This document shows, one piece after another, positions 1 through 64,000 of a stretch of 64,000 nucleotides of DNA. Every line of letters starts with the position of its first letter. The stretch's first letter is position 1. A program made the position numbers and the translations under genes. Under the pieces are notes generated by a model. It was not told the origin of the DNA and did not search any database. It worked only from the letters and a program-made list of their open reading frames with translations. The DNA comes from an uncultured archaeon (GTDB lineage: Archaea > Thermoplasmatota > Penumbrarchaeia > JASLWR01), in assembly GCA_964342815.1 (NCBI GenBank), contig CAYFHS010000002.1:184790-248789 (forward strand), written 5' to 3'.

Positions 1-1391
1 GCATTGGGTGCGCTCTCCCTCAGTGCATTTCGTATGTCTCCGGGGGACGTGTCCCCGTTTGCTTCTCTCAGTATGGCTGCCACTCCCGCAACGTGGGGAC
101 ATGACATTGAGGTGCCCTGTGCACCAATGTAGTTCGTGGGATCGACTACGCCGTTTGTCCATCCGGATCCTCCCATGCTCGTTCCCGATGCCCTTGCCGC
201 TTTTATGTACTCACCGGGGGCCAGCACATCGGGTTTCATGGCCCCGGTTGAAATTCCAGGTCCCCTGGATGAGAACGATGAAAGCTGACCATAGTCGTTA
301 CTGGATCCCACCGTGACCACATGGGGAGCGTTCCCGGGTGAACCGATGCGCAGCCCCTCCTCCCCATCGTTCCCGGCTGCTGCACATACAACAATACCAT
401 ATCCCACGGCATCGTTACAGGCACTGTTCATTGAATCACTGTGGACAGGGCTCCCCTGCTGGTTCACCGTCCCTATGGAAAGTGACATAACATGAACATT
501 GTATGTATTGCGATTTGACACGACCCAGTTAACAGCTTCCACCACATAGCCATATGTGGAGGCACCCAATACCCTGGCGATCAACAGATCCGCATTGTAT
601 GCCACGCCTCTGTATCTACCGCCCGATGCCCCGCCGGCAGGAGGATTTCCCGCTGCAATGGATGCGCAGTGAGTACCGTGTCCGTCATCATCATAGGGAC
701 TCCGAACTTGAGGGGGCCAGCTGGTATAATCCTTGAAAGCCAGTATTTTTCCTCCCTGAAAAGCCTCATGGTTGCCATCGATACCAGTATCCAGCACTGC
801 AATCGTGGTTCCTTGGCCTGAAAAACCTGCAGAATACACGTCGGACATGCTAATGGCGTTGCCGGAACTGTCCAAAAGAGTTCTAAGTCTTGGTATTGCA
901 CAGATCTCTGCCACATCCGGAATCGTGGCCACATCGTTCAGAATTCCAACCGGCAGCCTGACGTGTATTTGGTCAATATATTCCGACACCTGCATTATCT
1001 CTGCGCCGGTTTGTTGGAGCGATGAAATGTCGAAGAGAGAATCATCGGTGGAAAGAAGAACCATGCATTCAACGAGGTCTCCCGGCGCTTGATCTCTGAC
1101 CTCTTCCTCGAGAATATCCTCTATGCGGTTGCGATCTACGTCACCGGGGTTGAAACCGCCGTTCTTGTATTCGTTAACATGACCCTTTACAGTATAACCA
1201 AAAAGTTCTTGATGTGCCTGCGTATTTTCATCGAGTGGGGCGGACAAAAGGGAGTTGTAGGGAGATAGAACCGTTCCGCTTTGATCCGTGTAACTAATCT
1301 TAAAAGTACCCGGTTCGGAAATTGCAATCCCCATGAGGGGCATTGCCGACAATAGGACAATAATAAAAATTGTGAAAGTATGAACCGACAT
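1..1391 (-). CDS. Secreted subtilisin-like serine protease (peptidase S8), 3' end truncated by the window edge; absent from the ORF track
   Basis: Hand translation of the minus strand from ATG at 1391 (alternative TTG at 1403 after GGTGG) is open to base 1. It gives a signal peptide (MSVHTFTIFIIVLLSAMPLMGIA), a propeptide, and the S8 motifs AVLDTGID, DDDGHGTHCASIAAG, AAGNDG and GTSMSCPHVAGVAA. Confidence 0.93.
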   Translation of the reverse strand, partial: MSVHTFTIFIIVLLSAMPLMGIAISEPGTFKISYTDQSGTVLSPYNSLLSAPLDENTQAHQELFGYTVKGHVNEYKNGGFNPGDVDRNRIEDILEEEVRDQAPGDLVECMVLLSTDDSLFDISSLQQTGAEIMQVSEYIDQIHVRLPVGILNDVATIPDVAEICAIPRLRTLLDSSGNAISMSDVYSAGFSGQGTTIAVLDTGIDGNHEAFQGGKILAFKDYTSWPPQVRSPYDDDGHGTHCASIAAGNPPAGGASGGRYRGVAYNADLLIARVLGASTYGYVVEAVNWVVSNRNTYNVHVMSLSIGTVNQQGSPVHSDSMNSACNDAVGYGIVVCAAAGNDGEEGLRIGSPGNAPHVVTVGSSNDYGQLSSFSSRGPGISTGAMKPDVLAPGEYIKAARASGTSMGGSGWTNGVVDPTNYIGAQGTSMSCPHVAGVAAILREANGDTSPGDIRNALRESAPN

Positions 1392-1469
1392 TTTATTCGA
1401 CAAATAATCGCCACCTAAGCTACTGAAACATAACCGTGATGCTTTATTTGATTGAAAAACCTTTCTAAA

Positions 1470-2507
1470 TTATATCTTACCACTATTTCTCAGACTAACG
1501 TCCCCCGAACTTACCATGATGGTTTTTCCTTCCCCCACCTCGAGGATCAGACGCCCGTGGTCATCAATACCTCGGGATATTCCCCTCGTCTGCTGCCTTG
1601 GCCCGCTTACGGAAACCTCCTTTCCGGAAAGAAAATCTCTAAGCCGGATCCGTGCGACGATATTCTGGAACCCATCCTGGAAAAAGGTCTGGTAAGCCGT
1701 TTCCAGGGCTTCCAACAGCCCTGTAAAGATATCGATGCGTGAGAACTTTTTCCCCGCAAGCATCTTCAATGAAGCCGCTGCCGCAAGTCCTTTACCGAAA
1801 AAATGATCCTTTTCGATGTTAACGTTGATCCCTATACCGACTATAACCCAGTTCACCCTGTCCATATCGCCATCCATCCAGGTCAGTATCCCGCATATTT
1901 TTTTGTCATTCATCATTATATCGTTGGGCCATTTTATCAATGCAGGGATGCCGGAGATATTTTCAAGATAGCTGGCAATGGCTTCTCCCATGACCAAGGT
2001 AATCCTGCTTACTGCCTGAGTTGCTATATCCGGGCGCAGGAAAAGGGACATGTATATTCCCCCAACTGGCGATTCCCAGATACGCTGCAGTCGGCCCTTA
2101 CCCTGATTCTGTATCTCCGCCAGAACAACGCTTCCCGTTTCCAGCTCTGAAGCCATGGTTTTTGCCATGACATTGGTGGAAGCAGCCTCCGTGTAATAAT
2201 GATAATCCCTTCCAAAATGATCAGTTCTTAATTTATTTTCTATCAGCGGCGGCAGTAACAGGTCCGGTGTTCCGGTCAGACGGTGGCCCCTGGAGGGAAC
2301 CGAGATTATCTGAAAACCCATATCTCTGAGAACTCGAACCGACTTTCCCACGGCAGCCCTCGACAGGCCCAATCGGGCACCTATCATTTGACCTGAAACG
2401 AAGGATTTGGAATTATCATTATCCAGAAGCTCTCGCAGAACGTCCATGGTTGTACCGGTCACGGCACCGGTAGTCGCACTCTTATCATCCTTCATTCTGC
2501 AAAACAC
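1470..2507 (-). CDS. birA: Bifunctional biotin--[acetyl-CoA-carboxylase] ligase / repressor (BirA, with N-terminal wHTH)
   Basis: N-terminal FVSGQMIGARLGLSRAAVGK HTH; QNQGKGRLQRIWESP, IKWPNDI and KKICGIL ligase motifs; C-terminal SH3-like GIDDHGRL. The true start may be one of the downstream Met codons (MDVLRELL). Confidence 0.95.
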   Translation of the reverse strand: MFCRMKDDKSATTGAVTGTTMDVLRELLDNDNSKSFVSGQMIGARLGLSRAAVGKSVRVLRDMGFQIISVPSRGHRLTGTPDLLLPPLIENKLRTDHFGRDYHYYTEAASTNVMAKTMASELETGSVVLAEIQNQGKGRLQRIWESPVGGIYMSLFLRPDIATQAVSRITLVMGEAIASYLENISGIPALIKWPNDIMMNDKKICGILTWMDGDMDRVNWVIVGIGINVNIEKDHFFGKGLAAAASLKMLAGKKFSRIDIFTGLLEALETAYQTFFQDGFQNIVARIRLRDFLSGKEVSVSGPRQQTRGISRGIDDHGRLILEVGEGKTIMVSSGDVSLRNSGKI

Positions 2508-2570
2508 CTTCCGGATCTATGAGACGAAACCGCGAATGAGAAAACAATTATGCTCCACTACATGAGTAAT

Positions 2571-3338
2571 TCATTCGTCGATCCATTTCGGCGGTCTTTT
2601 TTCTAGAAATGCTTCCAGACCTTCGTTTGCGTCCTTTGTGATCATTAGTTCCTTTAGATAGATATCCTCGATCTTTTTCATAGCCGCATGGTAATTGTTC
2701 ATTGTTCCTTCCAAGAATGCCTTCTTCGTCAATCTGAGCACAACCGCACTGTTACAGGCCAGTTTTCCCGTGATGAACCTTTCAGCATCTTCCTCGAAGG
2801 TATCGAATGAGAATATATGATTTACCAGACCCAGCTCACGGGCCTCATCCGCTTTTATGATCTCTCCCGTCAGAAGCAGCTCCAGCGCCTTCTTATGGTG
2901 CATGAGTTTCGGAAATACCGCGGCGGCCACCGGCGGAAAGACACCTACCTTTATCTCCGGCTGCCCGAACTTTGCCCTGTCCGAGGCAAGAACCAGATCG
3001 CAGAACGCAGCCACCTCGCATCCGCCCCCAAGGGCAGCGCCTTTGACCAACGCCACTATAGGTGCGTCTATGTTGTTCATATTGTGAAAAATATCGTGAA
3101 AGACTTGGATCATCTCTTCAGCTTTGCCTCCCATATGATCGGATACGTCCACACCTGCCGAGAATGCCTTTCCCCTGGCATCCAGCACCAGTATCTTGAG
3201 CTTCCGCCCCTGGAAAGACTTCAACGCGTCGTTTATCTCCTGCATCATTTCGATGTTCAAAATATTTACGGGAGGCCTGTTGAAGGTGATCCTCCCTACA
3301 AGGTCATGCTCATCCACTATGATAGTTTTGTATTCCAT
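2571..3338 (-). CDS. dch: Crotonase-family hydratase, most like cyclohexa-1,5-diene-1-carbonyl-CoA hydratase (Dch/BamR)
   Basis: NRPPVNIL, FSAGVDVSDH, ALGGGCE and FGQPEIKVGVFPPVAA motifs; directly downstream of had and opposite oah. Confidence 0.85.
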   Translation of the reverse strand: MEYKTIIVDEHDLVGRITFNRPPVNILNIEMMQEINDALKSFQGRKLKILVLDARGKAFSAGVDVSDHMGGKAEEMIQVFHDIFHNMNNIDAPIVALVKGAALGGGCEVAAFCDLVLASDRAKFGQPEIKVGVFPPVAAAVFPKLMHHKKALELLLTGEIIKADEARELGLVNHIFSFDTFEEDAERFITGKLACNSAVVLRLTKKAFLEGTMNNYHAAMKKIEDIYLKELMITKDANEGLEAFLEKRPPKWIDE

Positions 3339-3457
3339 TTTATCTTGCTCCTTTCAAGACCCGGATATCTCTTGATAACCACCATTGGATTAAGTCAAAT
3401 CGTTCCTGCCATAGTTCTTTTTTCAGGTATCCCATGGTAGCTTTGGGATAAGGGAAT

Positions 3458-4585
3458 TCATGCGAAATCGGGTGTCAAAACGATTCTTCTCACCAGTTTT
3501 CCGGATTTCGCGTCCTCGAAAGCTTCCTTTATGCCGCTCATAGGTCTTGTCTCAACGAATGGTTTGATCTTTATGGTTCCGTCCAATACCCATTTCAATA
3601 CGTTATCGTAGTATTTCGGGAGACATCCCCAGGTACCGATGATATCAGCATCGAAAGCCATCAAGCGCGATATGCTGTACTGATTCTTCTGCATGCCGAA
3701 TCCTACCACGATTAATTTTCCGATGAAAGACAGCAATGCCAGCGCCATTTCCTGTCCTGCTTTGGTCCCCGTAACCTCGAATATCTTCCATCCATAGCTG
3801 GATGGCAGACCGTTCTGCTTGCAGATTCCTTTGAATTCGTTCTTCACGGCAAAGGCGTCCTTGTCGATGGAGTTGATTACGAAATCCGCCCCGTAATTCA
3901 GGGCGCGTTCGAGCTTTTCCCTGCTGATGTCGATCCCGATGACGGAATTAGCTCCAAATGCCTTGGCCATCTGCGTGACATAAACCCCCACACCCCCTCC
4001 CGTCCCGATTACAATCACGTTGTCTCCAATCCCGAGATCCCCCCTTACGCACGCCTGATAAGGCGTGGTGACCGCATCGGCTATGACTGCCAGTTCCTCT
4101 AGATCAAAACCATCTCGTCCCTCCACGAAACAGAGGTCCTTCACAGGTACCGGAATGTGGCTGGAGTATCCTCCGTAAATCCCAATGCTGTTCCCCGGCA
4201 TTTTCTGGCCAAGGCACCGGTTACCCCTGCCTGCTTCGCATATGGGGCAGTCGTTACACGGCAAAACCGCGGGAATTATTACCTCCCTTCCGATGAATCT
4301 TCCCTCTCCTGCAACGATAACGCCCGATATCTCATGTCCAAGTGTCAAGGGTGGGCCGGTTATCGTGGGGACGCCGTGATAGTAATAGCCCAGGTCGGTG
4401 TGGCAAACACCGCATCCTGCTACTTTCACGAGAACTTCGCCTTCTGATAATTCTGGTACCTGGATCTCCGTGAGCTCGATCAGTCCCTCCGTAATCTTTC
4501 CTGTTTCTCTATCTTTTTTCCAGGGTCGGACCATCTGCCATGTCTTTATCATTTCGGGTAGATCCATCTTTTCCTCTCCTGTCAT
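3458..4585 (-). CDS. had: 6-hydroxycyclohex-1-ene-1-carbonyl-CoA dehydrogenase (Had/BamQ, Zn-dependent MDR family)
   Basis: GCGVCHTDLGYYYHGVPT, LGHEISG, structural Zn motif CNDCPICEAGRGNRC, ADAVTTPYQA, and the Had-typical C-terminus SRLMAFDADIIGTWGCLPKYY. Confidence 0.9.
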   Translation of the reverse strand: MTGEEKMDLPEMIKTWQMVRPWKKDRETGKITEGLIELTEIQVPELSEGEVLVKVAGCGVCHTDLGYYYHGVPTITGPPLTLGHEISGVIVAGEGRFIGREVIIPAVLPCNDCPICEAGRGNRCLGQKMPGNSIGIYGGYSSHIPVPVKDLCFVEGRDGFDLEELAVIADAVTTPYQACVRGDLGIGDNVIVIGTGGGVGVYVTQMAKAFGANSVIGIDISREKLERALNYGADFVINSIDKDAFAVKNEFKGICKQNGLPSSYGWKIFEVTGTKAGQEMALALLSFIGKLIVVGFGMQKNQYSISRLMAFDADIIGTWGCLPKYYDNVLKWVLDGTIKIKPFVETRPMSGIKEAFEDAKSGKLVRRIVLTPDFA

Positions 4586-4620
4586 TCCGAATCCATACCA
4601 CTGTGGTTGTGCGAATCGTG

Positions 4621-4667
4621 CAAGTGCATGATTATATCGATATTTAATATTATTGTAACAAGTGCAT
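4621..4667. promoter_or_regulatory. Divergent had/oah promoter region with a 9-bp direct repeat and a 10-bp palindrome (candidate operator)
   Basis: CAAGTGCAT at 4621-4629 and 4659-4667 flanks an AT-rich TATA-like tract that contains the palindrome ATATCGATAT (4634-4643). Confidence 0.4.
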
Positions 4668-4792
4668 TCACGGCATTGGAGGGACCCATATCAATACCAC
4701 GAAAAGTATCATATATTATTAATCCGATAAGGTCGAATCCAACGGATCGAGGCGTCATAATCAATCAAACAATCAGATAATGGAGGGAAAAA

Positions 4793-5935
4793 ATGACATT
4801 AAATTGGTTACCGAGAGAAGATGAGATAAAGAATCATGAGTTGTTCAAGGGAGACGAATATTTCGGAACGGAAGCTCCCTGTACGATGTATGAAAAGAAA
4901 CCTGTACTGGATCCGAAGGGAAATGAAGTGGAAGGACTTTATTCCGCATGGATAACGCTGAATAATCCCCGTCAGTACAATTCGTATACCACCGAGATGG
5001 TGAAGGGAGTTATCGCAGGATTCCACAACGCATCGGTGGACCGGACCGTGGTAGCCGTGGTCTTCACCGGCGCAGGCGACAGGGCGTTCTGTACAGGTGG
5101 CAACACCAAGGAATATGCTGAATACTATTCCAAGCGCTGCAACGAGTACGGGGAGTACATGGAACTGTTCAACCACATGGTGGATGCCATACTCTTCTGT
5201 AAAAAACCGGTTATATGCAGGGTGAACGGTATGAGGATCGCGGGAGGTCAGGAGATTGGTATGGCCGCAGACCTTGCAGTCAGTTCCGATCTTGCGATCT
5301 TCGGGCAGGCCGGACCCAAGCACGGCAGCGCCCCTGACGGGGGCTCCAGCGATTTCCTGCCCTGGTATCTGGGGATCGAGGACGCAATGTGGAACTGCAT
5401 AAGCTGCGAGATGTGGTCCTCTTACAAGATGAAGAGACTCGGTTTCATATCAAAGGCGGTCCCGGTGATCAAGGAAGGGGACAAGTGGATCAGGAATCCC
5501 CAGGTGATCACAGATAAATATGTGGATGACGGCGAGATAGTATACGGCGAGTTCAAGACCGGAGACGAGTTCAAGGAAGCGAGAAAATACGTTTGGAACG
5601 CCAAGACCGACTTCGAGCTTCTGGACAAGGCGGTTAACGATATCATCTGGCGGTTCACGAACCTGTTCCCCGGCTGTCTCATCAAGACCATCGACAGCAT
5701 TAGAGCCAAGAAAAAGTTCTTCTGGGATTACTCCAAGAACTACAACAGGCACTGGCTGGCGGCGAATATGGCCGGAGAGGCATTCCTTGGATTCCATGCC
5801 TTCAACACGAAGAAGATCACAGGCAAGGACACCATCGATTTCATCAAATACCGCCAGCTGATAGCTGAGGGAGCATACCAGGACGACGACTTGTTCGAGG
5901 CCGTTCTGGGAAAGCCGCTGCCGAAAGATGAATAA
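4793..5935 (+). CDS. oah: 6-oxocyclohex-1-ene-1-carbonyl-CoA hydrolase (Oah/BamA, ring-opening)
   Basis: WITLNNPRQYNSYTTEMVKGVI, AFCTGGNTKEYAEYY, GMRIAGGQEIGMAADL, GPKHGSAPDGGSSDF and WLAANMAGEAFLGF are Oah-family motifs; length ~380 aa fits. Confidence 0.95.
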   Translation: MTLNWLPREDEIKNHELFKGDEYFGTEAPCTMYEKKPVLDPKGNEVEGLYSAWITLNNPRQYNSYTTEMVKGVIAGFHNASVDRTVVAVVFTGAGDRAFCTGGNTKEYAEYYSKRCNEYGEYMELFNHMVDAILFCKKPVICRVNGMRIAGGQEIGMAADLAVSSDLAIFGQAGPKHGSAPDGGSSDFLPWYLGIEDAMWNCISCEMWSSYKMKRLGFISKAVPVIKEGDKWIRNPQVITDKYVDDGEIVYGEFKTGDEFKEARKYVWNAKTDFELLDKAVNDIIWRFTNLFPGCLIKTIDSIRAKKKFFWDYSKNYNRHWLAANMAGEAFLGFHAFNTKKITGKDTIDFIKYRQLIAEGAYQDDDLFEAVLGKPLPKDE

Positions 5936-6017
5936 ACCGCTTTTTAATGTTTCGCGGGGATGCGTTCAAACACTCCCCGTTTATTCTATTATTAATGGTA
6001 CGAAGTCAGGGTACTAC

Positions 6018-6422
6018 ATGAAAACCTTCATCACACGAACCCGCGCAAGATACGCTGAGACCGATACCGCGGAGGTTTTGTACTACGGTAGCTATTTTTT
6101 ATACTTCGAGGTGGGTCGGATCGAGATGTTCCGCGAGCTGAATCTGCCTTACAGAAGGGACATTCCCATTGTGGATACTTACTGCAAGTATCTGAGACCG
6201 GGCTATTTCGACGACCTTCTTGAAATTCATACGAAATTCGACGATATCACGGAAAAGGGATTCAAGATAAGGTCCTTTGTTCATCGCGTAACAGATGACG
6301 GAACTCTAGAACAAATTGCAGAAGGGTACGTCACAATGGTATACGTTAACGAGGACCGGAAGGTGAGCCCGCTGCCGGATTATTTCGTGGAAGTTTTCGA
6401 GAAGATCGGGGCGGAGGAGTAG
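6018..6422 (+). CDS. Hotdog-fold acyl-CoA thioesterase (4-hydroxybenzoyl-CoA thioesterase / YbgC-like)
   Basis: RARYAETDTAEVLYYGSYFLYFEVGR motif. Start placed at ATG 6018 rather than the ORF-track start at 5928. Confidence 0.85.
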   Translation: MKTFITRTRARYAETDTAEVLYYGSYFLYFEVGRIEMFRELNLPYRRDIPIVDTYCKYLRPGYFDDLLEIHTKFDDITEKGFKIRSFVHRVTDDGTLEQIAEGYVTMVYVNEDRKVSPLPDYFVEVFEKIGAEE

Positions 6423-6446
6423 CGGTCGTTGACTATTTTGCCCAGA

Positions 6447-7025
6447 TTAGTTCTTTGGAGGAAAAAGAGCTTTTTTAATCCTGGCTTTGCCCTCCTCGTA
6501 ATGGAATCTCTTTTCGAATAACCAATCATTGTTTGTTTCAATTGAAATATTATCATATTGTTTCTTTTTTTCTAATATATAATTATTGATCTTTTCCAAT
6601 TCATCTTTTGACCCTAAATCAGCTACCGCAATGGTAATATCTTCATCGTTTGCCATAATTGTAAGAGTATAACTGGTCTGTGATGGTGAATTATACCCTC
6701 CACCTAAAATCTTCTTTACATAGGCAGCATGTGAGATTTCAGACCAAAGCGCATCGAACTTCTTTTTCTTTCCAATCCAATATTGAAATCGTATGTTATC
6801 TAACATTACCGTTTTTATCCTCCATGTAAAGGGTAGTAGAATTGCTCCCAGTATAAAAACAGCGGAACCTATCAATATCCACCACATTCGATAACCCAAC
6901 TTCCCTTCTATACCAACAAATAATGACATAAGTCCAAAAAGGCACAAAGAGGAAGCTCCAACTACATTTATCCATGGTCTTTTAGATATTATAAGAGGTT
7001 CCAATGTCATCTTGATTTCTCCCAA
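6447..7025 (-). CDS. Hypothetical membrane protein (2 TM + small beta domain, possibly bacterial PH-like)
   Basis: Two hydrophobic helices followed by a beta-rich segment with LWSEI; AT-rich codon usage. Confidence 0.6.
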   Translation of the reverse strand: MGEIKMTLEPLIISKRPWINVVGASSLCLFGLMSLFVGIEGKLGYRMWWILIGSAVFILGAILLPFTWRIKTVMLDNIRFQYWIGKKKKFDALWSEISHAAYVKKILGGGYNSPSQTSYTLTIMANDEDITIAVADLGSKDELEKINNYILEKKKQYDNISIETNNDWLFEKRFHYEEGKARIKKALFPPKN

Positions 7026-7173
7026 TCCCTTTTTGAATACCTTTCTATCAAATTCGGATTACATTCTTAAATAACTTTTAACATTTATTAAAATCTTCTG
7101 GTCCCGCTGTCAATCAATCTTCTTCATTATCACGGAAGGGTACGTCTCTATGAAATACTGGAATGGATTTTCA

Positions 7174-7189
7174 ATTGATATTTATCAAT
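7174..7189. promoter_or_regulatory. Palindrome ATTGATA-TT-TATCAAT in the island's intergenic gap
   Basis: 7+2+7 inverted repeat about 150 bp upstream of the 6447..7025 gene; the AT-rich context makes chance plausible. Confidence 0.3.
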
Positions 7190-7210
7190 CATAAAATGAA
7201 TTAAATCCAA

Positions 7211-7741
7211 TTATTTGGAGTCATAAAATTCCCTGATGAGAGAAAAATATTCCTTCCATTCTTTCGTATTTTCCGGATAAGTGGTCAATGCAGTTTCTAA
7301 CTTATTTTCCCAGGTATTTCTTCCCATCTCTTCTTTTAGAATATCACGGACTTCGTCAAAGCGCTTTGTATAAGGATCGTCATATGTAATCATGAATTTT
7401 TCATTCGAATCCGTTGATCGAAACAAGAATACAAGGCATCGACATTTTCGGTTCTTAATACCGCGGATAATGGAGAAACCGAGCACGCTCCTCTCGGATT
7501 GCCTGATCGAAATAATCTCATCAAACAGAATAGCGTGCCATTTTTCTCCCATAAGCATGGATGGTATCTGCCTCTGTACTACTGCTGTGTCGAAACGCTT
7601 TTCGTCATCCAAAACCGGGAATTTTATATTTTTTATTTTTACGCCCTTTGCGAATACGATAATATCGTCGTTTGAGCTGTGGGTTTTTAGGGGGTATACC
7701 TTGTCCCCGAAGAGTAACTTTTTATCGATCATCCGGCTCAT
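7211..7741 (-). CDS. Hypothetical protein (possible PH-like beta domain)
   Basis: Open 176-aa ORF overlapping the upstream stop (ATGA coupling) with a GGTGAGGGG RBS; ILFDEII motif. Confidence 0.6.
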   Translation of the reverse strand: MSRMIDKKLLFGDKVYPLKTHSSNDDIIVFAKGVKIKNIKFPVLDDEKRFDTAVVQRQIPSMLMGEKWHAILFDEIISIRQSERSVLGFSIIRGIKNRKCRCLVFLFRSTDSNEKFMITYDDPYTKRFDEVRDILKEEMGRNTWENKLETALTTYPENTKEWKEYFSLIREFYDSK

Positions 7742-8760
7742 CGCCCCTCACCTCTTTTTGACGATTTGATATGATTGCTCTTTTTCGGTCTGGCAATCAA
7801 CCTAAAGGAAAATAAAGGATGCCTCTTTTGAGATTGCCGCTCACTGAAACGCTCTCCGATAAGTTCGCCTCCTTTACCCCACGGCACAAGGTCACTTCCC
7901 CTGCTATACCCTCCCGCCCCGCCATAATACTTGTATCTCTCCCCCGGCTTGCACCACTCCCATACATTACCGAGCATGTCGTAAAGACCCCAAGGATTCG
8001 GAAGTAGGCTGCCAACTGGGAATACCATGCCCTTTTCATCCGGAAAGACGGTTTTACCCATTCCTAGAAATCCTTCCATCAGGATGAAGACATGCTGAAA
8101 TTTTTCATTGAGATAGGTTTTGGGATGCTTCCCCTGCTCATTGGCATATAATGCGAAATACCATTCCTCGAAGGTGGGCAGAGCGAATCTGAATTCAGCG
8201 TTCTTTTTATTCAAGGTATTTATGAATTCCTTGATCTCCTTCACCGACACGTGGGTGACGGGATATTCAGTCTTGACGGGGACATCGGGTCTTCGTTTCC
8301 GTCCCATCATCTTTTCCCATGGTTTGGTTTTAACCGCTTTGTACCACTGTCCCCTTGTTACTGGATATACACCCATATAATGATCCCTGAAAGGTAAATT
8401 TCTGAAAAGAATTCCGTTGATCTCGATCTGATCGAACCGGTCCGAATTTGTTTCTTTCCAGTCCTGAATTTTGCACATGACTTCATTCCTTTTTTTCCTT
8501 TTATGATCCCATTCCTTCATATCCTTGGCAGCTTTTCGCGCCATGAGAAGATACATTATTCCTCCAAGAATCGGGAGGAAGACATAAATGATAAAAAGAG
8601 AATTTGCATTCCTTTTTTCACCGCTGTATGAGTCCCGTGCGGAAAGCAGTATTTTCTTCTTTCGAGTGAACCTCCAGATGGCGAATATCATGATAATGTG
8701 GGTAGCCAGGACGCCTAATGTTATAATTTCTGCGATCATAGAATCCCTCCATCGAAGCAT
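7738..8760 (-). CDS. Membrane-anchored FGE-sulfatase / SUMF1 (C-type-lectin-fold) domain protein
   Basis: Two N-terminal TM helices; YPVTRGQW, YPVTHVS, FALPTFEEW, PNPWGLYDMLGNVWEWC and terminal FSFRL motifs. Confidence 0.85.
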   Translation of the reverse strand: MLRWRDSMIAEIITLGVLATHIIMIFAIWRFTRKKKILLSARDSYSGEKRNANSLFIIYVFLPILGGIMYLLMARKAAKDMKEWDHKRKKRNEVMCKIQDWKETNSDRFDQIEINGILFRNLPFRDHYMGVYPVTRGQWYKAVKTKPWEKMMGRKRRPDVPVKTEYPVTHVSVKEIKEFINTLNKKNAEFRFALPTFEEWYFALYANEQGKHPKTYLNEKFQHVFILMEGFLGMGKTVFPDEKGMVFPVGSLLPNPWGLYDMLGNVWEWCKPGERYKYYGGAGGYSRGSDLVPWGKGGELIGERFSERQSQKRHPLFSFRLIARPKKSNHIKSSKRGEGR

Positions 8761-8766
8761 TTTATA

Positions 8767-9714
8767 TCAATCATCGAACCTCTTCAGTATCTTCTTCTCA
8801 ATGTACCTATCAAAGCGCTTGCTCCTTACTATCCAGCCGGAGGTCCAAAATATTATGAGAATTACAGTTACTATCATGATTCCCACGAACCCCATAATCA
8901 AAGGGAGTGAAAGATTTAAAAAACTTGCTATAAATATGAAGACAGTCAAATAACATGCCATATAAAGTAATGAAGGAATCAATTGCACAATTGTAAATTC
9001 ATCAAAGAATACGATAAAATTGCAATCTTCACATTTAGCATTGAATCTCCCGTCTGCTCTAAGTTCCATAGTGCCCTGACAGACAGGGCATTTTTTCTCG
9101 CTCCAGCTCCGGAATGGATGTTTCTTTCCACTCCTCGTCTGATATTCTTTCTTCAATTTTTTCTCGATATCAACCAGTTTGAATATGCTTATATCCTCCT
9201 GGAAATCGACCTTCTTTGGATCAACGGATCGACGCAATATTCCAATGATTTTCCTTTTGTCGTCTTCTCGAAATCCGAAACCGATATCCACCATCCGATT
9301 GTTTCTATTGTAGATATGGATTCTTATTGAACCCTGTGTAGTGAATGTATAGATTGCTACTATTTCGTCGTAGGGGAAAACCTTCTTTCTGACAACTTTG
9401 AAAGCAATTTCCTTATTCAATATACTGACCTTTCGCTTTTTGAAGAATGCGATATACAAGATCGCACAAAGGGGCATGACAAAAGCTCCAAATATGCTAC
9501 TGTAAATCAATAAGGTAATCGTTGGTCCCTTTATAATGAGATAACCGAGTATCCAGAGAAAATAAGGGACAGGAAATAAAAGAGTAAGAAAAACAGCTCC
9601 CCCTCGCTCCATTGGTGGAAAGCGCCGAAATGAGCTATGGAAAGTATGTGTCATTATCGTAACCCAAACCGAGGATGGTTGACTTGGAATATAAATTTTA
9701 TTGAGCCGGTTCAA
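8767..9714 (-). CDS. Hypothetical multi-pass membrane protein with a beta domain and a Zn ribbon
   Basis: About 4 TM helices, an FPYDEI beta domain, and a CPVC...CEDC Zn ribbon; AT-rich. Confidence 0.6.
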   Translation of the reverse strand: MNRLNKIYIPSQPSSVWVTIMTHTFHSSFRRFPPMERGGAVFLTLLFPVPYFLWILGYLIIKGPTITLLIYSSIFGAFVMPLCAILYIAFFKKRKVSILNKEIAFKVVRKKVFPYDEIVAIYTFTTQGSIRIHIYNRNNRMVDIGFGFREDDKRKIIGILRRSVDPKKVDFQEDISIFKLVDIEKKLKKEYQTRSGKKHPFRSWSEKKCPVCQGTMELRADGRFNAKCEDCNFIVFFDEFTIVQLIPSLLYMACYLTVFIFIASFLNLSLPLIMGFVGIMIVTVILIIFWTSGWIVRSKRFDRYIEKKILKRFDD

Positions 9715-9908
9715 AATCGATAAAGGTTCCTAATTGAAAATTTTACAACGTTGATAGGTATAATTTTTTCATAAGACACGATAATCCAAACTAATAACAG
9801 TGTGGGAGAGTAAATATTTCGAGAAATCTTCCGATGTATCATAAGGTTTTGGCCGATTTCTTCCCGGAAGATAGTTTCATTTTTCAGCCAATTTATAGTC
9901 TCGTCCCC

Positions 9909-10265
9909 TCACCACACTTTCTTTTCCTCTATCAGCTCCACCTCGACCTCGGTACCAAAATTCTTTTTCAGGTCGTTCCGAAGTGCCTCGAAATCTTCCA
10001 TGCTGTCATATTCCACCACCAGATTTTTCTCATCGAGCACGTTCAACCTGCCATGTCTTTCCACCACCTCGATGACGTCCCTGGTCCTTACCGTGATCCA
10101 GCCTTTCATACGCCTCAGCAGTTCATCCCCTTTGAATGCTCTGGCGATGGTCAGGTCGATCCTGCGCTGCTTTGCATCCCAACCGATTATGGCAGGACGC
10201 ACTATCTTTGGCGTTACCGGATCGTGAACAACAGCACATCTGAACCATATCTTCGATCGTATCAT
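9909..10265 (-). CDS. Hypothetical protein (118 aa)
   Basis: Codon usage like the backbone genes, starts 68 bp after the upstream gene; no recognised motif. Confidence 0.65.
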   Translation of the reverse strand: MIRSKIWFRCAVVHDPVTPKIVRPAIIGWDAKQRRIDLTIARAFKGDELLRRMKGWITVRTRDVIEVVERHGRLNVLDEKNLVVEYDSMEDFEALRNDLKKNFGTEVEVELIEEKKVW

Positions 10266-10332
10266 AAGGTATCAGACCATATTGTTTTATACGGAAAAAA
10301 TTCTTGACCGGTATTGCCATTTGTTTCGATGT

Positions 10333-13300
10333 TCATACCGGTGGCGGAGGCGGCATGGCAGAGGTAGAGGTCGGAGTTGCGGGGGCGGGTTTTGGTGCAG
10401 CAGGAGGAGACTGTGCCGGAGGTGACTGTGCAGGAGGTACCGCCGTCCCGGGGGCCGCTCCTGGGATGGGTCTCGGAACGGATCCCGGGATAGGTCCCGG
10501 AACGGGTCCCGGTGCTTTTGGCTGATATTTGCCCTGCGGTGGTGCGGTGGGTGCCGGTTTGTAAAGCCTCTCGCCGGGTACGCTGGGTGTTGGAGTGGGT
10601 TTCTGGTACGGATGCGCGGACGGCACGCTGGTGGTCTGGATCTCGTATTTCCCGTCCACGAACTGGAAATCGATTATGTCCGCCTCATCATCCTTTCCAT
10701 TCTTCGAAGCTCCCTCTGTCTCGGTATGTCCCACCACCTGCTTCGTGTTCATGTCGATCACCACCGAGTACTGCGGTAATGCAAGCCGCTTCTTCTGCTC
10801 CGGCAGTTTCTTCGCAGAAGTTTGACCCGAAGGTAGCTGAGCAACATCCTTCTTCTTGAACAGCTCACTTGCGTCGGGCATGATCCTTTTGGCGACCACG
10901 CCTCCCTTCATCACCGGACTGTAGGTGATCTCGGCCATGTCTTTCCTCTCACTTTCCCTATCCAGCAGCTCCGGCGGTATCCTGTTCTTTATCCGTTTCA
11001 CTACCATAATGATGATAATCATCAGGATAATCAGTGCAACCAAGGCGATTGCGCCGTAGAAAATTAATGGTTCGTCCTCTATTAACTTCTCCAGTGAGGA
11101 ACGTTCATCGATCATTTCTTTATCCACCACTTTGATGGAAAGCGCCTGCTCGGTCTCGGAAAAGAATGTCGGTATCTTCGAGGTGCACACGGCCCTGATA
11201 ATGTGTTCTCCCGATATGGAGGAACCCGCCGGAACGAATATTTCCAGGGGAAGTATGACCTCATTCTCCGGGAGCATTCTGAAGGAACCGATTAACGGGG
11301 ATACGTATTCAAGAAGTTCATCATCCGCTATGATATTGATGGTGACATTATCCTCGATGGTTCCTCGGTTGATGATACGCAGGTTGAATGTGTACACCGT
11401 TCCCTTCTCCACGGTTATGTTCGCAATCTGCGCGTCGAAAGATATCTCCGTAATATACACGATGATCTCCAGCGTCTGATAGGCTACCGGTGAAAAGCTC
11501 TCACCGTCGAAGGCCTTGATCTGAATATAGTAAATTAAATTCGGTGCCAGCTCTTTACTAAACTGAAATCTCGTATGGTTCTGTACCGGGTACCAGGATA
11601 CGATCTCGCCGTGACCCTTGGACAAACCTATCTGGATGAAATACACTATCATATCATCCCTGCCCTCGGGGTCCGTTGCAGGGTCCCAATGAATGGTGGG
11701 CGTCAAATTAGTGGTCATACTGGGTAATATGTTTGTCACCTGGGACGGCGGCATGTTGCCCTTTTCTGTTATTTCCAGAACCGCTTCGAAAACTATGGAA
11801 AATAATTCACCATCGAAGGCCTTGATCTGGACGTAATATTTACCAATGACAAGTTCTTCCTTTGGTCGGTAGCTGTTCACCGCGATCCCATCCACCCATG
11901 GCAGTACGTCACCCGCCCCGCTTCTGCTTCCGATCTGTATCGAATATGTTATGTTGTCGTTGTTGATGTCGTAGGCCCCGACCCAGCTAATGTTCGTGGT
12001 CGTCTCCCATGTCTTGGTGGGGTACATTTCCGTGGGTGGTGACGGTGGTGCGTTGGCATCTCCTATTATATGAAGAAGTTCCTGTTGTATGTATGAGAAG
12101 GAATACCCGTCAGAAACACGGACCTGCACGTAATAGGTACCGAGGGGCAGCTCATTCTGGATCTGATACTGCGAGGATGGCCCAACATCGACCCATGGTA
12201 GTATGTCATCGCTGTATGGATAGCTTCCGATCTGGAGGTAGTTGCCAATTACCGAATCGCCATCCCCGTCCACCGCTCCGGACCAGCTTATCAACGGCAG
12301 CGTTTCCATGGTAAAGTCCGGAAGGATCGTATTTGGTGGTGATGGTGGAAGGTTTGCAAGCACGAAGATATCTAAGGTCTGAACCAAGGGCGTGGAGTTA
12401 TCCAATCCGTCCGTGGCCAAAACCTCGACGAAATAAGTATCGTACGGCAGTGGTGTTTCTACCTGATAGAAAGGATTTTTTCCTATCCATTGCCGCCGTA
12501 CCACATCCCCACTTCCCTCCACGGTCCCGATCATTATATAGTATTCCAGATCATAGCTTTCTGTTATAGTATCGGTGGCACCATACCAGTGTATAAAGGG
12601 GGCAGTTTCCCGTGTCTCGTCCGGCAGCAGGGTGTCCGGTGGAGACGGAGGTATGTTGAAGTACAGCTCGAACAGCTCCGAGTTTTCCGAGAAGGGCACA
12701 GATGACGCTGCCCCGAACTTATCATCTATCTTTACTTCGACGTCATAGGTTCCTGTCTCGAAGCTGCTATTCACTCCAAAGGTAATATTTGTTAGGTATT
12801 CGTTGTTATCCAGCAGTGATGAAGTGATCTTGGCCAACTCCTTGACACCAGATGAAAATACCAGGAATGTTTCATCCGAGGGGTTCCTTATGGACAGTTC
12901 GTAGGTGAATGAACTCAAGGTGTGAAGGTCCGGATCGCTGAACCTTACCGATAAGGTCATTTCCGGCTCATTATAGGTGTTCAGGCGAGTGGGTGAAATG
13001 CTCACTTCGAGTATCTGTGGGTCTATGTTGAAAAAGGTTGAAAAAACCTCGGGATTATCAGCGTAATCGGAAACGAATATTGGCTCAGCTCCGTCGTGGA
13101 TGGTTATCCTGACGTCGAATTCGTCATCCGGCAAGGAGTTAAATTCGTCATACCTGTACGATACCATGAAAGAATTGTTTGTAAGATTGATGATCTGGAA
13201 AGCGGATCTACTGGCAGCCGGGTAAATAGTCCGAAGGGTGCCGTTGGAGCTTCTCAAACTTATGTTGACATCCACGTTCCTGAGTTCGTAATCGCCGGAA

Positions 13301-14826
13301 ATATTTTCCATAACGGTGTAATTGATGAAGACAGGTTTTTCCAGATGGCGGTTGCAGCGTTCCGGTTCAACGGAAACACCGACGATCTCGGCCCTGTACA
13401 GCTCGAATGCATCGAGCCGGTCCTCGAAGCTCGAGCTGTTTTGACCACCCAGCCCGTCGTTCACCTCGATCAAAAGATCGTAAAAGGACGGAGGATAAGC
13501 ATCATCTGGCTTCCATATATACTGGAAATCGTATGAATGATTCGTTTTTTTGTTTATTGATAATCCCGGTTCGCCGTTTTCCGCATTGGTCGCCAGATCA
13601 TAGACTATATTGTTCTCATCTCTTATGCGGATGCTGAGATTGAAATCGGAATCGCTCTGAACGTCCAGGTCCTGGAATGTACCTGAGAAAGTTATGGTTG
13701 ATCCTCCGAGTTTGTTAAGCCGCAATTTGTTGTTCTTCATGCTGTTCACATTTATTCCGGGGTAATGGTTGCGCAGCTCAACTGCATTCTCAAGTGATTG
13801 ATATCCAGTCCCTCCCGGCAGCCCGTCCGGATCGAATAATAAAATTTTTAGATCCACGAAACCGAATCCGTAGACCCGTCCGGGATCAAAAAACAGTGTT
13901 GCGTTATAAAAACCGGCGAGAATGCGCTCCATTGAGAACTTGGTATTCTTGATTGAAATGTTGTCTACGTATCTTAACAGCGATGCGTTATCGCTTAACC
14001 GCACGTCAACTGTCATTGTGAAATTGTCCACACTGTGATCATCGGGATCGCTCACAGACAGGTTTATGGCTGCCGTGTCATCCGAAAGAGGATAGATTAT
14101 GGGGTTGCTCACGTTTACGCTGTCTTTAATGTAACGGGGCCGGAAATTCGCCTTTACAGTAATATTATCGATTATTATCATATCCCCGTGGGGATTGTCA
14201 CGACCTCCCGAGCTCCAGTAAAAATACCCGCGAAATTGTATTCGGAGGTTGCTGATCTTTGGGAACGCCGAGAGATCGTAGGAGGCATGTATGAAATCGT
14301 TGGGGCCAGTGGATGAATCGCCATTATCCAGGGTCTGTGGTGTTTTCCACATGGGGTTGGTATAACCGTTATTAGTGATCCCATCCGCGTCTATATCGAT
14401 ATACAAATGTTCATAGTTCTCTATATCTTCGTAAGCGTAATAGAAATCAAGCACGACGTCCTCGGTATTAGTTAGATCCAGGGTCGTGACTATCACTGCC
14501 GTATCGTAGTTGTTACCCCCATCTCCCCTCATGAAAACGCTGTGGCCGTCATACGCAAAAGTGTTGCCGTCGAAATTCGTACGGACCTCAAGCAATCCCC
14601 TGTTCCTCCAGGGGGTGAAAGCGCCCCATCCGTTCTCGAAATCTTCGAAAAAAATGATTTTTTCGGCACCTCGGGTAGCGCTTGATGGATTATCGGCAGG
14701 GTTAAGCTGAGGATTGGTACGTGTTTCCGTACTCATATTATTGGAAAATAGGTGCAGCGACGAACTTATCAATGCCACTGTTATCATGCAAATGATCATC
14801 TTATTCTTGCTAATCATAAAGCTCAC
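10333..14826 (-). CDS. Large cell-surface glycoprotein: signal peptide, lectin/Ig-like domains, 4 FN3-like repeats, C-terminal TM helix and Pro-rich cytoplasmic tail
   Basis: N-terminal hydrophobic segment; four PPS(P/Q)xx..P..T....P.I.W..A.D repeats; many N-x-S/T sequons; TM LIFYGAIALVALIILMIIIIMVV; tail ending MPPPPPV. Confidence 0.8.
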   Translation of the reverse strand: MSFMISKNKMIICMITVALISSSLHLFSNNMSTETRTNPQLNPADNPSSATRGAEKIIFFEDFENGWGAFTPWRNRGLLEVRTNFDGNTFAYDGHSVFMRGDGGNNYDTAVIVTTLDLTNTEDVVLDFYYAYEDIENYEHLYIDIDADGITNNGYTNPMWKTPQTLDNGDSSTGPNDFIHASYDLSAFPKISNLRIQFRGYFYWSSGGRDNPHGDMIIIDNITVKANFRPRYIKDSVNVSNPIIYPLSDDTAAINLSVSDPDDHSVDNFTMTVDVRLSDNASLLRYVDNISIKNTKFSMERILAGFYNATLFFDPGRVYGFGFVDLKILLFDPDGLPGGTGYQSLENAVELRNHYPGINVNSMKNNKLRLNKLGGSTITFSGTFQDLDVQSDSDFNLSIRIRDENNIVYDLATNAENGEPGLSINKKTNHSYDFQYIWKPDDAYPPSFYDLLIEVNDGLGGQNSSSFEDRLDAFELYRAEIVGVSVEPERCNRHLEKPVFINYTVMENISGDYELRNVDVNISLRSSNGTLRTIYPAASRSAFQIINLTNNSFMVSYRYDEFNSLPDDEFDVRITIHDGAEPIFVSDYADNPEVFSTFFNIDPQILEVSISPTRLNTYNEPEMTLSVRFSDPDLHTLSSFTYELSIRNPSDETFLVFSSGVKELAKITSSLLDNNEYLTNITFGVNSSFETGTYDVEVKIDDKFGAASSVPFSENSELFELYFNIPPSPPDTLLPDETRETAPFIHWYGATDTITESYDLEYYIMIGTVEGSGDVVRRQWIGKNPFYQVETPLPYDTYFVEVLATDGLDNSTPLVQTLDIFVLANLPPSPPNTILPDFTMETLPLISWSGAVDGDGDSVIGNYLQIGSYPYSDDILPWVDVGPSSQYQIQNELPLGTYYVQVRVSDGYSFSYIQQELLHIIGDANAPPSPPTEMYPTKTWETTTNISWVGAYDINNDNITYSIQIGSRSGAGDVLPWVDGIAVNSYRPKEELVIGKYYVQIKAFDGELFSIVFEAVLEITEKGNMPPSQVTNILPSMTTNLTPTIHWDPATDPEGRDDMIVYFIQIGLSKGHGEIVSWYPVQNHTRFQFSKELAPNLIYYIQIKAFDGESFSPVAYQTLEIIVYITEISFDAQIANITVEKGTVYTFNLRIINRGTIEDNVTINIIADDELLEYVSPLIGSFRMLPENEVILPLEIFVPAGSSISGEHIIRAVCTSKIPTFFSETEQALSIKVVDKEMIDERSSLEKLIEDEPLIFYGAIALVALIILMIIIIMVVKRIKNRIPPELLDRESERKDMAEITYSPVMKGGVVAKRIMPDASELFKKKDVAQLPSGQTSAKKLPEQKKRLALPQYSVVIDMNTKQVVGHTETEGASKNGKDDEADIIDFQFVDGKYEIQTTSVPSAHPYQKPTPTPSVPGERLYKPAPTAPPQGKYQPKAPGPVPGPIPGSVPRPIPGAAPGTAVPPAQSPPAQSPPAAPKPAPATPTSTSAMPPPPPV

Positions 14827-15042
14827 CGATTGTGCATAATGTAACTTTCGGAATATCTTCTCATTCTTACATATAATTTATGGTACATTATTAGAACTGT
14901 AGGTTTTGTGTATAAATATTACTGCCTTGTTTCAAATTGTGTAGTTGATGGCCCCGAGTAGTTTTGATAATTGATGTTTCCCGCCGCGAATTGGCGAGAA
15001 AAGATTTAAATCCCATTTTTATCGTAACAAGCTCTTGATATT

Positions 15043-15879
15043 ATGGTGTTTGTAAAGAGGGTCAATGCAGATGTAAAAAGGATCATGGGAGAATTCCTGA
15101 GGGCGAATATAAGGGAGAGCGGGGCGAATGGTGTGGTCATTGGGCTTTCCGGTGGAATAGACAGTGCACTTTGCGCAAAGCTCTGCGTGGATGTACTGGG
15201 AAGCGAGCGGGTTCACCTGTTGTTCATGCCCGAGGAATCCACACCTCCGGGGGATTATGAAGATATTGAAAAGCTGTCTCAATATCTCAATGTACCGGTG
15301 CACACCCTTTCTATTAATGATCTGGTGAAGGAATTCATCGGCTCCCTGTCGCATTGCGGTTTTGCAGGGGAAGTAGGTGGGTCCGCAATGGATCGTGGGA
15401 AGACAAACATCAAACCAAGGATACGAATTTCAGCACTTTTTTATTTTGCCAATATTTACAATTGTCTCGTCATCGGCCCCTCGAACAAGAGTGAACTTCT
15501 GGTGGGTTATTTCACCAAGTTCGGCGACGGTGCAAGCGACCTGGCCCTCATCGGTGATCTCTACAAGACCCAGGTTTTCCAGATGGCCGGCTTGCTTGGC
15601 CTGCCGCAGTGGATACTGGACAAGAAACCCTCGCCTGGCCTTGAAGTGGGTGTCAACGACGAGGACGAATTGAAGATCACCTATGCTCTATTGGACCAGA
15701 TACTGGCCGGATTTGATCTGGGTTATGACGATGAATACGTGGCAGAGAAAGTTGGTGCTCCACTGGGGGAAGTTTTGAGAATTCGAAAAATGATGATCTC
15801 CACGATACACAAACGTCGGTTCCCGAGGATACCCAAGATAGGTCTTTATACGGTGGGGATCGACAGAAGAGAATATTGA
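15043..15879 (+). CDS. nadE: NH3-dependent NAD+ synthetase
   Basis: GLSGGIDSA, NIKPRIR, GPSNKSELLVGYFTKFGDG, DLYKTQV and KKPSPGL motifs; no glutaminase domain. Confidence 0.96.
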   Translation: MVFVKRVNADVKRIMGEFLRANIRESGANGVVIGLSGGIDSALCAKLCVDVLGSERVHLLFMPEESTPPGDYEDIEKLSQYLNVPVHTLSINDLVKEFIGSLSHCGFAGEVGGSAMDRGKTNIKPRIRISALFYFANIYNCLVIGPSNKSELLVGYFTKFGDGASDLALIGDLYKTQVFQMAGLLGLPQWILDKKPSPGLEVGVNDEDELKITYALLDQILAGFDLGYDDEYVAEKVGAPLGEVLRIRKMMISTIHKRRFPRIPKIGLYTVGIDRREY

Positions 15880-15937
15880 TTTTCTACATAAAATTACACA
15901 ATAAAATAATTATACCAATTCCTTATTTCTTTTCCCC

Positions 15938-16351
15938 ATGGCCCGAAATTGTCCCAGATGCATGAATCCCATGGTTCTGCTAACGAAAAAGAACATCGAA
16001 TTGGATGCTTGTCCCCAGTGTATGGGCATCTGGTTCGACAAGGATGAGCTTGATAAGATAACCGATGGCTGCACCTCCTTCGAGGGGCTTATATTTACAG
16101 CCAAAAGCCTGGGGAGGAAACTCAGCTGCCCCAACTGCAGCAAGATGATGAACTATTACACGGTTGAAGGAGTTACAGTGGATTTCTGCCAGGATTGTGC
16201 GGGGGTTTGGTTGGATGCCGGTGAACTGTCGGCGATTGGCGGCGTTCTGCAGAAAAAGAGCCAAGAGGCATCCGAAGGCTTCTGTTACGAGATCCAAGAG
16301 GAAAAGGCCGATGGTTTCTTTTCCAAGATCAAGGACATCTTCAAGAAATAG
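15938..16351 (+). CDS. Tandem zf-TFIIB-type Zn-ribbon protein
   Basis: Two copies of CPxC...(I/V)DxCxxCxG(I/V)WxDxxEL. Confidence 0.85.
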   Translation: MARNCPRCMNPMVLLTKKNIELDACPQCMGIWFDKDELDKITDGCTSFEGLIFTAKSLGRKLSCPNCSKMMNYYTVEGVTVDFCQDCAGVWLDAGELSAIGGVLQKKSQEASEGFCYEIQEEKADGFFSKIKDIFKK

Positions 16352-16375
16352 TTGGACCCGACGAGCTTTCCCTCA

Positions 16376-18934
16376 TCACTCCAGCAATCCCTTTTTCCTT
16401 TCGACATAATTATATATTTTCAACCAGGCCACCATTGCATGCTGGTTATAGTCTATTCTGATTTCGTGGTCCGCAACGCCACCGGGCACGCCTCCGAAAC
16501 ATCTTCTTGGTGACGGAAGAAATTGAGAATCCGATTCGTTGAGCGCGAGCATCACCAGGAAGTCCGATGCCAGTATAATCCTTGTCTTGTAGAACTCCTT
16601 ATCACCGGACAGATTATACCTCTCCATCATCCAGTAAAAGTCCATTGGTCCCTCTATCTTCGACGCCGTGTTCGCCCTGGGATAGTAGTCAGGTTCGCCG
16701 TCAGGGTCATTTTGATATCTGAGGTAGCGATCGTAATAGAAACCTCCCACATATTCCGGTATCTCGAAACCCTCAGGATACTGGTCCTGACCGTAGAGAA
16801 CGCTTTCCGCCATTGAGCGGGACATGTTCACATATCTAACGTCCGGTTCGAACTCATACATGATGAGCGCCGCGCCGGTGGCCCATGGACTGAACGGCGA
16901 GTAGTATGAGTTATCCCTCCCGTAATAATCATAATAATAGTCGAAGGCCAGCTTCCAGCAGTCCATGTATTTTTCCTCGCGTGTATGCTGGTAGAGGAAC
17001 GCCAGCGCCAGGAAAGCCTCTCCAGGATAGTAATCCGTGTGTTTCCAGTAGTATTTGTCCCCTTCCTCCGGTATACTGCCGTCCACCTGATAGTAGTTGT
17101 TGAATTCCCCGGTGCCGTTGTCCTGTGAGAATATAAAAAAGTTCCCTAGAGCGTCCAGTGTGTCACCGTAGCGGTCATCGAGCACCTTCTCAAAGGTCAC
17201 GTAGCAGAGCACTGCCAGTGCCGCCCCTCCCAATTTCGAATCACCCTCGTCAACGATGTGGGCCGTATTCTGGTCAATGTACTCGACGTGTTTTCCCACG
17301 TATTCCATGGCAAGTTCCCCGGCGTCGAGAAATATCTTCTCGGGGTAGTTGCGGTAAAGAAGAAGGACCGAGTAGGTGGTTCCCATCTGGCGGAGCATGT
17401 TATCGCTTGACGAATAGGAAAGCTGCCTTGGATCGTACTGGTAATTAAAACTTCCGTCGGGCCGCTGGCCGTTCACCAGATAAAGTCCTGCCGCCACCGA
17501 AGCCTCGAGATAGGGTGAGTCCCGGGGTTCTTTCATATCCTCCATTGCGAACCATTTCCTGCCGTGCACGCGCTCTTCACCCTTTATCTCAGTAAGCAGA
17601 TCTTCTTTTAGTACGACATAGTCGTGCATCTTTATCCAGGCTACAATGGCATGCTGATTGTAATCGATTCTCACGTCACTGTCGCTCACACCGCCCGGGA
17701 CGCCTCCATAAGCTTTTTTTGGGTCCGAAAGCGATGCAGCATCCGACGCGTTATACTGTAGAGTCGCAAGGAATTCAGACGCCAGCACCATTCTTTCACG
17801 GTAGAATTTTTTATTACCCGACAGATCATACCTCTCCATCATCCAGTAAAAATCCATGGGCCCCTCTATCTTCGACGCCGTGTTCGCCCTGGGATAGTAG
17901 TCAGCTTCGCCGTCGGGGTCATTTTGATATCTAATGTAGCGATCGTAATAGAAACCTCTCACGTATTCCGGTATCTCGAAATCCTCCGGATACTGGTCCT
18001 GCCCGTACAGCACCCGATCCGCCATTGAGCGGGACATTTCGACGTATCTCTCATCCTGCTGAAACTCATACATTATCAGTGCAGCGCCGGTGGCCCAGGG
18101 GCTGAATGGAGAATAATACGAGTTCTTCCCACCGTAGTAGTCGTAATAATATTCGAATGCCAGGTCCCAGCAGTCCTTGTATTTTTCCTCCCGTGTGTGC
18201 TGATACAGGAACGCCAGGGCCAGGAAAGCCTCTCCGGGGTAGTAATCCGTATGTTTCCAGTAGTATTTTTCCCCCTCTGCCGGTATCTTCCCGTCCACTT
18301 GATAGTAGTTATTGAACTCCCCGGTGGCATTGTTCTGAGAGAATATTATGAAATTTCCCAGGGCGTCCAAGGTATCTCTATAACGCGTACCGGCAACCTT
18401 TTCGAAGGTCACGTAGCAGAGCACTGCCAGTGCCGCCCCTCCCAGTTTCGAGGTACCGCCGCTGACGATATGGGCCGTTTCCGGGTCGATATACTCCACG
18501 TACCGCTCAACGTATTCCATGGCAAGCTGGCCTGTCTCAAGAAAGATTGGCTCCGGATAGTGTTTGTAGATCAAAAGAACGGAATAGGTTGTGCCCAGCT
18601 GCCGAAGCATGTTGTCGTCTGTGGAATAACTGTCACCTTTGGGATCGTAATTGTAGTTGAAGCTTCCGTCCGAGCGCTGGCAGTTCACAAGGTACAGCCC
18701 GCCCATCACTGCGGATTCGAGGTAGGATGATTCGATTTCCAAATTCATGTCGTCCAGTGTGAACCAGTCCCTTCCCGGCACACGATCCAGTGCTTCTTCG
18801 TAAAAGTAAAGATAGACTGCGAGACCCGATAACACAAGAAGAGCCGTCACGCAGAATGCAAGTATGATCTTGTGGACGCGGAGGCTCTCGTTCAAGGCTG
18901 TCACATCCTGTGTTATTGATTCATTTAATCCCAC
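16376..18934 (-). CDS. Membrane-anchored protein with two tandem ~404-aa helical (alpha/alpha-toroid-like) domains
   Basis: N-terminal TM; two highly similar halves with a 1212-bp period, each with LVNxQRxDGSFNY, DNMLRQxGTTYS, SKLGGAALA, DYYPGEAFLALA and RIDYNQHA. Confidence 0.75.
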   Translation of the reverse strand: MGLNESITQDVTALNESLRVHKIILAFCVTALLVLSGLAVYLYFYEEALDRVPGRDWFTLDDMNLEIESSYLESAVMGGLYLVNCQRSDGSFNYNYDPKGDSYSTDDNMLRQLGTTYSVLLIYKHYPEPIFLETGQLAMEYVERYVEYIDPETAHIVSGGTSKLGGAALAVLCYVTFEKVAGTRYRDTLDALGNFIIFSQNNATGEFNNYYQVDGKIPAEGEKYYWKHTDYYPGEAFLALAFLYQHTREEKYKDCWDLAFEYYYDYYGGKNSYYSPFSPWATGAALIMYEFQQDERYVEMSRSMADRVLYGQDQYPEDFEIPEYVRGFYYDRYIRYQNDPDGEADYYPRANTASKIEGPMDFYWMMERYDLSGNKKFYRERMVLASEFLATLQYNASDAASLSDPKKAYGGVPGGVSDSDVRIDYNQHAIVAWIKMHDYVVLKEDLLTEIKGEERVHGRKWFAMEDMKEPRDSPYLEASVAAGLYLVNGQRPDGSFNYQYDPRQLSYSSSDNMLRQMGTTYSVLLLYRNYPEKIFLDAGELAMEYVGKHVEYIDQNTAHIVDEGDSKLGGAALAVLCYVTFEKVLDDRYGDTLDALGNFFIFSQDNGTGEFNNYYQVDGSIPEEGDKYYWKHTDYYPGEAFLALAFLYQHTREEKYMDCWKLAFDYYYDYYGRDNSYYSPFSPWATGAALIMYEFEPDVRYVNMSRSMAESVLYGQDQYPEGFEIPEYVGGFYYDRYLRYQNDPDGEPDYYPRANTASKIEGPMDFYWMMERYNLSGDKEFYKTRIILASDFLVMLALNESDSQFLPSPRRCFGGVPGGVADHEIRIDYNQHAMVAWLKIYNYVERKKGLLE

Positions 18935-21900
18935 GATTCTAAATAGTCGCTCCAGCTTTCGCCCGAAGCCTCATCGTCCTCGTCCTCCTCTTCCCAGCTG
19001 TCACCCGGAGCCAGATTTTCATTGTCCTCGTCCTCCTCTTCCCAGCTGTCACCCGGAGCCAGATTTTCATCGTCCTCGTCCTCCTCTTCCCAGCTGTCAC
19101 CCGGAGCCAGATTTTCATTGTCCTCGTCCTCCTCTTCCCAGCTGTCACCCGGAGCCAGATTTTCATCGTCCTCGTCCTCCTCCTCCCAGCTGTCGCCCGG
19201 AGCCAGATTTTCATCGTCCTCCTCGTCAAAAACGGTTCCGCACTCCTGGCAATCCGTGTCCAACTCGTTTATTGCGCTCCCGCATTCGGGACATTCGTAC
19301 AACACGTCATCGACATCGAATTCCATGTAACTGGTATCGATGATGAAATCCACCATTTCCTCGCCATCGTATCTTCCCCCTTCCGGCTCGGGAGGCTCGT
19401 ATCCTTCTTCGGGCCAATAGGAAGCCTCATCCACTTCATCCTCTTCCCCCTCGAACTCCGCACCGCAAGAAGGACATACGCTGTCTTCCTCTTTTAGTGA
19501 TGAACCGCAGTCCGGGCATTCGTATTCGTCCTCTTCCCCCTCCACTTCTTCCTCATCACCATACTGCCCGGGCTCTTCATCCCAGCTGGCACCGGCGAAC
19601 TCCGCTTCCCCTTGACCTTCCAACAAATCTCCCTCTTCCTCTCCGAAGCGGCTTATCTTGAATGCCCATTCATCTTCATCCCACATTTCTCCACTCTTCA
19701 CCAAATCGGGCTTTATTTTCTCCTTCTTTTCCTCTGAGCTCTCTTTTTGGTATGCAGCAAGTCTGCCCTTCTTTCTTTTACCGGTGCGTTTTCCCCGCTT
19801 TTTTCTTCCTTTTTTACCTCGTTCACGCTTTTTACGAGCCTCAGCAGATAGTTTTTCCTTTTTTACCGCCGTCTCTTTTTTCCGCCTCCTGCCTCTGCCG
19901 GCTATCGCACCTTTTCTCTTTCGAGCTTCCGACGACCTACCCACTGCTTTTCCTTTTCTTTTTGAATCCCTCTCTCCGTAAATAAGCGGGCCGCTTCTTA
20001 TCCGGGGAGCCTTCACAGGCTCTTCTTTAACTTTTCGGGGCGTCTCCTTTTCGGTTTTCTTTTTTCTCCTTCCGAAAAGGAAGAAAAGAACCAGAACTAC
20101 CAAAATTATTAGAACCACCAACATTATCCAGAATCCCGGACCCTCCATCCATTTTCCCGACCCCGTCTCACCGCGTTTGTCTGCAGGAGCGGTGACGTTG
20201 ACATATTTACCTGTTTCGTGGAGGTTCCCCTCGGTATCGGTAACTTTCAGCACGACGTAGTAGTCCCCGGGAAGCTCGAATGAAAACGTGGGGGCTTCCC
20301 CGTAGAGTGTTACCGTTTCACCCTGGTAAACAAACGTCCACGTGTAGTTCTCGATCTCTGAATTATCCCACGAACCAGCACCATCCAAGGTTATCTCCCC
20401 CGGTTCCGTCAGGACGACGTCTTCACCGGGATCGGCTTTTGGCGGTTCACCATCTGCAACTGTGATAGTGAGATTTTTGCTTCCCGAGTTCCCTTCGCTA
20501 TCCACAACTGTCAGAGTGATGGTATATTTTCCGATCTCTTCGAATTTGTATTCCATTGAGATCCCGGCGCTGTTCTCGAAGACGCCGTTATGAAGTATGC
20601 TCCACAGGTAATTAGCGATTTCGACGTTGTCGCTGGAAAGGTTTCCGCTGAAGACGGCCAGGTCGCCCAATCCCGCCTCAAAGGGTCCGGATATTATCAC
20701 AATTGGGGCTGTTGTATCACTGATAGTAACTTCCAGGGTATCGCTCCCCAGGTTACCCATTGCGTCAAGAACGTTCAACGTGACTGTATATTTGCCAACG
20801 ATATCGAATTTGAACGATACATTTTTACCCTTGATGACCAAGACATTTCCATTGTAGACGAAGGTCCAGTTATAGTCAACGATCCCCACGTTATCCGTGC
20901 TTCCACTGGCATCGAAAGTAACCTTGTCGCTGTCCCCTGACAATATGTCCTCTCCCGCATCGGCTATGGGATTCGTGATATCCATCACCGTGACCTTGAA
21001 ATTCACAGATTCATTGTTACCCCGAACATCGCTGACCGTAAGGGTCACATCATAGACTCCTGCTCGATGGAACACGAAGCTGCTTATCTCACCGTTCAGA
21101 ATGATCTCACTCCCTTCATAGCTGAAGGTCCAAGTGTAGTTGGTTATACCGACATTGTCGCTGCTCGCATTACCGTTGAAGCTCACACGCTCGTGTTGGT
21201 CCACCGTAATATCGGATCCCGCCGTAGCCACCGGTTTGGAGATATCCGTCACCGTCATCACAAGTATGTCGTGGGCCTTGTTTCCACGGGAGTCCGTGGT
21301 GGTAAGGTTCACGGTGAATATGCCTGCAGAATGGAACTGGTAGCTTACCAGAGCTCCGTTGAGCACCATCCTGGTCTCGGCGGGATCGATGGACCAGGTG
21401 TAATTCACGATTCCGACGTTATCCATAGAACCTCTGCCGTCGAAGGTAACGTACTCGTGCTGATTAATGCTAATATTGGGTCCCGCCATGGCAATGGGCG
21501 GTGTTGTGTCATTCACCGTAACGAAGAGATTGTCGCCCAGGATGTTACCGGTTGCATCTCTCGCCATAAGAGTGATATTGAAGGTTCCCGCGTTGTGGAA
21601 AACGTAGCTCACCACGGCCCCGTAAAGGGTTTGCAGGGTCCCGTTATCCACAAAGCTCCACGTGTAGTTGTCGATACCCATGTTGTCGGTTGAATTGCTG
21701 CCGTTGAAAATTGCTAGTTCATGTTGGTTCACTGAAATATCGAAACCCGCGTCGGTGACGGGCAAGGTAATATCGTTTACATTTACGGTCATGTTATCCC
21801 GGGCTTGGTTCCCGGCGAGGTCGAGGATGATCAGCTCTACGGAATAATTCCCTGCAAAATTGAAAGTGAAGGAGGGATAGGCCCCGTACAACTGCACGCA

Positions 21901-24900
21901 AATACCCCCGCATGTGAAATTCCACGTGTAATTACTGATCCCAACGTTATCTCCGGAGCCAGTGGAATCGAAATACAGTTTCTCGAACTGGTCAATGGTG
22001 CGGTCGGCTCCCGCCTCTACCGTTGGAGGTGTAATGTCCAGCACCGTCACCTGGGTAGTATTAGTGTCCCAGTGACCGGCGGCGTCACTGACATTGAGGG
22101 TAATGGTATACTTCCCCACGGTGTGGAATGTAAATGTCGGGGAACTGCCGTAAAGAATATATCCCTGTCCATCGTAGGTGAAGTTCCAAGTGTAGTTGTC
22201 GATATCCACATTATCCGTGCTGTTGCTTCCGTTGAAGATCACGGGTACATGCTGGTCCGTGGTTATATTTATCCCGGGATCCGACACCGGTCCGTCGTTA
22301 TCCGTGACGGCGGAAACGGTTTTATTGGTAGTTTCCCGGTTTCCCGAAGCATCCTGCGACCAGAAACTGTATTCGACTGAAGTGGCATATCCCGGGATCC
22401 TTATGTAGATGTACCACGAATCCCCCGTAACATTCGTTACGGACCAGTTGTAATTCGCCCCGCCGTTTATGGTGAAATCGAATCTCACGGTCCCAATGAC
22501 CAGATTATCGGTGACATTCACCGAGAAGTATGCCATTTCACCGGTGCTGAGAGAACTTTCCCAATGAATCCCGTAGACAGGTCTGTCGTTATCGCTTACC
22601 GAGGGAGTTGCATTCGTGCTTCCCTGCCAGTTGGCGGAACTGTCCCGAGCCCTGAACGCGTATTCCAGGGAGACGGTGTCTGCCGGTAGAGTTATTGTTA
22701 TGTCCCATGAGGTCCCGGTGTTGTTGACCACCGACCAATTATGATGTTCCGCGCCGTTTATTGTGAAATCCAGTTTTACAGAATCGATAGCAATATTATC
22801 CGTTATATTGGCCGATAGATAGGCGCTGTCCCCGGTTGTGAGTGGACTTACCCAAATTATCCCGAAGATAGGCCGATCATTGTCAGCCACACCCGGCGAT
22901 TGGGTGGCGGATCGCCTTTCGTTCCCCGTGGAGTCATTTGCCCAGAAAAAGTACTCGAAACTCACACAGTTAACAGGTATCTCTATCGTAGCCGTCCAGT
23001 TATCCCCGGTCTGGTTTGACACAGTGACATTCTCTATAATTATCCCGTTCACCGTGTAAGCAAGCTTCACCAAGCTCACGCCTATATTGTCGGTGATATT
23101 TGCTGAGAACAGAGCGGGCTCGCCAGTGGTAAGGACCGCGTTCCAAATGGAGCCAATTGCTGGCCTATCATTGTCTGCCACTGCAGGTGTTTGAACAGCG
23201 GATCGTCTTTCATTCCCGGCCCCGTCGTTTGCCCAGAAGAAAAATTCAAAGTTCACGCAGTATGAAGGAATCCTTATTGTAACTGTCCAGTCGTTTCCGG
23301 ATTGGTTCGACACAGTGACATTCTCGTTGATATTTCCGTTCACCGTGTATACAAATTTTACCAAGCTCACACCTACATTGTCGGTTATATTTGCTGAGAA
23401 CAGCGATTGCTCGCCAGTTGTCATACCGCCGTTCCATATTACGCCTATAACCGGTTTGTCATTGTCAGCCACTCCCGGCGTTTGGGTGGCGGATCGCCTT
23501 TCGTTCCCTGCAGCATCGTCGCTCCAGAAGAAGTATTGGAAACTCACACAATCCGTTGGAATTCTTATGGTTATTGTCCAGTCATCTCCGGATTGGTTTG
23601 ACACCGTTACGTTCTCATTAATGATCCCGTTCACCGTGTACGCGAACCTGACCGAGTTCAAGCCTATGTTGTCAGTAATATTTGCCGAAAACAGTGTGTT
23701 ATCGCCAGTTGTTACCCCACCGTTCCAGATCACACCTATCACCGGCCTGTTGTTATCGGTCACCCCCGGAGATGTTTTCCCGGTCCTCTTTTCGTTACCA
23801 GCCGCATCGTCTGCCCAGAAAAAGTACTCGAAACTTGCGCAGTCAACAGGTACCAGTATCGATATTGTCCAGTTATCTCCAGTCTGGTTTGCCACCGTAA
23901 CGTTCTCATTGATATTCCCGTTCACCGTGTAGCTAAACTTAACCGTATTTACCGCTATATTGTCCGTGATGTTCGCCGAGAACAGCGCCAGCTCATCCGT
24001 ATATAGACCGCTGGACCAGATATTGCCGAACACCGGCTTGTCGTTATCTCCCACCAGCACGGAGGCATTCGTGTCGTTCGCTCCGTTACCGGCACCGTCC
24101 TCGGCCCAGAAATGATACTCTATTGATGCGGCGTCCAAGGGCAGGGGGATGCTTATGGACCAGGAATCACCGGTGTTGTTGGTAACCGACCAGTTGTAGT
24201 GTGAGATGCCGTTCAAAGTGAAGTCGAACATCACTGTGTTCACACCTACGTTATCCGTGATATTGCCGGAGAAGAATACAATCTCCCCTGTGGTGGGAGT
24301 ATTTTTCCATACCGTGCCGAATGCCGGAGCTTCGCTGTCGTTCACACCAAAGGACTCGTTGTTGCTCACTGCCCAGTTGCTCGCGGCATCTTCCGCCCAG
24401 AAAAAGTACTCTATGGACGTAGTATCTACCGGCATGGTGAAATTTATCTCCCATGAATCACCCGTTTTGTTCGTTACCGACCAGTTGTGGTGAACGGTTC
24501 CGTTGAGGGTAAAATCGAACATCACGGTGTTAACTGCCACATTGTCGGTTATATTGGCGGAGAAGAATGCCGGATCGTCCGGTCCGAGAGTATTGTGCCA
24601 CGTTGTCCCGAACTGGGGTTTGGTGGTGTCGTTCACCGTAACATTCATGGTATCGATGGCGAAATTCCCCTCTGCATCGGTAACATTCAGCGTAACGACG
24701 TAAGAGCCCACTATTGCGAAGGTGAAGTTGGACGAGCTGTTGTACAGGGTACGAGCCTGTCCGTCATAGCTGAAGTTCCACGTGTAGTTGACCACTCCCA
24801 CGTCGTCCGAGCTTCCGCTGCCGTCGAAAGTGACCGTTACTCCCTGGTCCACCGTTTGGTCAGGTCCGGCATCAGCCCCAGGAGCAACCATGTCCTTGAT

Positions 24901-26706
24901 ATTTATCGTTACGTAATCCAGGTTCCAGTTCCCTGAAGGGTCTGTAACATTCAGGGTGATATTGTATGCCCCGTAGTTGTTGAAAGTAAAGCTGGGTATC
25001 CCGCCGTACAGGGTCTCGGGGGCCTGCTGATAGGTGAAGTTCCACGTGTAATTATGAACCGCCGAATTATCGGTGGAGCCGGTTCCGTTGAAATTTACCG
25101 TGGTACCGTTCCCCACGGTCTGATCGATACCGGCGTCGGCTATGGGATTGGTGACATCCTCCAGAGTCAGTGAGGCATTTACCGGGTTGTTCGGATCGGT
25201 ATTTACCACTGGATCTCCCGACACTGCCTTTATGAATAAGGAACTGTTGAGGTAATCCGAATAATATTCCACTGAAAAGGAATCTACGGAACCCGTGGTG
25301 GCGCTGGCTGTGTCGTTTACTTTTATGAATATGGTTGAACCGTTTATCTCGGGAACATCGTCCATGAACTCGGTTATGTCGAATACTATCTTGTTGTTGG
25401 GAAAAGGTTCATTCCCTCCATCGAAACCGTTGGACCAGTCATCAAAATCCTTCACGGATATGGGACTTGCAGGATCGCCGATCCCAACCGATACGTCGCA
25501 CTCTCCTCTTTTATCATGGCTCATTTCGAAAACTGATAGGACCTTTGGTTCATATGAGGTCTTGTCATCGAATAGGAAGGTATATTCCACATCCCATTTC
25601 ATACATTCGTAGGACAGCCAGAACATACCGTCATTATTGTTATCGCCCCCCCAACCTGTGGCCCAGGAGTTGGCCACCTTGAATGCACCGGTCCGTGATT
25701 GTCCGTTCTCCGTGTAAGGGCCGAAATTATCATCATACCCGATGATGGTATTTGCATGGTTCGTTCCTGCTGCATCGCTGTATGTATCGTTCTTCCAGAG
25801 GTCGTTGGCATCCAGATTTGCGTACTGCTCGGCTCTAATGCTGATTATTGCCAGATTGCCATTGTCGAGCCATGTCTTCAGATCCGTTATGCCGTTTGCG
25901 TTGTTTGGAGGATACGTCCAGAGATAATTATAGCCCTGATCGGTCCGGTACCAGGGAGCCTCTCTCCAGGCCTCCTCGCTTGGCCATGTCGTATGATCAT
26001 TCGAATCATATGGCATGTTTTCCCAGCTGCAAACACCAATCCGGTTACACAGGTCCATTGCAGAGGAATAATACGAGCCCGTATCCAGCCCGTCGTTTAT
26101 CTGGTGATACATGAAATCCGGACTCATAATTCGATCCTGATAGGCCGAACTGGGTTGGCCATCGCTCCAACTGGCCCCCGAGAGATCCCAACCATGTTCC
26201 TTCGCCTCCTGAAAGGTCTTTGTATAATAAGCCGTGGCCCAGGCTACGCATGACCCTTCATTGGCCTGATTTCCGATTGGAGGGAAGTAGATGCTGGTTG
26301 AATGATCCACCGATGCACTGATCGGCCCTTCGATGGGTGGAGCGATCCCTTCTACGATGCCAAAATTGCCAACCATTCCAGCCCATTCCTCCTCGGTGGG
26401 TGGTTTCAGTCCCGTACCGCGCCCCTCGATGATTGGATTGTAGTCCACTCCCGGCTGCCAAACGCCGGCCCGTGCTTTCAGTTCCTCGATATCATCGGGA
26501 GAGGCACTTCGTGTGGTCATTATTACTTTTTTTTCTGGGCCGCCCGCTTCCACAGTCAAAAGAGAGTCATAATCTTTCATTTTTTCGGGATCGACCACTT
26601 CTGCCTCACTAACGGTTTCTCTCTCGGGGAGGAGACCATCGAAGGGTATGGTCGAAAACAACAGTACGAAGCATGTAAAAATAACAATTGATGATAATCT
26701 CAGCAT
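18925..26706 (-). CDS. Giant surface-anchored papain-like (C1A) cysteine protease with 10 PKD-like domains, 8 x 97-aa Ig-like repeats, a TM helix and a cytoplasmic basic/acidic Zn-ribbon tail
   Basis: Catalytic motifs GNQANEGSCVAWA, NHANTIIGYDD and FKVANSWATGWG. Likely start ATG 26706 (MLRLSSIVIFTCFVLLF signal peptide) rather than 26913. TM FWIMLVVLIILVVLVLFFLF; two CPxCG...CxxCG ribbons. Confidence 0.9.
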   Translation of the reverse strand: MLRLSSIVIFTCFVLLFSTIPFDGLLPERETVSEAEVVDPEKMKDYDSLLTVEAGGPEKKVIMTTRSASPDDIEELKARAGVWQPGVDYNPIIEGRGTGLKPPTEEEWAGMVGNFGIVEGIAPPIEGPISASVDHSTSIYFPPIGNQANEGSCVAWATAYYTKTFQEAKEHGWDLSGASWSDGQPSSAYQDRIMSPDFMYHQINDGLDTGSYYSSAMDLCNRIGVCSWENMPYDSNDHTTWPSEEAWREAPWYRTDQGYNYLWTYPPNNANGITDLKTWLDNGNLAIISIRAEQYANLDANDLWKNDTYSDAAGTNHANTIIGYDDNFGPYTENGQSRTGAFKVANSWATGWGGDNNNDGMFWLSYECMKWDVEYTFLFDDKTSYEPKVLSVFEMSHDKRGECDVSVGIGDPASPISVKDFDDWSNGFDGGNEPFPNNKIVFDITEFMDDVPEINGSTIFIKVNDTASATTGSVDSFSVEYYSDYLNSSLFIKAVSGDPVVNTDPNNPVNASLTLEDVTNPIADAGIDQTVGNGTTVNFNGTGSTDNSAVHNYTWNFTYQQAPETLYGGIPSFTFNNYGAYNITLNVTDPSGNWNLDYVTINIKDMVAPGADAGPDQTVDQGVTVTFDGSGSSDDVGVVNYTWNFSYDGQARTLYNSSSNFTFAIVGSYVVTLNVTDAEGNFAIDTMNVTVNDTTKPQFGTTWHNTLGPDDPAFFSANITDNVAVNTVMFDFTLNGTVHHNWSVTNKTGDSWEINFTMPVDTTSIEYFFWAEDAASNWAVSNNESFGVNDSEAPAFGTVWKNTPTTGEIVFFSGNITDNVGVNTVMFDFTLNGISHYNWSVTNNTGDSWSISIPLPLDAASIEYHFWAEDGAGNGANDTNASVLVGDNDKPVFGNIWSSGLYTDELALFSANITDNIAVNTVKFSYTVNGNINENVTVANQTGDNWTISILVPVDCASFEYFFWADDAAGNEKRTGKTSPGVTDNNRPVIGVIWNGGVTTGDNTLFSANITDNIGLNSVRFAYTVNGIINENVTVSNQSGDDWTITIRIPTDCVSFQYFFWSDDAAGNERRSATQTPGVADNDKPVIGVIWNGGMTTGEQSLFSANITDNVGVSLVKFVYTVNGNINENVTVSNQSGNDWTVTIRIPSYCVNFEFFFWANDGAGNERRSAVQTPAVADNDRPAIGSIWNAVLTTGEPALFSANITDNIGVSLVKLAYTVNGIIIENVTVSNQTGDNWTATIEIPVNCVSFEYFFWANDSTGNERRSATQSPGVADNDRPIFGIIWVSPLTTGDSAYLSANITDNIAIDSVKLDFTINGAEHHNWSVVNNTGTSWDITITLPADTVSLEYAFRARDSSANWQGSTNATPSVSDNDRPVYGIHWESSLSTGEMAYFSVNVTDNLVIGTVRFDFTINGGANYNWSVTNVTGDSWYIYIRIPGYATSVEYSFWSQDASGNRETTNKTVSAVTDNDGPVSDPGINITTDQHVPVIFNGSNSTDNVDIDNYTWNFTYDGQGYILYGSSPTFTFHTVGKYTITLNVSDAAGHWDTNTTQVTVLDITPPTVEAGADRTIDQFEKLYFDSTGSGDNVGISNYTWNFTCGGICVQLYGAYPSFTFNFAGNYSVELIILDLAGNQARDNMTVNVNDITLPVTDAGFDISVNQHELAIFNGSNSTDNMGIDNYTWSFVDNGTLQTLYGAVVSYVFHNAGTFNITLMARDATGNILGDNLFVTVNDTTPPIAMAGPNISINQHEYVTFDGRGSMDNVGIVNYTWSIDPAETRMVLNGALVSYQFHSAGIFTVNLTTTDSRGNKAHDILVMTVTDISKPVATAGSDITVDQHERVSFNGNASSDNVGITNYTWTFSYEGSEIILNGEISSFVFHRAGVYDVTLTVSDVRGNNESVNFKVTVMDITNPIADAGEDILSGDSDKVTFDASGSTDNVGIVDYNWTFVYNGNVLVIKGKNVSFKFDIVGKYTVTLNVLDAMGNLGSDTLEVTISDTTAPIVIISGPFEAGLGDLAVFSGNLSSDNVEIANYLWSILHNGVFENSAGISMEYKFEEIGKYTITLTVVDSEGNSGSKNLTITVADGEPPKADPGEDVVLTEPGEITLDGAGSWDNSEIENYTWTFVYQGETVTLYGEAPTFSFELPGDYYVVLKVTDTEGNLHETGKYVNVTAPADKRGETGSGKWMEGPGFWIMLVVLIILVVLVLFFLFGRRKKKTEKETPRKVKEEPVKAPRIRSGPLIYGERDSKRKGKAVGRSSEARKRKGAIAGRGRRRKKETAVKKEKLSAEARKKRERGKKGRKKRGKRTGKRKKGRLAAYQKESSEEKKEKIKPDLVKSGEMWDEDEWAFKISRFGEEEGDLLEGQGEAEFAGASWDEEPGQYGDEEEVEGEEDEYECPDCGSSLKEEDSVCPSCGAEFEGEEDEVDEASYWPEEGYEPPEPEGGRYDGEEMVDFIIDTSYMEFDVDDVLYECPECGSAINELDTDCQECGTVFDEEDDENLAPGDSWEEEDEDDENLAPGDSWEEEDEDNENLAPGDSWEEEDEDDENLAPGDSWEEEDEDNENLAPGDSWEEEDEDDEASGESWSDYLESWD
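18972..19221 (-). repeat. 48-bp coding tandem repeat, about 5 copies, encoding D(D/N)ENLAPGDSWEEEDE
   Basis: Near-perfect head-to-tail copies of (c/t)gtcctcgtcctcctcttcccagctgtcacccggagccagattttcat; no spacers. Confidence 0.95.
22303..24630 (-). repeat. Eight tandem 291-bp (97-aa) beta-sandwich repeats inside the giant protease
   Basis: 2328 bp = 8 x 97 codons; consensus D.D.P.(F/I)G..W....TG....FSANITDN..V..V.F..T.NG....N..V.N.TG..W...I..P......EY.FW..D..GN. Confidence 0.9.
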
Positions 26707-26998
26707 TTGGCCACGACCTTGTATAACGGACAGTAAAATTAACCAGTATATATCGCTGTTATGCCCAAAATAAGTTTTGGTCCAGGTAATTCCCGTAAAT
26801 AATATGAATGTTAATCCGATTTTTTTCAGTTGTGCGGGGCAATAACACAACTTATACATAGTTAATCCACACTCGGCACGACTAAGTACATACCGTGGGT
26901 GAAGTTGCTTCAATGCCCGATGGGTATTCCTACCAAAACGTTCTTCAGTGCTGAATGATAGCCATTATTGGAATTAATTTACACAGGAAGTTGGAAAT

Positions 26999-27541
26999 AT
27001 GGTTGCGGGAGACATATTTGAACCGGATGGCCGACGAATAAGTGTTCTTGGCCGCTTTTTTGAACTCAAACCGACGGAGGTTTCCACTTACCGCCATCTG
27101 GCCCTTAACGAAGAAAAAACTGCCCGGGAAATGGGGGAATTTCTGGGAAAAGATCGAAGCACCGCATATCGCATACTGCAAAAGCTCTTTGATCGCGGGA
27201 TTGTGAACAAGGAGACAAGGTACCTGCCGAAAGGAGGGTATTACCATATCTACCTGGCCAACGATCCCAGCTCGATAAAAGAGGAATTGAAACGAAATAT
27301 CAGGGAATGGTTGGGTAAGATTTTCGATCAGCTGGACCAGGCCGAGCTTGATGGGGACCTTCTTTCGGCTCTTACGGATTCCGGAATGGCAGAGGCTTTG
27401 AAACCACCCTTGGCGGGGTCCAGCTCAAAACCCCGGGAAGGAATTCCTTCGGAAAGGGATAAAGTTACAGATGAAGATGATGAAGATGATGAAGATGATG
27501 AAGATGAGGAGGACGACCAGATACCGATCCACCTCAGATAG
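26999..27541 (+). CDS. TrmB-like winged-HTH transcriptional regulator with an acidic tail
   Basis: TAREMGEFLGKDRSTAYRILQKLFDRGIV HTH and GGYYHIY wing; the tail is encoded by (GATGAAGAT)x4 at 27470-27505. Confidence 0.85.
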   Translation: MVAGDIFEPDGRRISVLGRFFELKPTEVSTYRHLALNEEKTAREMGEFLGKDRSTAYRILQKLFDRGIVNKETRYLPKGGYYHIYLANDPSSIKEELKRNIREWLGKIFDQLDQAELDGDLLSALTDSGMAEALKPPLAGSSSKPREGIPSERDKVTDEDDEDDEDDEDEEDDQIPIHLR

Positions 27542-27543
27542 GA

Positions 27544-28521
27544 GTGATCACCATGAATAAAATCAACGAACTTACCGCTCAGAATATTGCAATTACCGGG
27601 GGTGCCGGTTTTATCGGCAGCCACCTGATCCATCGGCTCATGGGAATGGAAAATCGAATAACGGTATTCGATAACTTTTCTTCAGGTATTCGTGAATTCC
27701 TGGACCCTTTCCAGGGTGATGAGAACTTCAATCTTGTTGAAATGGACCTGCTTGAGGCCGGACTTCTGGAAGAACGGCTGAAGGGGTACGATTGGGTATT
27801 TCACCTGGCAGCCAATCCTGACGTACGATTGGGTTCCAGCGACACTTACGTTCATCTGGAGCAGAATGTTATCGTCACTTACAATATTCTCGAAGCTATG
27901 AGAAAGAACGGACTTGACCGTATCGTATTCACCTCCACCTCCACCGTGTATGGGGAGGCCGATGAGATACCGACCCCGGAGGATTACGGTCCCCTTATCC
28001 CGATATCGCTCTATGCATCCTCCAAGCTGGCCTCCGAGGGTTTTATTACAGCTTATTGTTCCAATTTCGGTATGAGTTCATATATCTTCAGGTTTGCTAA
28101 TGTGGTTGGGCCGCGGTCGACCCACGGCGTAATATACGATTTTGTGAACAAGTTGAAAGATGATTCAACCACGCTTGAGATACTGGGCAGCGAACCTGGG
28201 ACCAGAAAATCGTACCTTTACATTTCCGACTGTATCGACGGGATGATCTTTGCCTGTGAAAGCTCGGGGGATATGGCGAATATCTTCAACATCGGCTCGC
28301 GGGATCACATTTCCGTAAAAACCCTGGCAGGATCAGTATGCGAGGCCATGGGACTCCATGACGTGAGCTATCGGTGGACGGGCGGTGTTGACGGAGGCCG
28401 CGGGTGGAAGGGGGATGTGAAGGTAATGCTCCTGGGTATTGAAAAATTGAATTTACTGGGTTTTGTGCCGAAATACGGTTCATCCGATGCTGTGCTGAAG
28501 ACAGCAAGATCACTATTATAA
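27544..28521 (+). CDS. NAD-dependent nucleotide-sugar epimerase/dehydratase (extended SDR)
   Basis: TGGAGFIGSHL, HLAANPDV, STSTVYG, YASSK (YxxxK) and RFANVVG motifs; GGAGTGA RBS coupled to the TrmB stop. Confidence 0.93.
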   Translation: MITMNKINELTAQNIAITGGAGFIGSHLIHRLMGMENRITVFDNFSSGIREFLDPFQGDENFNLVEMDLLEAGLLEERLKGYDWVFHLAANPDVRLGSSDTYVHLEQNVIVTYNILEAMRKNGLDRIVFTSTSTVYGEADEIPTPEDYGPLIPISLYASSKLASEGFITAYCSNFGMSSYIFRFANVVGPRSTHGVIYDFVNKLKDDSTTLEILGSEPGTRKSYLYISDCIDGMIFACESSGDMANIFNIGSRDHISVKTLAGSVCEAMGLHDVSYRWTGGVDGGRGWKGDVKVMLLGIEKLNLLGFVPKYGSSDAVLKTARSLL

Positions 28522-28601
28522 TGATCTGCACTGGAGCCAGGAAAACGGCTTTTCAATTGCCGCCCATCCATGTCAAAAAAATAGTTTACACAGCCATGAG
28601 T

Positions 28602-30524
28602 CTATGATAATCGTACCGTCTCAAGATTCTTGGGTACAATGGTCTCAATGCTGTACTTTCGTTTGATGGTGGCACCGAAATCCACCGATTTGGATGTTTC
28701 CCCGTGCCCGATTATGATCTTTTCCGGCCGCGGCTCCAAGGTGGCCACGTATGATAGGAGCTGTCTGCGGTCGCTGTGTCCCGAGAAACCGTCGCACACC
28801 TCGATGTTCAGATTGATCATTATCTTCATGGGTTTCCCCTTTTCGTATATTGTGATCTCCCGTTTTCCCTGCTGAATACCGTGGCCCTTGGTTCCAGCGG
28901 CCTGATATCCAACGAAAATCAGCGTGTTACTTCTCTCCGGGCCCCAGACCTTCAGGTATTCTATCACCGGTCCGCCGTTCAGCATTCCCGAGGTTGCAAG
29001 GACAACACATGAGTCCGGGTCATCGCATATCTCATTTCTTCTCGTCCTGGCTGAAACGTGTTCGAAAATTTCAGAAAGAAAGGGATTACTCCTTCTCTGG
29101 AAGATCATATTACGCAGTCTATCGTTTAAAAAATCCGGGTATGCGGTATGAATGGCCGTTGCTTCCATAATCATTCCGTCGAGATAGACCGGTACCGTTG
29201 GGATCTCTCCGGTCCGCATGAGTTTTTCTATGGTCATCATCACTTCCTGTGACCTTCCCACGGCAAAAACGGGAATGAGGACCTTCCCCCCTCTCTCGAT
29301 GGTCCTGTTGATTATGTCCTTCAGCTCTTTCGAGGCGGCTTTCCTGGGAGGTTGAAAGTCCATCTTTCCCCCGTAGGTCGATTCTGTGATTAAGGTTTCG
29401 AGCCTTGGAAATCTTCGGTTGGCGGGATTGAACAGGTAAGTGTTCTCGAACTTTATATCCCCTGTAACAGCTACGTTGTGGAACCCCTCCCCGAAGTGGA
29501 AGTGGGCAATGGAAGAACCCAGAATATGGCCTGCATTATGGAAAGTGAGCCTTACTTCGGGTGAAATATCGGTGGTTTCTCCGTAAGCCAAGGTTATAGT
29601 GTGCTGGACCTGCTTTCTGATATGTGCCGACTCGTATGGAGTTTTCTTTCCTTCACCCACGGCCACCTTGAGATAATCCAGCTGAAGCAGGGACATAAGA
29701 TCGCGGGTGGGGGCAGTGCAGAAGACCGGCCCATTATATTCGTACTTGAAAAGAAGGGGGACCAACCCGGAGTGGTCGAGATGAGCGTGGGTGATCACCA
29801 CCGCATCCAGGGTTTCGAGCGGCAATACTTCCGGAAGTCCCAGATAGGGTGAAACACTGTCCTCCTGCCCGCCAACATTTACCCCGCAGTCCACCAGTAC
29901 TTTTGTTCCCTCCGTGCTCAGCAGCAAACAGCTTCTACCCACCTCGTTAAATCCGCCGAGGCAGGTCAACCTGAGCCATTCCATTTTCTTGTTGGGCTCG
30001 GCGTATATGCATTTGCCCACCCTTCGGAGAAATTTCTTTCTTTCGACCTTCACTTCCTGGAGATACTGCCGGATCTCTTTCACGGTCTTCGAGGGAATGG
30101 GAGGTGTGCGGACCACTTTCGGGGCCCACCCGCTTGCCTGCTTTATTCTGGACAGGATCGCTCCTCTTCTCCCGATTGCGATACCCGGCGCGCCGGCTTC
30201 GATAATAACCTCACCGTTCTCTTCGACGAAGAGGATGTCGGAGACCTCCGCTTCCTCGGGCATTATCTGCTCGATCTTTTGGCGGGCTTCCTTGGGTCCC
30301 AGGAGTTCGCTGGGGTCCGGTCTTATTACAACCCGTTTCTTCAGGGATTGAGCCAGTTTTCGTACTATGTAGTTGTTCCTTGCAAATTCACCGAGGTTCT
30401 TCGTGTATATAACGATCTCGGGCCCTTCTATATCTATGGAGCTAATTATTACGGTCACGGGCAGCAGTTCCCTTATCTGCTCTTTAATCGTGTTAAGTAT
30501 CTTGTTGACACCCATCGAAACCAA
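28602..30524 (-). CDS. fttA: Archaeal beta-CASP ribonuclease aCPSF1 / transcription termination factor FttA (N-terminal KH domains)
   Basis: EGPEIVIYTKN, IGRRG KH motif, GGFNEVGRSC, THAHLDHSG, AGHILGS, ESTYG, FAVGRSQE and GFSGHSDR; adjacent to psmB, the usual archaeal synteny. Confidence 0.97.
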   Translation of the reverse strand: MVSMGVNKILNTIKEQIRELLPVTVIISSIDIEGPEIVIYTKNLGEFARNNYIVRKLAQSLKKRVVIRPDPSELLGPKEARQKIEQIMPEEAEVSDILFVEENGEVIIEAGAPGIAIGRRGAILSRIKQASGWAPKVVRTPPIPSKTVKEIRQYLQEVKVERKKFLRRVGKCIYAEPNKKMEWLRLTCLGGFNEVGRSCLLLSTEGTKVLVDCGVNVGGQEDSVSPYLGLPEVLPLETLDAVVITHAHLDHSGLVPLLFKYEYNGPVFCTAPTRDLMSLLQLDYLKVAVGEGKKTPYESAHIRKQVQHTITLAYGETTDISPEVRLTFHNAGHILGSSIAHFHFGEGFHNVAVTGDIKFENTYLFNPANRRFPRLETLITESTYGGKMDFQPPRKAASKELKDIINRTIERGGKVLIPVFAVGRSQEVMMTIEKLMRTGEIPTVPVYLDGMIMEATAIHTAYPDFLNDRLRNMIFQRRSNPFLSEIFEHVSARTRRNEICDDPDSCVVLATSGMLNGGPVIEYLKVWGPERSNTLIFVGYQAAGTKGHGIQQGKREITIYEKGKPMKIMINLNIEVCDGFSGHSDRRQLLSYVATLEPRPEKIIIGHGETSKSVDFGATIKRKYSIETIVPKNLETVRLS

Positions 30525-30778
30525 TCCAATATTTTTATTGAATATCCCGTCATCTTCAGCAGAATCCGAGTTAAAATTACTATTTATATTCTACTAGTGA
30601 ATTAATGTGACTTGTGTACCTTAGAACAATTTGATCCTTTTCAGAGGAAAGAACGGAGGGCCAGTAAAATCCGTTGGAAATATTCTAGAAAATGGCATCC
30701 CCTGCCGATATCAGCGTCATGCTGGCGGCTGGGCGTAGACGGCATTTATCTTAATTAAATCTTTTCTTTCAATAATGA

Positions 30779-31414
30779 TTATTTCAAACCCATGGCAGAT
30801 ATTCGTTTTTCTATCTCACCGGTGGTTAACCAGCTCCACCCTGCCTTCTGGGAAATGGCGGCGACATCGATTCCGTTACCGGATGCCGCATCTCTTTTCA
30901 TTGCTGCGGATATTGCTCTAATGGCAAGGTCAACAGAATCCTTTTTGGTCATATTCTCCTTGAAGTGGTCTTCAAGCACACCGTAAACGTACGGTGAGCC
31001 GGAACCGGTGGTCACGTAGGTGTCGGGAATACTTCCACCTGCTGCATCCAGAGAATAAACGTGGCCTCCCTCATTGTCGACACCTGCGATGATCAACTGT
31101 ACCCAGTATGGATAATATTTGCGGGCGTTCAGTATGTTCGCCATCAGCGTCGAGGCGGCCCTGACAGTTATAGGCGTGTTTCTTTTGAGTGCATAAAGCT
31201 CGGCTTCCGCTCTGAGATATCTCGCAAGGATCTGCGCATCTCCTACGAGGCCCGCAGTTGTGAGACCAAGTTTATCGGTGATCTTGAAGAGCTTCTGGGT
31301 TCTTTTATGGGCTATTAGAGTTCCCATGGTGGCCCTGTGCTCGGTTGCCAATACAACTCCGTCCTTATAAGTGAGACCTACAGTAGTGGTGCCTTTTAAT
31401 AATTTTTTTTCCAT
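30779..31414 (-). CDS. psmB: Proteasome subunit beta
   Basis: Short propeptide MEKKLLKG followed by TTTVG (Ntn nucleophile); GSGSPYVYGVLE and RDAASG motifs. Start placed at ATG 31414. Confidence 0.97.
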   Translation of the reverse strand: MEKKLLKGTTTVGLTYKDGVVLATEHRATMGTLIAHKRTQKLFKITDKLGLTTAGLVGDAQILARYLRAEAELYALKRNTPITVRAASTLMANILNARKYYPYWVQLIIAGVDNEGGHVYSLDAAGGSIPDTYVTTGSGSPYVYGVLEDHFKENMTKKDSVDLAIRAISAAMKRDAASGNGIDVAAISQKAGWSWLTTGEIEKRISAMGLK

Positions 31415-31605
31415 CTGAAATACACCCTTTATACGTGATTTTAGCAGCAAACGGAGGATAATGAAGACGGTATATATATTTTTGGTGCAAATGTGGTGAC
31501 GACTTTAAATTATCTCATTGGCCGATTGTACGATAAAAACGTTTAAATAAAGCCAGTAGTTATTCTTTTGCCCCGATTTAGTTATTATGTTGGAATAGTG
31601 AGACC

Positions 31606-32730
31606 ATGGCAAAACAGTTTACCGGGAGTTGGCCAATTCTCATTCTGCTCTTCCTGTGTTTTTTCCCCGGAGCCCTGATCTATCTTTTCCTCAATTACAA
31701 GGAGGTTGGACCGAGTCCGGCTCAAATGCAGGCAAGTCTCCAAGCCCAATACAACCCTCAAATTCAACCAACACCAACTCAGCAACCCGCCCCTCAATCG
31801 CCGCCTCCGGCTCCACTATCTTCTTTTCCACCCCCTGGTTCGCCCCGTGCATCTTCCGTGGCGCGGAACATCGAGATAGGTAACATGGGGGCACTGGAAA
31901 GAGCACCACCAAACTTGGAGAACACGATCCCGGGTTATACCATTTCCCATAAACTGGGTTCGGGTGGTTTTGCCACGGTTTACAAGGGGAAAGAGCTTGG
32001 GGGCCGGGATGTGGCAATCAAGATGCCGCGATTTCTTGAGGAAACCCTGGATTCTTCCATATACGATAAATTCGAATCCGAGGCAAACATGTGGAAGAAC
32101 CTTAAACACAAGAATATCGTAGAGTTCTACAGTTCCATTCTCGACCCCTATCCTGCCCTGGTAATGGAACTGATGGAGGGAGGCAGCCTCAAGGGACTGA
32201 TGAGCTCGCGGAGACTGACGACCCACGAAGCATTGAGCATATTGATCCAGCTGGTAGACGCCATTTCCTACGCCCACCGCATGGCTTCCATTCACAGGGA
32301 CATAAAGCCCGAGAACATCCTTTTTACCATTGACGGCATTCCAAAACTGACCGACTGGGGCATTGGCAAGTTCATGGCATCGGAATCCGCCACCAAGACA
32401 GTGGGGGCCAAGGGGACTCTTGCCTACAGCGCTCCCGAACAGGTCAGCAGGAAAAAATTCGGTGTGGTGGATTGGAGCACGGACATATTCCAGATTGCCG
32501 TTGTTGGTTACGAGATGCTCACAGGAATAAATCCCTTCATGGAAGATGATCCGGTCAGTATAATGGGCAAGATAATCAACGAGGATGTCACCCCTCCTTC
32601 CCTTTTAAATCCGGAGATCTCGCCGCATGTGGATACGGTAATACTCAAGGCTCTGGAGAAACGAAAAGAGGACCGCTGGAGAAGTGCGGACGTAATGTAT
32701 GACCGATTGAGGGCTGCAGGCGGGTATTAA
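31606..32730 (+). CDS. Hanks-type Ser/Thr protein kinase with an N-terminal membrane hairpin and a Pro/Gln linker
   Basis: LGSGGFATVYKG, VAIKMP, HRDIKPENIL, TDWG (DFG variant), GTLAYSAPEQ and TDIFQ motifs. Confidence 0.95.
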   Translation: MAKQFTGSWPILILLFLCFFPGALIYLFLNYKEVGPSPAQMQASLQAQYNPQIQPTPTQQPAPQSPPPAPLSSFPPPGSPRASSVARNIEIGNMGALERAPPNLENTIPGYTISHKLGSGGFATVYKGKELGGRDVAIKMPRFLEETLDSSIYDKFESEANMWKNLKHKNIVEFYSSILDPYPALVMELMEGGSLKGLMSSRRLTTHEALSILIQLVDAISYAHRMASIHRDIKPENILFTIDGIPKLTDWGIGKFMASESATKTVGAKGTLAYSAPEQVSRKKFGVVDWSTDIFQIAVVGYEMLTGINPFMEDDPVSIMGKIINEDVTPPSLLNPEISPHVDTVILKALEKRKEDRWRSADVMYDRLRAAGGY

Positions 32731-32752
32731 TAATTCTTTAAGTTTCGATATT

Positions 32753-33340
32753 TTGATTCCAGGAGGGAAGAACATTTCTCTGTCTGCCTTATGTAGGATA
32801 TTTCGTTCATTCTCCCCGTTCTATCTATCCCATCACCCGAACTGCAGGCATTACCGGGATGACGTAATTAAGATCGGCGGAAAAAATATCTGCGGTGGAT
32901 GTTTCTTTCTTTATTTCGGACTTATAGTTACGATCCCGCCACTGATTTTGCTGGGCGTTTACGGCTTTCTGAGTCCGCTCCGCCTGGCAATGGTCGGTTC
33001 ATTCATGATCATGCCCACCCTCGCAAGGACCTTCATGCGTTTCCGTTCGGTGTTTTTGCGGAGGTGTGTGAAGATATTCACCGGAGCGGGAGTTCTTCTT
33101 CTTGCCGCGATCCCCATCATTGCCGGCGGGTCGTTATGGCTGAGATATTTATATCTCCTATCTTTGGTCACGATGCTGGCTATGATCAGGTATCTTCAAG
33201 CGGCGAATTTTAGAAATATATGCTTCAGGTGCATTTACCATGGGGATTTTTCCCGATGTACGGGTTTTCGGGAGGTAGCGGAGAGATTGAGGAAGAACGG
33301 CTGTGATCCGTCCCGAATATTGAAAAAACGAAATTTTTGA
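32753..33340 (+). CDS. Cys/His-rich multi-pass membrane protein (DUF2085-like)
   Basis: HHPNCRHY...ICGGC before 4 TM helices; CFRC...C after them. Confidence 0.6.
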   Translation: MIPGGKNISLSALCRIFRSFSPFYLSHHPNCRHYRDDVIKIGGKNICGGCFFLYFGLIVTIPPLILLGVYGFLSPLRLAMVGSFMIMPTLARTFMRFRSVFLRRCVKIFTGAGVLLLAAIPIIAGGSLWLRYLYLLSLVTMLAMIRYLQAANFRNICFRCIYHGDFSRCTGFREVAERLRKNGCDPSRILKKRNF

Positions 33341-33399
33341 TTTACCCATCACATGGCTCTGCTGATATTTTTCCTTACGTTCGGTGAAAACGGCTTAGG

Positions 33400-33560
33400 C
33401 ATGAGAAAACGAACATACACTCATACCCGAGTTAAACGTAAAGTCAGGCACATTTGGACTGACTTCTTGGTAAAGACGTGCCCGCTTTGCTCCGCAACAC
33501 TAGTGTTGCTGCACCCTCGGCAAGTATGCCTACGGGTGCCAGAATGGGACGGCTTTACAC
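33400..33560. ncRNA. Candidate structured RNA or palindromic element (three-way junction plus flanking hairpin)
   Basis: GTAAAG(33470)...CTTTAC(33558) closes hairpins GCAACAC-TA-GTGTTGC and GCACCC..GGCA-AGTA-TGCC..GGGTGC; an extra hairpin AAGTCAG...CTGACTT lies at 33441-33465. No known RNA family recognised. Confidence 0.4.
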
Positions 33561-33614
33561 GTAAATCCACCAGTAAAAAATAAATATAATCTCAATTACT
33601 TCATTTCGAGATCG

Positions 33615-34406
33615 GTGATGCAAATGGGGAAAGTAAGCAAATACGTTCGAGACGCAAAAATGCCTAAGGTCTTTTCAGAGACCATTGTTAGAGAATATCC
33701 GGTAAAGGTCTCCCGGAAATGGTTCGTAAAAAAGATGAAAGAATGGTTCAAGGGCCAACGTTACGAGGTTGAGGTGGAGAGGGATGAGGTTTCCGACAAG
33801 TTAAAGGGAATAATTGGTTTTAAAAAAGGAATTAAGATAGCTCTCGAAGAGCAGTTTTCCATGTCCGTCAAGCACAAGGGGTCGCTGACGATCGTGAAAT
33901 TTGAGTTCTGGGGCCGGACACAGAAAAAGGCGGGAATGCTGACCTTCGCCACATTCGGCGCCGCCGCGCTGGTGGGTGCGGCCTCCATCACATCCCAGAA
34001 GTTGGAAGCCAAGAAGTTCTGCGCTCGATTTACAGAATATTTGGATTCGATCATGGCAAATTATTCCCCTTCAGGAAAAACCGAAAAGCCCGCCGCCCCG
34101 CTGCCCCCGCCGCCTGCGACAGAAAATACCTGTCCGCACTGCCAGGCTTCCGTCCAACCGGGCTGGAAAGCATGCCCCGCCTGCGGCAAGACGATACTGG
34201 ACGGTTCTTCGGATTGTACTTCCTGCGGAGCCGAGATGCAGCCGGGCTGGAAAGCGTGTCCCGCCTGCGGAAGATCCGCATCTTCAGCACGATCGGGTAC
34301 CAAAAAAACATGCCTTTCCTGCGGTCAGCAGGTGGATATTCGCTATAGCATATGCCCGTACTGCAGCCAACCCACTTCTCGTCAGTCGGAGCCAGTGGGC
34401 TACTAG
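33615..34406 (+). CDS. Double-zinc-ribbon (DZR) protein
   Basis: Three CPxC/CxxC...CPxC ribbons at the C-terminus (GWKACPACG twice), a Pro linker, and a hydrophobic Gly/Ala-rich segment. Confidence 0.85.
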   Translation: MMQMGKVSKYVRDAKMPKVFSETIVREYPVKVSRKWFVKKMKEWFKGQRYEVEVERDEVSDKLKGIIGFKKGIKIALEEQFSMSVKHKGSLTIVKFEFWGRTQKKAGMLTFATFGAAALVGAASITSQKLEAKKFCARFTEYLDSIMANYSPSGKTEKPAAPLPPPPATENTCPHCQASVQPGWKACPACGKTILDGSSDCTSCGAEMQPGWKACPACGRSASSARSGTKKTCLSCGQQVDIRYSICPYCSQPTSRQSEPVGY

Positions 34407-34473
34407 ATACGGAAGAATAAAAAGTACATTGATACAAGTTTTCAGTAGAGGCCCGGCGATAAAAACTTGACGG

Positions 34474-35121
34474 TCACATCCGCAGTATGTCGATGTGGTT
34501 CTCCGATTTCTCCACCCGCACCTTCGCCCCCTCGTAGACCTCCACCTCGTTATCGGTATACTCGACGGAGTACCGCTTTCTCGGGTCTTTGGTGGACCTG
34601 CCGTCGATATATTTTATCTGCGTATCCGGCGGATAACTGAACGGCAGATGCCCGTGCTGGTAGTTGATTATCGAGGTTCCTTTTTCCTTCACCTTCATCT
34701 TGTCGTTGCCGATCTTTATTCCGAACATGCCCTTTTTGAACTCTTCGTCTATTTCGAAGTTCAGGAAATAATCGCCGTCATCGTATTCCAGCCACCCCAC
34801 CCTGCCGTCGTTGAATTTTAAAAAGTACTCCTGCCAGGTCCAGCCGTCGGAGTCGCGGTATTCGATGACGCCCTTGATGACGAATCCCTGGTTGTTGTAG
34901 AAGCCCGCCGTATCTATGCCAAGAGGTCCGCGGTCCCGCGGGCCGTAGCTTATCTTCGTCTTTTCGAGAATTTCTTCCGCCTGGAACTCCTTTCGGTGCT
35001 CCTCGGACACTATGGCAGTACCGCAGTAAGGACACGAAACGGTCCTTACACCGGCTACTCTCTCCACCGGGGCGGAACAACTGGGACATTCAACCGTACC
35101 TACGGAACCCATGATAAACAC
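34474..35121 (-). CDS. DUF4178-like protein with an N-terminal Zn ribbon
   Basis: CPSCSAP...CPYCGT, then GVIEYRDSDGWTWQEYFL...GWLEYDDG and ending YSVEY...EVYEG. Confidence 0.75.
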   Translation of the reverse strand: MFIMGSVGTVECPSCSAPVERVAGVRTVSCPYCGTAIVSEEHRKEFQAEEILEKTKISYGPRDRGPLGIDTAGFYNNQGFVIKGVIEYRDSDGWTWQEYFLKFNDGRVGWLEYDDGDYFLNFEIDEEFKKGMFGIKIGNDKMKVKEKGTSIINYQHGHLPFSYPPDTQIKYIDGRSTKDPRKRYSVEYTDNEVEVYEGAKVRVEKSENHIDILRM

Positions 35122-35177
35122 CTTCGAATAATACCGAAAGAAGATAACCGGTTTATATCTAATAAGTTTTACTGCAT

Positions 35178-35193
35178 AATGGTACGTACCATT
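35178..35193. promoter_or_regulatory. Perfect 16-bp palindrome AATGGTACGTACCATT (candidate transcription-factor site)
   Basis: Lies in the divergent intergenic region, about 20 bp upstream of a minus-strand TATA-like GATATAAA that precedes the DUF4178 gene. Confidence 0.5.
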
Positions 35194-35425
35194 TATGGAG
35201 ATTCGGGAGAATCAGGGATTTGAATATCTTCTGTAGGCGAGAACTTGTTAGTTAAGCGAGGTCGCAGGTCCCGAGTGCAGTTTTTGATCCGTGGGTGTTT
35301 AATATCTAATTCTTTTAATCTTTTCTTTCTCTTTAAGTCATCTGATTCCTAAAACTGAAAACTCTTTTATATAAGAAAACCCTTATTTTAGAAAAGAGTT
35401 TCAAGTCAATCATCAAGGAGTTTAT

Positions 35426-37372
35426 ATGTATTCCAAAAGAGCTGTTACCCTGGCATTTACCTTGGTCCTCCTCTCATCATATTGTATCATCGGTTTTGAT
35501 CTTACTCAATCAGAGAAAAGGGAAGCGCGTCTATCCACTAGCGTGATAGAGGGGGAAAATGATCCATACATCAGAACCAGATTCGCAGGCGGGAATGGTA
35601 CTGGGGAAAATCCGTATCAGATATCGAATGTATCGCAATTGCAGGACATGAATCTCGATCTGTCTGCGAATTATACGTTGGTTAATGATATTGATGCATC
35701 CGAGACGAGGGAGTGGAATAATGGGAAAGGATTTACACCTATAGCGAATGACACAAATTCGACTAATAATTCTTTTGATGGAACATCATTTGCCGGAAGC
35801 TTAGATGGTAAAGGATACCACATAACTGATTTATATATTAATAGGTCAACAGAGATGTTCGTTGGTTTATTTGGTCAAACCATTAAGATAGGGTTAATCA
35901 GTAATATCACATTGATAGATATCCGCTTAAATGGTAAAGATAATGTCGGAGGAATTGTTGGAAAAAACTATGGATTGGTGTTAAATTGCTCTGTAACAGG
36001 AAATGTGACTGGCATTTCTGATGTAGGTGGGCTTGTTGGGATTAACTGTGATACTATCCAGAACTCCTCTGCAACAGGCAATGTAGATGGCAATCGGGTC
36101 GTAGGTGGACTTGTAGGGGGTAACTCAGCCATGATACAGAATTGCTCCGCCACAGGCAGTGTGAAAGGAGTAGAATTTACTGGTGGATTGGTAGGATGGA
36201 ACTATAATGGAATAATAAAGAATTGCTCCGCGACAGGAGTTGTGAAGGGATCTTATATCGTAGGTGGATTAGTAGGATTGAACGACAACACAGTTGAGAA
36301 CTGCTATGCAACAGGAGATGTAACTGGAAATAAATCTGTCGGGGGCCTAGTAGGAGAGAATCCCGACCTAGTTAAGAACAGCTACGCAACAGGAGATGTC
36401 TCTGGAAATACTTCTGTCGGTGGATTGGTGGGATCAAGCCGAGGAAATGTGATCTTCCCTATTGGATTTGGAAGAATAGTGAACTCCTTTGCAACAGGAA
36501 ATGTGACTGGAAAAGCTTCGGTCGGCGGATTGATGGGAAGCAATTCAGACAAAGTACAAAACTGCACGGCAACAGGGAATGTAGATGGCAATCGGTATGT
36601 AGGCGGACTTGTTGGAAGTAATTGTGCCATTATACTGAATGGTTTTGCAACAGGAAATGTGATTGGAGTTGGTTTTACTGGTGGACTTGTGGGATCTAAC
36701 AGTGACCCTGGAAGTATCATGAACAGCCATTCAACAGGCATTGTGAGTGGAGCAAATAATACTGGAAGACTGGTTGGATATAATTCGGGCATTGTTGAGA
36801 ATGATACATTGCCCGCTTTAAAATTCGGTTCTAGTATCGAAGTATCTACAATAGATCAAAACCTTCATCGAGAAGAATTAAAACCAGACCCAAATTGGGG
36901 TAGTAATTATCGAGTCCTGCTTGGCCATAGGTATACCATTACATTTTCGATTGAAAATACGGGTAAAGTTGATGCCTACAATATTACAGTGAACCTAAAA
37001 ATGGTCTATTCCTCAGGTAATTCAGATTTAATAAGAATGGATTTCGGAGATAACTTAAGCCTCATTGAGATCAAGGCCGAAAGCAACTTAACATTGGACT
37101 TTGATTGGTCACCTCATCGATATGGTGAGTATTACATGATGCTATTGACCATTGACCCAAATGACGAAATACAGGAGGTTGACAAGGACAACAATAAATT
37201 AGAGTTTATGTGGTTTAGGACCGAAGAGAAGCCAGGGACAACTCATGAAGATGTTGATTGGTCTTCAATCTTGGGACCCAACATTTCATTCTGGTCAGTT
37301 TTTCTTCTCGTGTTATGTTCATTATTGATATTTTTCATATTTATTTGGATTAAGAAAAAAGCCAAACTATAA
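35426..37372 (+). CDS. GLUG-repeat surface protein with a CARDB-like domain and a C-terminal TM anchor
   Basis: Signal peptide; FAGGNGTGENPYQI cap; about a dozen (V/T)GGLVG.N...(I/V).N..ATG.V.G repeats; IDPNDEIQEVDKDNN CARDB motif; terminal TM + KKK. AT-rich. Confidence 0.88.
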   Translation: MYSKRAVTLAFTLVLLSSYCIIGFDLTQSEKREARLSTSVIEGENDPYIRTRFAGGNGTGENPYQISNVSQLQDMNLDLSANYTLVNDIDASETREWNNGKGFTPIANDTNSTNNSFDGTSFAGSLDGKGYHITDLYINRSTEMFVGLFGQTIKIGLISNITLIDIRLNGKDNVGGIVGKNYGLVLNCSVTGNVTGISDVGGLVGINCDTIQNSSATGNVDGNRVVGGLVGGNSAMIQNCSATGSVKGVEFTGGLVGWNYNGIIKNCSATGVVKGSYIVGGLVGLNDNTVENCYATGDVTGNKSVGGLVGENPDLVKNSYATGDVSGNTSVGGLVGSSRGNVIFPIGFGRIVNSFATGNVTGKASVGGLMGSNSDKVQNCTATGNVDGNRYVGGLVGSNCAIILNGFATGNVIGVGFTGGLVGSNSDPGSIMNSHSTGIVSGANNTGRLVGYNSGIVENDTLPALKFGSSIEVSTIDQNLHREELKPDPNWGSNYRVLLGHRYTITFSIENTGKVDAYNITVNLKMVYSSGNSDLIRMDFGDNLSLIEIKAESNLTLDFDWSPHRYGEYYMMLLTIDPNDEIQEVDKDNNKLEFMWFRTEEKPGTTHEDVDWSSILGPNISFWSVFLLVLCSLLIFFIFIWIKKKAKL

Positions 37373-37561
37373 TATAAAATCATATTTCAACTTCTTTAGG
37401 ACGGCACGGGCTAAGTAATTCATTTCCACACAATATCTATTTTTACAAAGCTCAATCGTTCGACAACATTCCTACAAAAAAAAATTAAATATAGAAAAAG
37501 TATTAGCAAAGAACATATATAAGCGATGATTAACCGCAACCAATAATACTGTGGTGATGTA

Positions 37562-37840
37562 ATGAAAATCAATATTGAAGAAGAGACCATAGAGCTTACC
37601 CCGGAAGTATGGAAGGGCGAGACCGCATTGAAGGAAGATATTAAAAGCAAGATCGACATTGGAGATTACGATGTTGTGGAGGAATCCCTGGCATTGCGTG
37701 AGCTCACTTCAACCATGGAAGGATACACCAAGATCGAACTGAAACTTTCCAATACTTTCATCGAAGAATGCCATGAGAAGGCCAACGCAAGCGGAGTTAC
37801 TTTCTGGGAACTCGTAAGAGGGATCATTTTAAAAGAGTGA
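37562..37840 (+). CDS. Small acidic protein with a probable C-terminal ribbon-helix-helix domain
   Basis: GGTGATG RBS; the C-terminus IELKLSNTFIEECHEKANASGVTFWELVRGII fits the strand-helix-G-turn-helix RHH pattern. Confidence 0.6.
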   Translation: MKINIEEETIELTPEVWKGETALKEDIKSKIDIGDYDVVEESLALRELTSTMEGYTKIELKLSNTFIEECHEKANASGVTFWELVRGIILKE

Positions 37841-37865
37841 TTCATCGGAGCCCAGGATTTTTTTT

Positions 37866-38312
37866 CTATTCATAACCTACAAGACTTAATTCGATACCCA
37901 ATTCTTCCGCCGCCTCCAGTATCCGCTCGTCGCGATAAAATTCTCCGTATTTTATACTTGTAATGCCAGCATTCGCTATCAATTTAAAACAGTTCCAGCA
38001 GGGACTGGCAGTTATGTATATCTCCGAGCCTTCTATTTTGACCCCATTCTTGGCAGCCTGTATGATGGCATTCGCCTCGGCATGTGTAGTCCTTACGCAG
38101 TGGTCCCCCTCCATCAGGTGACCGATCTCATCACAGTGAGCGAGCCCCCTTATACTTCCGTTATACCCTGTTGAAAGTATTGTTCTGTTTCGAACTATTA
38201 GGCTTCCAACATGCTTTCGGTCACATGTGGCACGTGTAGCCACCCGGTGCGCGATCTCCATGAAATAGGCGTCCCAATCCGCTCTCTTTTTATTTTTTTC
38301 CACACTGGACAT
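37866..38312 (-). CDS. dCMP deaminase-family Zn-dependent deaminase
   Basis: RATCDRKHVG, TGYNG, HAEANAI and SPCWNC motifs; last gene of the purine run. Confidence 0.92.
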   Translation of the reverse strand: MSSVEKNKKRADWDAYFMEIAHRVATRATCDRKHVGSLIVRNRTILSTGYNGSIRGLAHCDEIGHLMEGDHCVRTTHAEANAIIQAAKNGVKIEGSEIYITASPCWNCFKLIANAGITSIKYGEFYRDERILEAAEELGIELSLVGYE

Positions 38313-38325
38313 TTCATCGCCCCCA

Positions 38326-39417
38326 TCATTCGTTATTATAGCTATAAACCAAATCTGAATCCGGCGACTCTACTCCACGGCTCCTGATGGTGATGGTATC
38401 CTCATTATTTATGGTACCTGCAACCTTGGCGGCGATACCGCTTGAAGCTGCCTTCTCCAATACCTTTTCGGGTTCATTGCTGATCAAAAGAATTCCCTGA
38501 CCCATGTTCCACGTGCGGTAAGCCTCCATATCGGATACGTTTCCCATTTCCTGAATGCTTCCCATGACGTCGGGACAGTCGAAAAGATCGGTTAACAGCG
38601 CTCCTTTTCCCGTCCTCCTCAGCAGGCGGGACAGCTTACCCGGAACCCCGCCTCCCGTCACGTGGACGATACCGTTGATATTCACCTTTGCTTTATCACC
38701 GTACCCGCCGATCATCTTTAATATCGCACTGCTGTATATTGTAGATGGATACATGATCCGGGACGTAAAAACCTCTCCCGCTTCCAGATGCCAATCCGGA
38801 CCGTACTGTTCTCTCATGATATTTCTTACAAGGCTCAAGCCGTTTGATCGAAAACCTTTCTCCTGCAGCGCCACTACTGCATCCCCGCTTTTGATATCCA
38901 TTCCGCTTATCAGTTTTTCTTTCTCCCGCACCCACAGAACGAAGGCTCCCCAGTTGTAGTTGAAAGGGCCGTAACCCCCTATCCTCCCTCCCAGCTCCGC
39001 CATTTCACCGTTGATAACAGCCACGTTTGCTGTCTTGGCGGCCTTAATCAGACCGCCGGCCAGCTGTTTTACTGATTTTATTCCGTCCTGTAAAGACGCC
39101 GCATCGAGGATATTTCCAACAAGAAGAGGCTCGGCACCGTCCCGAACCGCGTCGTCGCATACCATGGCAAGCAGATCGAAGGCCATGGTGGAGTGGTCGC
39201 CGAGACGCTCGGCGATCTCGATCTTGGTTCCAACTCCATCGGTGTTCATTCCCATAACTGTTCCCGCACTTAAGCCGCCAACCGAGATGTATCGGATACC
39301 GGAAAAATCATCATTTGGAACCATGATCTCGCCAAGCCTTCCCTCGCGGTTCTTCCACGTCTCCCTGCAGGCGCGGTACATTATTTTCGAGGCAGTATCG
39401 CCCAGATCAATATCCAC
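38326..39417 (-). CDS. purM: Phosphoribosylformylglycinamidine cyclo-ligase (AIR synthetase)
   Basis: TDGVGTK, DLLAMVCDD, NGEMAEL, GFRSNGLSLVR, HVTGGG and TWNMGQG motifs. Confidence 0.93.
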   Translation of the reverse strand: MDIDLGDTASKIMYRACRETWKNREGRLGEIMVPNDDFSGIRYISVGGLSAGTVMGMNTDGVGTKIEIAERLGDHSTMAFDLLAMVCDDAVRDGAEPLLVGNILDAASLQDGIKSVKQLAGGLIKAAKTANVAVINGEMAELGGRIGGYGPFNYNWGAFVLWVREKEKLISGMDIKSGDAVVALQEKGFRSNGLSLVRNIMREQYGPDWHLEAGEVFTSRIMYPSTIYSSAILKMIGGYGDKAKVNINGIVHVTGGGVPGKLSRLLRRTGKGALLTDLFDCPDVMGSIQEMGNVSDMEAYRTWNMGQGILLISNEPEKVLEKAASSGIAAKVAGTINNEDTITIRSRGVESPDSDLVYSYNNE

Positions 39418-39456
39418 CCCCGCATCCCGATAATTGCTGCCTTGATCTTTCGTAAT

Positions 39457-40899
39457 TCAGCACCTCCTCGAGCAGAGCCGGTCATTCTCTATCTCACTTA
39501 ACATTCCGTCCGAGACGGGCGTGGGATAATCTCCCGTGAAACAGCCCGTGCAGAAATTATTTCTAAACGATTTCGCATCGTTGACGGCCTCCACCATACC
39601 CTCCATCGGCAGATAGATCACCGCGTCCGCTCCTATGAATTTTTCAATTTCATCCATGTTACGGTTGCCGGCCAGGAATTCCCCTCTCGTGGACATGTCT
39701 ATACCGTAGACGCAGGGATGTTTGAGCGGAGGACTGCAGGACGCAAAAAATACCTTTTCGGCGCCGCTTTCCCGGGCTATCCTCACTATCTCCCGGCTGG
39801 TGTTTCCCCTGACGATGGAGTCATCCACCATGAGTACGTTTTTTCCGTTGAATTCCATTCTTATGGCGTTGAGCTTACGGCGGACGGACTTTTGCCTCTC
39901 ATTATCCGAAGGCATGATGAACGTTCTTCCTATGTATCGGTTCTTTACAAGCCCCTCTCTGTAGGGAATATCGCAAACTCTAGCGATGGCGATGGCGGCG
40001 GGACGCGCCGAATCCGGAACCGGAATAACCACGTCTATGTCAAGATCACTCAACGAGGGGAGGAGGGCCTTGCCAAGCCGTATCCTCGTCTCATACACGC
40101 TGATACCGTCAATGAATGAATCGGGACGCGCGAAATAGATATACTCGAATATACACGGATACGGCTCCCGCTCGATCAATCTCCTTTTATGCACATTTCC
40201 CTCTAGATCTATGAAAACGGCGCCGCCCGGGGGAATATCTTCTTTACTGCGGTAACCCAACATGTCAAGCGGAGCGCTCTCGGAAGCAACGGCGTAGCTT
40301 CCCGTTGGTTGATGTCTGCCCATTATAAGCGGTCTTATTCCGTAAGGATCACGAAAAGAAAGCAAACCTTTCCCTGCAATGATGGCCAATACGGAATATC
40401 CCCCGGCCACCCTTGTAAAAACATCCTTCACCGCGCCAAATATATTTTCCACGTCCGTGCCCCGTAGCTTCCCAAGAGCATCTGCGAAAACGTTGAGTAT
40501 CGCCTCGACGTCGCAGGTGGAATTCAGCCTGCGCTGGCCTTTCTCCATCAACTCATGCTTGAGCTCCGGGTAATTTGTAACCTGCCCGTTATGGGCCATC
40601 ACTATTCCGAACGGGTGGTTCACCATGAAAGGCTGGGCATCCTCGGGAGTTGAGTCCCCGTATGTGGGATAGCGCACATGCGCCAGCCCCACGTTTCCCT
40701 TCAATCTCGAAAGGTGCTTCTCATCGAATACATCCCTTACGAGTCCGTATCCCTTCTTCATCGAAAAGGAAATTCCGTCGAAGGTTGCCGCCCCAGCCGC
40801 ATCCTGCCCCCGATGCTGGATGGCAAGCATTCCTTCGTATAGATTTACGAAAACGTCGTCAACCCCGATTATTCCAATAATTCCGCACATAATCATCAC
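39457..40899 (-). CDS. purF: Amidophosphoribosyltransferase
   Basis: MCGIIG (Ntn Cys), QHRGQDAAG, HVRYPT, CIFEYIYFARPDS and VDDSIVRGNTS motifs. Confidence 0.98.
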   Translation of the reverse strand: MMIMCGIIGIIGVDDVFVNLYEGMLAIQHRGQDAAGAATFDGISFSMKKGYGLVRDVFDEKHLSRLKGNVGLAHVRYPTYGDSTPEDAQPFMVNHPFGIVMAHNGQVTNYPELKHELMEKGQRRLNSTCDVEAILNVFADALGKLRGTDVENIFGAVKDVFTRVAGGYSVLAIIAGKGLLSFRDPYGIRPLIMGRHQPTGSYAVASESAPLDMLGYRSKEDIPPGGAVFIDLEGNVHKRRLIEREPYPCIFEYIYFARPDSFIDGISVYETRIRLGKALLPSLSDLDIDVVIPVPDSARPAAIAIARVCDIPYREGLVKNRYIGRTFIMPSDNERQKSVRRKLNAIRMEFNGKNVLMVDDSIVRGNTSREIVRIARESGAEKVFFASCSPPLKHPCVYGIDMSTRGEFLAGNRNMDEIEKFIGADAVIYLPMEGMVEAVNDAKSFRNNFCTGCFTGDYPTPVSDGMLSEIENDRLCSRRC

Positions 40900-40905
40900 T
40901 TTTAT

Positions 40906-42237
40906 TTAATGCTTGAAACTTCTCTGGCCAGTAAATATCATGACAGCGTCGTGCTCGTTGCAGGCTACGACCGATTCATAATCCCTGTTCGATCCGCCGG
41001 GCTGTATCACAGCGCTGATTCCCTCATTAAGACCCACGTCGACTCCATCCCGGAACGGGAAAAATGCGTCGGAGACCATTACGGCTCCCTTGAGGCTGCC
41101 ATGCTGCTGGGCAACTTCGTCGTTTATGATCTCCAGCATTGCTCTCGTACGCCCTTTTTCGGGCTCATCCGTTGCTTTTCGGTTCTCCTGCAGCAGAATA
41201 TTGTAGGCCATTCCATATCTCTCGAAACAAATTCTATCCTTTAGCTTGGTGTATGCCTTGTCACGGGCTATGGCGGCTACGCCAACCCGGTCCTGCTCGC
41301 CGGTCCCGATACCCACGGTAGCTTCATTCTTTACATAAATGACCGAATTTGAGGTAATTCCGGATTCCACGAGCCAGCCGAACAGCATGTCCCGGTATTC
41401 TTCCCCTGTTGGCCGCCTTCCCATGGAGACACTTTTCCCAGTTTCCGTAAGTTTCCCATCCTTTATCATACGCTCGGGAATATCATGTGGCACGACCCCC
41501 GTGCTCTTCAGGTCGTCAACCGATCGTATTCTCGGCAGGAAAGACGTCTGGACTATGACGCCTCCGTCGCAGAGGGATTTGATCTCAGGAAAAACTGCTC
41601 TCTGCCACTCGTGAAGCCTCTCGATATTCGTGATTCTCAATATCCGCAGGTCCTTTTTTCTCCGTAATATACTAAGTGCGCCGCTCTGGTACGCAGGAGC
41701 AACCACCACCTCGGAGTAATTTTTCACGATCAGTTCAGCGGTGGCCTTGTCGCAGGGTCGGTTAAGAGCTATGGCACCTCCGAACGCCGCCACCCGATCG
41801 GCCATGTTCGCTTCGTAATAGGCTCCTGCAAGTGTTGGTCGTGTTGCCACGCCGCAGGGGTTGTTATGTTTCATGATGACCACAGTTGGTTTGTTCGGGA
41901 AATATTTCAATATGTTCAGAGCGCCGTCGACGTCAGTCAGGTTGATCTTTCCGGGATGTTTTCCGGACTGCAAAAGCTCCATGTCGCAGACCAGGCCCAT
42001 ATTGGGTTTGATGAACTCAACTCCGCCAAGGATCAAATTGCCATCCACCGGCCTGTACAATGCCGAAGGCTGTCCGGGATTCTCCCCGTAACGCAGCCCC
42101 TTCTCTTTTCCATCGATATCCCACAGAACCTTTTGATAATGAATGGTCATATCACCAAAGGTGATTTCCATCGTTGCCGGAAAAATATCGTTTTCCATTG
42201 CCCTGTACATTCTTCTCATATCCACCATTTCAATCAC
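40906..42237 (-). CDS. purH: AICAR transformylase (PurH family) lacking the N-terminal MGS-like IMP-cyclohydrolase domain
   Basis: LRYGENPGQ, KHNNPCG, AFGG, SNSV, GIGTGEQDRV, SDAFFPFRDG, IQPGGS and TGQRSFKH motifs; no IMPCH (GGRVKTLHP-type) motif. Confidence 0.9.
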   Translation of the reverse strand: MIEMVDMRRMYRAMENDIFPATMEITFGDMTIHYQKVLWDIDGKEKGLRYGENPGQPSALYRPVDGNLILGGVEFIKPNMGLVCDMELLQSGKHPGKINLTDVDGALNILKYFPNKPTVVIMKHNNPCGVATRPTLAGAYYEANMADRVAAFGGAIALNRPCDKATAELIVKNYSEVVVAPAYQSGALSILRRKKDLRILRITNIERLHEWQRAVFPEIKSLCDGGVIVQTSFLPRIRSVDDLKSTGVVPHDIPERMIKDGKLTETGKSVSMGRRPTGEEYRDMLFGWLVESGITSNSVIYVKNEATVGIGTGEQDRVGVAAIARDKAYTKLKDRICFERYGMAYNILLQENRKATDEPEKGRTRAMLEIINDEVAQQHGSLKGAVMVSDAFFPFRDGVDVGLNEGISAVIQPGGSNRDYESVVACNEHDAVMIFTGQRSFKH

Positions 42238-43265
42238 CTACCTCCGCAGGAATCCTCTTCGGTAATCCCCACCGTTTGGTGGGGTGGAGAAGAGGAAGCA
42301 GATTCCTGCGTTTTCGAGGATGAAACCCACAGATCATCTGTGGGTGATTCATCGCACCTGTTTATGATATAATGATCTATTTTTCCCTCATTTAGGAAAT
42401 ACCGACCATGCCCACTTTGTTCCGCAGAATCAGAGATACTGCTGCACCTTCGATTTCCCTTGGAAATCTGCTGGTCCAGTCGATTTTTTTCGTCAATCGC
42501 GAGAACAGTACCCCCCTCTTTTTTTGGGCTGCTTTTTCCAAAAAAGTAGTTTTGGGCCGCTTTTTTTTCTAAAAAAAGTGGTTTTTCACCATCAATGAAA
42601 AACGCAGCGAGAGACACCCTGAAATCATTTCCATCAACCGGAGCAAGAGCTTTGTAGACGCCAAGGGCGGCATCTCGGACATTTTTGAAGGGAAGTTCAC
42701 AAATCGGCGGTTCGCCTTCGAACGACGGGAGCGGATTTACATTATCTCCCGAATAGGTGGCGATCATTCGCCCGAAACCCGGGCGCATGGAAAATTCGAA
42801 ATTGTATTTTTCTCTGTAATCCTCCCCGCCCCGTTTTAAAATACCCAGGGCAAATTTGTTGGACTGAGGAGTAATAAAACCGCTTATTCTCGGTGTATAA
42901 TGGGGCGGGTCCGGCTCATAGCTCCACTGATCCAAACCTTTATCCAGCACTTCAAGCGGGCCCATTCCATCTTCGTATTTCTCCATGAGGGAAAGCGTAT
43001 GTTTTCCGTTAGAGACACCGATACCTCTTTTTATCGAAACTGCCGGGTAAATAAGAAGATCGGGATCACCTTTTCTCAATTCCTCTTCATCAGTGGGTTT
43101 CACCAGTAATTCGTTGTCACTGAATTCGAACTTTCTTGCCTGGCTCGCAGGAGATCGGCCCGTTATCGCATATATGACGACGGTGCGCGTATCCGATGCG
43201 TTCCTACCAACAATAATAATTCGGCCAGGGTATGTCATTTTTTCAATTTCTCTTAAGCTCGTCAT
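42234..43265 (-). CDS. IMP cyclohydrolase-like protein (PurO-like Ntn fold) carrying in-frame insertions near its 3' end
   Basis: YPGRIIIVG, ITGRSPASQAR, LLIYPAV, SNGKHT, YEPDPPHYTPRISG and NPLPSFEGEP motifs. The expected terminal VSL..F.D...G......IN(K/R) is split by ~64 extra residues and followed by ~36 more. Confidence 0.85.
   Translation of the reverse strand: MTSLREIEKMTYPGRIIIVGRNASDTRTVVIYAITGRSPASQARKFEFSDNELLVKPTDEEELRKGDPDLLIYPAVSIKRGIGVSNGKHTLSLMEKYEDGMGPLEVLDKGLDQWSYEPDPPHYTPRISGFITPQSNKFALGILKRGGEDYREKYNFEFSMRPGFGRMIATYSGDNVNPLPSFEGEPPICELPFKNVRDAALGVYKALAPVDGNDFRVSLAAFFIDGEKPLFLEKKAAQNYFFGKSSPKKEGGTVLAIDEKNRLDQQISKGNRRCSSISDSAEQSGHGRYFLNEGKIDHYIINRCDESPTDDLWVSSSKTQESASSSPPHQTVGITEEDSCGGR
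42245..42585. repeat. Cluster of at least five inverted repeats embedded in frame in the IMP-cyclohydrolase-like gene
   Basis: Hairpins at 42245-42310, 42319-42353 and 42452-42468, plus a tandem pair TTTTGGG-[stem-T5/8-loop-A6/7-stem] at 42522-42582. Confidence 0.8.
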
Positions 43266-44059
43266 ATCACCTCACTGAATTCGATGCCTTCGGGAATTAA
43301 ATTTCCGTCCAGATATATCCGGTCCTCCTCATCCCGGGTATATCTTCCTTCTGAGATCAATTCAATGGTTTTCGGAAAAATCTTCCAGTCACCTTCTTCT
43401 TTCAATCTTTCCTGAGTTTCCAACGCAACACTTTCAAACATTCCTAGCTCGTCACTGCCAACCAACAGATCTCTACCAATACCATCCGGCAGCACGGGCG
43501 CAACAGCATCGGACACCATGAGAATGGCGCCTCCATCCGGGATCTCCGTGACCAGATGAACAGTGCTGTGAACATATTTCTCACCGCTCAACAGGGCATT
43601 CATTACAGGTACATGTCCGATCCCGCCTGCGTATTTCCGCCCGCCGCTCCCATCCAGCGGCCGGAGGTCCGCCGGATGAACGTTCAAGGTCAGAAAATTC
43701 TTATGAATTTCCTCTGTTACGAACCAATTATAACCAGCCAGAGCAACAAGATCAATCTCATTATTACGGAATCCATCGGCAGCGAATCCATCAAACAGCA
43801 TTCGGGCGTCCTTCCCCTTTTTTCCACATTCCCGAAAGAATCTTTTTCGGTCGTTCACCATTGCGGGCAAGTCGTACTTTTTTCCAATTTTCTCGGTATT
43901 GCTCTCGGGATTTTCACTGAACAGCATACGCACTTCAAAGGATGGGATAGGGGCGGCTCTCGCATATTCTATTATCTTCACCGCATTGGTCCCGGAGCCG
44001 GACATCATTATTGCGACCCTCATAAGTCTTTCCCTTGGAGCGAACAGGGGGACATTCAT
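43262..44059 (-). CDS. purN: Phosphoribosylglycinamide formyltransferase (folate-dependent), divergent
   Basis: VAIMMSGSGTNA, DLVALAGY, LNVHPA (catalytic N/H) and STVHLVTEIPDGGAIL (catalytic D). Confidence 0.88.
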   Translation of the reverse strand: MNVPLFAPRERLMRVAIMMSGSGTNAVKIIEYARAAPIPSFEVRMLFSENPESNTEKIGKKYDLPAMVNDRKRFFRECGKKGKDARMLFDGFAADGFRNNEIDLVALAGYNWFVTEEIHKNFLTLNVHPADLRPLDGSGGRKYAGGIGHVPVMNALLSGEKYVHSTVHLVTEIPDGGAILMVSDAVAPVLPDGIGRDLLVGSDELGMFESVALETQERLKEEGDWKIFPKTIELISEGRYTRDEEDRIYLDGNLIPEGIEFSEVI

Positions 44060-44072
44060 TATTACACCGGTT

Positions 44073-45443
44073 CTATTGAAATCCGCCTATGGTTTTTCGG
44101 TATCTCATACAGTTATTATCGTTATTGCGGTGATCCAGGAACGCCAACTTTCCAATATTTCTATAAGCTTTTTCCACGGCTTCCTCAAATACCGTACTGC
44201 TGCCAACAACGTGAAGTACACGCCCGCCCTTGGTAACAAGCCCTCTTTCAGGGTGCTCGTCCACACCGGAATAGAATACTGCGATCCCCCGCTCGATATT
44301 ATCCAATCCTTCGATCTTGTAACCCTCTCCGTACCTTCCCGGATATGGTTTGAACCATCCTCCGCTGGGGGACCTTGCCTTTCCGGCCATTGCAATTACG
44401 TCGACATAGAAATTCTTGTTCCATTTTTGTTTTACCCTATCGAGATTCCCTTCCCAGGTCGCCATGGCTATCTCGAAAAGGTCGGTCTGGAGTTTTCGGA
44501 GGATCACCTGGGCTTCCGGGTCGCCGTGCCGGACATTAATCTCGAAAACGCAGAGACCGCCGTGCTCATCAATGTTAAGCCCGAAATAGAGTACTCCCTT
44601 GTAATTCCACCCCAGTTTATTGTAAACCGCATTTACCGTGGGACTAACGATCTCTCTTATTATCCTGTTGGACAATCCCGGGGTAGCCAGATCATGGGGG
44701 CAGCAGCACCCGGTACCTCCCGTGTTCAAGTTTCCACCCAAGATCCTAATTGTGTCCGTATCAGTGGGGTCGCAGGCAGGTTTGTAATCCCGTGCGAACA
44801 TTCGTAACGGTAAAAAATGCTCGCCGTCCAGATAAGCAAAGAAAGATATCTCATTCCCGTATTTTCGTTCCTCAATGACGCAGATATCTCCGGATTTTCC
44901 GAATTTTTTCTTCACTATTAAAGTATCTACAGCGGCTTCGGCATCACTGACGTCATCGCATACGATGGCGCCCTTGCCTGCAGCCAGCCCATTCGCCTTG
45001 ACAACGACCTGATATCCTACATTACGGACATATCTTTTGGCGGCTTCAGCATCATGGAAAGCCCTGTATTCGGCCATGGGAACACCGGCAGCCGCCAGCA
45101 AGGTCTTGGTAAATACCCTGTCGTTTTCTATCTGAACATATTTTGCCCTCGGTCCCACAGTGGGCAGACCCGCCCTGTTCAGAACATCTACGAGCCCTTC
45201 GTCAAGTGGATTCTCACTGCCCACATCCACAAGCCCCACACCGTTCTCCAGGCAGAATTCCCTGACCGCCTTGAAATCCCTTATTGGAACCTGCTCTATA
45301 TATCCTCGCTGACCCTTGGTGGTATATTTCACACCCGGATTGCCTGGAGCGAAATATACCTTCTCCACATGTTTGCTCTCGATATATTTGTCGCAAAGAC
45401 AATGATCGCGTCCTCCGGAACCGTAAACCAGTACCTTTTCCAT
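44073..45443 (-). CDS. purD: Phosphoribosylamine--glycine ligase
   Basis: VLVYGSGGRDH, APGNPG, VKANGLAAGKG, NTGGTG, GVLYFGL, EINVRHGDPEAQ and TKGGRVL motifs. Confidence 0.96.
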   Translation of the reverse strand: MEKVLVYGSGGRDHCLCDKYIESKHVEKVYFAPGNPGVKYTTKGQRGYIEQVPIRDFKAVREFCLENGVGLVDVGSENPLDEGLVDVLNRAGLPTVGPRAKYVQIENDRVFTKTLLAAAGVPMAEYRAFHDAEAAKRYVRNVGYQVVVKANGLAAGKGAIVCDDVSDAEAAVDTLIVKKKFGKSGDICVIEERKYGNEISFFAYLDGEHFLPLRMFARDYKPACDPTDTDTIRILGGNLNTGGTGCCCPHDLATPGLSNRIIREIVSPTVNAVYNKLGWNYKGVLYFGLNIDEHGGLCVFEINVRHGDPEAQVILRKLQTDLFEIAMATWEGNLDRVKQKWNKNFYVDVIAMAGKARSPSGGWFKPYPGRYGEGYKIEGLDNIERGIAVFYSGVDEHPERGLVTKGGRVLHVVGSSTVFEEAVEKAYRNIGKLAFLDHRNNDNNCMRYRKTIGGFQ

Positions 45444-45444
45444 T

Positions 45445-46878
45445 TCAACTACCCCCTATATCAAGAATTCTTTTGGCGAACAATACGGCATTCCCCGGAT
45501 CGATGATCACAGCTAATGGCAATTTTGAGGGCATTCTGAGGCTTGAATGAACGTCGGCCATGTAAGCTTCATTATCACTGTAAGGATTGCATGATATCAC
45601 CGGGAAACGAGAATTACCAGCCACCACCGGACCAAGACCGTTGCTTCTACCGGCGGATGTTATTATGACCACCGGCTCAATGCTGTTGTCAAGTTTACGA
45701 ATATATTCCAATACTTTGTGGGTCTCCTTGTGTGCCGAGGCATAGAAGGGACCGACATACGGGATCTTGTTATCTTCCAATGACTTCGCGAATCTCTCAC
45801 AAAAACGCTGGTCCCGGGGGCTTGCAGCCATGAGCTGGACGCAGCCGCCGTATATGTACCCGCCGGCTCGAAGATTTTCCATGATCCTCTTTTTGGGGTT
45901 CTTTGCCAGGCTGAAATCGAATTTCCTGCCCACGAACCTCTCGTATAGTCGTATATATTTGAGTGAGGTCTCGATAACCTGGCGGTCATTCAGATCCGGC
46001 AGTTCATTTACCTTACCCCCACCTTTCTCAAGCAGGGCATCTCTAACAAACTGTTTGCTGAGCTCCTCGATCTTCAATTCACTCTCTTCTCTCAATAGAT
46101 GGGTGACACTTTCAAAGTTACCTGTTTTCATTTTGGCCCGGATCGCTGAGAATTTCCGTTTCCATTCTTCCCTCTCACAGAATCTGGAAGAGTCGGGAGT
46201 GTTCACCTCGTCTATCAGGTGCAGTTCTCCTACTTCATCGACGCCGAACTCGTATTTCGTATCTATCAGGATAAGCCCAAGCTCTTCAGCCTCTTTTGAG
46301 AACCGATTGAAGAGGGAAATCGATTTTTCCATTACTCTGCGGGCCATATCCTCTCCAAGCAACCGCACGGTGTCTTCGAAGCTAATGGGCAGATCATGAC
46401 CTTCTTCCGCCTTGGTGGTGGGTGTGTACATGGCTTCTTCCAGTGACTGGTATCTGATAAGATCCTCCCCGAGCTTAATTCCGCAGAATTCTCTTTCGCC
46501 CTTCTCGAAGGAATCGGCCATGCTTCCCCAGAGATATTTTCTTACTACGCACTCCACCCCTATGTTCTTCATTTTTTTCTGAACCATTATGTTCGCATCG
46601 GGTACGTCTATCACAGCAGTAGGGATAATATTGCGGGCTATCTTCATGTTATGCTCGCTTATTCCCGTTAGTACGGCTCCCTTGAAAGGTATGCATCTGG
46701 ACAGAATGAAATCGAAAGCTGAAATACGGTCAGTGGTCACAAGAACTGCCCTGTCCTCTTGAAAATAAATATCCCGTACCTTTCCCTTCTTTAGTTCCCC
46801 AAGTTCAGGGAGAAAGGCCGACTCTAGCACGTTTTCGAGATTCTCTTCTATCATCGTCTCATATTCAGTCCTTGTCAT
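45445..46878 (-). CDS. purC-purE: Fused SAICAR synthetase (PurC) + class II-type AIR carboxylase (PurE), PAICS-like architecture
   Basis: N-domain GKVRDIY, TDRISAFD, IPFKG, PTTKA, DTKYEFG, DEVNTPDSSRF and SKQFVRD; C-domain SAH and SAGRSNGLGPVVAGNSRFPVISC...DVHSSLRMPS. Confidence 0.92.
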   Translation of the reverse strand: MTRTEYETMIEENLENVLESAFLPELGELKKGKVRDIYFQEDRAVLVTTDRISAFDFILSRCIPFKGAVLTGISEHNMKIARNIIPTAVIDVPDANIMVQKKMKNIGVECVVRKYLWGSMADSFEKGEREFCGIKLGEDLIRYQSLEEAMYTPTTKAEEGHDLPISFEDTVRLLGEDMARRVMEKSISLFNRFSKEAEELGLILIDTKYEFGVDEVGELHLIDEVNTPDSSRFCEREEWKRKFSAIRAKMKTGNFESVTHLLREESELKIEELSKQFVRDALLEKGGGKVNELPDLNDRQVIETSLKYIRLYERFVGRKFDFSLAKNPKKRIMENLRAGGYIYGGCVQLMAASPRDQRFCERFAKSLEDNKIPYVGPFYASAHKETHKVLEYIRKLDNSIEPVVIITSAGRSNGLGPVVAGNSRFPVISCNPYSDNEAYMADVHSSLRMPSKLPLAVIIDPGNAVLFAKRILDIGGS

Positions 46879-47700
46879 CTATATCACCAGATTTTTTCTT
46901 GCATATTTTACAGCATTCCGAAAGATACCAACACCCATACCTTCCTCGGGCAATTTTTCCCGCTTTCTTTCATCTCTCAAGCGGGTCCAGAGCGGATGAT
47001 TCGTATAATGCAGATAACCCTCCGGATGAGGCATTAATCCGAAAATACGTCCAGAGGGATCGCACAGAGCAGCTATATCGTTGGGAGAGCCGTTGGGGTT
47101 GAAGGGATATTTCCCTTCCGCATTCGCGAGGTTCGGTCCTGCATATCGGGCAGCTACCAGATTCGTGTCTTCAAGCTCTCTTAAAGTTTCTTTCCCCGTG
47201 AAGAACATCCCTTCTCCATGACGGACCGGAAGCTCAATATGGTCGATCCCTCGGGTCCAGATGCACGGCGAAGCGTGGTTGATGTTCAAAGAAACCCACC
47301 TATCTTCGAATCGGCCGCGGGAATTGCGCATAAGAGTCACGCTTTGACTCGAATAATCCCCTTGGAGGCCGGGCAGCAAGCCAGATTTTACAAGCACCTG
47401 GAAACCGTTGCATATACCTATGATCAGCTTGCCATCCTTGACGAATTTTTGTACCTCGGCGTTCAGTTTAGTCCTTAATTTTAGTGCAAGCGCTTTTCCG
47501 GCTCCTAGAAAATCACCGTGGGCGAAACCGCCGGGAATTGACAATATATGATAATCGTCGAGACACTTTGTCCTGTCGATAAGCTCGTTTATATGCACCC
47601 TACGGGCGAGCGCTCCGGCAAGTTTGAAGGCGTACTCGGTTTCCAGCTCGCAGTTGATGCCAAAACCGGTCATAATAAGCGCTTTAGGCTTCATTTTCAA
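46879..47700 (-). CDS. purQ: FGAM synthase glutaminase subunit
   Basis: GFGINCELET, PGGFAHGD, GICNGFQVL, HGEG and GLMPHPE motifs. Confidence 0.97.
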   Translation of the reverse strand: MKMKPKALIMTGFGINCELETEYAFKLAGALARRVHINELIDRTKCLDDYHILSIPGGFAHGDFLGAGKALALKLRTKLNAEVQKFVKDGKLIIGICNGFQVLVKSGLLPGLQGDYSSQSVTLMRNSRGRFEDRWVSLNINHASPCIWTRGIDHIELPVRHGEGMFFTGKETLRELEDTNLVAARYAGPNLANAEGKYPFNPNGSPNDIAALCDPSGRIFGLMPHPEGYLHYTNHPLWTRLRDERKREKLPEEGMGVGIFRNAVKYARKNLVI

Positions 47701-50672
47701 TACCTCATTGGGGATTGCCAGGCCTCTTTTAGAACTGTTATATCGCTTCGAATTATTACATTCCCATCTATGCCGATGACCTTGAACTCCGAGGATTCTA
47801 ATACTTTCCCGATACAGGAATATCGAGCATCAGTTAATAATTCTTCAAATCTCCCGCGCAGGTGGGGAGCCACGGTGACCACTAACCTTGAGGCTGATTC
47901 CGAGAAAAGCACTCCATCATTTCTGCTAACTCCCGTGGTGGGTACACTTCGCAGATCCACCTCCATTCCAAGATCCCCGGCGAAGGCAGTTTGGGCCAAC
48001 GCCACTCCCAGGCCGCCTTTGTAGCACCCGTGCATGGAAGCCACCAGTCCCTCCTCAACTGCTTTGTTCAGACCAGTGTAGATGATCTTTGCCTTCTCGC
48101 CATCAACTTTTGGTACGTTATTACCCACCGCTCCCATCATGTCGAAATATTCCGACGCGCCCAATTCATCCCTTGTGATACCGACCACATAAACGATATC
48201 CCCCGCTTTCTTGACATCCATGGTCACGCATTTTCTAACATCCTCGATCTTGCCAACAGCAAGATATTGGACCATTGGAAGCCCCGATATCTTTTTACTT
48301 CTCCCTTCCCGATCTTTGATGAATCCGTCTATGGACATGCTGTCCTTACCGCTTATACAGGGGGTTCCGAAGGATACCGTATAATCGTACAAAGCCTGAT
48401 TCGCCCTCACCAGTTGAGCCAAGAGATCGGCATCGTTCAACGGAAGCGGCCAGTTGAAGTTATCGTTCAATATCATTCTATCGAGGGAACCCCCCACCGC
48501 GATTATCCGTCGTATCGCCTCGTCAATAGCCATGGCGCTCATGTGATAGGCGGATATCTTGCTGTAGTGAGGATTCAAGCCCGATGAGATTGCCAGTCCC
48601 TCCATGGAATCCAGAACGGGGCGTATGACGACAGAATCGCTCTCCACATCGCTCCTAGCGCCCACCAACGGTTTTATCACGGACCCACCCTGAACTTCGT
48701 GATCGAACTGCCTTATTATGTACTCCCTGCTGCATATGTTCGGTCGAGAAAGCATTTTTATGAGTACCCGGGTGTATTTTTTGTCCTCACCGAGCTTTGG
48801 TACTGGAAAAATATTTCTTTTCTCCTCGCGTGCGTTCAGCTCCATCTGAGGAACTCCTTCATGAAGAAACTCCATATCGAGGTAAACCACCGATTCTCCG
48901 CCGTACTTTACGTGGAAAGTCCCGCTGTCAACGAATTCTCCCAGTACGGTCACCTCCACGTCGTGCTTTCTTGCAAGTCTCTGAAAGAGAGATATTTTTT
49001 TGGGGGGAACCGCAAATGTCATTCTCTCCTGGGACTCGCTAACCAGTATTTCCCACGGGTTCAGATTTGGGTATTTCAGCGGTGCACGATCCAGATGGAG
49101 TACGCAGCCGCCCTTCTTGCCGCAGAAGCCGGCAGTTTCCCCCACCGAGGAGTTAAGTCCCCCGGCTCCGTTGTCCTGAACGAAGTTGTAGAGACCTTCA
49201 TCCCTGGCCTCGAGAAGCATATCCATCAACTTCTTCTGCATGTATGGATCGCCTATCTGAACGTGGCCGGCCGGCGTTGTGTCGTCAAACGGCCTCGATG
49301 AGGCAGTAGCCCCGTGTATGCCGTCTACTCCTATCCGACCGCCGGCCATTACGATCAGGTCTCCGGGCTCAACTCTCTTTTCCCAGCCGGGTTTCCCGTT
49401 TACCCGTGAAGGTATCATTCCCCCGGCAGCAACCAGAATTATACATTTACCCAGGTAGCTCTCGTCAAAAAAAACTCTCCCGTATGGTGTGGGAACGCCG
49501 TGCTTGTTGCCGCCGTCCTCGACCCCTTTTCGCACCCTTTCAAGAAGAACTCTCGGGTGCTGCGGAGGGCTTAGCCTGCCGTGAAAATCCTGCGGACCCA
49601 CCATGAATCCATAATAGCCGAAAACTATCTTTGCACCCATTCCGGTTCCCATGGGGTCTCGGTAAACACCCACGATCCCGGTGATTGCACCGCCATAGCC
49701 TTCCATGTTGGACGGACTGTTGTGGGTCTCGCATTTCAGGCAAAAAAGCCAGTCCTTGTTGAATTCCATTACACCTGCATTGTCCCAGAAGACGGATTTG
49801 ATCCATGGCCGCGTTTCCATGATTTTTTTGGTAGCTCCTTTGATGTAGGTATCGAATAGACTGTCGATGTCGCATCGCTCACCGTTTGCTCCTCTGAAGT
49901 GGATAATGGCGTTGAACTGCTTGTGTTTGCAGTGCTCGCTCCATGTCTGCGCCAAGGATTCCATCTCCGCATCAGTAGGTATTTTCTGGAGACCCACCCC
50001 CACCCGGCGCCGTGCAACACCTTCCCGATCATAGTATTCCACAATTGCCTGAAGCTCCTGCCTGCTCAAACCCCATTGGCTTGAATCGCTCAAGTTAAGA
50101 AGTTCTTCGGGCTCCGCAGCAAGATCGATATACTCAATGACGGGGGGATTGTTAATGGAAGCTCTCGCCAATGTATGGGGGACTCCCACATCGGACCAAT
50201 GCGAATAATTGCTGATATACCATCTCTGGACCAGCGGATTGGCAAGCAGGCGTGATGCAATCTTTTCTTGTTCAAAATCCGCCCCTTCTACTCCTTTTAT
50301 CCGGTACTGGATCGAACTGGATATTTTATCCTTGAGACCCAACGTAATACCTATATCACGAAAAGCCTCTTGGGCCACTCTTGCGGCATTATCGGTCAAA
50401 CCGGGTTTCCACCCGACTTCGATGAGCACGTCGAAGCCCTCTTTTGAGGGCAATTTCTCATAGCTTGACATCTCGGAGATGGGGTCTGTAAAAATAAGTT
50501 CCTTCAGTTTCGTCAATTTTTCGGGACTAAGATCCGCATCAATGGTGAATACTGAAACGACATTGACCGATTCCAGAGGAATGTCCAGCTCGTTTCGTAT
50601 CCTTTTTAAGATGCTGGCTCCCTCAGCGTTTATGAGGTCCGGTCTTGTGGAAATCTCCAGTCTGAATGCTAT
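47697..50672 (-). CDS. purL: FGAM synthase synthetase subunit with fused N-terminal tandem PurS-like domains; probable ATA start at 50672
   Basis: QTWSEHCKHK, DNAGV, ETHNSPS, DGIHGATASS, DNGAGGL, SESQERM, QFDHEVQG and GKDSM motifs. The frame stays open 52 codons upstream of the ORF-track TTG (50516) with PurS-like sequence, but contains no ATG, GTG or TTG. Confidence 0.93.
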   Translation of the reverse strand: MAFRLEISTRPDLINAEGASILKRIRNELDIPLESVNVVSVFTIDADLSPEKLTKLKELIFTDPISEMSSYEKLPSKEGFDVLIEVGWKPGLTDNAARVAQEAFRDIGITLGLKDKISSSIQYRIKGVEGADFEQEKIASRLLANPLVQRWYISNYSHWSDVGVPHTLARASINNPPVIEYIDLAAEPEELLNLSDSSQWGLSRQELQAIVEYYDREGVARRRVGVGLQKIPTDAEMESLAQTWSEHCKHKQFNAIIHFRGANGERCDIDSLFDTYIKGATKKIMETRPWIKSVFWDNAGVMEFNKDWLFCLKCETHNSPSNMEGYGGAITGIVGVYRDPMGTGMGAKIVFGYYGFMVGPQDFHGRLSPPQHPRVLLERVRKGVEDGGNKHGVPTPYGRVFFDESYLGKCIILVAAGGMIPSRVNGKPGWEKRVEPGDLIVMAGGRIGVDGIHGATASSRPFDDTTPAGHVQIGDPYMQKKLMDMLLEARDEGLYNFVQDNGAGGLNSSVGETAGFCGKKGGCVLHLDRAPLKYPNLNPWEILVSESQERMTFAVPPKKISLFQRLARKHDVEVTVLGEFVDSGTFHVKYGGESVVYLDMEFLHEGVPQMELNAREEKRNIFPVPKLGEDKKYTRVLIKMLSRPNICSREYIIRQFDHEVQGGSVIKPLVGARSDVESDSVVIRPVLDSMEGLAISSGLNPHYSKISAYHMSAMAIDEAIRRIIAVGGSLDRMILNDNFNWPLPLNDADLLAQLVRANQALYDYTVSFGTPCISGKDSMSIDGFIKDREGRSKKISGLPMVQYLAVGKIEDVRKCVTMDVKKAGDIVYVVGITRDELGASEYFDMMGAVGNNVPKVDGEKAKIIYTGLNKAVEEGLVASMHGCYKGGLGVALAQTAFAGDLGMEVDLRSVPTTGVSRNDGVLFSESASRLVVTVAPHLRGRFEELLTDARYSCIGKVLESSEFKVIGIDGNVIIRSDITVLKEAWQSPMRY

Positions 50673-50706
50673 TCGGCACCATCTCCTTTGTTAAATTCAA
50701 TTTTTT

Positions 50707-52527
50707 TCATTCCCATTCTATTGTTCCGGGTGGTTTACTGGTGACATCGATACAGAAACCGGATACAGCATCAAATCGGGATATTTCTTCATCAAGTTCT
50801 GAAATTAATTCTATTGGAACCAGAGCGGGAGCCGCTGTCATAGCTCGTTTGGAATGGACCGGACGAAGAATGACCAACTCGCGGCCCTTGCCGTCCATCT
50901 CCAGGGGAACCAGAACAGTGGGGCACTGCCATATCGATGAATAACAGCCATATTTAACAAGGGACTCCATTACCAGATGATCGATCTCTCTCAAAAGCCT
51001 CAAACGCTCTCGGGTTACAGTGGCCGGGAGGGGGACAGCCTTTGAGTGGGTCTGACCAGTCAAATTCCAAATGCATCTATTTATTCCGTTAAGCTCCGAG
51101 AGGATGACCGTGGCGGCTTTCACCACTTGATCCAGGGACTCATCGCCTTGAAGAAGGACGGGGTGCTCGTAAGAGCGAAGGTCCCCTTTCACTCCCACGG
51201 ATCTGATTGGCAGAATGAGCGAATTTAGGCCAAAACTCCCTGCAATTTCGGCCACCTTCTCGACGACTCCTTTCCGAATGTTTGTGTTGGGCGACCCTGT
51301 TGAGCAGAGAAGGCGTATCCCAAGTCCCGGACCGGGGAACGGATGGCGCCACAGTACATTTTTCTCAATACCCAATCTCTCACCCAGTTCCCTGACCTCG
51401 ACCTTGTAAAGTTCACTCAAAGGCTCCAATATTTTTCCCCGTTCCATCATTTCGTCGATTATCGGTACCCGGTTATGGTGGGTCTTTATGGTATCCGCCC
51501 GTTTGGTACCCCCGGTTTCAATGGTGTCGGGGTAGATGGTCCCCTGAGCCAGGATATGATCCTTGAGACCTAGCGCTTCGGCTTCTTGCTGGAATACCTC
51601 CAAAAAGGTATTTCCAATGGCAATACGTTTCTCTTCGGGCTCCACCAGACCCTCCAGAGCATTGAGAAAAAACGCTCCCGCATCAATAAAATGAAGGTTT
51701 TCATCCAATCCGAGATATTCAAACATTTCCAATACCGACCTGCTCTCGTTCTTTCTCATTAGACCGTTGTCGATATGAAGAAGATGGAATTGCCCGGTGG
51801 CCAGGGTCATTCCCAGCAGTTTGGCTGCCACGGTGGAGTCCACGCCACCCGAGACCAGAAGGAAGACGGACTTTTCCCCTGCTTTCTCACGGATATCTTC
51901 TATCTTTCTCTCCAGGTAGTCCTCCATGGTCCACGTGGGAGAACAACCGCAGATGCTAAAAACAAAATTGGAGAGCATTTTCTCACCATGAGGCGTATCG
52001 TCAACTTCCGGGTGGAACTGGAACCCGTAACGCATCAGACGTTTCGAGGCTATTGCGCTATAACGATGTTTTCTCCGGTCACTTCCACCAACAGTATACC
52101 CGATTTCCTCAAAATCGGGTCCAAGCTTAATCACCGAGTCGTGATGGCTCATCCAAACAGGTTCCGTTCGGTCCAATCCCTCGAACAAAGGATGTGATGA
52201 GCTAATGTGAAGGTCCGCTCGACCCCACTCTCGTTCTCCCTTGGCCACTCTTCCCCCGTAATGCTTGGCGATCTCCTGGTGACCGAAACAAAAACCGAGT
52301 ATTGGAATGTCCAGATCGAATATTTTTCGATCATAATGTGATTCCTCTCCCTTTGAGGAAAGGGCCGGGCTTCCGGAGATTATAATTCCTCTATAGGCGC
52401 GGAAGATATCAAGAGGATCCTCGGGTTGAAGTATCTCGGCCAATACGTGGAGCCGACGTATCTTTGTTGCGATAAGATGGGCATACTGCCCGCCGAAATC
52501 CACTACCGCGATAGCGTCGTGTTTCAT
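50707..52527 (-). CDS. guaA: GMP synthase (glutamine-hydrolysing), fused GATase + synthase
   Basis: VDFGGQYAHLI, GFCFGHQ, FQFHPEV, SGGVDST, QGTIYPDTIE, KTHHN, HPFPGPGLGIR and SKPPGTIEWE motifs. Confidence 0.98.
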   Translation of the reverse strand: MKHDAIAVVDFGGQYAHLIATKIRRLHVLAEILQPEDPLDIFRAYRGIIISGSPALSSKGEESHYDRKIFDLDIPILGFCFGHQEIAKHYGGRVAKGEREWGRADLHISSSHPLFEGLDRTEPVWMSHHDSVIKLGPDFEEIGYTVGGSDRRKHRYSAIASKRLMRYGFQFHPEVDDTPHGEKMLSNFVFSICGCSPTWTMEDYLERKIEDIREKAGEKSVFLLVSGGVDSTVAAKLLGMTLATGQFHLLHIDNGLMRKNESRSVLEMFEYLGLDENLHFIDAGAFFLNALEGLVEPEEKRIAIGNTFLEVFQQEAEALGLKDHILAQGTIYPDTIETGGTKRADTIKTHHNRVPIIDEMMERGKILEPLSELYKVEVRELGERLGIEKNVLWRHPFPGPGLGIRLLCSTGSPNTNIRKGVVEKVAEIAGSFGLNSLILPIRSVGVKGDLRSYEHPVLLQGDESLDQVVKAATVILSELNGINRCIWNLTGQTHSKAVPLPATVTRERLRLLREIDHLVMESLVKYGCYSSIWQCPTVLVPLEMDGKGRELVILRPVHSKRAMTAAPALVPIELISELDEEISRFDAVSGFCIDVTSKPPGTIEWE

Positions 52528-52557
52528 TGTATGCCCCTTACCGGCCTTAAAAGAAAT

Positions 52558-53721
52558 TTACTTTCCCATTCCGACCCTTTGAGTTTTCTGAAATATCTTA
52601 CCTTCCGAACCTATCTGGGGGGCAATCAGAAGCTCTGTAAGCTGCATCTGCTCAATGTTGATCGCCCCCACCGAACCCATGCTCGTTTTCAAGGCTCCAA
52701 CCAGATTGTGGGTGCCGTCATCCAAACGCGCCGGTCCATACAAAATCTCTTCCAGGGACCCCGTTGTGCCTACCCGTATCCTTGTTCCCCGGGGGAGATT
52801 TTTATGGGGTGTTGCCATCCCCCAGTGATATCCCTTTCCAGGTGCTTCCCTGGCTCTTGCGAAGGTCGATCCAAGCATCACGGCATCCGCACCTGCGGCG
52901 AAGGCCTTGCAGATGTCGCCACCTGTGCTCATTCCACCGTCCGTAATTATGGAAACATATTTCCCGGTTCGTTTGAAGTAATTATCCCTGGCTGCTGCAC
53001 AATCTATTGTTGCAGTCACCTGGGGAACCCCAATTCCAAGCACACCTCGTGTAGTACAAGACGCTCCGGGACCCACACCGACCAGCAGAGCTGCACACCC
53101 CGTTTCCATAAGTTCCAGGGCTGAATGATAGGTAACACAATTCCCGATAATCACCGGTATGTCCAATTCCCTGCACAGCTCACCCAGGTTGACCGGCTCG
53201 TACAGGGTGGAGATATGACGGGCAGTGGTCACCGTGGATTGGACAACGAGAACATCGGCTCCGGCCTCCTGGGCGATTTGTCCGTATCTCTTGGCTTTCT
53301 GGGGAATCGCTGAAACTGCCGTATAGGTCCCGTTTTTTTTCATCTCCCTCACCCGCTGGCCGATAAGGAAGTCTTTAATTGGTTCACGATAGACCTCTTG
53401 TATCTGATGGGTAACCGAGTCATTAGGTGCTTCGATTATTCTCATAAGTTCCGGGTATGGGTTCTCATATCGAGTGTATATACCCTCAAGATTTAGAACT
53501 CCAAGACCCCCCAATTTGCCAAAGGCACCGGCGAACTTCATGTCAACCACACCGTCCATAGCCGAGGCCAGGAATGGTATTTCCAGCATCAAACCATCGG
53601 CCAGCCGCCGAGTGATGTTCACTTCATCCGGATTGACGGTGACGGTCCCTGGAACCAGTGCCACTTCGTCAAATCCGTATGCTCGTCGCGCCTCGCGGTT
53701 TCTTCCTATGAATAAAGGCAT
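52558..53721 (-). CDS. guaB: IMP dehydrogenase-family protein, GuaB3 type (no CBS domains)
   Basis: [50 protein letters not shown] (catalytic Cys), DGGM and [16 protein letters not shown] motifs. Confidence 0.93.
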
Positions 53722-53840
53722 CTCTTATCACCTCGCAGTAAAGAACGATTAAAAAAATCAAACTTGAACATAGCCCAAGCCCACCATAACCACCACCCAT
53801 CCCTTTACACCCGGGACGAACTATTATTCCTATATAATTG
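53722..53840 (-). promoter_or_regulatory. Promoter and ~85-nt G-rich leader of the purine operon
   Basis: TTATATA at 53831-53837, five GGG tracts at 53774-53812, a T7 tract, then a GAGGTGA RBS before the guaB ATG. Confidence 0.55.
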
Positions 53841-53991
53841 CCGTCCGGGAGGCATCTTTCTTGGGGAAAGACGGTTTGGAAGTTAAAACCTCCGAAATAT
53901 TCAGCTTTGCATAAGTTGCCGGGAGGATTTCACGGGGTGTTTATAATCATTTCGGGGACAGGTTTGATGGATAATAAAATCATCATTGGCT

Positions 53992-54402
53992 TCAGAAGTT
54001 TGTTCTGGTAATGACCAGTCCGCCGTGTTTGACACCCTTGATGGCAAGAATGTTATCCGCCAGTTTTTTCACCTCGCCCGCCATTCCGCGTACTATTAGA
54101 ACCTCAAGGCAGAGATGCTCGTCAAGGTGGATGTGTGTTGTTGATAGGATCTCTGTGACGTGATGATGCTGAAGGTGCATTAATCGATTGTTCACATCAC
54201 CTGAATGATGATCATAGATAATTGTTAGCGTACCGAAGACCGCCCCCTGCTCATCGGTTTCGATCTTTCTCTCTATAAGCGATTTCCGGACAAGGTCGCG
54301 TATGGCTTCCGATCGATTTGGATAGCCTTTGTTCTTGATAAGTTCATCGAATTTTATCAGGAGATCCGGTTCGAACGAGACACCGACCCTTTCAACAGTC
54401 AT
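53992..54402 (-). CDS. nikR: Nickel-responsive transcriptional regulator NikR
   Basis: RVGVSF RHH strand, GYPNRSEAIRDL, YDHH and HIHLDEHLCLEV Ni-site motifs. Start placed at ATG 54402. Confidence 0.97.
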   Translation of the reverse strand: MTVERVGVSFEPDLLIKFDELIKNKGYPNRSEAIRDLVRKSLIERKIETDEQGAVFGTLTIIYDHHSGDVNNRLMHLQHHHVTEILSTTHIHLDEHLCLEVLIVRGMAGEVKKLADNILAIKGVKHGGLVITRTNF

Positions 54403-54403
54403 G

Positions 54404-54510
54404 GTAGCACCTTTGCCACTCAATCGTGTTACTTTATTATAAATCTTGCTACGGAAAACGATTTATATCAAAAGGATGTTGCTATAACACTCTTTCGAAA
54501 AAAGTGCTAC
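54404..54510. promoter_or_regulatory. NikR operator half-sites over the divergent nikR / transporter promoters
   Basis: GTAGCAC(54404)-N15-GTGTTAC(54426)-N13-TTGCTAC(54446), and ATAACAC(54484)-N13-GTGCTAC(54504). The sites overlap TATA-like boxes or predicted start sites. Confidence 0.7.
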
Positions 54511-54522
54511 TTGGTGAAGTGA

Positions 54523-55233
54523 ATGACGTTATCATTCTCAATTCTGGCCGGCACCGCATTTCTTATAGGGTTAATCCACACTGTGCTTGGACCAGACCAC
54601 TATCTTCCCTTCATCGCGCTCTCAAGATCTAGGAACTGGAGCGTAAAGAAAACGCTCCTGATAACATTGGTCTGCGGAACCGGGCACGTGCTCAGCTCCA
54701 TCATCTTGGGTGCTATAGGCATTACATTCGGCATCGCGGTCACTCAACTGGAAAACATAGAGGCATACCGTGGGGAGATTGCCGCCTGGCTCCTCTTCGT
54801 CTTTGGTATAACCTATCTCATCTGGGGGATACATAGGGCTGTGAAAAACAAACCCCACAGACATATGCACAATCACGGTGACGGAACGGAACACGTTCAT
54901 GAACACACCCATAATGATAAACATACCCATATACATGAATCCGGGCGAAAAAAGCTAACACCCTGGATACTTTTCATAATATTCATTTTCGGACCATGCG
55001 AAGCGTTCATTCCGCTTCTGATGTTCCCTGCATTCGATGCAAACATTATGACCATGATCGCCATTACCCTAATTTTCAGTATCACCACTATTGCCACAAT
55101 GATGGCCATCGTGACCCTATCGTATTACGGACTATCCCGCCTGAAAAATCCTAGGATAGAGCGATTCGGGCACCCTACGGCTGGTGCGGTCCTAGTGCTA
55201 TGTGGGGCGGCCATACTTTTCATCGGCCTGTGA
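54523..55233 (+). CDS. NicO/UreH-like nickel/cobalt transporter with a His-rich loop
   Basis: 6 TM helices, HTVLGPDHYLPF, GHVLSS, His-rich HRHMHNHG...HVHEHTH loop and GPCE motifs; divergent from nikR. Confidence 0.88.
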   Translation: MTLSFSILAGTAFLIGLIHTVLGPDHYLPFIALSRSRNWSVKKTLLITLVCGTGHVLSSIILGAIGITFGIAVTQLENIEAYRGEIAAWLLFVFGITYLIWGIHRAVKNKPHRHMHNHGDGTEHVHEHTHNDKHTHIHESGRKKLTPWILFIIFIFGPCEAFIPLLMFPAFDANIMTMIAITLIFSITTIATMMAIVTLSYYGLSRLKNPRIERFGHPTAGAVLVLCGAAILFIGL

Positions 55234-55296
55234 ATCCCACCATCAGGCAATGACTTGTTGGCTGTGTTTGCCGCTTGAAGTAGGGAATGATCGACA

Positions 55297-56121
55297 ATGA
55301 ACGAGGTTGATTGGAACGAGATGTGGAAAGAATCCAGGCGTAATTCCACGTGGAGGAAGGTATTTGGAGATAATGATACGGTGGAATACTGGAACCGTCG
55401 TGCCGAGAGCTTCAACAGGAATGCCGGGGACAAAAGGGGTGAAATTACAGTAGATAAATTGGTAAAATTGTTCGGTATCCATGGGACTTCCACCGTGCTT
55501 GACATAGGTGCCGGCACCGGCAGGCTGGCCATACCTTTCGCTAGAGTTGCAAAAAGCGTAACTGCCGTGGAGCCCTCACGCGAAATGATGAAATTTCTGA
55601 AGATGAATGCTTGTACGGAAGGACTCGATAATATAAGCTATGTTCATAAGCGCTGGGGTGAAGTGGCTGCGGGGAAGGACATTAAAAAACACGATATTGT
55701 GATCGCGTGTCATTCGTTGAGCATGATGGAGATCGGGAGCGCCCTTGCAAAGATGAATGAACTGGCTGAAAGATACGCCTGCATATACGCTTTTAGCGGA
55801 AAGAGGGTTTGGGATTTCACCGATCTTTGGCCTAGGTTATATGGCGAAAAATTCGTTCCGGGACCCACCTACATTTACCTCGTCAATTTATTATATTCGA
55901 TGGGAATAAACGTAAATATAAAGCTTATCAAACGGGAAATGGAGAGACGATACAGGAACCTGGACGAGGCAATGGAAGAAACAAAAATTAAATTGGATAT
56001 AAAGGATGATAAAAAGGACGAAATCATAAAAAATTACCTGGCCGAGACGCTGCGGGAAGAGAACGGAGAACTTTTTCATGTTAAGGAATTCGAGGAGGTC
56101 ATGCTCTGGTGGGAAAAATGA
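55297..56121 (+). CDS. Class I SAM-dependent methyltransferase
   Basis: VLDIGAGTGRLAIP, VTAVEPS and HDIVIACHSL motifs. Confidence 0.9.
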   Translation: MNEVDWNEMWKESRRNSTWRKVFGDNDTVEYWNRRAESFNRNAGDKRGEITVDKLVKLFGIHGTSTVLDIGAGTGRLAIPFARVAKSVTAVEPSREMMKFLKMNACTEGLDNISYVHKRWGEVAAGKDIKKHDIVIACHSLSMMEIGSALAKMNELAERYACIYAFSGKRVWDFTDLWPRLYGEKFVPGPTYIYLVNLLYSMGINVNIKLIKREMERRYRNLDEAMEETKIKLDIKDDKKDEIIKNYLAETLREENGELFHVKEFEEVMLWWEK

Positions 56122-56990
56122 AGGAACCGGAGAAATATGAAATATCGAAGGAGAACGTCTCATTCAAATCCGGACACGATGTTCTGCGCGGTGTGTTGAT
56201 GAAACCACAGAGCAAAGGGCCGTTCCCCGGGGTGGTATACTGTCACGGGCTGCTTTCAGATATGCGTGAACTGGGCCATGCACCTGCATCCACGGTGAAA
56301 ACGGGTTTTGCAGTTCTGGTTTTCGATTTCAGGGGACACGGCAAGAGTGAGGGTGAACGGGGTTTGATTTCAACCGAACGTTGCGTGGAGGATGCTACGG
56401 CTGCATTTCATTTTCTCGCAGGATTGCCCAATGTAATCCCGGAGAGAATCGGCATAGTGGGACACAGTTTTGGGGGCCATGTCGCTCTGGCGTCCCTTGC
56501 CCGTACCGATCATTTCCGCTGCGCCGTTGCGGCAGCACCACCGGGATCCATAAGGGAAGATTTCAATCCCTTTGAGAAGATCGGCTACTGCATTGTATAT
56601 TATCTCACACGGCCGGTAAAGGCCATATTCAAGCATGCGGGAAGGATACCTTATCCCGTTGGATACAAGGATATCTTGATCGACGAGAAAAGGCGGAAGA
56701 AGGCCGGAAGGGTAGATTTTCTACAGAAGCATTGTCCAATCGATAATTATCCCTTTTTAATGGGGATGAGTTCCTTTCGTGAAGCCGAAAAAATAAAAAA
56801 ACCGGTTTTCATACTTTTAGCCGGGAAAGATAAAGTATGTTCCATTGGAGGCACCAAGCGAATATACGGGCTGCTTGGTGGAATAAGGCAGAAAAAAATC
56901 TATGTTGCCTCTGGTCATTCCCTGTTCTATGACCGCTCAAGAGCCGAGGTCATCGAGGACGTGAATCTTTACCTGAATAATACACTTTAG
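56109..56990 (+). CDS. Alpha/beta-hydrolase (serine esterase/peptidase fold)
   Basis: VVYCHG, FDFRGHGKSEG, GHSFGG nucleophile elbow, AGKDKV (Asp) and SGHSL (His). Confidence 0.9.
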   Translation: MGKMKEPEKYEISKENVSFKSGHDVLRGVLMKPQSKGPFPGVVYCHGLLSDMRELGHAPASTVKTGFAVLVFDFRGHGKSEGERGLISTERCVEDATAAFHFLAGLPNVIPERIGIVGHSFGGHVALASLARTDHFRCAVAAAPPGSIREDFNPFEKIGYCIVYYLTRPVKAIFKHAGRIPYPVGYKDILIDEKRRKKAGRVDFLQKHCPIDNYPFLMGMSSFREAEKIKKPVFILLAGKDKVCSIGGTKRIYGLLGGIRQKKIYVASGHSLFYDRSRAEVIEDVNLYLNNTL

Positions 56991-57077
56991 ACGAGGGAAA
57001 TTCACGGGCTTGGAAAACACGATAATAGTAATAAATACGAGAGGCCTTATACGCACGAAAATACAGGTGGAACTCAA

Positions 57078-58295
57078 ATGAGAGAGTACTATTCCGATCC
57101 CGTTTTCAAGAAGAGAATGCTTGAATATACCGAAGATTCCGTTTACCTCGTGGGGTTCGGAAAATATCTCGAGCAGAACCATTTTCAATCGTTCAAATCC
57201 GTCCGCCCCACCAGGCTTGACTGGATGCTGGATCACAACCTCGACGGTTTCACCAGCGTCTGGCAGAAGGGATCTTATCTGATCGTGCTGGACCTCGAAT
57301 ATTACAATCCCTTCGATTATTCGGAGGTGTTCAGGGATGAGGAAGGGGTATTTGGAAAAATGGAGGGTTTTTGCAGGGCCATGGAGGAAATACTGGGCGG
57401 TTACGGTATAGAGTATCTGAAACTTATGACGGGACAGGGATATCATTATGCAAGCAAGATCAGGGAGGGAACTCCTGCCTTCGAGCTTATCAAGAAGTAC
57501 GGGATATGTTCTCTGACCACCCACCAGCGGAACCCCGACGTTCCCCGGGACCATAACCTCATGCAGGATTCTGTGGGTAAATTAATGGAGTTCCTGTACC
57601 AGAAGGTCTTTGAGATATATGACGGCCACCTGAGGCCGAAAGACATTCGTCTCGACTCGGCAATGATGGTCCTTGACCTGGATCTATGGGCCGACCCTTT
57701 GTTCATGCGGGATGTAAGGTTGGCATTCTCCAGCCATCAGAAACACATTATGGAAAAATACATAAAGCGGATGGACTCGGACTGGTGCGCAAAGAATGTG
57801 GCCATCGGTTATTCTATCCCGTGTGAGGGTTTGTCCCTCGCTGAGAGGATAGATATACGGAGAAACAAGGCAAAGGTCACCCAGCTTGCAAAAGAAAGCG
57901 ACATGCATATTCCGGATGGGAGCGAGGGATGGGGGAGAATGTTCAATGACTACCTGAAAACGCCTCTGAAGGATTTCCATGATTCCTTCGATGCGGTTGA
58001 GATACTCGACGTCGGGCCACTGGAGCCAATTGATCTGCCGGGAAGCTGCCGTCATATTCTGGATGATTCCACAAAGGTGCGTTGGACCGAGATAAAAGCA
58101 GTGTGCGACCGTGCCTACCGCCTCGGCCGAGACCCAATGGAGGCGGCCCGTTTATTCTATGACCTGTTCACCTCACACAAGCAGTGGGGACTACACTGGG
58201 TGGAATACGACCCGGAGATGAGAGCAAAATACTGGGTTCGGATATTCTATGGCATGAACGAAACGCTGAAAGGTTATGTTCCCATGCCGGAATAG
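57078..58295 (+). CDS. Putative archaeo-eukaryotic primase (AEP) superfamily protein with a PriL/PriX-like C-terminal domain
   Basis: Motif I LIVLDLE, motif II MTGQGYH, motif III LDLDLWADPLFMRDVRLAFSSHQK; C-terminal LPGSCRHIL ... EYDPEMRAKYWV. Confidence 0.65.
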   Translation: MREYYSDPVFKKRMLEYTEDSVYLVGFGKYLEQNHFQSFKSVRPTRLDWMLDHNLDGFTSVWQKGSYLIVLDLEYYNPFDYSEVFRDEEGVFGKMEGFCRAMEEILGGYGIEYLKLMTGQGYHYASKIREGTPAFELIKKYGICSLTTHQRNPDVPRDHNLMQDSVGKLMEFLYQKVFEIYDGHLRPKDIRLDSAMMVLDLDLWADPLFMRDVRLAFSSHQKHIMEKYIKRMDSDWCAKNVAIGYSIPCEGLSLAERIDIRRNKAKVTQLAKESDMHIPDGSEGWGRMFNDYLKTPLKDFHDSFDAVEILDVGPLEPIDLPGSCRHILDDSTKVRWTEIKAVCDRAYRLGRDPMEAARLFYDLFTSHKQWGLHWVEYDPEMRAKYWVRIFYGMNETLKGYVPMPE

Positions 58296-58456
58296 AAAAC
58301 GGATTTCGGGGGAAATTTCAGAGGAATATTAATTATATCATAAGTTCAATGTATAAACTGATCACACTGATTGAGATTGGACAATTCGGCCAATCGTAAG
58401 ATCGCTTGACCGCAATCCTGCGCGGACAGAGTAAGAGTATTCAAAAGGTGGTGACC

Positions 58457-58927
58457 ATGAAGTTCATGGACAAGAAGAAGGCAAAAATATTGATGGATGA
58501 CGGGCTGGCCTACCAGGACAAGGGTAACATGTTCGAAGCTGAAAAGTGCTATCTTGCCGCAACGCAGATATGCCCGAGCTTCGGTGAAGCGCATCTTCGA
58601 TACGGTGATCTTCTTAGTCAGACCGAAAGACCGAACGCTGCTGTGAAGGAATTCACCCTTGCCTTCGAGAATCAACCGGAATTTGCCGAGGCCATGACGG
58701 CTCTTGGGGACCTTTATTCAAAGTACAACGAGGGCGAAAAGGCCGTGGAAGCATATACCAAAGCGGTAAACTGCAAGAAGATGTATATTTTTGCATATAT
58801 CAATCTTGGAACCCACTATATGAACAACGGCCAGTTCGGAGAATCCCAGGATACCTTCAAGAAAGCACTAGAAAAGACAACAGATCCGGAACTTAGAAAG
58901 GAGATACAGAAGTATTATCGCGGATAA
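58457..58927 (+). CDS. TPR-repeat protein
   Basis: Four TPR-like units (e.g. AHLRYGDLLSQTERPNAAVKEFTLA, AYINLGTHYMNNGQFGESQDTFKKAL); GGTGGTG RBS before ATG 58457. Confidence 0.88.
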   Translation: MKFMDKKKAKILMDDGLAYQDKGNMFEAEKCYLAATQICPSFGEAHLRYGDLLSQTERPNAAVKEFTLAFENQPEFAEAMTALGDLYSKYNEGEKAVEAYTKAVNCKKMYIFAYINLGTHYMNNGQFGESQDTFKKALEKTTDPELRKEIQKYYRG

Positions 58928-58955
58928 TTTTTTATCACCGCCGCATGCACTCAAT

Positions 58956-59717
58956 TTGGATCACGGCGTGGGAATCGAAATGGAGAGGGACGCAGGCTCA
59001 AAACCTTTTTCTTCCTTGTGGGAATTTGACCCAACAACTACGAAAAGTCGTTTTGTAAGAGATGTTCTCAAAGACACCTATGAAAAGATCGCCGCACATT
59101 TTCACGCAACCCGGCGGCACCCCTGGCCCGGGACCATGGACTTCATCACGGAATTTTCGGATGGAAATAGGATCATCGATATTGGATGCGGTAACGGCAG
59201 GAACGCCGTTTACATGGCCGGGATGGGTCTGAGGGTTACGGGATTGGATATTTCCCCGGAACTTCTGGAGTTGGCGCGCGCGAACGCCAATGAAAAAGAG
59301 GTCGGTCACCTATGTGACTTCATACTGGGTGACATTACCGAGCTTCCTTTTGATGATAATGAATTCGATGGCGGTCTGTATATTGCATCCCTGCACCATC
59401 TTGCTACGGATGAAGAAAGATTTACCTCCATCCGTGAGCTCTCGCGGGTACTCAGGCCGGGAGCGAGAGCGCTCGTATCGGTGTGGGACCGGGACCAGGA
59501 AAAATTCCGGGATCTGGTTGATATCTGGGAAGCTCATCCTCTTTTCGAGCGCGGCGACGTATTTATACCCTGGAAAAGCCCAGGGGAAGAATGGCCGAGA
59601 TACTATCATCTTTTCACGGAGCTGGAATTTCGAACACTACTGAAAATGAGCGCTCTGGTAGTGGATGGAACGTTTCGTTCAGGGCAAAATCACTACGGAA
59701 AGGTACGAAAACAATAG
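58956..59717 (+). CDS. Trm9/ALKBH8-like SAM-dependent (tRNA wobble-U carboxyl) methyltransferase
   Basis: YEKIAAHFHATRRHPWP, DIGCGNGR, IASLHHLAT..ER, LVSVW, DVFIPW and RYYHLF match the Trm9/ALKBH8 MTase pattern. Confidence 0.8.
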   Translation: MDHGVGIEMERDAGSKPFSSLWEFDPTTTKSRFVRDVLKDTYEKIAAHFHATRRHPWPGTMDFITEFSDGNRIIDIGCGNGRNAVYMAGMGLRVTGLDISPELLELARANANEKEVGHLCDFILGDITELPFDDNEFDGGLYIASLHHLATDEERFTSIRELSRVLRPGARALVSVWDRDQEKFRDLVDIWEAHPLFERGDVFIPWKSPGEEWPRYYHLFTELEFRTLLKMSALVVDGTFRSGQNHYGKVRKQ

Positions 59718-59787
59718 TTTCATCCCCTCCGAAAATGGCGAAGTAATATTATTATAGCATCATCCGAATGTGGAGAACGGTGATATT

Positions 59788-60186
59788 ATGGGATTTTTCG
59801 GAAAGATAAAAAAGGGATTCAAAGCTGCCGCAACGGCACACAAGATGGATGATTTCCTCGTTGAAGAGATGTCAAGGATCTATCAGCAGCAGGGATATCC
59901 GGTCGGTGGGTTGAAAAAAACCGCCGGCGGAATGAGGCTGAGCAAGAAATCCGGTGAAATGAAGATGAAGGCGGAAAAATATTCTTTCTCCGTGACCACG
60001 GCCAACGGCGAGATGAAAATCAAGACCAAATCGGAGAGCGGTGTGGTCAAGGTAAGTACGAAGCTCGGCGGAGTGAAGGGTAGAAAGGATAAATTCAAGG
60101 TCAACAGTTTCGTTCACAACGACGGCGGAAAACTAACTGTCAAAAACGGGCAGGAACTGGCGGCCAAGGTAATGGGTCTGCTTTAA
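59788..60186 (+). CDS. Small Lys-rich hypothetical protein with an amphipathic N-terminus
   Basis: GGTGA RBS before ATG 59788; MGFFGKIKKGF; beta-rich basic body; strong GC3 bias like host genes. Confidence 0.7.
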   Translation: MGFFGKIKKGFKAAATAHKMDDFLVEEMSRIYQQQGYPVGGLKKTAGGMRLSKKSGEMKMKAEKYSFSVTTANGEMKIKTKSESGVVKVSTKLGGVKGRKDKFKVNSFVHNDGGKLTVKNGQELAAKVMGLL

Positions 60187-60193
60187 GCGGACC

Positions 60194-60208
60194 TTTTTTT
60201 TTATTTTT
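60194..60208 (+). terminator. Oligo-T tract between convergent genes (archaeal-type terminator)
   Basis: TTTTTTTTTATTTTT immediately after the stop of 59788..60186. Confidence 0.5.
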
Positions 60209-60209
60209 A

Positions 60210-62657
60210 TTAAAACTTCTTCCCGCATTTGGTGCAGAACTTTGCCCCCGGCTTCAGGGTATTTCCACACTTGTTACAAAAAGTTCTTTTCGGTTTTTGC
60301 GGCTTTTGAGACTTTTTCTCGGCATCGCCCACCTTTGTTCCGCATTTATTGCAGAACTTTGCCCCCGGCCTCAGCTTCTTTTTGCATTTGATGCATACCG
60401 GAGCCTTTTCTTTCTTCTTTCCCGCGACTGGGGTTCCGCATTTGGTACAGAATGTAGCCCCTGGCTTCAGGGGTTTCTTGCATTTCGCGCAGAGCTTCTT
60501 CGGAGGCTCGATTGTTTCTTTGGACACTTCCACCTTTTCCTCGATCTTCTCCGGTACCGGCGCAGGCTTCTTTTTCCCCTTAATTGCGGCCATGCTCTTT
60601 GATTTCTTCTCGAAGTATTCCAGAATATTGTCGGAAATGGTTTCCTTAAGAGCCTCTGCTTCCAGTGTCTCGTGCTGGGTCACGAGCCAGCGGACGTTCA
60701 TCTGCTGGGCCGTGTCGTAAACATCGGGGCACACCAGAATGAACTCGCCTGCCTTCAGCGTGGGCAGCCGGTTCAGAATACTGTCCGCTTCACCGGATGA
60801 TATGGATTTCAGCATTCCCGCCACCTTTTTCAGGTCCTGCGGGGTCATCATCCTTCCAAGGCCCCAGGTATTGGCCTGGGCCATGGCCTTGTAGTCCACG
60901 TCCGCCGCGTTCTGTGTGCACATCATGCAGGAAACACCGTATTTCCTTGCCTGCTTGAACAGCAGCTTCAGTATACCCTTTGCGGGAGGATTGAATGGAT
61001 GGGGTGGCAGGTAGGGGGCCACCTCGTCTATATAGAAAAGTGCCTGAACCTCTTTCGACGGGTGAGTGAGCATCCAGCTGTACAGCTCGTTGCCCACCAC
61101 GGCTATGAAGAACTGCTTGTGGGCTTCCGACGAGAGAGTATTGAGATAAATTATGTTCACGGTGGTCTTTCCCTCTTCCACGGGGGTGAACATTTCGTTC
61201 ATGTCCAGAGGGAATCCAAAGCTGAAAAGCAGTTTTTCTATTCCCATGGTAAGATGTCTGAGCTTTCGTGCAAGTTTCTCCCGTTCCTTCGACTTTATTA
61301 TGTCCGAGGAATCGTCGATATCCATGGTCTCCGGTTTATCCACGATATTGGCAAGGGTGCGGAAGTTCTCCACTTCAGTCCCGCTGCTCCATGCCATCTC
61401 AAGAACGTGATACAGGTAGGAAGCTGCGGCTTTCCCGGCATCGGAATCCGTCTTGTATCCCAGCAGTGATACTATGGAGTTGGAGACGGTGTCCAGGGCT
61501 TTTATGGCGTCCTCGGGAGAAAAATCCGCCGGAAGGGTCTTAAGGGGATTGATGCAAAGGGGAATTCCTCTTGATGAAGCCGGGGTGAATATCCTTACTT
61601 CGGCCTTTTCCCTGTATTCTTTAAGTATCTCCAGTGGAATGTTGTGCTTTTCGCATTCTTCCTCGCTGGATATGAGTATCAGAGATGCCAGATCTCCCTG
61701 GGGATCCATTATTATTGAGGGAATGCCGTTTCTCGTAGCCTCCTCCAGTATACATTTGCCGAATACTGTCTTTCCGGAACCTGAGGCGCCAAGGGCAACG
61801 AAATGTCTTTTCAATGTGTCCAGGGGAAGCTGGACGCTTTTATTACCCACTCGTCCCAGGAATATCTTGTCCGGTTCGGGTCCCTCGATCTCACCTTCTT
61901 CATCCTCCTCGCCCTCTTCTTCATCGTCATATTGCACAGAGTCATCTTCCTCGTCACTCTCACCTTCCTCGTCATCATACTCCACTTCTCCGTCTTCCTC
62001 TCCCTCGTCCCCTTCACCCTCCTCGTCATCATACTCCACTTCTCCGCTTTCCTCTTCCTCCTCACCCTCCTCGTCATCATACTCCACTCCCTCATCCTCC
62101 CCGTCCCCTTCACCGCCTTCGTCCTCATCATCCGGTGGAGGGGGCAGGTCTTCCTCTTCTTCCTCTTCTTCTTCGTCCTCATCATCCGTATCCTCCTCTT
62201 CCTCTCCACCATCGATGAGTCCGCCAAATGGATCGTCATCATACTCTTTTTCGTCTTCCTCTTCTTTATCTTCTTCTTCACTGCCTTCCTCTTCCTCCTC
62301 CTTTTCCTCTTCCCCGTCATCATCGTCTTCATCATCAAATCCCGCGAAAGGATCCTCGTCATCCTTCTCCTCCACTTCTTCGTCCTCCCTCTCTTCCTCT
62401 TCCCCATCATCCTCGAATCCTCCGAAAGGATCGTCGTCATATTCCGGTTCGTCATCAGACCCTTCGTCGTCTTCCCCCTCTTCCTCGTCATCAAGTCCAC
62501 CAAATGGATCGTCATCATATTCCGGTTCATCCCCGCCCTCTTCTTCGTCTTCCTCATATTCTATGAAAGGATCATCCTCATCATCATATTCGCTACCGAA
62601 ATTGATAAAGATTTCGTCAAGCTCAAGGTTCACGCGGTAATCGTTTATTTTTATCAT
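60210..62657 (-). CDS. HerA/FtsK-superfamily ATPase (DUF87-like) with a long acidic N-terminal region and three C-terminal Zn ribbons
   Basis: RHFVALGASGSGKT (Walker A), IMDPQGD, FYIDEV (Walker B), QARKYGV and CTQN; three CxKC...PGAxFCxKCG ribbons. Start placed at ATG 62657 after AAGGAG. Confidence 0.92.
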   Translation of the reverse strand: MIKINDYRVNLELDEIFINFGSEYDDEDDPFIEYEEDEEEGGDEPEYDDDPFGGLDDEEEGEDDEGSDDEPEYDDDPFGGFEDDGEEEEREDEEVEEKDDEDPFAGFDDEDDDDGEEEKEEEEEGSEEEDKEEEDEKEYDDDPFGGLIDGGEEEEDTDDEDEEEEEEEEDLPPPPDDEDEGGEGDGEDEGVEYDDEEGEEEEESGEVEYDDEEGEGDEGEEDGEVEYDDEEGESDEEDDSVQYDDEEEGEEDEEGEIEGPEPDKIFLGRVGNKSVQLPLDTLKRHFVALGASGSGKTVFGKCILEEATRNGIPSIIMDPQGDLASLILISSEEECEKHNIPLEILKEYREKAEVRIFTPASSRGIPLCINPLKTLPADFSPEDAIKALDTVSNSIVSLLGYKTDSDAGKAAASYLYHVLEMAWSSGTEVENFRTLANIVDKPETMDIDDSSDIIKSKEREKLARKLRHLTMGIEKLLFSFGFPLDMNEMFTPVEEGKTTVNIIYLNTLSSEAHKQFFIAVVGNELYSWMLTHPSKEVQALFYIDEVAPYLPPHPFNPPAKGILKLLFKQARKYGVSCMMCTQNAADVDYKAMAQANTWGLGRMMTPQDLKKVAGMLKSISSGEADSILNRLPTLKAGEFILVCPDVYDTAQQMNVRWLVTQHETLEAEALKETISDNILEYFEKKSKSMAAIKGKKKPAPVPEKIEEKVEVSKETIEPPKKLCAKCKKPLKPGATFCTKCGTPVAGKKKEKAPVCIKCKKKLRPGAKFCNKCGTKVGDAEKKSQKPQKPKRTFCNKCGNTLKPGAKFCTKCGKKF
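61880..62600 (-). repeat. Low-complexity Asp/Glu coding region with recurrent (Y)DDDPFGG and VEYDDEEG units
   Basis: Five DDPF/EDPF motifs and four V(E/Q)YDDEE motifs in the translated ORF. Confidence 0.9.
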
Positions 62658-62821
62658 GGATATACACTCCTTTGCATTTATCACGGGAAATATATTTCAT
62701 TCCACGGAGGTTTCTATAGGCTTTAGATTCCCCTTCTCTTCTCACAAACAGCGGGTTTTTATTTATTTATTTCTTTTCGATATAATATTTTAATATTAAA
62801 GGAAGTTATTTGGATATCTGC

Positions 62822-63454
62822 ATGAAGCATCCTGTAAGAATTAACGATCCATATCTCGAGACCGCGAACGACAATGCACGTGAAATGGAACGGCAAATGA
62901 CGGCAAGGTTGACGGAGTTCATCGAGAACAATGAGGAAATGGGCAGTGACAATATCCAGGTCTTACTTTCCATAAGGGACACCATGATCGAAGCTTCTTC
63001 ATACAGGACCTTTCACACCATCGACGTGCGGCAATTCAACGACATGCTCAACAGTATGTCCGGCTTGCACGGGCAGTATTTTTCGCTTCGTGTTCAGGAA
63101 CTGGGTCGTGAGCTCTCCCGGATCGGGATTCTCGACGAAGGTGCGAATCTGGCGGAATTGGGCTATTCCATGCTGAGTGGCGGCAGCGGGTCTCTCTCTC
63201 CCACAGTCCTAATTTCAATCATGGATAATTTTTTCTGGCTTGGATTATATCATGCCAGGGAGAAATGGTTCCTTAGAGCTCTGGACATATACCGGACCTA
63301 CAAAAAAGAACTCAGGAAGGCCGCCTACCAGGGGGAAATATTGGAAAAGTTCCAGCGCTGGTCTCCCGTCTCGCACATGTCCGGTTGGAATGAGTCCAAG
63401 CACCGTCTTGAGTTCGAGATAATGATGATAAAGTTCTCCCTAGGGGATATTTGA
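62822..63454 (+). CDS. Hypothetical, predicted all-helical protein
   Basis: Open frame with host-like codon usage, coupled to the next gene; no motif recognised. Confidence 0.65.
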   Translation: MKHPVRINDPYLETANDNAREMERQMTARLTEFIENNEEMGSDNIQVLLSIRDTMIEASSYRTFHTIDVRQFNDMLNSMSGLHGQYFSLRVQELGRELSRIGILDEGANLAELGYSMLSGGSGSLSPTVLISIMDNFFWLGLYHAREKWFLRALDIYRTYKKELRKAAYQGEILEKFQRWSPVSHMSGWNESKHRLEFEIMMIKFSLGDI

Positions 63455-63473
63455 TATGGAAAGAGGTATGAAC

Positions 63474-64000
63474 ATGCTTGAAGAACGGTTGAGAGAAACG
63501 GTAAAACACTGCCTGGGTATAATGGAAGCGGCGGCAATAACAGCTCCAAAAGGGTTGGGACAGAATTCACTCAACACAGTCATCTTGGCTGATGAAGAAC
63601 TGGAAACGCTTGGAAGGACCATGGTGGAGCACGGGAACGAGACCGGTCAGGCAAATTATATCCGGGACGGAAAGAACATTCTGGAGTGCCAGGGTATGCT
63701 GCTGCTGAGTGTCAAACCCCATAATCCGCTGGGAGCGGACTGCAAGGCATGCGGCTACGGCTGCAAGGATTTTGGAAAAATGTTATCAGGGGATTTCACC
63801 GGTCCCAACTGCTGTTTCAAGCTTCTGGACCTTGGTATCGCCCTAGGCTCGGCTGCAAGGACCGCTTCGACGCTGAACCTGGACTCCCGCGTAATGTTCA
63901 GACCCGGCGTTATGGCCAAACGTCTCGGTTTCATCGAAGGAACGGTGGCAATAGGGATACCTGTGTCAATATCTTCCAAAAACATATTTTTCGACAGATG
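63474..64000 (+). CDS. DUF2148 / ferredoxin-domain-containing Fe-S protein; only the last base of its stop codon is cut off; absent from the ORF track
   Basis: Hand translation: AAAITAPKGLG, DCKACGYGC, GPNCCFKLLDLGIALGSAA, DSRVM, GIPVSISSKNIFFDR, then TG at the window end; GAGGT RBS. Confidence 0.9.
   Translation, partial: MLEERLRETVKHCLGIMEAAAITAPKGLGQNSLNTVILADEELETLGRTMVEHGNETGQANYIRDGKNILECQGMLLLSVKPHNPLGADCKACGYGCKDFGKMLSGDFTGPNCCFKLLDLGIALGSAARTASTLNLDSRVMFRPGVMAKRLGFIEGTVAIGIPVSISSKNIFFDR

Follow-up and report, generated by a model that had tools for sequence, protein, structure and literature searches.

To our knowledge, Ferroglobus is the only cultured archaeon shown to cleave aromatic rings anaerobically. 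Like the genome described here, Ferroglobus placidus is an archaeon that pairs a class I reductase with bacterial-type downstream enzymes (PMC10570749). The same reaction types and protein families are found in Thauera aromatica, Azoarcus and Geobacter metallireducens (BamR-BamQ-BamA; PMC1924859), where the genes are co-directional, whereas here dch and had diverge from oah and the unit is unlinked to the reductase, itself of the Azoarcus bzd type. Oah is ~52% and Dch ~34% identical to Rhodocyclaceae proxies, which lie above the TIGR03189 cut-off and are defined by HMM score and context rather than being characterised enzymes. The closest systems outside the phylum are had-oah-dch operons in MAGs of Desulfobacterales, Desulfatiglandales, Anaerolineales and Bathyarchaeia (L041–L116), whose Oah, Had and Dch are 70–78%, 58–69% and 47–55% identical to ours, although the bacterial had-oah-dch order runs on one strand rather than divergently. 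Within this archaeal group the capacity is not new, as metagenome papers have predicted it since 2019: Dong et al. 2019 (PMC6472368) reported it for Thermoplasmata/Thermoprofundales MAGs, as did Liu et al. 2020 (Environ Microbiol 22:329, as cited in PMC10581246), and it has been described for ‘Ca. Yaplasmales’ (PMC9239135). Those MAGs share the phylum, the habitat type, the class I reductase and the three downstream genes, so that the present genome is one more case; the papers rest on automatic annotation, and the available portions of their text resolve no separate sub-cut-off Dch subclade, Had-slot variant or thioesterase.

The window, by which we mean the whole stretch of DNA analysed, spans 64,000 nucleotides of a 342-kb contig in the 4.35-Mb, 89%-complete genome of a marine Thermoplasmatota archaeon. 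Its relevant features are as follows.

1470–2507, minus strand: BirA biotin-protein ligase/repressor (TIGR00121, 194.7 bits)
2571–3338, minus strand: Dch-like crotonase, 255 aa (best NCBIfam match TIGR03189, 179.9 bits)
3458–4585, minus strand: Had (TIGR03201, 464 bits; cut-off 338.65)
4586–4792, no strand: control region between the divergent had and oah, 207 bp, conserved in genomes G077 and G170
4793–5935, plus strand: Oah (TIGR03200, 566.5 bits; cut-off 464.45)
6018–6422 (core; maximal ORF 5928–6422), plus strand: hotdog (4HBT/YbgC-like) acyl-CoA thioesterase (Pfam 4HBT_2, 41.8 bits)
28602–30524: FttA/aCPSF1, an archaeal core gene
30779–31450: proteasome beta subunit, an archaeal core gene

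A sequence-only reading of this DNA had described a divergent had-dch and oah-thioesterase pair amid archaeal core genes, and both parts of that description hold: all four genes were recovered in this arrangement, and, in addition to FttA/aCPSF1 and the proteasome subunit, a HerA-like ATPase was identified. The genome belongs to Thermoplasmatota, since G078, placed in the same phylum, encodes a protein identical to one listed by NCBI under ‘Thermoplasmatales archaeon SM1-50’. The earlier naming of the crotonase as Dch needs qualifying: the scores of Had and Oah exceed the equivalog cut-offs, but that of the Dch candidate falls below its own (292.5 bits). BirA is probably a neighbour outside the module, its adjacency to dch being retained only within the genus. 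We considered BirA as a hint of a biotin-dependent, Na+-pumping glutaconyl-CoA decarboxylase and found no support for this, since OAD_beta (PF03977), the beta subunit of Na+-pump decarboxylases, was not found in the 88.9%-complete genome and the adjacency is genus-limited. A scan of window positions 1–12000 against Rfam gave no match.

We think it likely, with good confidence, that this locus covers the three reactions after benzoyl-CoA dearomatisation. In the predicted direction of flux, the Dch-like crotonase would hydrate cyclohexa-1,5-diene-1-carbonyl-CoA, its presumed substrate, the Zn-dependent Had would oxidise the 6-hydroxy product, and Oah would add water and open the ring hydrolytically to give, by prediction, 3-hydroxypimelyl-CoA. 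The ring-opened product would then pass to beta-oxidation enzymes whose genes are scattered, with an SDR and a thiolase encoded 40 kb upstream of the module and a FadB-like protein on contig C9. Both gene pairs would be transcribed outward from the single conserved 207-bp control region, and the thioesterase would most likely serve to release CoA from a thioester that has stalled or left the pathway.

Had and Oah both exceed their equivalog cut-offs and do not group with generic enzymes. Had shows the Zn-MDR architecture of ADH_N and ADH_zinc_N domains, and in a phylogenetic tree it is nested, together with the copies from the same-genus genome G077 and the relatives G170 and G094, among bacterial Had of Anaerolineales and Desulfobacterota (support 98), its neighbours being the Had proteins of had-oah operons. 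Oah covers model positions 1–360 of 360, a match above the TIGR03200 cut-off was found in none of 14 control genomes, and the protein shares 70–87% identity with Oah copies from MAGs across many anaerobic phyla. The Thermoplasmatota copies of Oah are polyphyletic, with bacterial copies interspersed among them, and that of the window belongs to their clade A (support 99). The control region has an AT-rich, TATA-like core between two copies of CAAGTGC(A/T)T spaced by about 37 bp, and a GGAGG precedes the oah ATG by 8 nt. An operator common to this region and the bzd operon promoter was sought and rejected, as the two share two 9-mers against 1.9 expected and none of 10 or more nucleotides.

The reductase had been placed outside the window, and we indeed found it on another contig, C31. 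Here BzdN (467.6 bits; cut-off 453.8), BzdO (543.4; 448.6) and BzdQ (425.6; 380.2), identified with the class I bzd-type models TIGR03190, TIGR03191 and TIGR03192, are encoded adjacently and accompanied by a second activase-type subunit, a BzdP-like protein (CoA_E_activ, 203 bits), by a 96-aa 2x[4Fe-4S] ferredoxin (Fer4) and then by an 853-aa, BzdV-like NuoG/GltD fusion. A benzoate-CoA ligase family protein is encoded on C33 (651 bits; cut-off 375), so that neither enzyme is absent from the genome. As regards a class II Bam reductase, the genome holds one AFOR-family gene. Among 401 genomes of the phylum BzdO occurs in 18, and 12 of the 15 genomes with Oah also carry it. The module lies 3 kb from bzdNOPQ in one relative. 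In the relative G309 the dch/oah unit lies at most 12 kb from genes for FadB-like, thiolase, SDR and BzdNOPQ proteins, orthologues of which the window's genome retains at 64–73% identity.

This linkage in relatives bears directly on the best-surviving alternative, which we nevertheless regard as unlikely: that the module serves mainly alicyclic or other ring acids, or substituted analogues (the products of methyl- or hydroxy-benzoyl-CoA), and not benzoate. Oxidation of cyclohexane-carboxylate to dienoyl-CoA is known from Geobacter and Syntrophus, and on such a route cyclohexane-carboxylate or cyclohexene-carboxyl-CoA would be converted to the dienoyl-CoA, whose ring Dch, Had and Oah would open. 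The dispersal of the module genes relative to bzd in this genome, with a control region of their own that shares no operator with the bzd promoter, tells against the benzoate reading and in favour of the alicyclic one, which is also favoured by three genomes (G094, G257 and G028) that carry an Oah above the cut-off and for which the search returned no BzdO match. Against it stand the presence of both BzdNOPQ and the benzoate-CoA ligase in the genome, the adjoining position of the unit and bzdNOPQ in relatives, and the frequent co-occurrence of Oah with BzdO. The two uses are moreover compatible, which makes alicyclic use more an extension of benzoyl-CoA degradation than an alternative to it. 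A further point against the benzoyl-CoA reading itself is that an ATP-consuming class I reductase is energetically awkward in what is likely a fermentative anaerobe (discussed in PMC6472368).

The Dch-like crotonase calls for more care, as its sub-cut-off TIGR03189 score is close to the 166 bits it reaches on a generic enoyl-CoA hydratase model. One could therefore take it, and perhaps the thioesterase, for an ordinary fatty-acid beta-oxidation enzyme that happens to lie near had and oah, with the true hydratase elsewhere or missing; the G309 orthologue, which scores higher on generic models (185 bits) than on TIGR03189 (166 bits), would fit this, as would the nearest solved structures, which are generic enoyl-CoA hydratases (no structure of Dch or Oah is deposited in the PDB). 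We consider this very improbable, because a tree of 55 oah-linked crotonases, two of them cut-off-passing Dch, splits them from 11 generic crotonases that the same genomes encode, with UFBoot 100 and SH-aLRT 98, and because two indels are common to the crotonase and cut-off-passing Dch and absent from generic crotonases. The catalytic Glu pair, E108 (GGGCE) and E128 (GQPE), is present and invariant in the alignment. Further evidence against an ordinary enzyme is that the genome holds just two other crotonase matches, both weaker, that over 10 Thermoplasmatota genomes have the gene next to oah, and that 16 of the 19 phylum genomes (of 401) with Dch-like orthologues, at 54–86% identity, also carry BzdO.

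A hydratase in the ring-opening pathway thus remains our preferred assignment, with the crotonase grouping alongside true Dch but outside the curated equivalog. It sits in a Thermoplasmatota-specific subclade of the Dch tree and is only 34–35% identical to the Thauera-type proxies. On TIGR03189, the crotonases encoded next to oah in five further genomes with Oah, and likewise those of the MAG operons outside the phylum, reach only 151–182 bits, so that this model appears limited to the Thauera/Geobacter type. We accordingly do not file the protein as a member of the TIGR03189 equivalog and describe it as a sister subclade that is probably isofunctional. The label “BamR-like strict-anaerobe type” was tried for this subclade and dropped: Geobacter BamR and Thauera Dch share 73% identity (PMC1924859), which places BamR in the Thauera type and not in the subclade of the window.

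The gene block is conserved as a unit. G077 repeats the order subtilase-birA-dch-had, divergent from oah-thioesterase-orf176, at 74–96% identity, and the block recurs in part in G170 and G094; the gene set as a whole is carried by about 4% of the sampled Thermoplasmatota genomes. That bacterial DNA entered an archaeal assembly through mis-binning or a false join, as the 58–87% identity of Oah and Had to bacterial MAG copies and the mixing of Thermoplasmatota and bacterial Oah might suggest, is scarcely credible given a 342-kb contig with archaeal hallmark genes on both sides of the block, a GC content at 2–6 kb (0.485–0.50) like that of the rest of the window, the recurrence of block and flanks in an independent assembly from the same genus and, in part, in G170 and G094, and the Thermoplasmatota-specific subclade of the Dch-like gene, all of which point to old horizontal transfer rather than a chimeric join. 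The idea put forward from the sequence alone, that an archaeon opens aromatic rings anaerobically, is thus supported by the pathway genes, the reductase and the ligase, and nothing we found overturned it.

By its profile matches the protein encoded beside oah is a member of the hotdog superfamily, exceeding the cut-off of Pfam 4HBT_2 (25.5 bits) and scoring 50.2 bits on TIGR00051, below the cut-off of 68.7. Its predicted catalytic Asp, in an ‘ETD’ motif, is conserved across four orthologues, and among solved structures the closest to it are those of aq_1494, a 4-hydroxybenzoyl-CoA thioesterase and YbgC. Conservation across genomes begins at an internal ATG at position 6018 (Met31) and defines a core of 134 aa; with this start the ORF would probably not overlap oah. 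Among Thermoplasmatota relatives the gene adjoins oah in G077, G170 and G094 only, and across 80 loci the only match directly adjacent to oah came from Anaerolineales (locus L063, 31% identity), with a weaker match (26%) 6 kb from oah in L107. The oah-adjacent thioesterase, seen as a lineage trait only in the window's own lineage, is possibly a new point.

A second possibly new point concerns the Had step, for which the window carries a bacterial-type Had, whereas in seven of the 401 genomes (families f12, f19 and f21) the Had slot is occupied by an unrelated 390-aa Zn-MDR dehydrogenase. One example is encoded at L025:6657–7829. The score of this protein on the Had model is only 116 bits; in every case its gene sits between dch and oah, in a genome that also has BzdO, and no copy was found in the window's genome. 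It is an evenly balanced proposition, in our view, that the benzoyl-CoA pathway of Thermoplasmatota is built from interchangeable parts that differ between lineages, namely a Dch subclade of their own, either the alternative Had-slot dehydrogenase or a bacterial-type Had, and an added thioesterase.

Two cautions for surveys follow, both of which leave the known picture of the pathway unaltered. The Dch type present in the tested Oah-carrying MAGs of Thermoplasmatota, Desulfobacterota and Rhodocyclaceae escapes the curated Dch model, and in most Thermoplasmatota another dehydrogenase seems to serve the Had step; should the 390-aa enzyme be a true non-orthologous Had, KEGG and TIGRFAM surveys would call the pathway incomplete in most of the Thermoplasmatota that have it. 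Ring cleavage by sediment Thermoplasmatota is a repeated genomic prediction, to which this locus adds a well-supported case with both reductase and ligase.

The module consists of two genes on the minus strand facing two on the plus strand, and giant ORFs lie downstream of it:

2571-3338, minus strand: crotonase, 255 aa, best profile match Dch (TIGR03189)
3458-4585, minus strand: Zn-MDR dehydrogenase (Had), 375 aa, TIGR03201 at 464 bits (cut-off 338.65)
4793-5935, plus strand: crotonase-superfamily protein (Oah), 380 aa, TIGR03200 at 566.5 bits (cut-off 464.45), model covered end to end
5928-6422, plus strand: small hotdog thioesterase, maximal ORF, Pfam 4HBT_2/4HBT
10333-14826, minus strand: giant ORF, 1497 aa
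18925-26913, minus strand: giant ORF, 2662 aa

The ORF listing, with a 207-bp gap between had and oah, and the profile searches agree with the gene anatomy proposed in the sequence-only reading, and its Dch-Had-Oah assignment stands for Had and Oah, which exceed their equivalog cut-offs, but is not secured by profile score for the crotonase, which reaches 179.9 bits against a Dch cut-off of 292.5. The module is genuine and intact and belongs to this genome, and its function is very probably benzoyl-CoA degradation.

A chimeric bacterial join can be excluded for practical purposes. The window, at 184.8–248.8 kb of a 342-kb contig (assembly 4.35 Mb, 88.9% complete, 3.2% contaminated), carries the archaeal core genes FttA/aCPSF1, proteasome beta subunit and HerA-like ATPase, and the same contig has NreA, a FlaI-like ATPase and a CDC48/PAN-like ATPase further upstream. 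The GC content of the 2–6 kb region (0.485–0.50) is like that of the rest of the window, and the entire block subtilase-birA-dch-had<->oah-thioesterase-orf176 recurs in a genome of the same genus (G077) at 74–96% protein identity, with parts of it also in G170 and G094. The phylum is Thermoplasmatota: one protein of G078, which is assigned to the phylum of this genome, is identical to a protein listed at NCBI under 'Thermoplasmatales archaeon SM1-50'. That birA points to a biotin-dependent glutaconyl-CoA decarboxylase was considered but is unsupported, as a search of this 88.9%-complete genome gave no beta subunit of a Na+-pump decarboxylase.

The sequence-only reading had left the ring reductase and the benzoate-CoA ligase to be sought elsewhere in the genome, and both are present. 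An intact benzoate-CoA ligase family protein of 516 aa is encoded on contig C33 (651 bits, cut-off 375), and contig C31 carries a full reductase set in Azoarcus order, in an operon whose first gene encodes a GNAT protein:

BzdN: 467.6 bits, cut-off 453.8
BzdO: 543.4 bits, cut-off 448.6
BzdP-like activase-type subunit, between BzdO and BzdQ
BzdQ: 425.6 bits, cut-off 380.2
Two-cluster ferredoxin, 96 aa, after BzdQ
NuoG/GltD fusion (BzdV-like), 853 aa, after the ferredoxin

In a relative, G309, a 12-kb island (L025:3834-16327, G309:C3) encodes a FadB-like protein, a Dch-like crotonase and a dehydrogenase facing Oah, followed past Oah by a DUF35-size ORF, a thiolase, an SDR and BzdNOPQ. The orthologues of its SDR and thiolase (72–73% identity) lie on the window's contig, 40 kb upstream, and that of its FadB-like protein on contig C9 (64% identity), so that the predicted pathway in this genome is present yet scattered.

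Is the crotonase a Dch or a generic enoyl-CoA hydratase, whose models score only slightly lower (166 bits)? Five further genomes with Oah (a Rhodocyclaceae MAG, Desulfobacterales, Desulfarculia, Desulfatiglandales and a 5.2-Mb Thermoplasmata chromosome) have no crotonase above the TIGR03189 cut-off. The oah neighbour is the best match in four of the five (151–182 bits), and in the Thermoplasmata chromosome the oah-adjacent crotonase (162 bits) is second to a distant paralogue (169 bits). The cut-off is passed in 2 of 41 Rhodocyclaceae genomes (436 and 341 bits), and we used these two crotonases as proxies for the Thauera-type Dch. In a maximum-likelihood tree (LG+C20+F+G4, 66 sequences), the window crotonase, 52 others encoded no farther than 8 kb from oah and the two proxies split from 11 further crotonases of the same genomes (UFBoot 100, SH-aLRT 98), and the oah-adjacent Thermoplasmatota crotonases form one subclade (85/93). 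In the alignment, the window crotonase has both catalytic Glu residues (GGGCE, GQPE) and shares with the proxies two indels that are absent from generic crotonases. Its orthologues (54–86% identity) occur in 19 of 401 sampled phylum genomes, Oah above cut-off in 15 and BzdO above cut-off in 18; BzdO accompanies the crotonase in 16 of 19 and Oah in 12 of 15. These genomes are related to one another, which precludes a formal statistic, but come from about ten families. The window crotonase is thus very probably the dienoyl-CoA hydratase of the benzoyl-CoA pathway and belongs to a subclade that the curated equivalog does not include. BamR-type would be the wrong name for this subclade, because BamR of Geobacter shares 73% identity with Thauera Dch (PMC1924859).

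Separately, Thermoplasmata bin33 encodes a second Dch-like paralogue away from oah (L122, G405:C1:4907304-4908044; 60% identity to the window crotonase), which outscores the oah-adjacent copy of the same genome on TIGR03189. Three genomes with a Dch-like gene (G010, G050 and G068, the first two with BzdO) have no Oah above cut-off; their best TIGR03200 matches (145–155 bits) cover model positions 38–213 only and may represent another kind of ring hydrolase or an enzyme resembling MenB/BadI. Comparable matches of 160–183 bits recur in families f26 and f27.

The thioesterase falls below the YbgC/FadM subfamily cut-off, though it matches Pfam 4HBT_2/4HBT. Across four aligned orthologues the hotdog catalytic Asp ('ETD') is retained and conservation sets in at Met31 (ATG at 6018) of the maximal ORF, so the gene probably has 134 codons and starts 82 bp past the oah stop codon. 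An oah-adjacent thioesterase was seen only in G000 (this genome), G077, G170 and G094; among bacteria the nearest parallel is a single Anaerolineales locus, where a weak homologue directly adjoins oah. Just past the thioesterase, 6447-9714 has low GC (0.40 vs about 0.49). It contains three ORFs of 192, 176 and 315 aa that match no family, and a gene for a 340-aa FGE-sulfatase-domain protein; in G077 the 176-aa ORF is conserved beside the thioesterase.

The had<->oah intergenic region (4586-4792) is conserved among G000, G077 and G170, that is, across genus and family. Within it an AT-rich TATA-like core is flanked by two CAAGTGC(A/T)T direct repeats with a spacing of about 37 bp, a possible operator, and GGAGG precedes the oah start codon. 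No regulator gene adjoins it, it has nothing in common with the bzd promoter region beyond chance, and window positions 1-12000 match no Rfam family.

Bacteria usually have had-oah-dch on one strand, whereas Thermoplasmatota have dch, a second gene and a divergent oah. Oah is 70–87% identical to MAG copies from Desulfobacterota, Acidobacteriota, Chloroflexota, Planctomycetota and Bathyarchaeia, and in the Oah tree the Thermoplasmatota sequences are split among at least four groups, with bacteria in between. The group of the window Oah further includes G077, G170, G094, G186, G003, G011 and one MAG labelled only 'bacterium', and its sister is a Bathyarchaeia and Desulfobacterota group. A locus deposited as 'bacterium isolate M3-30_Bin_374' (L037, JALGZP010000027.1) has an Oah 87% identical to the window's, inside Thermoplasmatota clade A, and may come from an archaeon under a bacterial label.

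The Had of G000, G077, G170 and G094 is nested among bacterial Had. In seven genomes (G003, G011, G022, G078, G309, G324 and G387) and three NCBI Thermoplasmata MAGs, the place between dch and oah is instead occupied by a 390-aa Zn-MDR dehydrogenase (for example L025:6657-7829 in G309; also loci L022, L023, L027, L028, L031, L046, L048 and L089) with only 25–29% identity to Had and 116 bits on TIGR03201. Of the 401 sampled phylum genomes exactly these 7 have it, all seven with BzdO and a Dch-like gene; none of the 77 Oah loci from bacteria or Bathyarchaeia carries it, nor does this genome. It is a candidate non-orthologous Had. In G003 and G011 Oah belongs to the window's clade (84–90% identity) but the dehydrogenase is the 390-aa one, so one dehydrogenase has replaced the other in the same slot, whichever came first.

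That an uncultured sediment archaeon cleaves aromatic rings anaerobically was rightly inferred from the sequence but is not new, since it has been published as a genomic prediction: Dong et al. 2019 (PMC6472368) describe Thermoplasmata and Bathyarchaeota MAGs that have class I bcr as well as oah, dch and had, from which they infer a 'Bcr-Dch-Had-Oah pathway', Liu et al. 2020, as cited in PMC10581246, support a reductive BCR route in Thermoprofundales with genomic and transcriptomic data, and PMC9239135 gives bcrABCD in 'Ca. Yaplasmales'. A benzene culture was dominated by a Thermoplasmatota MAG without these genes (PMC10570749). As a model for the archaeal pathway, the compact G309 island is preferable to this genome's scattered genes. 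Three points merit biochemical attention: the exchange of dehydrogenases, the separate subclade of Dch and the thioesterase linked to oah.

Follow-up and report, generated by a model that had tools for sequence, protein, structure and literature searches.

In animals, a SAICAR synthetase (PurC) and a class II AIR carboxylase (PurE) are joined in a single chain, PAICS (human 2H31/6YB8, Bombyx mori 4JA0), with PurC followed by PurE. A gene with the same domain order, here called purCE, lies within a 64,000-nucleotide stretch of DNA from an uncultured archaeon (the window), and it raises the question of whether this fusion is an enzyme of the PAICS kind, and whether it shares its source with PAICS or arose by convergent fusion.

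The initial annotation had described one open reading frame, PurC then PurE, at 45445-46878. This interval proved exact and the gene lies on the minus strand, where it forms a single, uninterrupted frame of 477 codons that opens with ATG and closes with TGA; the plus-strand frame over the same interval has many stops. Pfam detects both domains in the described order (SAICAR_synt at residues 29-240, E 9.8e-54; AIRC at residues 347-473, E 3e-21), and NCBIfam also detects both, with all models scoring below their own equivalog cut-offs. The two motif strings that had been quoted, AGRSNGLGPVVAGNSRFPVISC and DVHSSLRMPS, are both present in the translation. A sequencing artefact hiding a stop codon, an outcome against which the annotation had cautioned, is unlikely, since full-length relatives of 476-477 aa with 55-70% identity to purCE are found in independent JGI, ENA and Logan assemblies, and the identical protein is recorded on five contigs. 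An Rfam search of the 64-kb window gave no match.

The gene sits in a purine operon with the minus-strand order IMPDH, guaA, purL, purQ, purCE, purD, purN, purO, purH, purF and purM, followed by a deaminase gene (Table 1). All eleven operon genes of this genome are open, closely packed and full length, and the operon covers every step to IMP besides those of purCE itself, except that of purB.

Table 1. Genes of the pur operon and domains and motifs of purCE, with positions counted from the first nucleotide of the window.
Feature	Position	Strand	Remarks
IMP dehydrogenase family gene, cluster head	52558..53721	(-)	
guaA (GMP synthase)	50707..52527	(-)	
purL, 939 aa	47697..50516	(-)	N-terminal extension of about 175 residues, weakly PurS-like
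purQ (FGAM synthase glutaminase subunit)	46879..47700	(-)	stop codon abuts purCE start codon
purCE, 477-aa SAICAR synthetase + class II AIR carboxylase fusion	45445..46878	(-)	stop codon 45445-45447
PurC domain, long (yeast Ade1 / Mycobacterium) type	45889..46878	(-)	residues 1 to about 330
class II PurE domain without C-terminal helices	45448..45846	(-)	residues about 345-477; Pfam AIRC profile positions 2-128 of 148
phosphate-loop equivalent AASPRD (PAICS MGSTSD)	45811..45828	(-)	Ser353 and Asp356 kept; Gly, Thr and second Ser replaced
SAHK loop, catalytic His383 (PAICS His303)	45727..45738	(-)	S381-A382-H383-K384 = PAICS S301-K304
AGRSNGLGPV loop, class II signature	45625..45654	(-)	residues 409-418
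purD, bacterial-type sequence	44073..45443	(-)	starts 1 nt after purCE stop
purN-like formyltransferase	43262..44059	(-)	
PurO-like IMP cyclohydrolase, 343 aa	42234..43265	(-)	
PurH, AICAR formyltransferase domain only	40906..42237	(-)	
purF	39457..40899	(-)	
purM	38326..39417	(-)	

The N-terminal 330 residues of purCE are closest, in both sequence and fold, to the monofunctional PurCs of yeast (Ade1) and Mycobacterium abscessus (1A48, 2CNQ, 3R9R). In sequence searches of the PDB, the PurC half matched yeast Ade1 (1a48/1obg) at E 7e-38 and M. abscessus PurC (3r9r) at E 7e-36, while PurC structures of the short type matched at only 1e-6 to 1e-11. Furthermore, Foldseek superimposed the PurC domain of an AF2 model on 2cnq with a TM-score of 0.85 and an rmsd of 2.1 A. 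The substrate and ATP motifs GKVRD, DRxSxFD, TPTTK, DTKYEFG and IDExxTPDSSR are all kept in purCE, and the PurC catalytic motifs are invariant over 52 family members. In contrast to the yeast and mycobacterial enzymes, purCE has a helical insert, about 25 residues long, around positions 241-270 and is fused to a PurE.

The class II assignment of the PurE domain is well supported, by sequence as well as by fold. When the last 141 residues of purCE were used to search PDB sequences, they matched Bombyx PAICS (4ja0) at E 9e-21, human PAICS (2h31) at E 6e-17 and the class II PurE of T. denticola (3rg8) at E 5e-16, whereas every class I PurE structure matched at E 1e-3 or worse. Class I PurEs carry the loops AGGAAHLPG, with its histidine, and SAHR; purCE carries SAHK and AGRSNGL. 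The catalytic His of SAHK is invariant in the 52 family members, and the loop as a whole is invariant or nearly so. The AF2 model, built on 52 sequences, reached a pLDDT of 93.7 and a pTM of 0.90, and Foldseek aligned its PurE domain to T. denticola PurE (3rgg) with an rmsd of 1.4 A over 130 columns at 36% identity. The T. denticola enzyme (3RG8/3RGG) shares with purCE the fold and the SAHK, AGRSN and SSLRMPS motifs, but it is a stand-alone protein of 159 residues with C-terminal helices and an AGRSNALSG loop. In a PurE tree rooted on class I-like PurEs, the PurE half falls inside the class II ingroup and not with class I, the placement that the initial annotation had said would refute its reading. 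A published model of the human AIRc active site lists 18 residues (PMC9376930), 13 of which are identical in purCE: Ser274, Asp277, Ser301, Ala302, His303, Lys304 and Ala329 through Leu335 (PAICS numbering). The differences lie in the phosphate loop, where MGSTSD has become AASPRD, and at Val328, which is Ser in purCE.

The fold of this domain is not complete, as about 30 residues of C-terminal helices, common to all solved PurEs to our knowledge, are missing. The PurE-half alignment ends at residue 392 of 425 in PAICS and at residue 129 of 159 in T. denticola PurE, and because purD starts 1 nt past the purCE stop there is no space for the helices. This ending is not peculiar to purCE: of the 250 class II domains classified, all with near-complete coverage, 97 were tail-less and ended no more than a few residues from where purCE does, and these comprised 63 PurC-PurE fusions, 24 PurN-PurC-PurE fusions and 10 stand-alone proteins. 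Lacking the helices and with a changed phosphate loop (AASPRD as against GSxSD), the domain may differ in oligomer state or activity.

We also searched the whole assembly (4.35 Mb, 88.9% complete) for other purine genes. The lack of purK in the cluster, noted in the initial annotation, was borne out and extended to the assembly at large, in which TIGR01161 found no purK: its best match, PurD itself, reached 31 bits where the cut-off is 318. However, archaea of the same class, whose class I-like PurE has SAHR, AGLSAALPG and a C-terminal helix, also lack purK, and the absence of this gene is thus not diagnostic of class II. A genome-wide protein search found no second PurC in the assembly. The sole other AIRC domain belongs to a 254-aa protein on contig C26, in which the PurE-like domain is C-terminal, as in LarB; this protein was rejected as a second PurE and is regarded as a separate LarB-like protein. 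Neither purB nor any other gene of the Lyase_1 family was found in the 88.9%-complete assembly. Because a Lyase_1 gene is present in each of three genomes of the same family, one from the same genus (G001) and two from other genera (G002 and G003), we attribute the purB gap to assembly incompleteness.

In the reaction sequence that we propose, the C-terminal class II PurE would produce CAIR by direct carboxylation of AIR with CO2, needing neither PurK nor ATP, and the N-terminal long-type PurC would then use ATP to ligate aspartate to CAIR, giving SAICAR. Both steps would fall to purCE as the sole PurC and the sole purine-type PurE found in the assembly. From the sequence we infer enzyme activity, CO2 use and any channelling between the two sites. 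Of the CO2-dependent bifunctional enzyme that had been proposed, the single-chain fusion and the class II signature are observed, while its use of CO2 is predicted.

Domain survey showed that purCE does not stand alone. The best 120 full-length matches to it are all of PurC-PurE length, with 42-70% identity, and nearly all contain both Pfam domains; a few of the lowest contain the PurC Pfam domain alone. Named among these 120 are Woesearchaeota, Patescibacteria, Perkinsus marinus, dinoflagellate transcripts and one PurN-PurC-PurE protein. In the ESM Atlas, 15 clusters have both domains, from Bacteroidota, Myxococcota and Nucleocytoviricota. The GTDB species genomes contain at least three single-frame full-length fusions (L006-L008), from Woesearchaeota, Bipolaricaulota and unclassified bacterial MAGs, and at least two loci at which PurC and PurE are adjacent but separate frames (L009 and L011), in a Bacteroidota MAG (49% identity) and an Anaerolineae MAG. 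The GTDB matches listed were mostly stand-alone long PurC genes. PurC frames of 449-485 aa in family f35 were considered as fusions and rejected, as they have only an upstream extension and no PurE. An exhaustive PurE-domain search gave 516 representative clusters at E <= 1e-3. Class II PurE occurs in at least four fusion layouts other than PAICS: PurC-PurE with the tail, PurC-PurE without it, PurN-PurC-PurE and PurE-PurC. The survey of prokaryotes that the initial annotation had suggested thus showed the fusion not to be rare. The family is widespread, occurring in DPANN archaea, Patescibacteria, other bacteria, alveolates and giant viruses, and purCE is a new archaeal member of this long-PurC/class II-PurE family, which is already in databases (as NCBI 'AIR carboxylase family protein') with the same domains, order and long PurC subfamily; examples are a Candidatus Woesearchaeota protein with 52% identity to purCE (P0008), a Patescibacteria protein (P0044) and a Perkinsus marinus protein with 43% identity (P0085). 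The nearest subgroup (P0002-P0031) has, like purCE, a tail-less PurE and the AGRSNGLGPV loop, whereas another subgroup, from alveolates, Patescibacteria and some Woesearchaeota, has a divergent AGGTDALSG loop and a C-terminal helix. A literature search for PurC-PurE, PAICS-like and PurE-PurC as whole words found no description of prokaryotic fusions, and the prokaryotic forms appear to have no characterised member. For Archaeoglobus, a class II-like PurE with no PurK has been described and read as a horizontal acquisition (Brown et al. 2011, PMC3261824); by that paper's description this PurE is set apart from purCE, as no PurC fusion is reported there.

The animal-like architecture that had been claimed for purCE holds for the order of the domains, but not beyond it. 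The two proteins share an identical AGRSNGLGPV loop and SAHK, and the class II PurE of PAICS is the best PDB sequence match for purCE. However, the PurC of PAICS is of the short type and that of purCE of the long type. Two true PAICS proteins recovered in the representative search, identified by full-length matches to human PAICS (E 1e-154 and 3e-278), matched short PurCs at E 1e-23 to 1e-33; their matches to long PurCs reached only 1e-3 to 3e-5. Furthermore, PAICS retains the C-terminal helices of about 30 residues, which purCE lacks, and the AF2 monomer model of purCE superimposed on 6yb8_A with an rmsd of 20.9 A over 466 columns when both domains were included, which indicates that the predicted domain arrangement differs from that of PAICS.

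Separate trees of the two domains, also suggested in the initial annotation, both placed purCE away from PAICS. The PurE tree was computed with IQ-TREE from 81 rows and 132 columns and rooted on the class I-like PurEs of same-class relatives. In it, the tail-less domains formed one clade (98/91) with the purCE subgroup (12 rows, 99/93) deep inside, while PAICS (10 rows, 99/87) fell in another clade (97/97), together with stand-alone PurEs that have the tail. When the purCE subgroup and PAICS were forced together in this short alignment of 132 columns, the likelihood fell by a delta lnL of 17.4 with an AU p of 0.174, so that a sister relation of the two PurE domains was not rejected. The PurC tree, a quick search on 313 columns, had PAICS outside all long PurCs, with a branch length of 2.15, and united the purCE subgroup with the tailed AGGTDALSG group (alveolates, Patescibacteria, Woesearchaeota and one PurN-PurC-PurE protein) in one clade with 99% support. 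Since purCE and PAICS are apart in both trees, convergence is favoured, and the most likely reading is that this fusion and animal PAICS have independent origins. The AGRSNGLGP loop common to both would then be either ancestral within class II or convergent.

The archaeal origin of the DNA, presupposed by the initial annotation, was confirmed by two markers. The window encodes the termination factor aCPSF1/FttA (KH_TffA + beta-CASP) at 28602-30524, with named relatives at about 60% identity from Thermoplasmata, Methanomassiliicoccales and Thermoplasmatota MAGs, and contig C9 of the assembly carries a complete archaeal 16S rRNA; the host is therefore a Thermoplasmatota archaeon. It is of a marine type. 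Among 401 genomes of the phylum, the fusion was present only in this genome (G000) and in G001 of the same genus, making purCE the first Thermoplasmatota occurrence that we could find, confined to one genus. PurC, PurE, PurD and PurM were not found in G002 and G003, which represent the other two genera of the family and are 91-93% complete, and the sensitivity of this search was adequate, as the same queries picked up PurD and PurM of a same-class relative at 38-39% identity. Relatives of the same class possess a separate PurC of the short type together with a class I-like PurE; stand-alone long PurCs of other Thermoplasmatota families fall outside the purCE group of the PurC tree. The PurD of the operon is 65-70% identical to PurDs of Deltaproteobacteria, Desulfobacteraceae, Desulfatiglandaceae and Fidelibacterota, as against 39% to the PurD of a same-class relative. 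The GC content of the operon (0.47-0.52) is similar to that of the rest of the window, and without a compositional anomaly the acquisition does not seem recent. Most likely, then, the ancestor of the genus gained a bacterial-type pur operon, or at least part of one, by horizontal transfer, purCE included.

The nearest relatives of purCE (P0002-P0007) have 55-70% identity to it. A scan of metagenomes gave one full-length relative with genomic context (L110), two contigs of a sister species and short eukaryote-like contigs. The L110 fusion, 52% identical to purCE, lies on a 539-kb contig among genes for IMPDH, purA, a partial purH and a purB-like Lyase_1 gene, with an archaeal-type Phe-tRNA synthetase nearby; these purine neighbours show that the purine context is conserved but the gene order is not.

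Although the operon is intact in this genome, it is decaying in a sister species of the same genus. There, purL residue 634 is joined to purCE residue 227 by a 2.4-kb deletion that removes the remaining purL, the whole of purQ and the PurC catalytic core. The deletion was seen in three assemblies (G001, L111 and L112), whose junctions are identical (100% identity over 200 nt). Furthermore, purO and purF of the sister species are each divided over more than one frame, and a TAA stop breaks purM. These pseudogenes show that selection on the operon can lapse in the genus.

We consider it probable, on sequence and model evidence, that purCE encodes a working bifunctional enzyme of the CO2 type, that its fusion was independent of PAICS, and that it was gained horizontally with at least part of a bacterial-type operon. 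A shared source with PAICS, in which the two PurE domains would be specific relatives, PAICS having derived from the fusion family or donated to it and its PurC having been replaced later, would account for the AGRSNGLGP loop common to PAICS and the purCE group where most other class II domains have AGRSNALSG, and for PAICS rather than T. denticola PurE being the best PDB match of the domain; the joint PurE clade is likewise tolerated by the AU test. However, the best PurE tree puts the purCE group deep in the tail-less clade and PAICS together with stand-alone PurEs that have a tail, the two PurCs are of different subfamilies, that of PAICS lying on its long branch outside the long PurCs, and only PAICS has kept the C-terminal helices, and we regard a shared source as unlikely. 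Also unlikely is the idea that the tail-less fusion is a structurally distinct bifunctional enzyme, with an assembly unlike the octamers of PAICS and PurE and another interface for CAIR transfer, and that among prokaryotes the AGRSNGLGPV subgroup is the one most closely related to the carboxylase domain of PAICS.

It is very unlikely that the PurE of purCE is not a CO2-dependent carboxylase in vivo but a scaffold, or a mutase acting on non-enzymatic N5-CAIR, as proposed for PurK-less archaea with a class I PurE. The missing helices and altered phosphate loop would fit such a role, and same-class relatives with a class I-like PurE live without purK, so that the absence of purK alone is no proof of class II chemistry; however, the class II signature and the catalytic His and Ser are conserved across a clade that comprises over 100 representative clusters, the class I loop histidine of AGGAAHLPG is absent, and in E-value the similarity to class II exceeds that to class I by about 15 orders of magnitude. 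We give even less credence to purCE being intact yet dispensable, a decaying acquisition in a host that lives on purine salvage like its family relatives while the operon is being lost. The shared 2.4-kb deletion across purL, purQ and purCE and the broken purO, purF and purM of the sister species point that way, as do the lack of the pathway genes tested in two other genera of the family and the failure to find purB in this assembly. In this genome, however, the eleven operon genes are all open, tightly spaced and full length, and the missing purB is most simply placed in the unassembled 11% of the genome, G001-G003 each having a Lyase_1 gene.

The reading of purCE as a CO2-type bifunctional enzyme fused independently of PAICS leaves current knowledge of class II chemistry and of the origin of PAICS unchanged. 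It implies that the PAICS-like domain order probably arose more than once, and the tail-less form poses the structural question of whether a PurE octamer is possible without the C-terminal helices. For the organism, a bacterial-type purine operon was probably gained by one archaeal genus of a family otherwise without the pathway genes tested, and in the sister species this operon has been caught in renewed loss.

The PurD encoded in the window shares 65-70% identity with PurD proteins from bacteria named as Deltaproteobacteria, Desulfobacteraceae and Fidelibacterota, whereas its identity to the PurD of a relative from the same class is only 39%. At the sequence level, this difference points to a bacterial source for purD at least, among the genes of the operon.

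We also compared the purCE fusion with related proteins. Tailed fusions, whose PurE keeps the C-terminal helix (P0044, P0048, P0085, P0088 and P0069), carry an AGGTDALSG loop that fits neither PurE class cleanly, and they are found in alveolates, Patescibacteria and some Woesearchaeota. Their branch in the PurE tree has a length of 1.22, and their PurC domains interleave with those of the window's subgroup, which has a tail-less PurE. Together, these observations suggest that, within one fusion lineage, PurE was either replaced or evolved fast. Stand-alone long-type PurC was present at three loci of family f35 of the same phylum (L106, L107 and L108). The open frames there span 449-485 aa and include a putative extension of 165-200 residues upstream of the PurC domain; no PurE was attached to these three frames. 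Elsewhere in the window's own assembly (G000), a protein of 254 aa carries an AIRC domain at its C-terminus and no assigned domain in its N-terminal half, an architecture like that of LarB, and the 354-aa ORF after it had no Pfam match.

Within the operon, the PurL model match begins at residue 178 of PurL, and the first 150 residues gave a weak PurS match (PF02700, E 0.002, under the cut-off). The gene is thus possibly a PurS-PurL fusion, with PurQ encoded separately. The final two pathway steps are divided between a 343-aa PurO-like protein, which has a long C-terminal extension and scores far under the NCBIfam cut-offs, and a PurH consisting of the AICAR formyltransferase domain only. purA lies on contig C43 of G000. 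A search of the whole assembly detected no member of the Lyase_1 family, purB included, and a Lyase_1 gene is present in each of the three family relatives (G001-G003); the missing purB probably reflects an assembly gap. Without purB, the purine pathway of G000 is formally incomplete.

Features of the window and related loci
Feature	Location	Strand	Description
Very large ORF	window 10333-14826	-	1497 aa
Very large ORF	window 18925-26913	-	2662 aa
GLUG/CARDB repeat protein	window 35426-37372	+	648 aa, upstream of pur operon
PurO-like protein and PurH	window 40906-43265	-	
PurD	window 44073-45443	-	
purL	window 47697-50516	-	939 aa
254-aa protein	L005:1135-1899 (G000:C26)		AIRC domain, E 6e-11
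Sister-species deletion junction	L109:4799-7437 (G001:C70)		
Sister-species deletion junction	L111:4897-7535		
Sister-species deletion junction	L112:8109-10747		

Three assemblies of the sister species share the same deletion junction, at which purL residue 634 is joined to purCE residue 227, and purQ was lost with this deletion. Furthermore, purO and purF are each split and purM is interrupted by a TAA codon. The acquired pur operon of the sister species is becoming a set of pseudogenes.

Follow-up and report, generated by a model that had tools for sequence, protein, structure and literature searches.

The AEP gene, its surroundings and its archaeal host

The window, i.e. the whole stretch of 64,000 nucleotides that was analysed, belongs to a Thermoplasmatota archaeon with a genome of 4.35 Mb (89% complete) and contains at 57078-58295 on the forward strand an intact open reading frame, which encodes a protein of 405 aa. 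This reading frame is a genuine gene; it is under purifying selection (compared with two orthologues, dN/dS is about 0.08 overall and does not exceed about 0.1 in the C-terminal domain), which indicates that the gene is maintained, and its GC content and codon use are ordinary for the host genome. The catalytic motifs that an initial annotation had read in the protein are located where it had placed them, and its numbering of D72 and E74 is correct. The features of the locus are as follows.

57065..57071, + strand: Shine-Dalgarno-like AGGTGGA, 6 nt 5' of the ATG; read in the sequence, putatively functional
57078..58295, + strand: gene for a single-chain AEP (primase-polymerase superfamily); 405 aa, model pLDDT 94.9, dN/dS ~0.08
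57078..57992, + strand: AEP catalytic domain, residues 1 to ~305; VIA-align matches to Prim-PolC, LigD-Pol and PriS
57279..57299, + strand: motif I (hhhDhE) with predicted metal ligands D72 and E74; D in 245 and E/D in 244 of 250 family sequences
57429..57446, + strand: motif II (T118-H123), predicted nucleotide binding; G121 conserved in 248 and H123 in 232 of 250 family sequences
57675..57743, + strand: motif III (D200) and motif IV region (R211, R214, H220, K222); conservation determined with n=250
58023..58265, + strand: helical C-terminal domain, residues ~316-396; PriL-CTD homologue by profile comparison, without the four Fe-S-type cysteines and without the Cys tail of the family

A scan with a sigma-70 promoter model, which is ill-suited to an archaeon, gave only chance levels. 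The protein ends in a degenerate PIP-box-like tail (residues 394-401), which is conserved in the host clade; a loose pattern of this type terminates 25 of 1521 long open reading frames.

The gene is preceded by genes for a methyltransferase and an alpha/beta hydrolase and followed by genes for a TPR protein and a second methyltransferase. The absence of an adjacent helicase or mobile-element gene, as noted initially, has to be qualified insofar as a HerA/DUF87-type ATPase is encoded 1.9 kb downstream on the opposite strand (60210-62684, reverse); this gene, however, does not recur as a neighbour across the family. In the ATPase, the N-terminal part of about 270 aa is very acidic and of low complexity, and the C-terminal part contains three zinc ribbons; a gene of similar size is located at the position of the ATPase gene in a genome of the same genus. 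Elsewhere in the window, a NikR-like regulator is encoded divergently from a His-rich membrane protein, a probable nickel transporter (53992-56121), at the place of which close relatives carry a Cbi-type ECF transporter set. The reverse strand contains a long purine-biosynthesis cluster at 39460-53721 (guaB-, guaA-, purL-, purQ-, purD-, purN- and purF-like by sequence motifs) and, at 10336-26913, genes for large surface or secreted proteins, which include one of 2662 aa that contains a zinc ribbon and numerous PKD domains as well as two of 1497 aa and 852 aa without a Pfam match.

Canonical priS and four-cysteine priL genes are present in the host on contigs other than that of the AEP gene. 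Each of the four genomes of the host family carries one copy of the AEP gene, and a fifth genome of the class, G005, has it on a 3.5-kb contig. The phyletic profile reveals the AEP gene in 5 of 401 Thermoplasmatota genomes, with no copy found in the other 396, versus PriS in 36 of 36 genomes sampled; canonical priS and priL occur in nearly all Thermoplasmatota sampled. The flanking genes are the same within the host genus and different in another genus. A search of the five archaeal carriers revealed no LigD-Pol, and neither the host nor its same-genus relative yielded PolX, all of these being incomplete genomes. In a further locus (L001:2-1220, G000:C48), the genes after priS, which have its orientation, resemble by motif those for ubiquitin-conjugating E2 and JAB/MPN proteins.

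Fold, catalytic residues and C-terminal domain

AEPs are defined by motifs I (hhhDhD/E), II (sxH) and III (hD/E) (PMC5862659). All three motifs are present in the 405-aa protein, and its predicted model displays the derived RRM-like palm fold. D200 of motif III is found in 250 of 250 family sequences and is followed by D206-P207, R211 (244/250), R214 (242/250), S218, H220 and K222 (236/250). Since the motifs are near-invariant across the 250 family sequences, they do not reflect a chance resemblance. The spacing after D200 resembles the 'HRH' signature described for archaeal PriS (PMC5862659), which suggests that the motif IV region is 'HRH'-like.

An AlphaFold2 model based on 122 aligned sequences reached a pLDDT of 94.9 and a pTM of 0.93. 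The model superposes on AEPs, and the acidic residues sit on its strands 66-76, 121-129 and 196-200. In a VIA-align search of 48,161 chains, ranks 1-21 were all AEP or AEP-like entries, with Prim-PolC at the top (6sa0; Z 17.0, rmsd 3.6, 253 residues aligned). The LigD polymerase domains reached Z values of 16.2 (2fao), 15.8 and 15.4, PriS reached 12.2 and 11.9 (the latter for 1v33), and CAPP 11.8. Foldseek agreed with this order (best E 0.003), and an Atlas fold search placed three clusters of unnamed bacterial 'hypothetical proteins' nearest (TM 0.91-0.93), followed by LigD_Prim-Pol clusters at a TM of about 0.5. The predicted fold is thus that of an AEP. The 'PriS-type' core of the initial annotation has to be revised, because the protein is structurally closer to Prim-PolC and LigD-Pol (Z 15-17) than to PriS (Z ~12). 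The hhalign comparison with the PriS profile was weak (3.8%, E 0.011), with motifs I and II in register. The protein has no match to PF01896 (PriS), and PF21686 (LigD_Prim-Pol) matched neither the protein nor anything in the five carrier archaeal genomes. Searches with the protein and the family profiles against Pfam, NCBIfam, PHROGs, PADLOC and the PDB sequences returned nothing significant. Judged by its motifs and its modelled fold, the protein belongs to the AEP superfamily and is an AEP near the AEP-proper clade, which is neither PriS nor LigD-Pol.

The C-terminal domain is a homologue of the PriL-CTD. In a profile comparison by hhalign, the family domain matched the Thermoplasmatota PriL-CTD with a probability of 92.3% (E 5.6e-7) and with all four family cysteines in register with the PriL 4Fe-4S ligands, while 30 reversed or shuffled controls reached at most 1.8%. 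This supports the earlier proposal of a single chain composed of an AEP and a PriL-like helical domain; the PriL half of the proposed PriL/PriX likeness holds, whereas no specific match to PriX was found in the fold searches. PF04104 and PF18689 have no match in the protein, and among the Atlas feature neighbours one cluster carries PF18689 on 14% of its members. The isolated domain folds well in prediction; among structures it is most similar to 6di2, the Fe-S domain of eukaryotic PriL (Z 5.9), and next to photolyases, which are known relatives of the PriL-CTD (PMC2852410), with Z values within the noise for helical domains and tied with unrelated folds. PriX was not listed in three fold searches with the isolated domain, all with weak Z values.

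The four cysteines, i.e. an LPPC-type cysteine at the start of the domain and a tail of three, are present in 178 of the 250 family sequences, and the four-cysteine bacterial members probably bind a metal cluster. A further 60 sequences, some of them cut by contig ends, have neither the LPPC-type cysteine nor the tail. All four are absent from the 405-aa protein and from the host clade in the alignments, in agreement with the initial statement that too few cysteines are left for a 4Fe-4S cluster, and the proteins of this clade end about 10 residues past the last helix; branches other than the host clade lack the four cysteines as well. C324 of the LPGSC stretch, initially taken for the signature cysteine, is not the conserved one, which aligns with S323; C324 is a cysteine in 4 of 11 host-clade members.

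The family and its TIM-barrel partner

The protein has eight close homologues (66-87% identity). The family as a whole is defined by these and by 239 clusters at 50% identity, is mostly 430-490 aa long with 25-35% identity over the full length, and all of its named members are annotated as 'hypothetical protein'. The 80 loci include PVC-group bacteria, Auribacterota, Elusimicrobiota, Hydrogenedentota, Lindowbacteria, Clostridia and Methylacidiphilaceae as well as Thermoplasmatota and one Nanoarchaeota MAG; the family also occurs in Omnitrophota and is patchy in Verrucomicrobiota (9 of 251 genomes). It is mostly bacterial, chromosomal and unnamed. No member was found in IMG/VR viral contigs or in phage and plasmid collections, and PHROG and PADLOC have no match for it; the chromosomal location suggested before is hence borne out, and the idea of a domesticated mobile replicase is not. 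The literature searched, in which subscription journals are largely missing, holds no description of the family, so that the suspicion of an undescribed AEP family is apparently correct.

The host clade is monophyletic with full support and sits on a long stem branch among mostly bacterial sequences. The archaeal clade was probably acquired from bacteria, although the tree is unrooted and does not resolve the donor. Free trees suggested separate acquisitions for the host family and G005; since a single clade was compatible with the data in the AU test (p 0.6), we do not claim these. The archaeal clade represents the form of the family that has neither the cysteines nor the partner described below.

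Several variants were observed within the family. One member (P0047) has N-terminal CBS domains, and a search for longer fused forms of 892-2545 aa returned none, which is weak evidence. Tandem paralogue pairs, both with intact catalytic motifs, occur in 25 of the loci L056-L135 (e.g. L059, L061, L068, L100 and L121) and in L021. The pair-carrying loci belong to Auribacterota/PVC and Elusimicrobiota, i.e. to related genomes that are not independent; the TIM-barrel partner is absent from all of them, and the pair-carrying genomes tested yielded no partner-grade gene. The second copy has no cysteines in L121, L122 and L131-L133. In a divergent Cys-less subfamily of about 440 aa (L152-L155 and L158-L161 in G496, G517, G571 and G574), a genome can hold as many as three copies, some of them paired convergently, and no partner gene lies beside them.

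The recurring neighbours of the family are housekeeping genes (hisS-aspS, panBC, dehydrogenase subunits); among those tested in more than 80 loci there was no helicase and no integrase, and an ATP-dependent ligase was likewise absent. Only an AP_endonuc_2 TIM barrel recurs as a partner across distant branches. Its gene is located directly downstream in 20 of the 66 loci with enough flank, beside the family gene in four of four further divergent members checked, often overlapping, and downstream also in the Verrucomicrobiota loci L192-L194. The barrel is fused to the AEP in P0067 and P0082, which fall in different subclades, and in five more carriers, four of which are titled Elusimicrobiota, its gene lies at a separate place in the genome. 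About half of the carrier genomes tested have no partner-grade gene, true partners scoring 200-390 bits. None was found in the host family, whose best matches are generic MJ1311-like genes of 103-115 bits.

The partner has nine invariant His/Glu/Asp residues spaced like the trimetal site of EndoIV, the ligands of which we take to be those of E. coli Nfo. Among solved structures, MJ1311, which is counted among the Nfo homologues (PMC2770678), is closest to the partner (E 1e-42). The partner stays below the NCBIfam cut-off for Nfo and scores better on the CbiR and sugar-epimerase models. The P. furiosus Nfo homologue PF1383 has no AP-endonuclease and no DNA-binding activity (PMC2770678). PolX, an NAD-dependent ligase and an Fpg/H2TH glycosylase are also encoded in the Omnitrophota locus L200. 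LigD-Pol (100%) and AP_endonuc_2 (98%) domains are combined in an Atlas cluster of 172 Actinomycetota proteins with a length of about 597 aa, a pairing parallel to that of AEP and TIM barrel in the family.

Proposed function and comparison with known systems

Fold, conservation and gene context suggest that the protein is catalytically active, uses DNA as substrate and takes part in repair, which is also the role that the initial annotation had considered. The likeliest function, to which we assign a probability of roughly 0.55, would be that of a gap-filling or end-extending repair polymerase, with host enzymes doing the rest. The modelled fold is closest to Prim-PolC and LigD-Pol. Prim-PolC fills gaps of 1-3 nt once EndoIV has cleared the 3' end, and the mycobacterial route of Fpg, EndoIV, Prim-PolC and LigC offers a model for end cleaning followed by gap filling (PMC5663958). 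The protein would be a two-metal nucleotidyltransferase, in which D72, E74 and D200 bind the catalytic metals and H123, R214, H220 and K222 hold the incoming (d)NTP. It would extend the 3'-OH of a short gap or of a damaged end by one or a few nucleotides, with the PriL-CTD-like domain gripping the template or the downstream duplex. In many bacteria, the EndoIV-type trimetal phosphoesterase would first cut the abasic site or remove a 3' block. Because the host family has neither the cysteines nor the partner, the Thermoplasmatota enzyme would contribute the polymerase step only and rely on end-cleaning enzymes and a ligase of the host.

Several points count against the repair reading. The partner is not beside the archaeal gene, it scores below the Nfo cut-off and better on the CbiR and sugar-epimerase models, PF1383 lacks AP-endonuclease and DNA-binding activity, and about half of the carrier genomes tested have no partner-grade gene; as the best TIM-barrel matches of the host family are generic, the link to repair reaches the protein only via the family. 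Furthermore, a PriL-CTD-like domain usually serves primer initiation, and to our knowledge neither Prim-PolC nor LigD-Pol has such a domain. Two related roles were ruled out: NHEJ, as Ku exceeded the cut-off in 0 of 32 carriers tested, and replacement of DnaG, as all 28 bacterial carriers tested encode DnaG. The latter, together with PriS and PriL in the host, argues against a replicative role altogether.

The architecture of AEP and PriL-CTD homologue would also suit a de novo primase for repriming behind lesions or stalled forks, with the C-terminal domain as a PriX-like initiating-nucleotide site without Fe-S, but we consider this unlikely. The Fe-S cluster is dispensable for priming, and PriX, which is structurally related to the PriL-CTD, holds the initiating NTP and primes without a cluster by means of R72 (PMC5700102). 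R335 lies where the central helix (336-348) begins and does not vary within the host clade, nor do D330, K340, R382, K384, Y385 and R388, and the C-terminal domain is under the purifying selection described above. However, position 335 is K in 102, Q in 31 and R in 25 other family members, in an uncertain register, and no arginine is conserved family-wide at the place of the PriL initiation arginine (human R306, PriX R72), where the profile alignment has no match. No PriX structure is among the fold matches either, and the host has its own PriS and PriL.

Somewhat more doubtful is a function off DNA, i.e. healing of RNA or tRNA ends, or synthesis of a small nucleotide that the trimetal TIM barrel would hydrolyse, as a synthase/hydrolase pair in stress or dormancy. 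The partner is nearer to the phosphodiesterase CbiR than to Nfo in NCBIfam, and PF1383 illustrates that Nfo-like barrels need not act on DNA; stress-type neighbours (USP, CBS, dodecin, baeRF release-factor-like and ChaB) are present in some loci and hisS in 12. The link to hisS, however, is found in a few related lineages only and could reflect simple synteny, and genes of DNA repair are neighbours in L200. Moreover, every one of the closest folds is that of a template-dependent nucleic-acid polymerase, and the PriL-CTD-like domain implies nucleic-acid binding.

A domesticated or cryptic plasmid or virus replicase similar to the PolpTN2 or PrimPol-PV1 families is very improbable and, for present-day members, largely refuted by the lack of any viral, phage or plasmid member or PHROG/PADLOC match. 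The patchy distribution in Thermoplasmatota and Verrucomicrobiota, the AEP plus PriCT/PriL-like architecture typical of mobile elements (PMC5862659) and the viral PriX/PriCT clusters among the Atlas feature neighbours would fit such an origin, but the recurring neighbours are housekeeping genes without helicase or integrase, and GC content and codon use are those of the host. Least probable of all is a replacement or back-up replicative primase, for which the same two-domain single-chain layout of the fused PriS-PriL of Nanoarchaeota (PMC10250227) and a Woesearchaeota PF01896 cluster among the Atlas feature neighbours would speak, but against which stand canonical priS/priL in the host and nearly all Thermoplasmatota sampled, DnaG in all bacterial carriers tested and a gene not found in 396 of the 401 genomes of the phylum.

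In the current view, a bacterial AEP is either a repair enzyme of the LigD type or a passenger of a mobile element (PMC5862659). The family, for which Pfam, NCBIfam, PHROG and PADLOC have no model, fits neither class, being chromosomal, equipped with a PriL-CTD-like domain and present in Ku-less genomes. Its joining of a LigD-type core to a PriL-type domain bears on the assembly of the archaeal and eukaryotic primase, and members that have the four cysteines can be paired naturally with members that lack them to ask whether the Fe-S cluster has a catalytic, regulatory or structural role. Among the well-conserved versions in the family sample, the archaeal protein is the most compact, and it needs no cluster reconstitution, which makes it a convenient member to assay. 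It is conceivable, though rather improbable, that the family, with its repair-type core, PriL-type 4Fe-4S domain and EndoIV-like partner, provides many uncultured bacterial phyla with a repair or repriming system so far overlooked, of which the archaeal version still primes de novo without cluster and partner; this version would then represent a PriX-like solution found in nature within one chain and would allow the purpose of the primase Fe-S cluster to be tested directly.

In comparison with known systems, the bacterial members of the same family are the nearest, with 25-35% identity to the archaeal protein over the full length; the latter differs by its size (405 aa vs 440-490), its missing Cys tail, its long stem branch and the lack of an adjacent or partner-grade TIM-barrel gene. 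PolpTN2, PrimPol-PV1, CAPP (Z 11.8 to the 405-aa protein) and the DRT7/UG10 primase domains have, as the family does, an AEP followed by a PriL-CTD/PriCT-like helical domain (PMC5862659; bioRxiv 10.64898/2026.02.16.706125). In contrast to these, the family is located off mobile elements and, in the loci examined, not beside CRISPR or reverse-transcriptase genes, and no helicase, winged-helix, TPR or RT fusion was found, its fusions being AP_endonuc_2 and, once, CBS. With PriS-PriL, the protein has the AEP core (Z ~12) and a PriS-like residue spacing in motifs III/IV in common, and its C-terminal domain is homologous to that of PriL, all four Fe-S-ligand cysteines being aligned in most bacterial members. 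Unlike PriS-PriL, the fused primase of Nanoarchaeum equitans and PriX, it has no PF01896, PF04104 or PF18689 match; its distribution is non-replicative, it has neither the four cysteines nor a structural match to PriX, and the initiation arginine of PriL and PriX is not evidently conserved in the family. From mycobacterial Prim-PolC (6sa0, 5op0) and LigD-Pol (2fao, 5dmu, 2iru), the family differs by an identity of about 11-12%, the lack of a LigD_Prim-Pol Pfam match, the extra PriL-CTD-like domain and carrier genomes without Ku. These enzymes are nevertheless the best structural matches (Z 15-17), have the three catalytic motifs in common with the protein and are chromosomal as well, and base excision repair employs Prim-PolC downstream of EndoIV (PMC5663958), a parallel to the TIM-barrel partner of the family.
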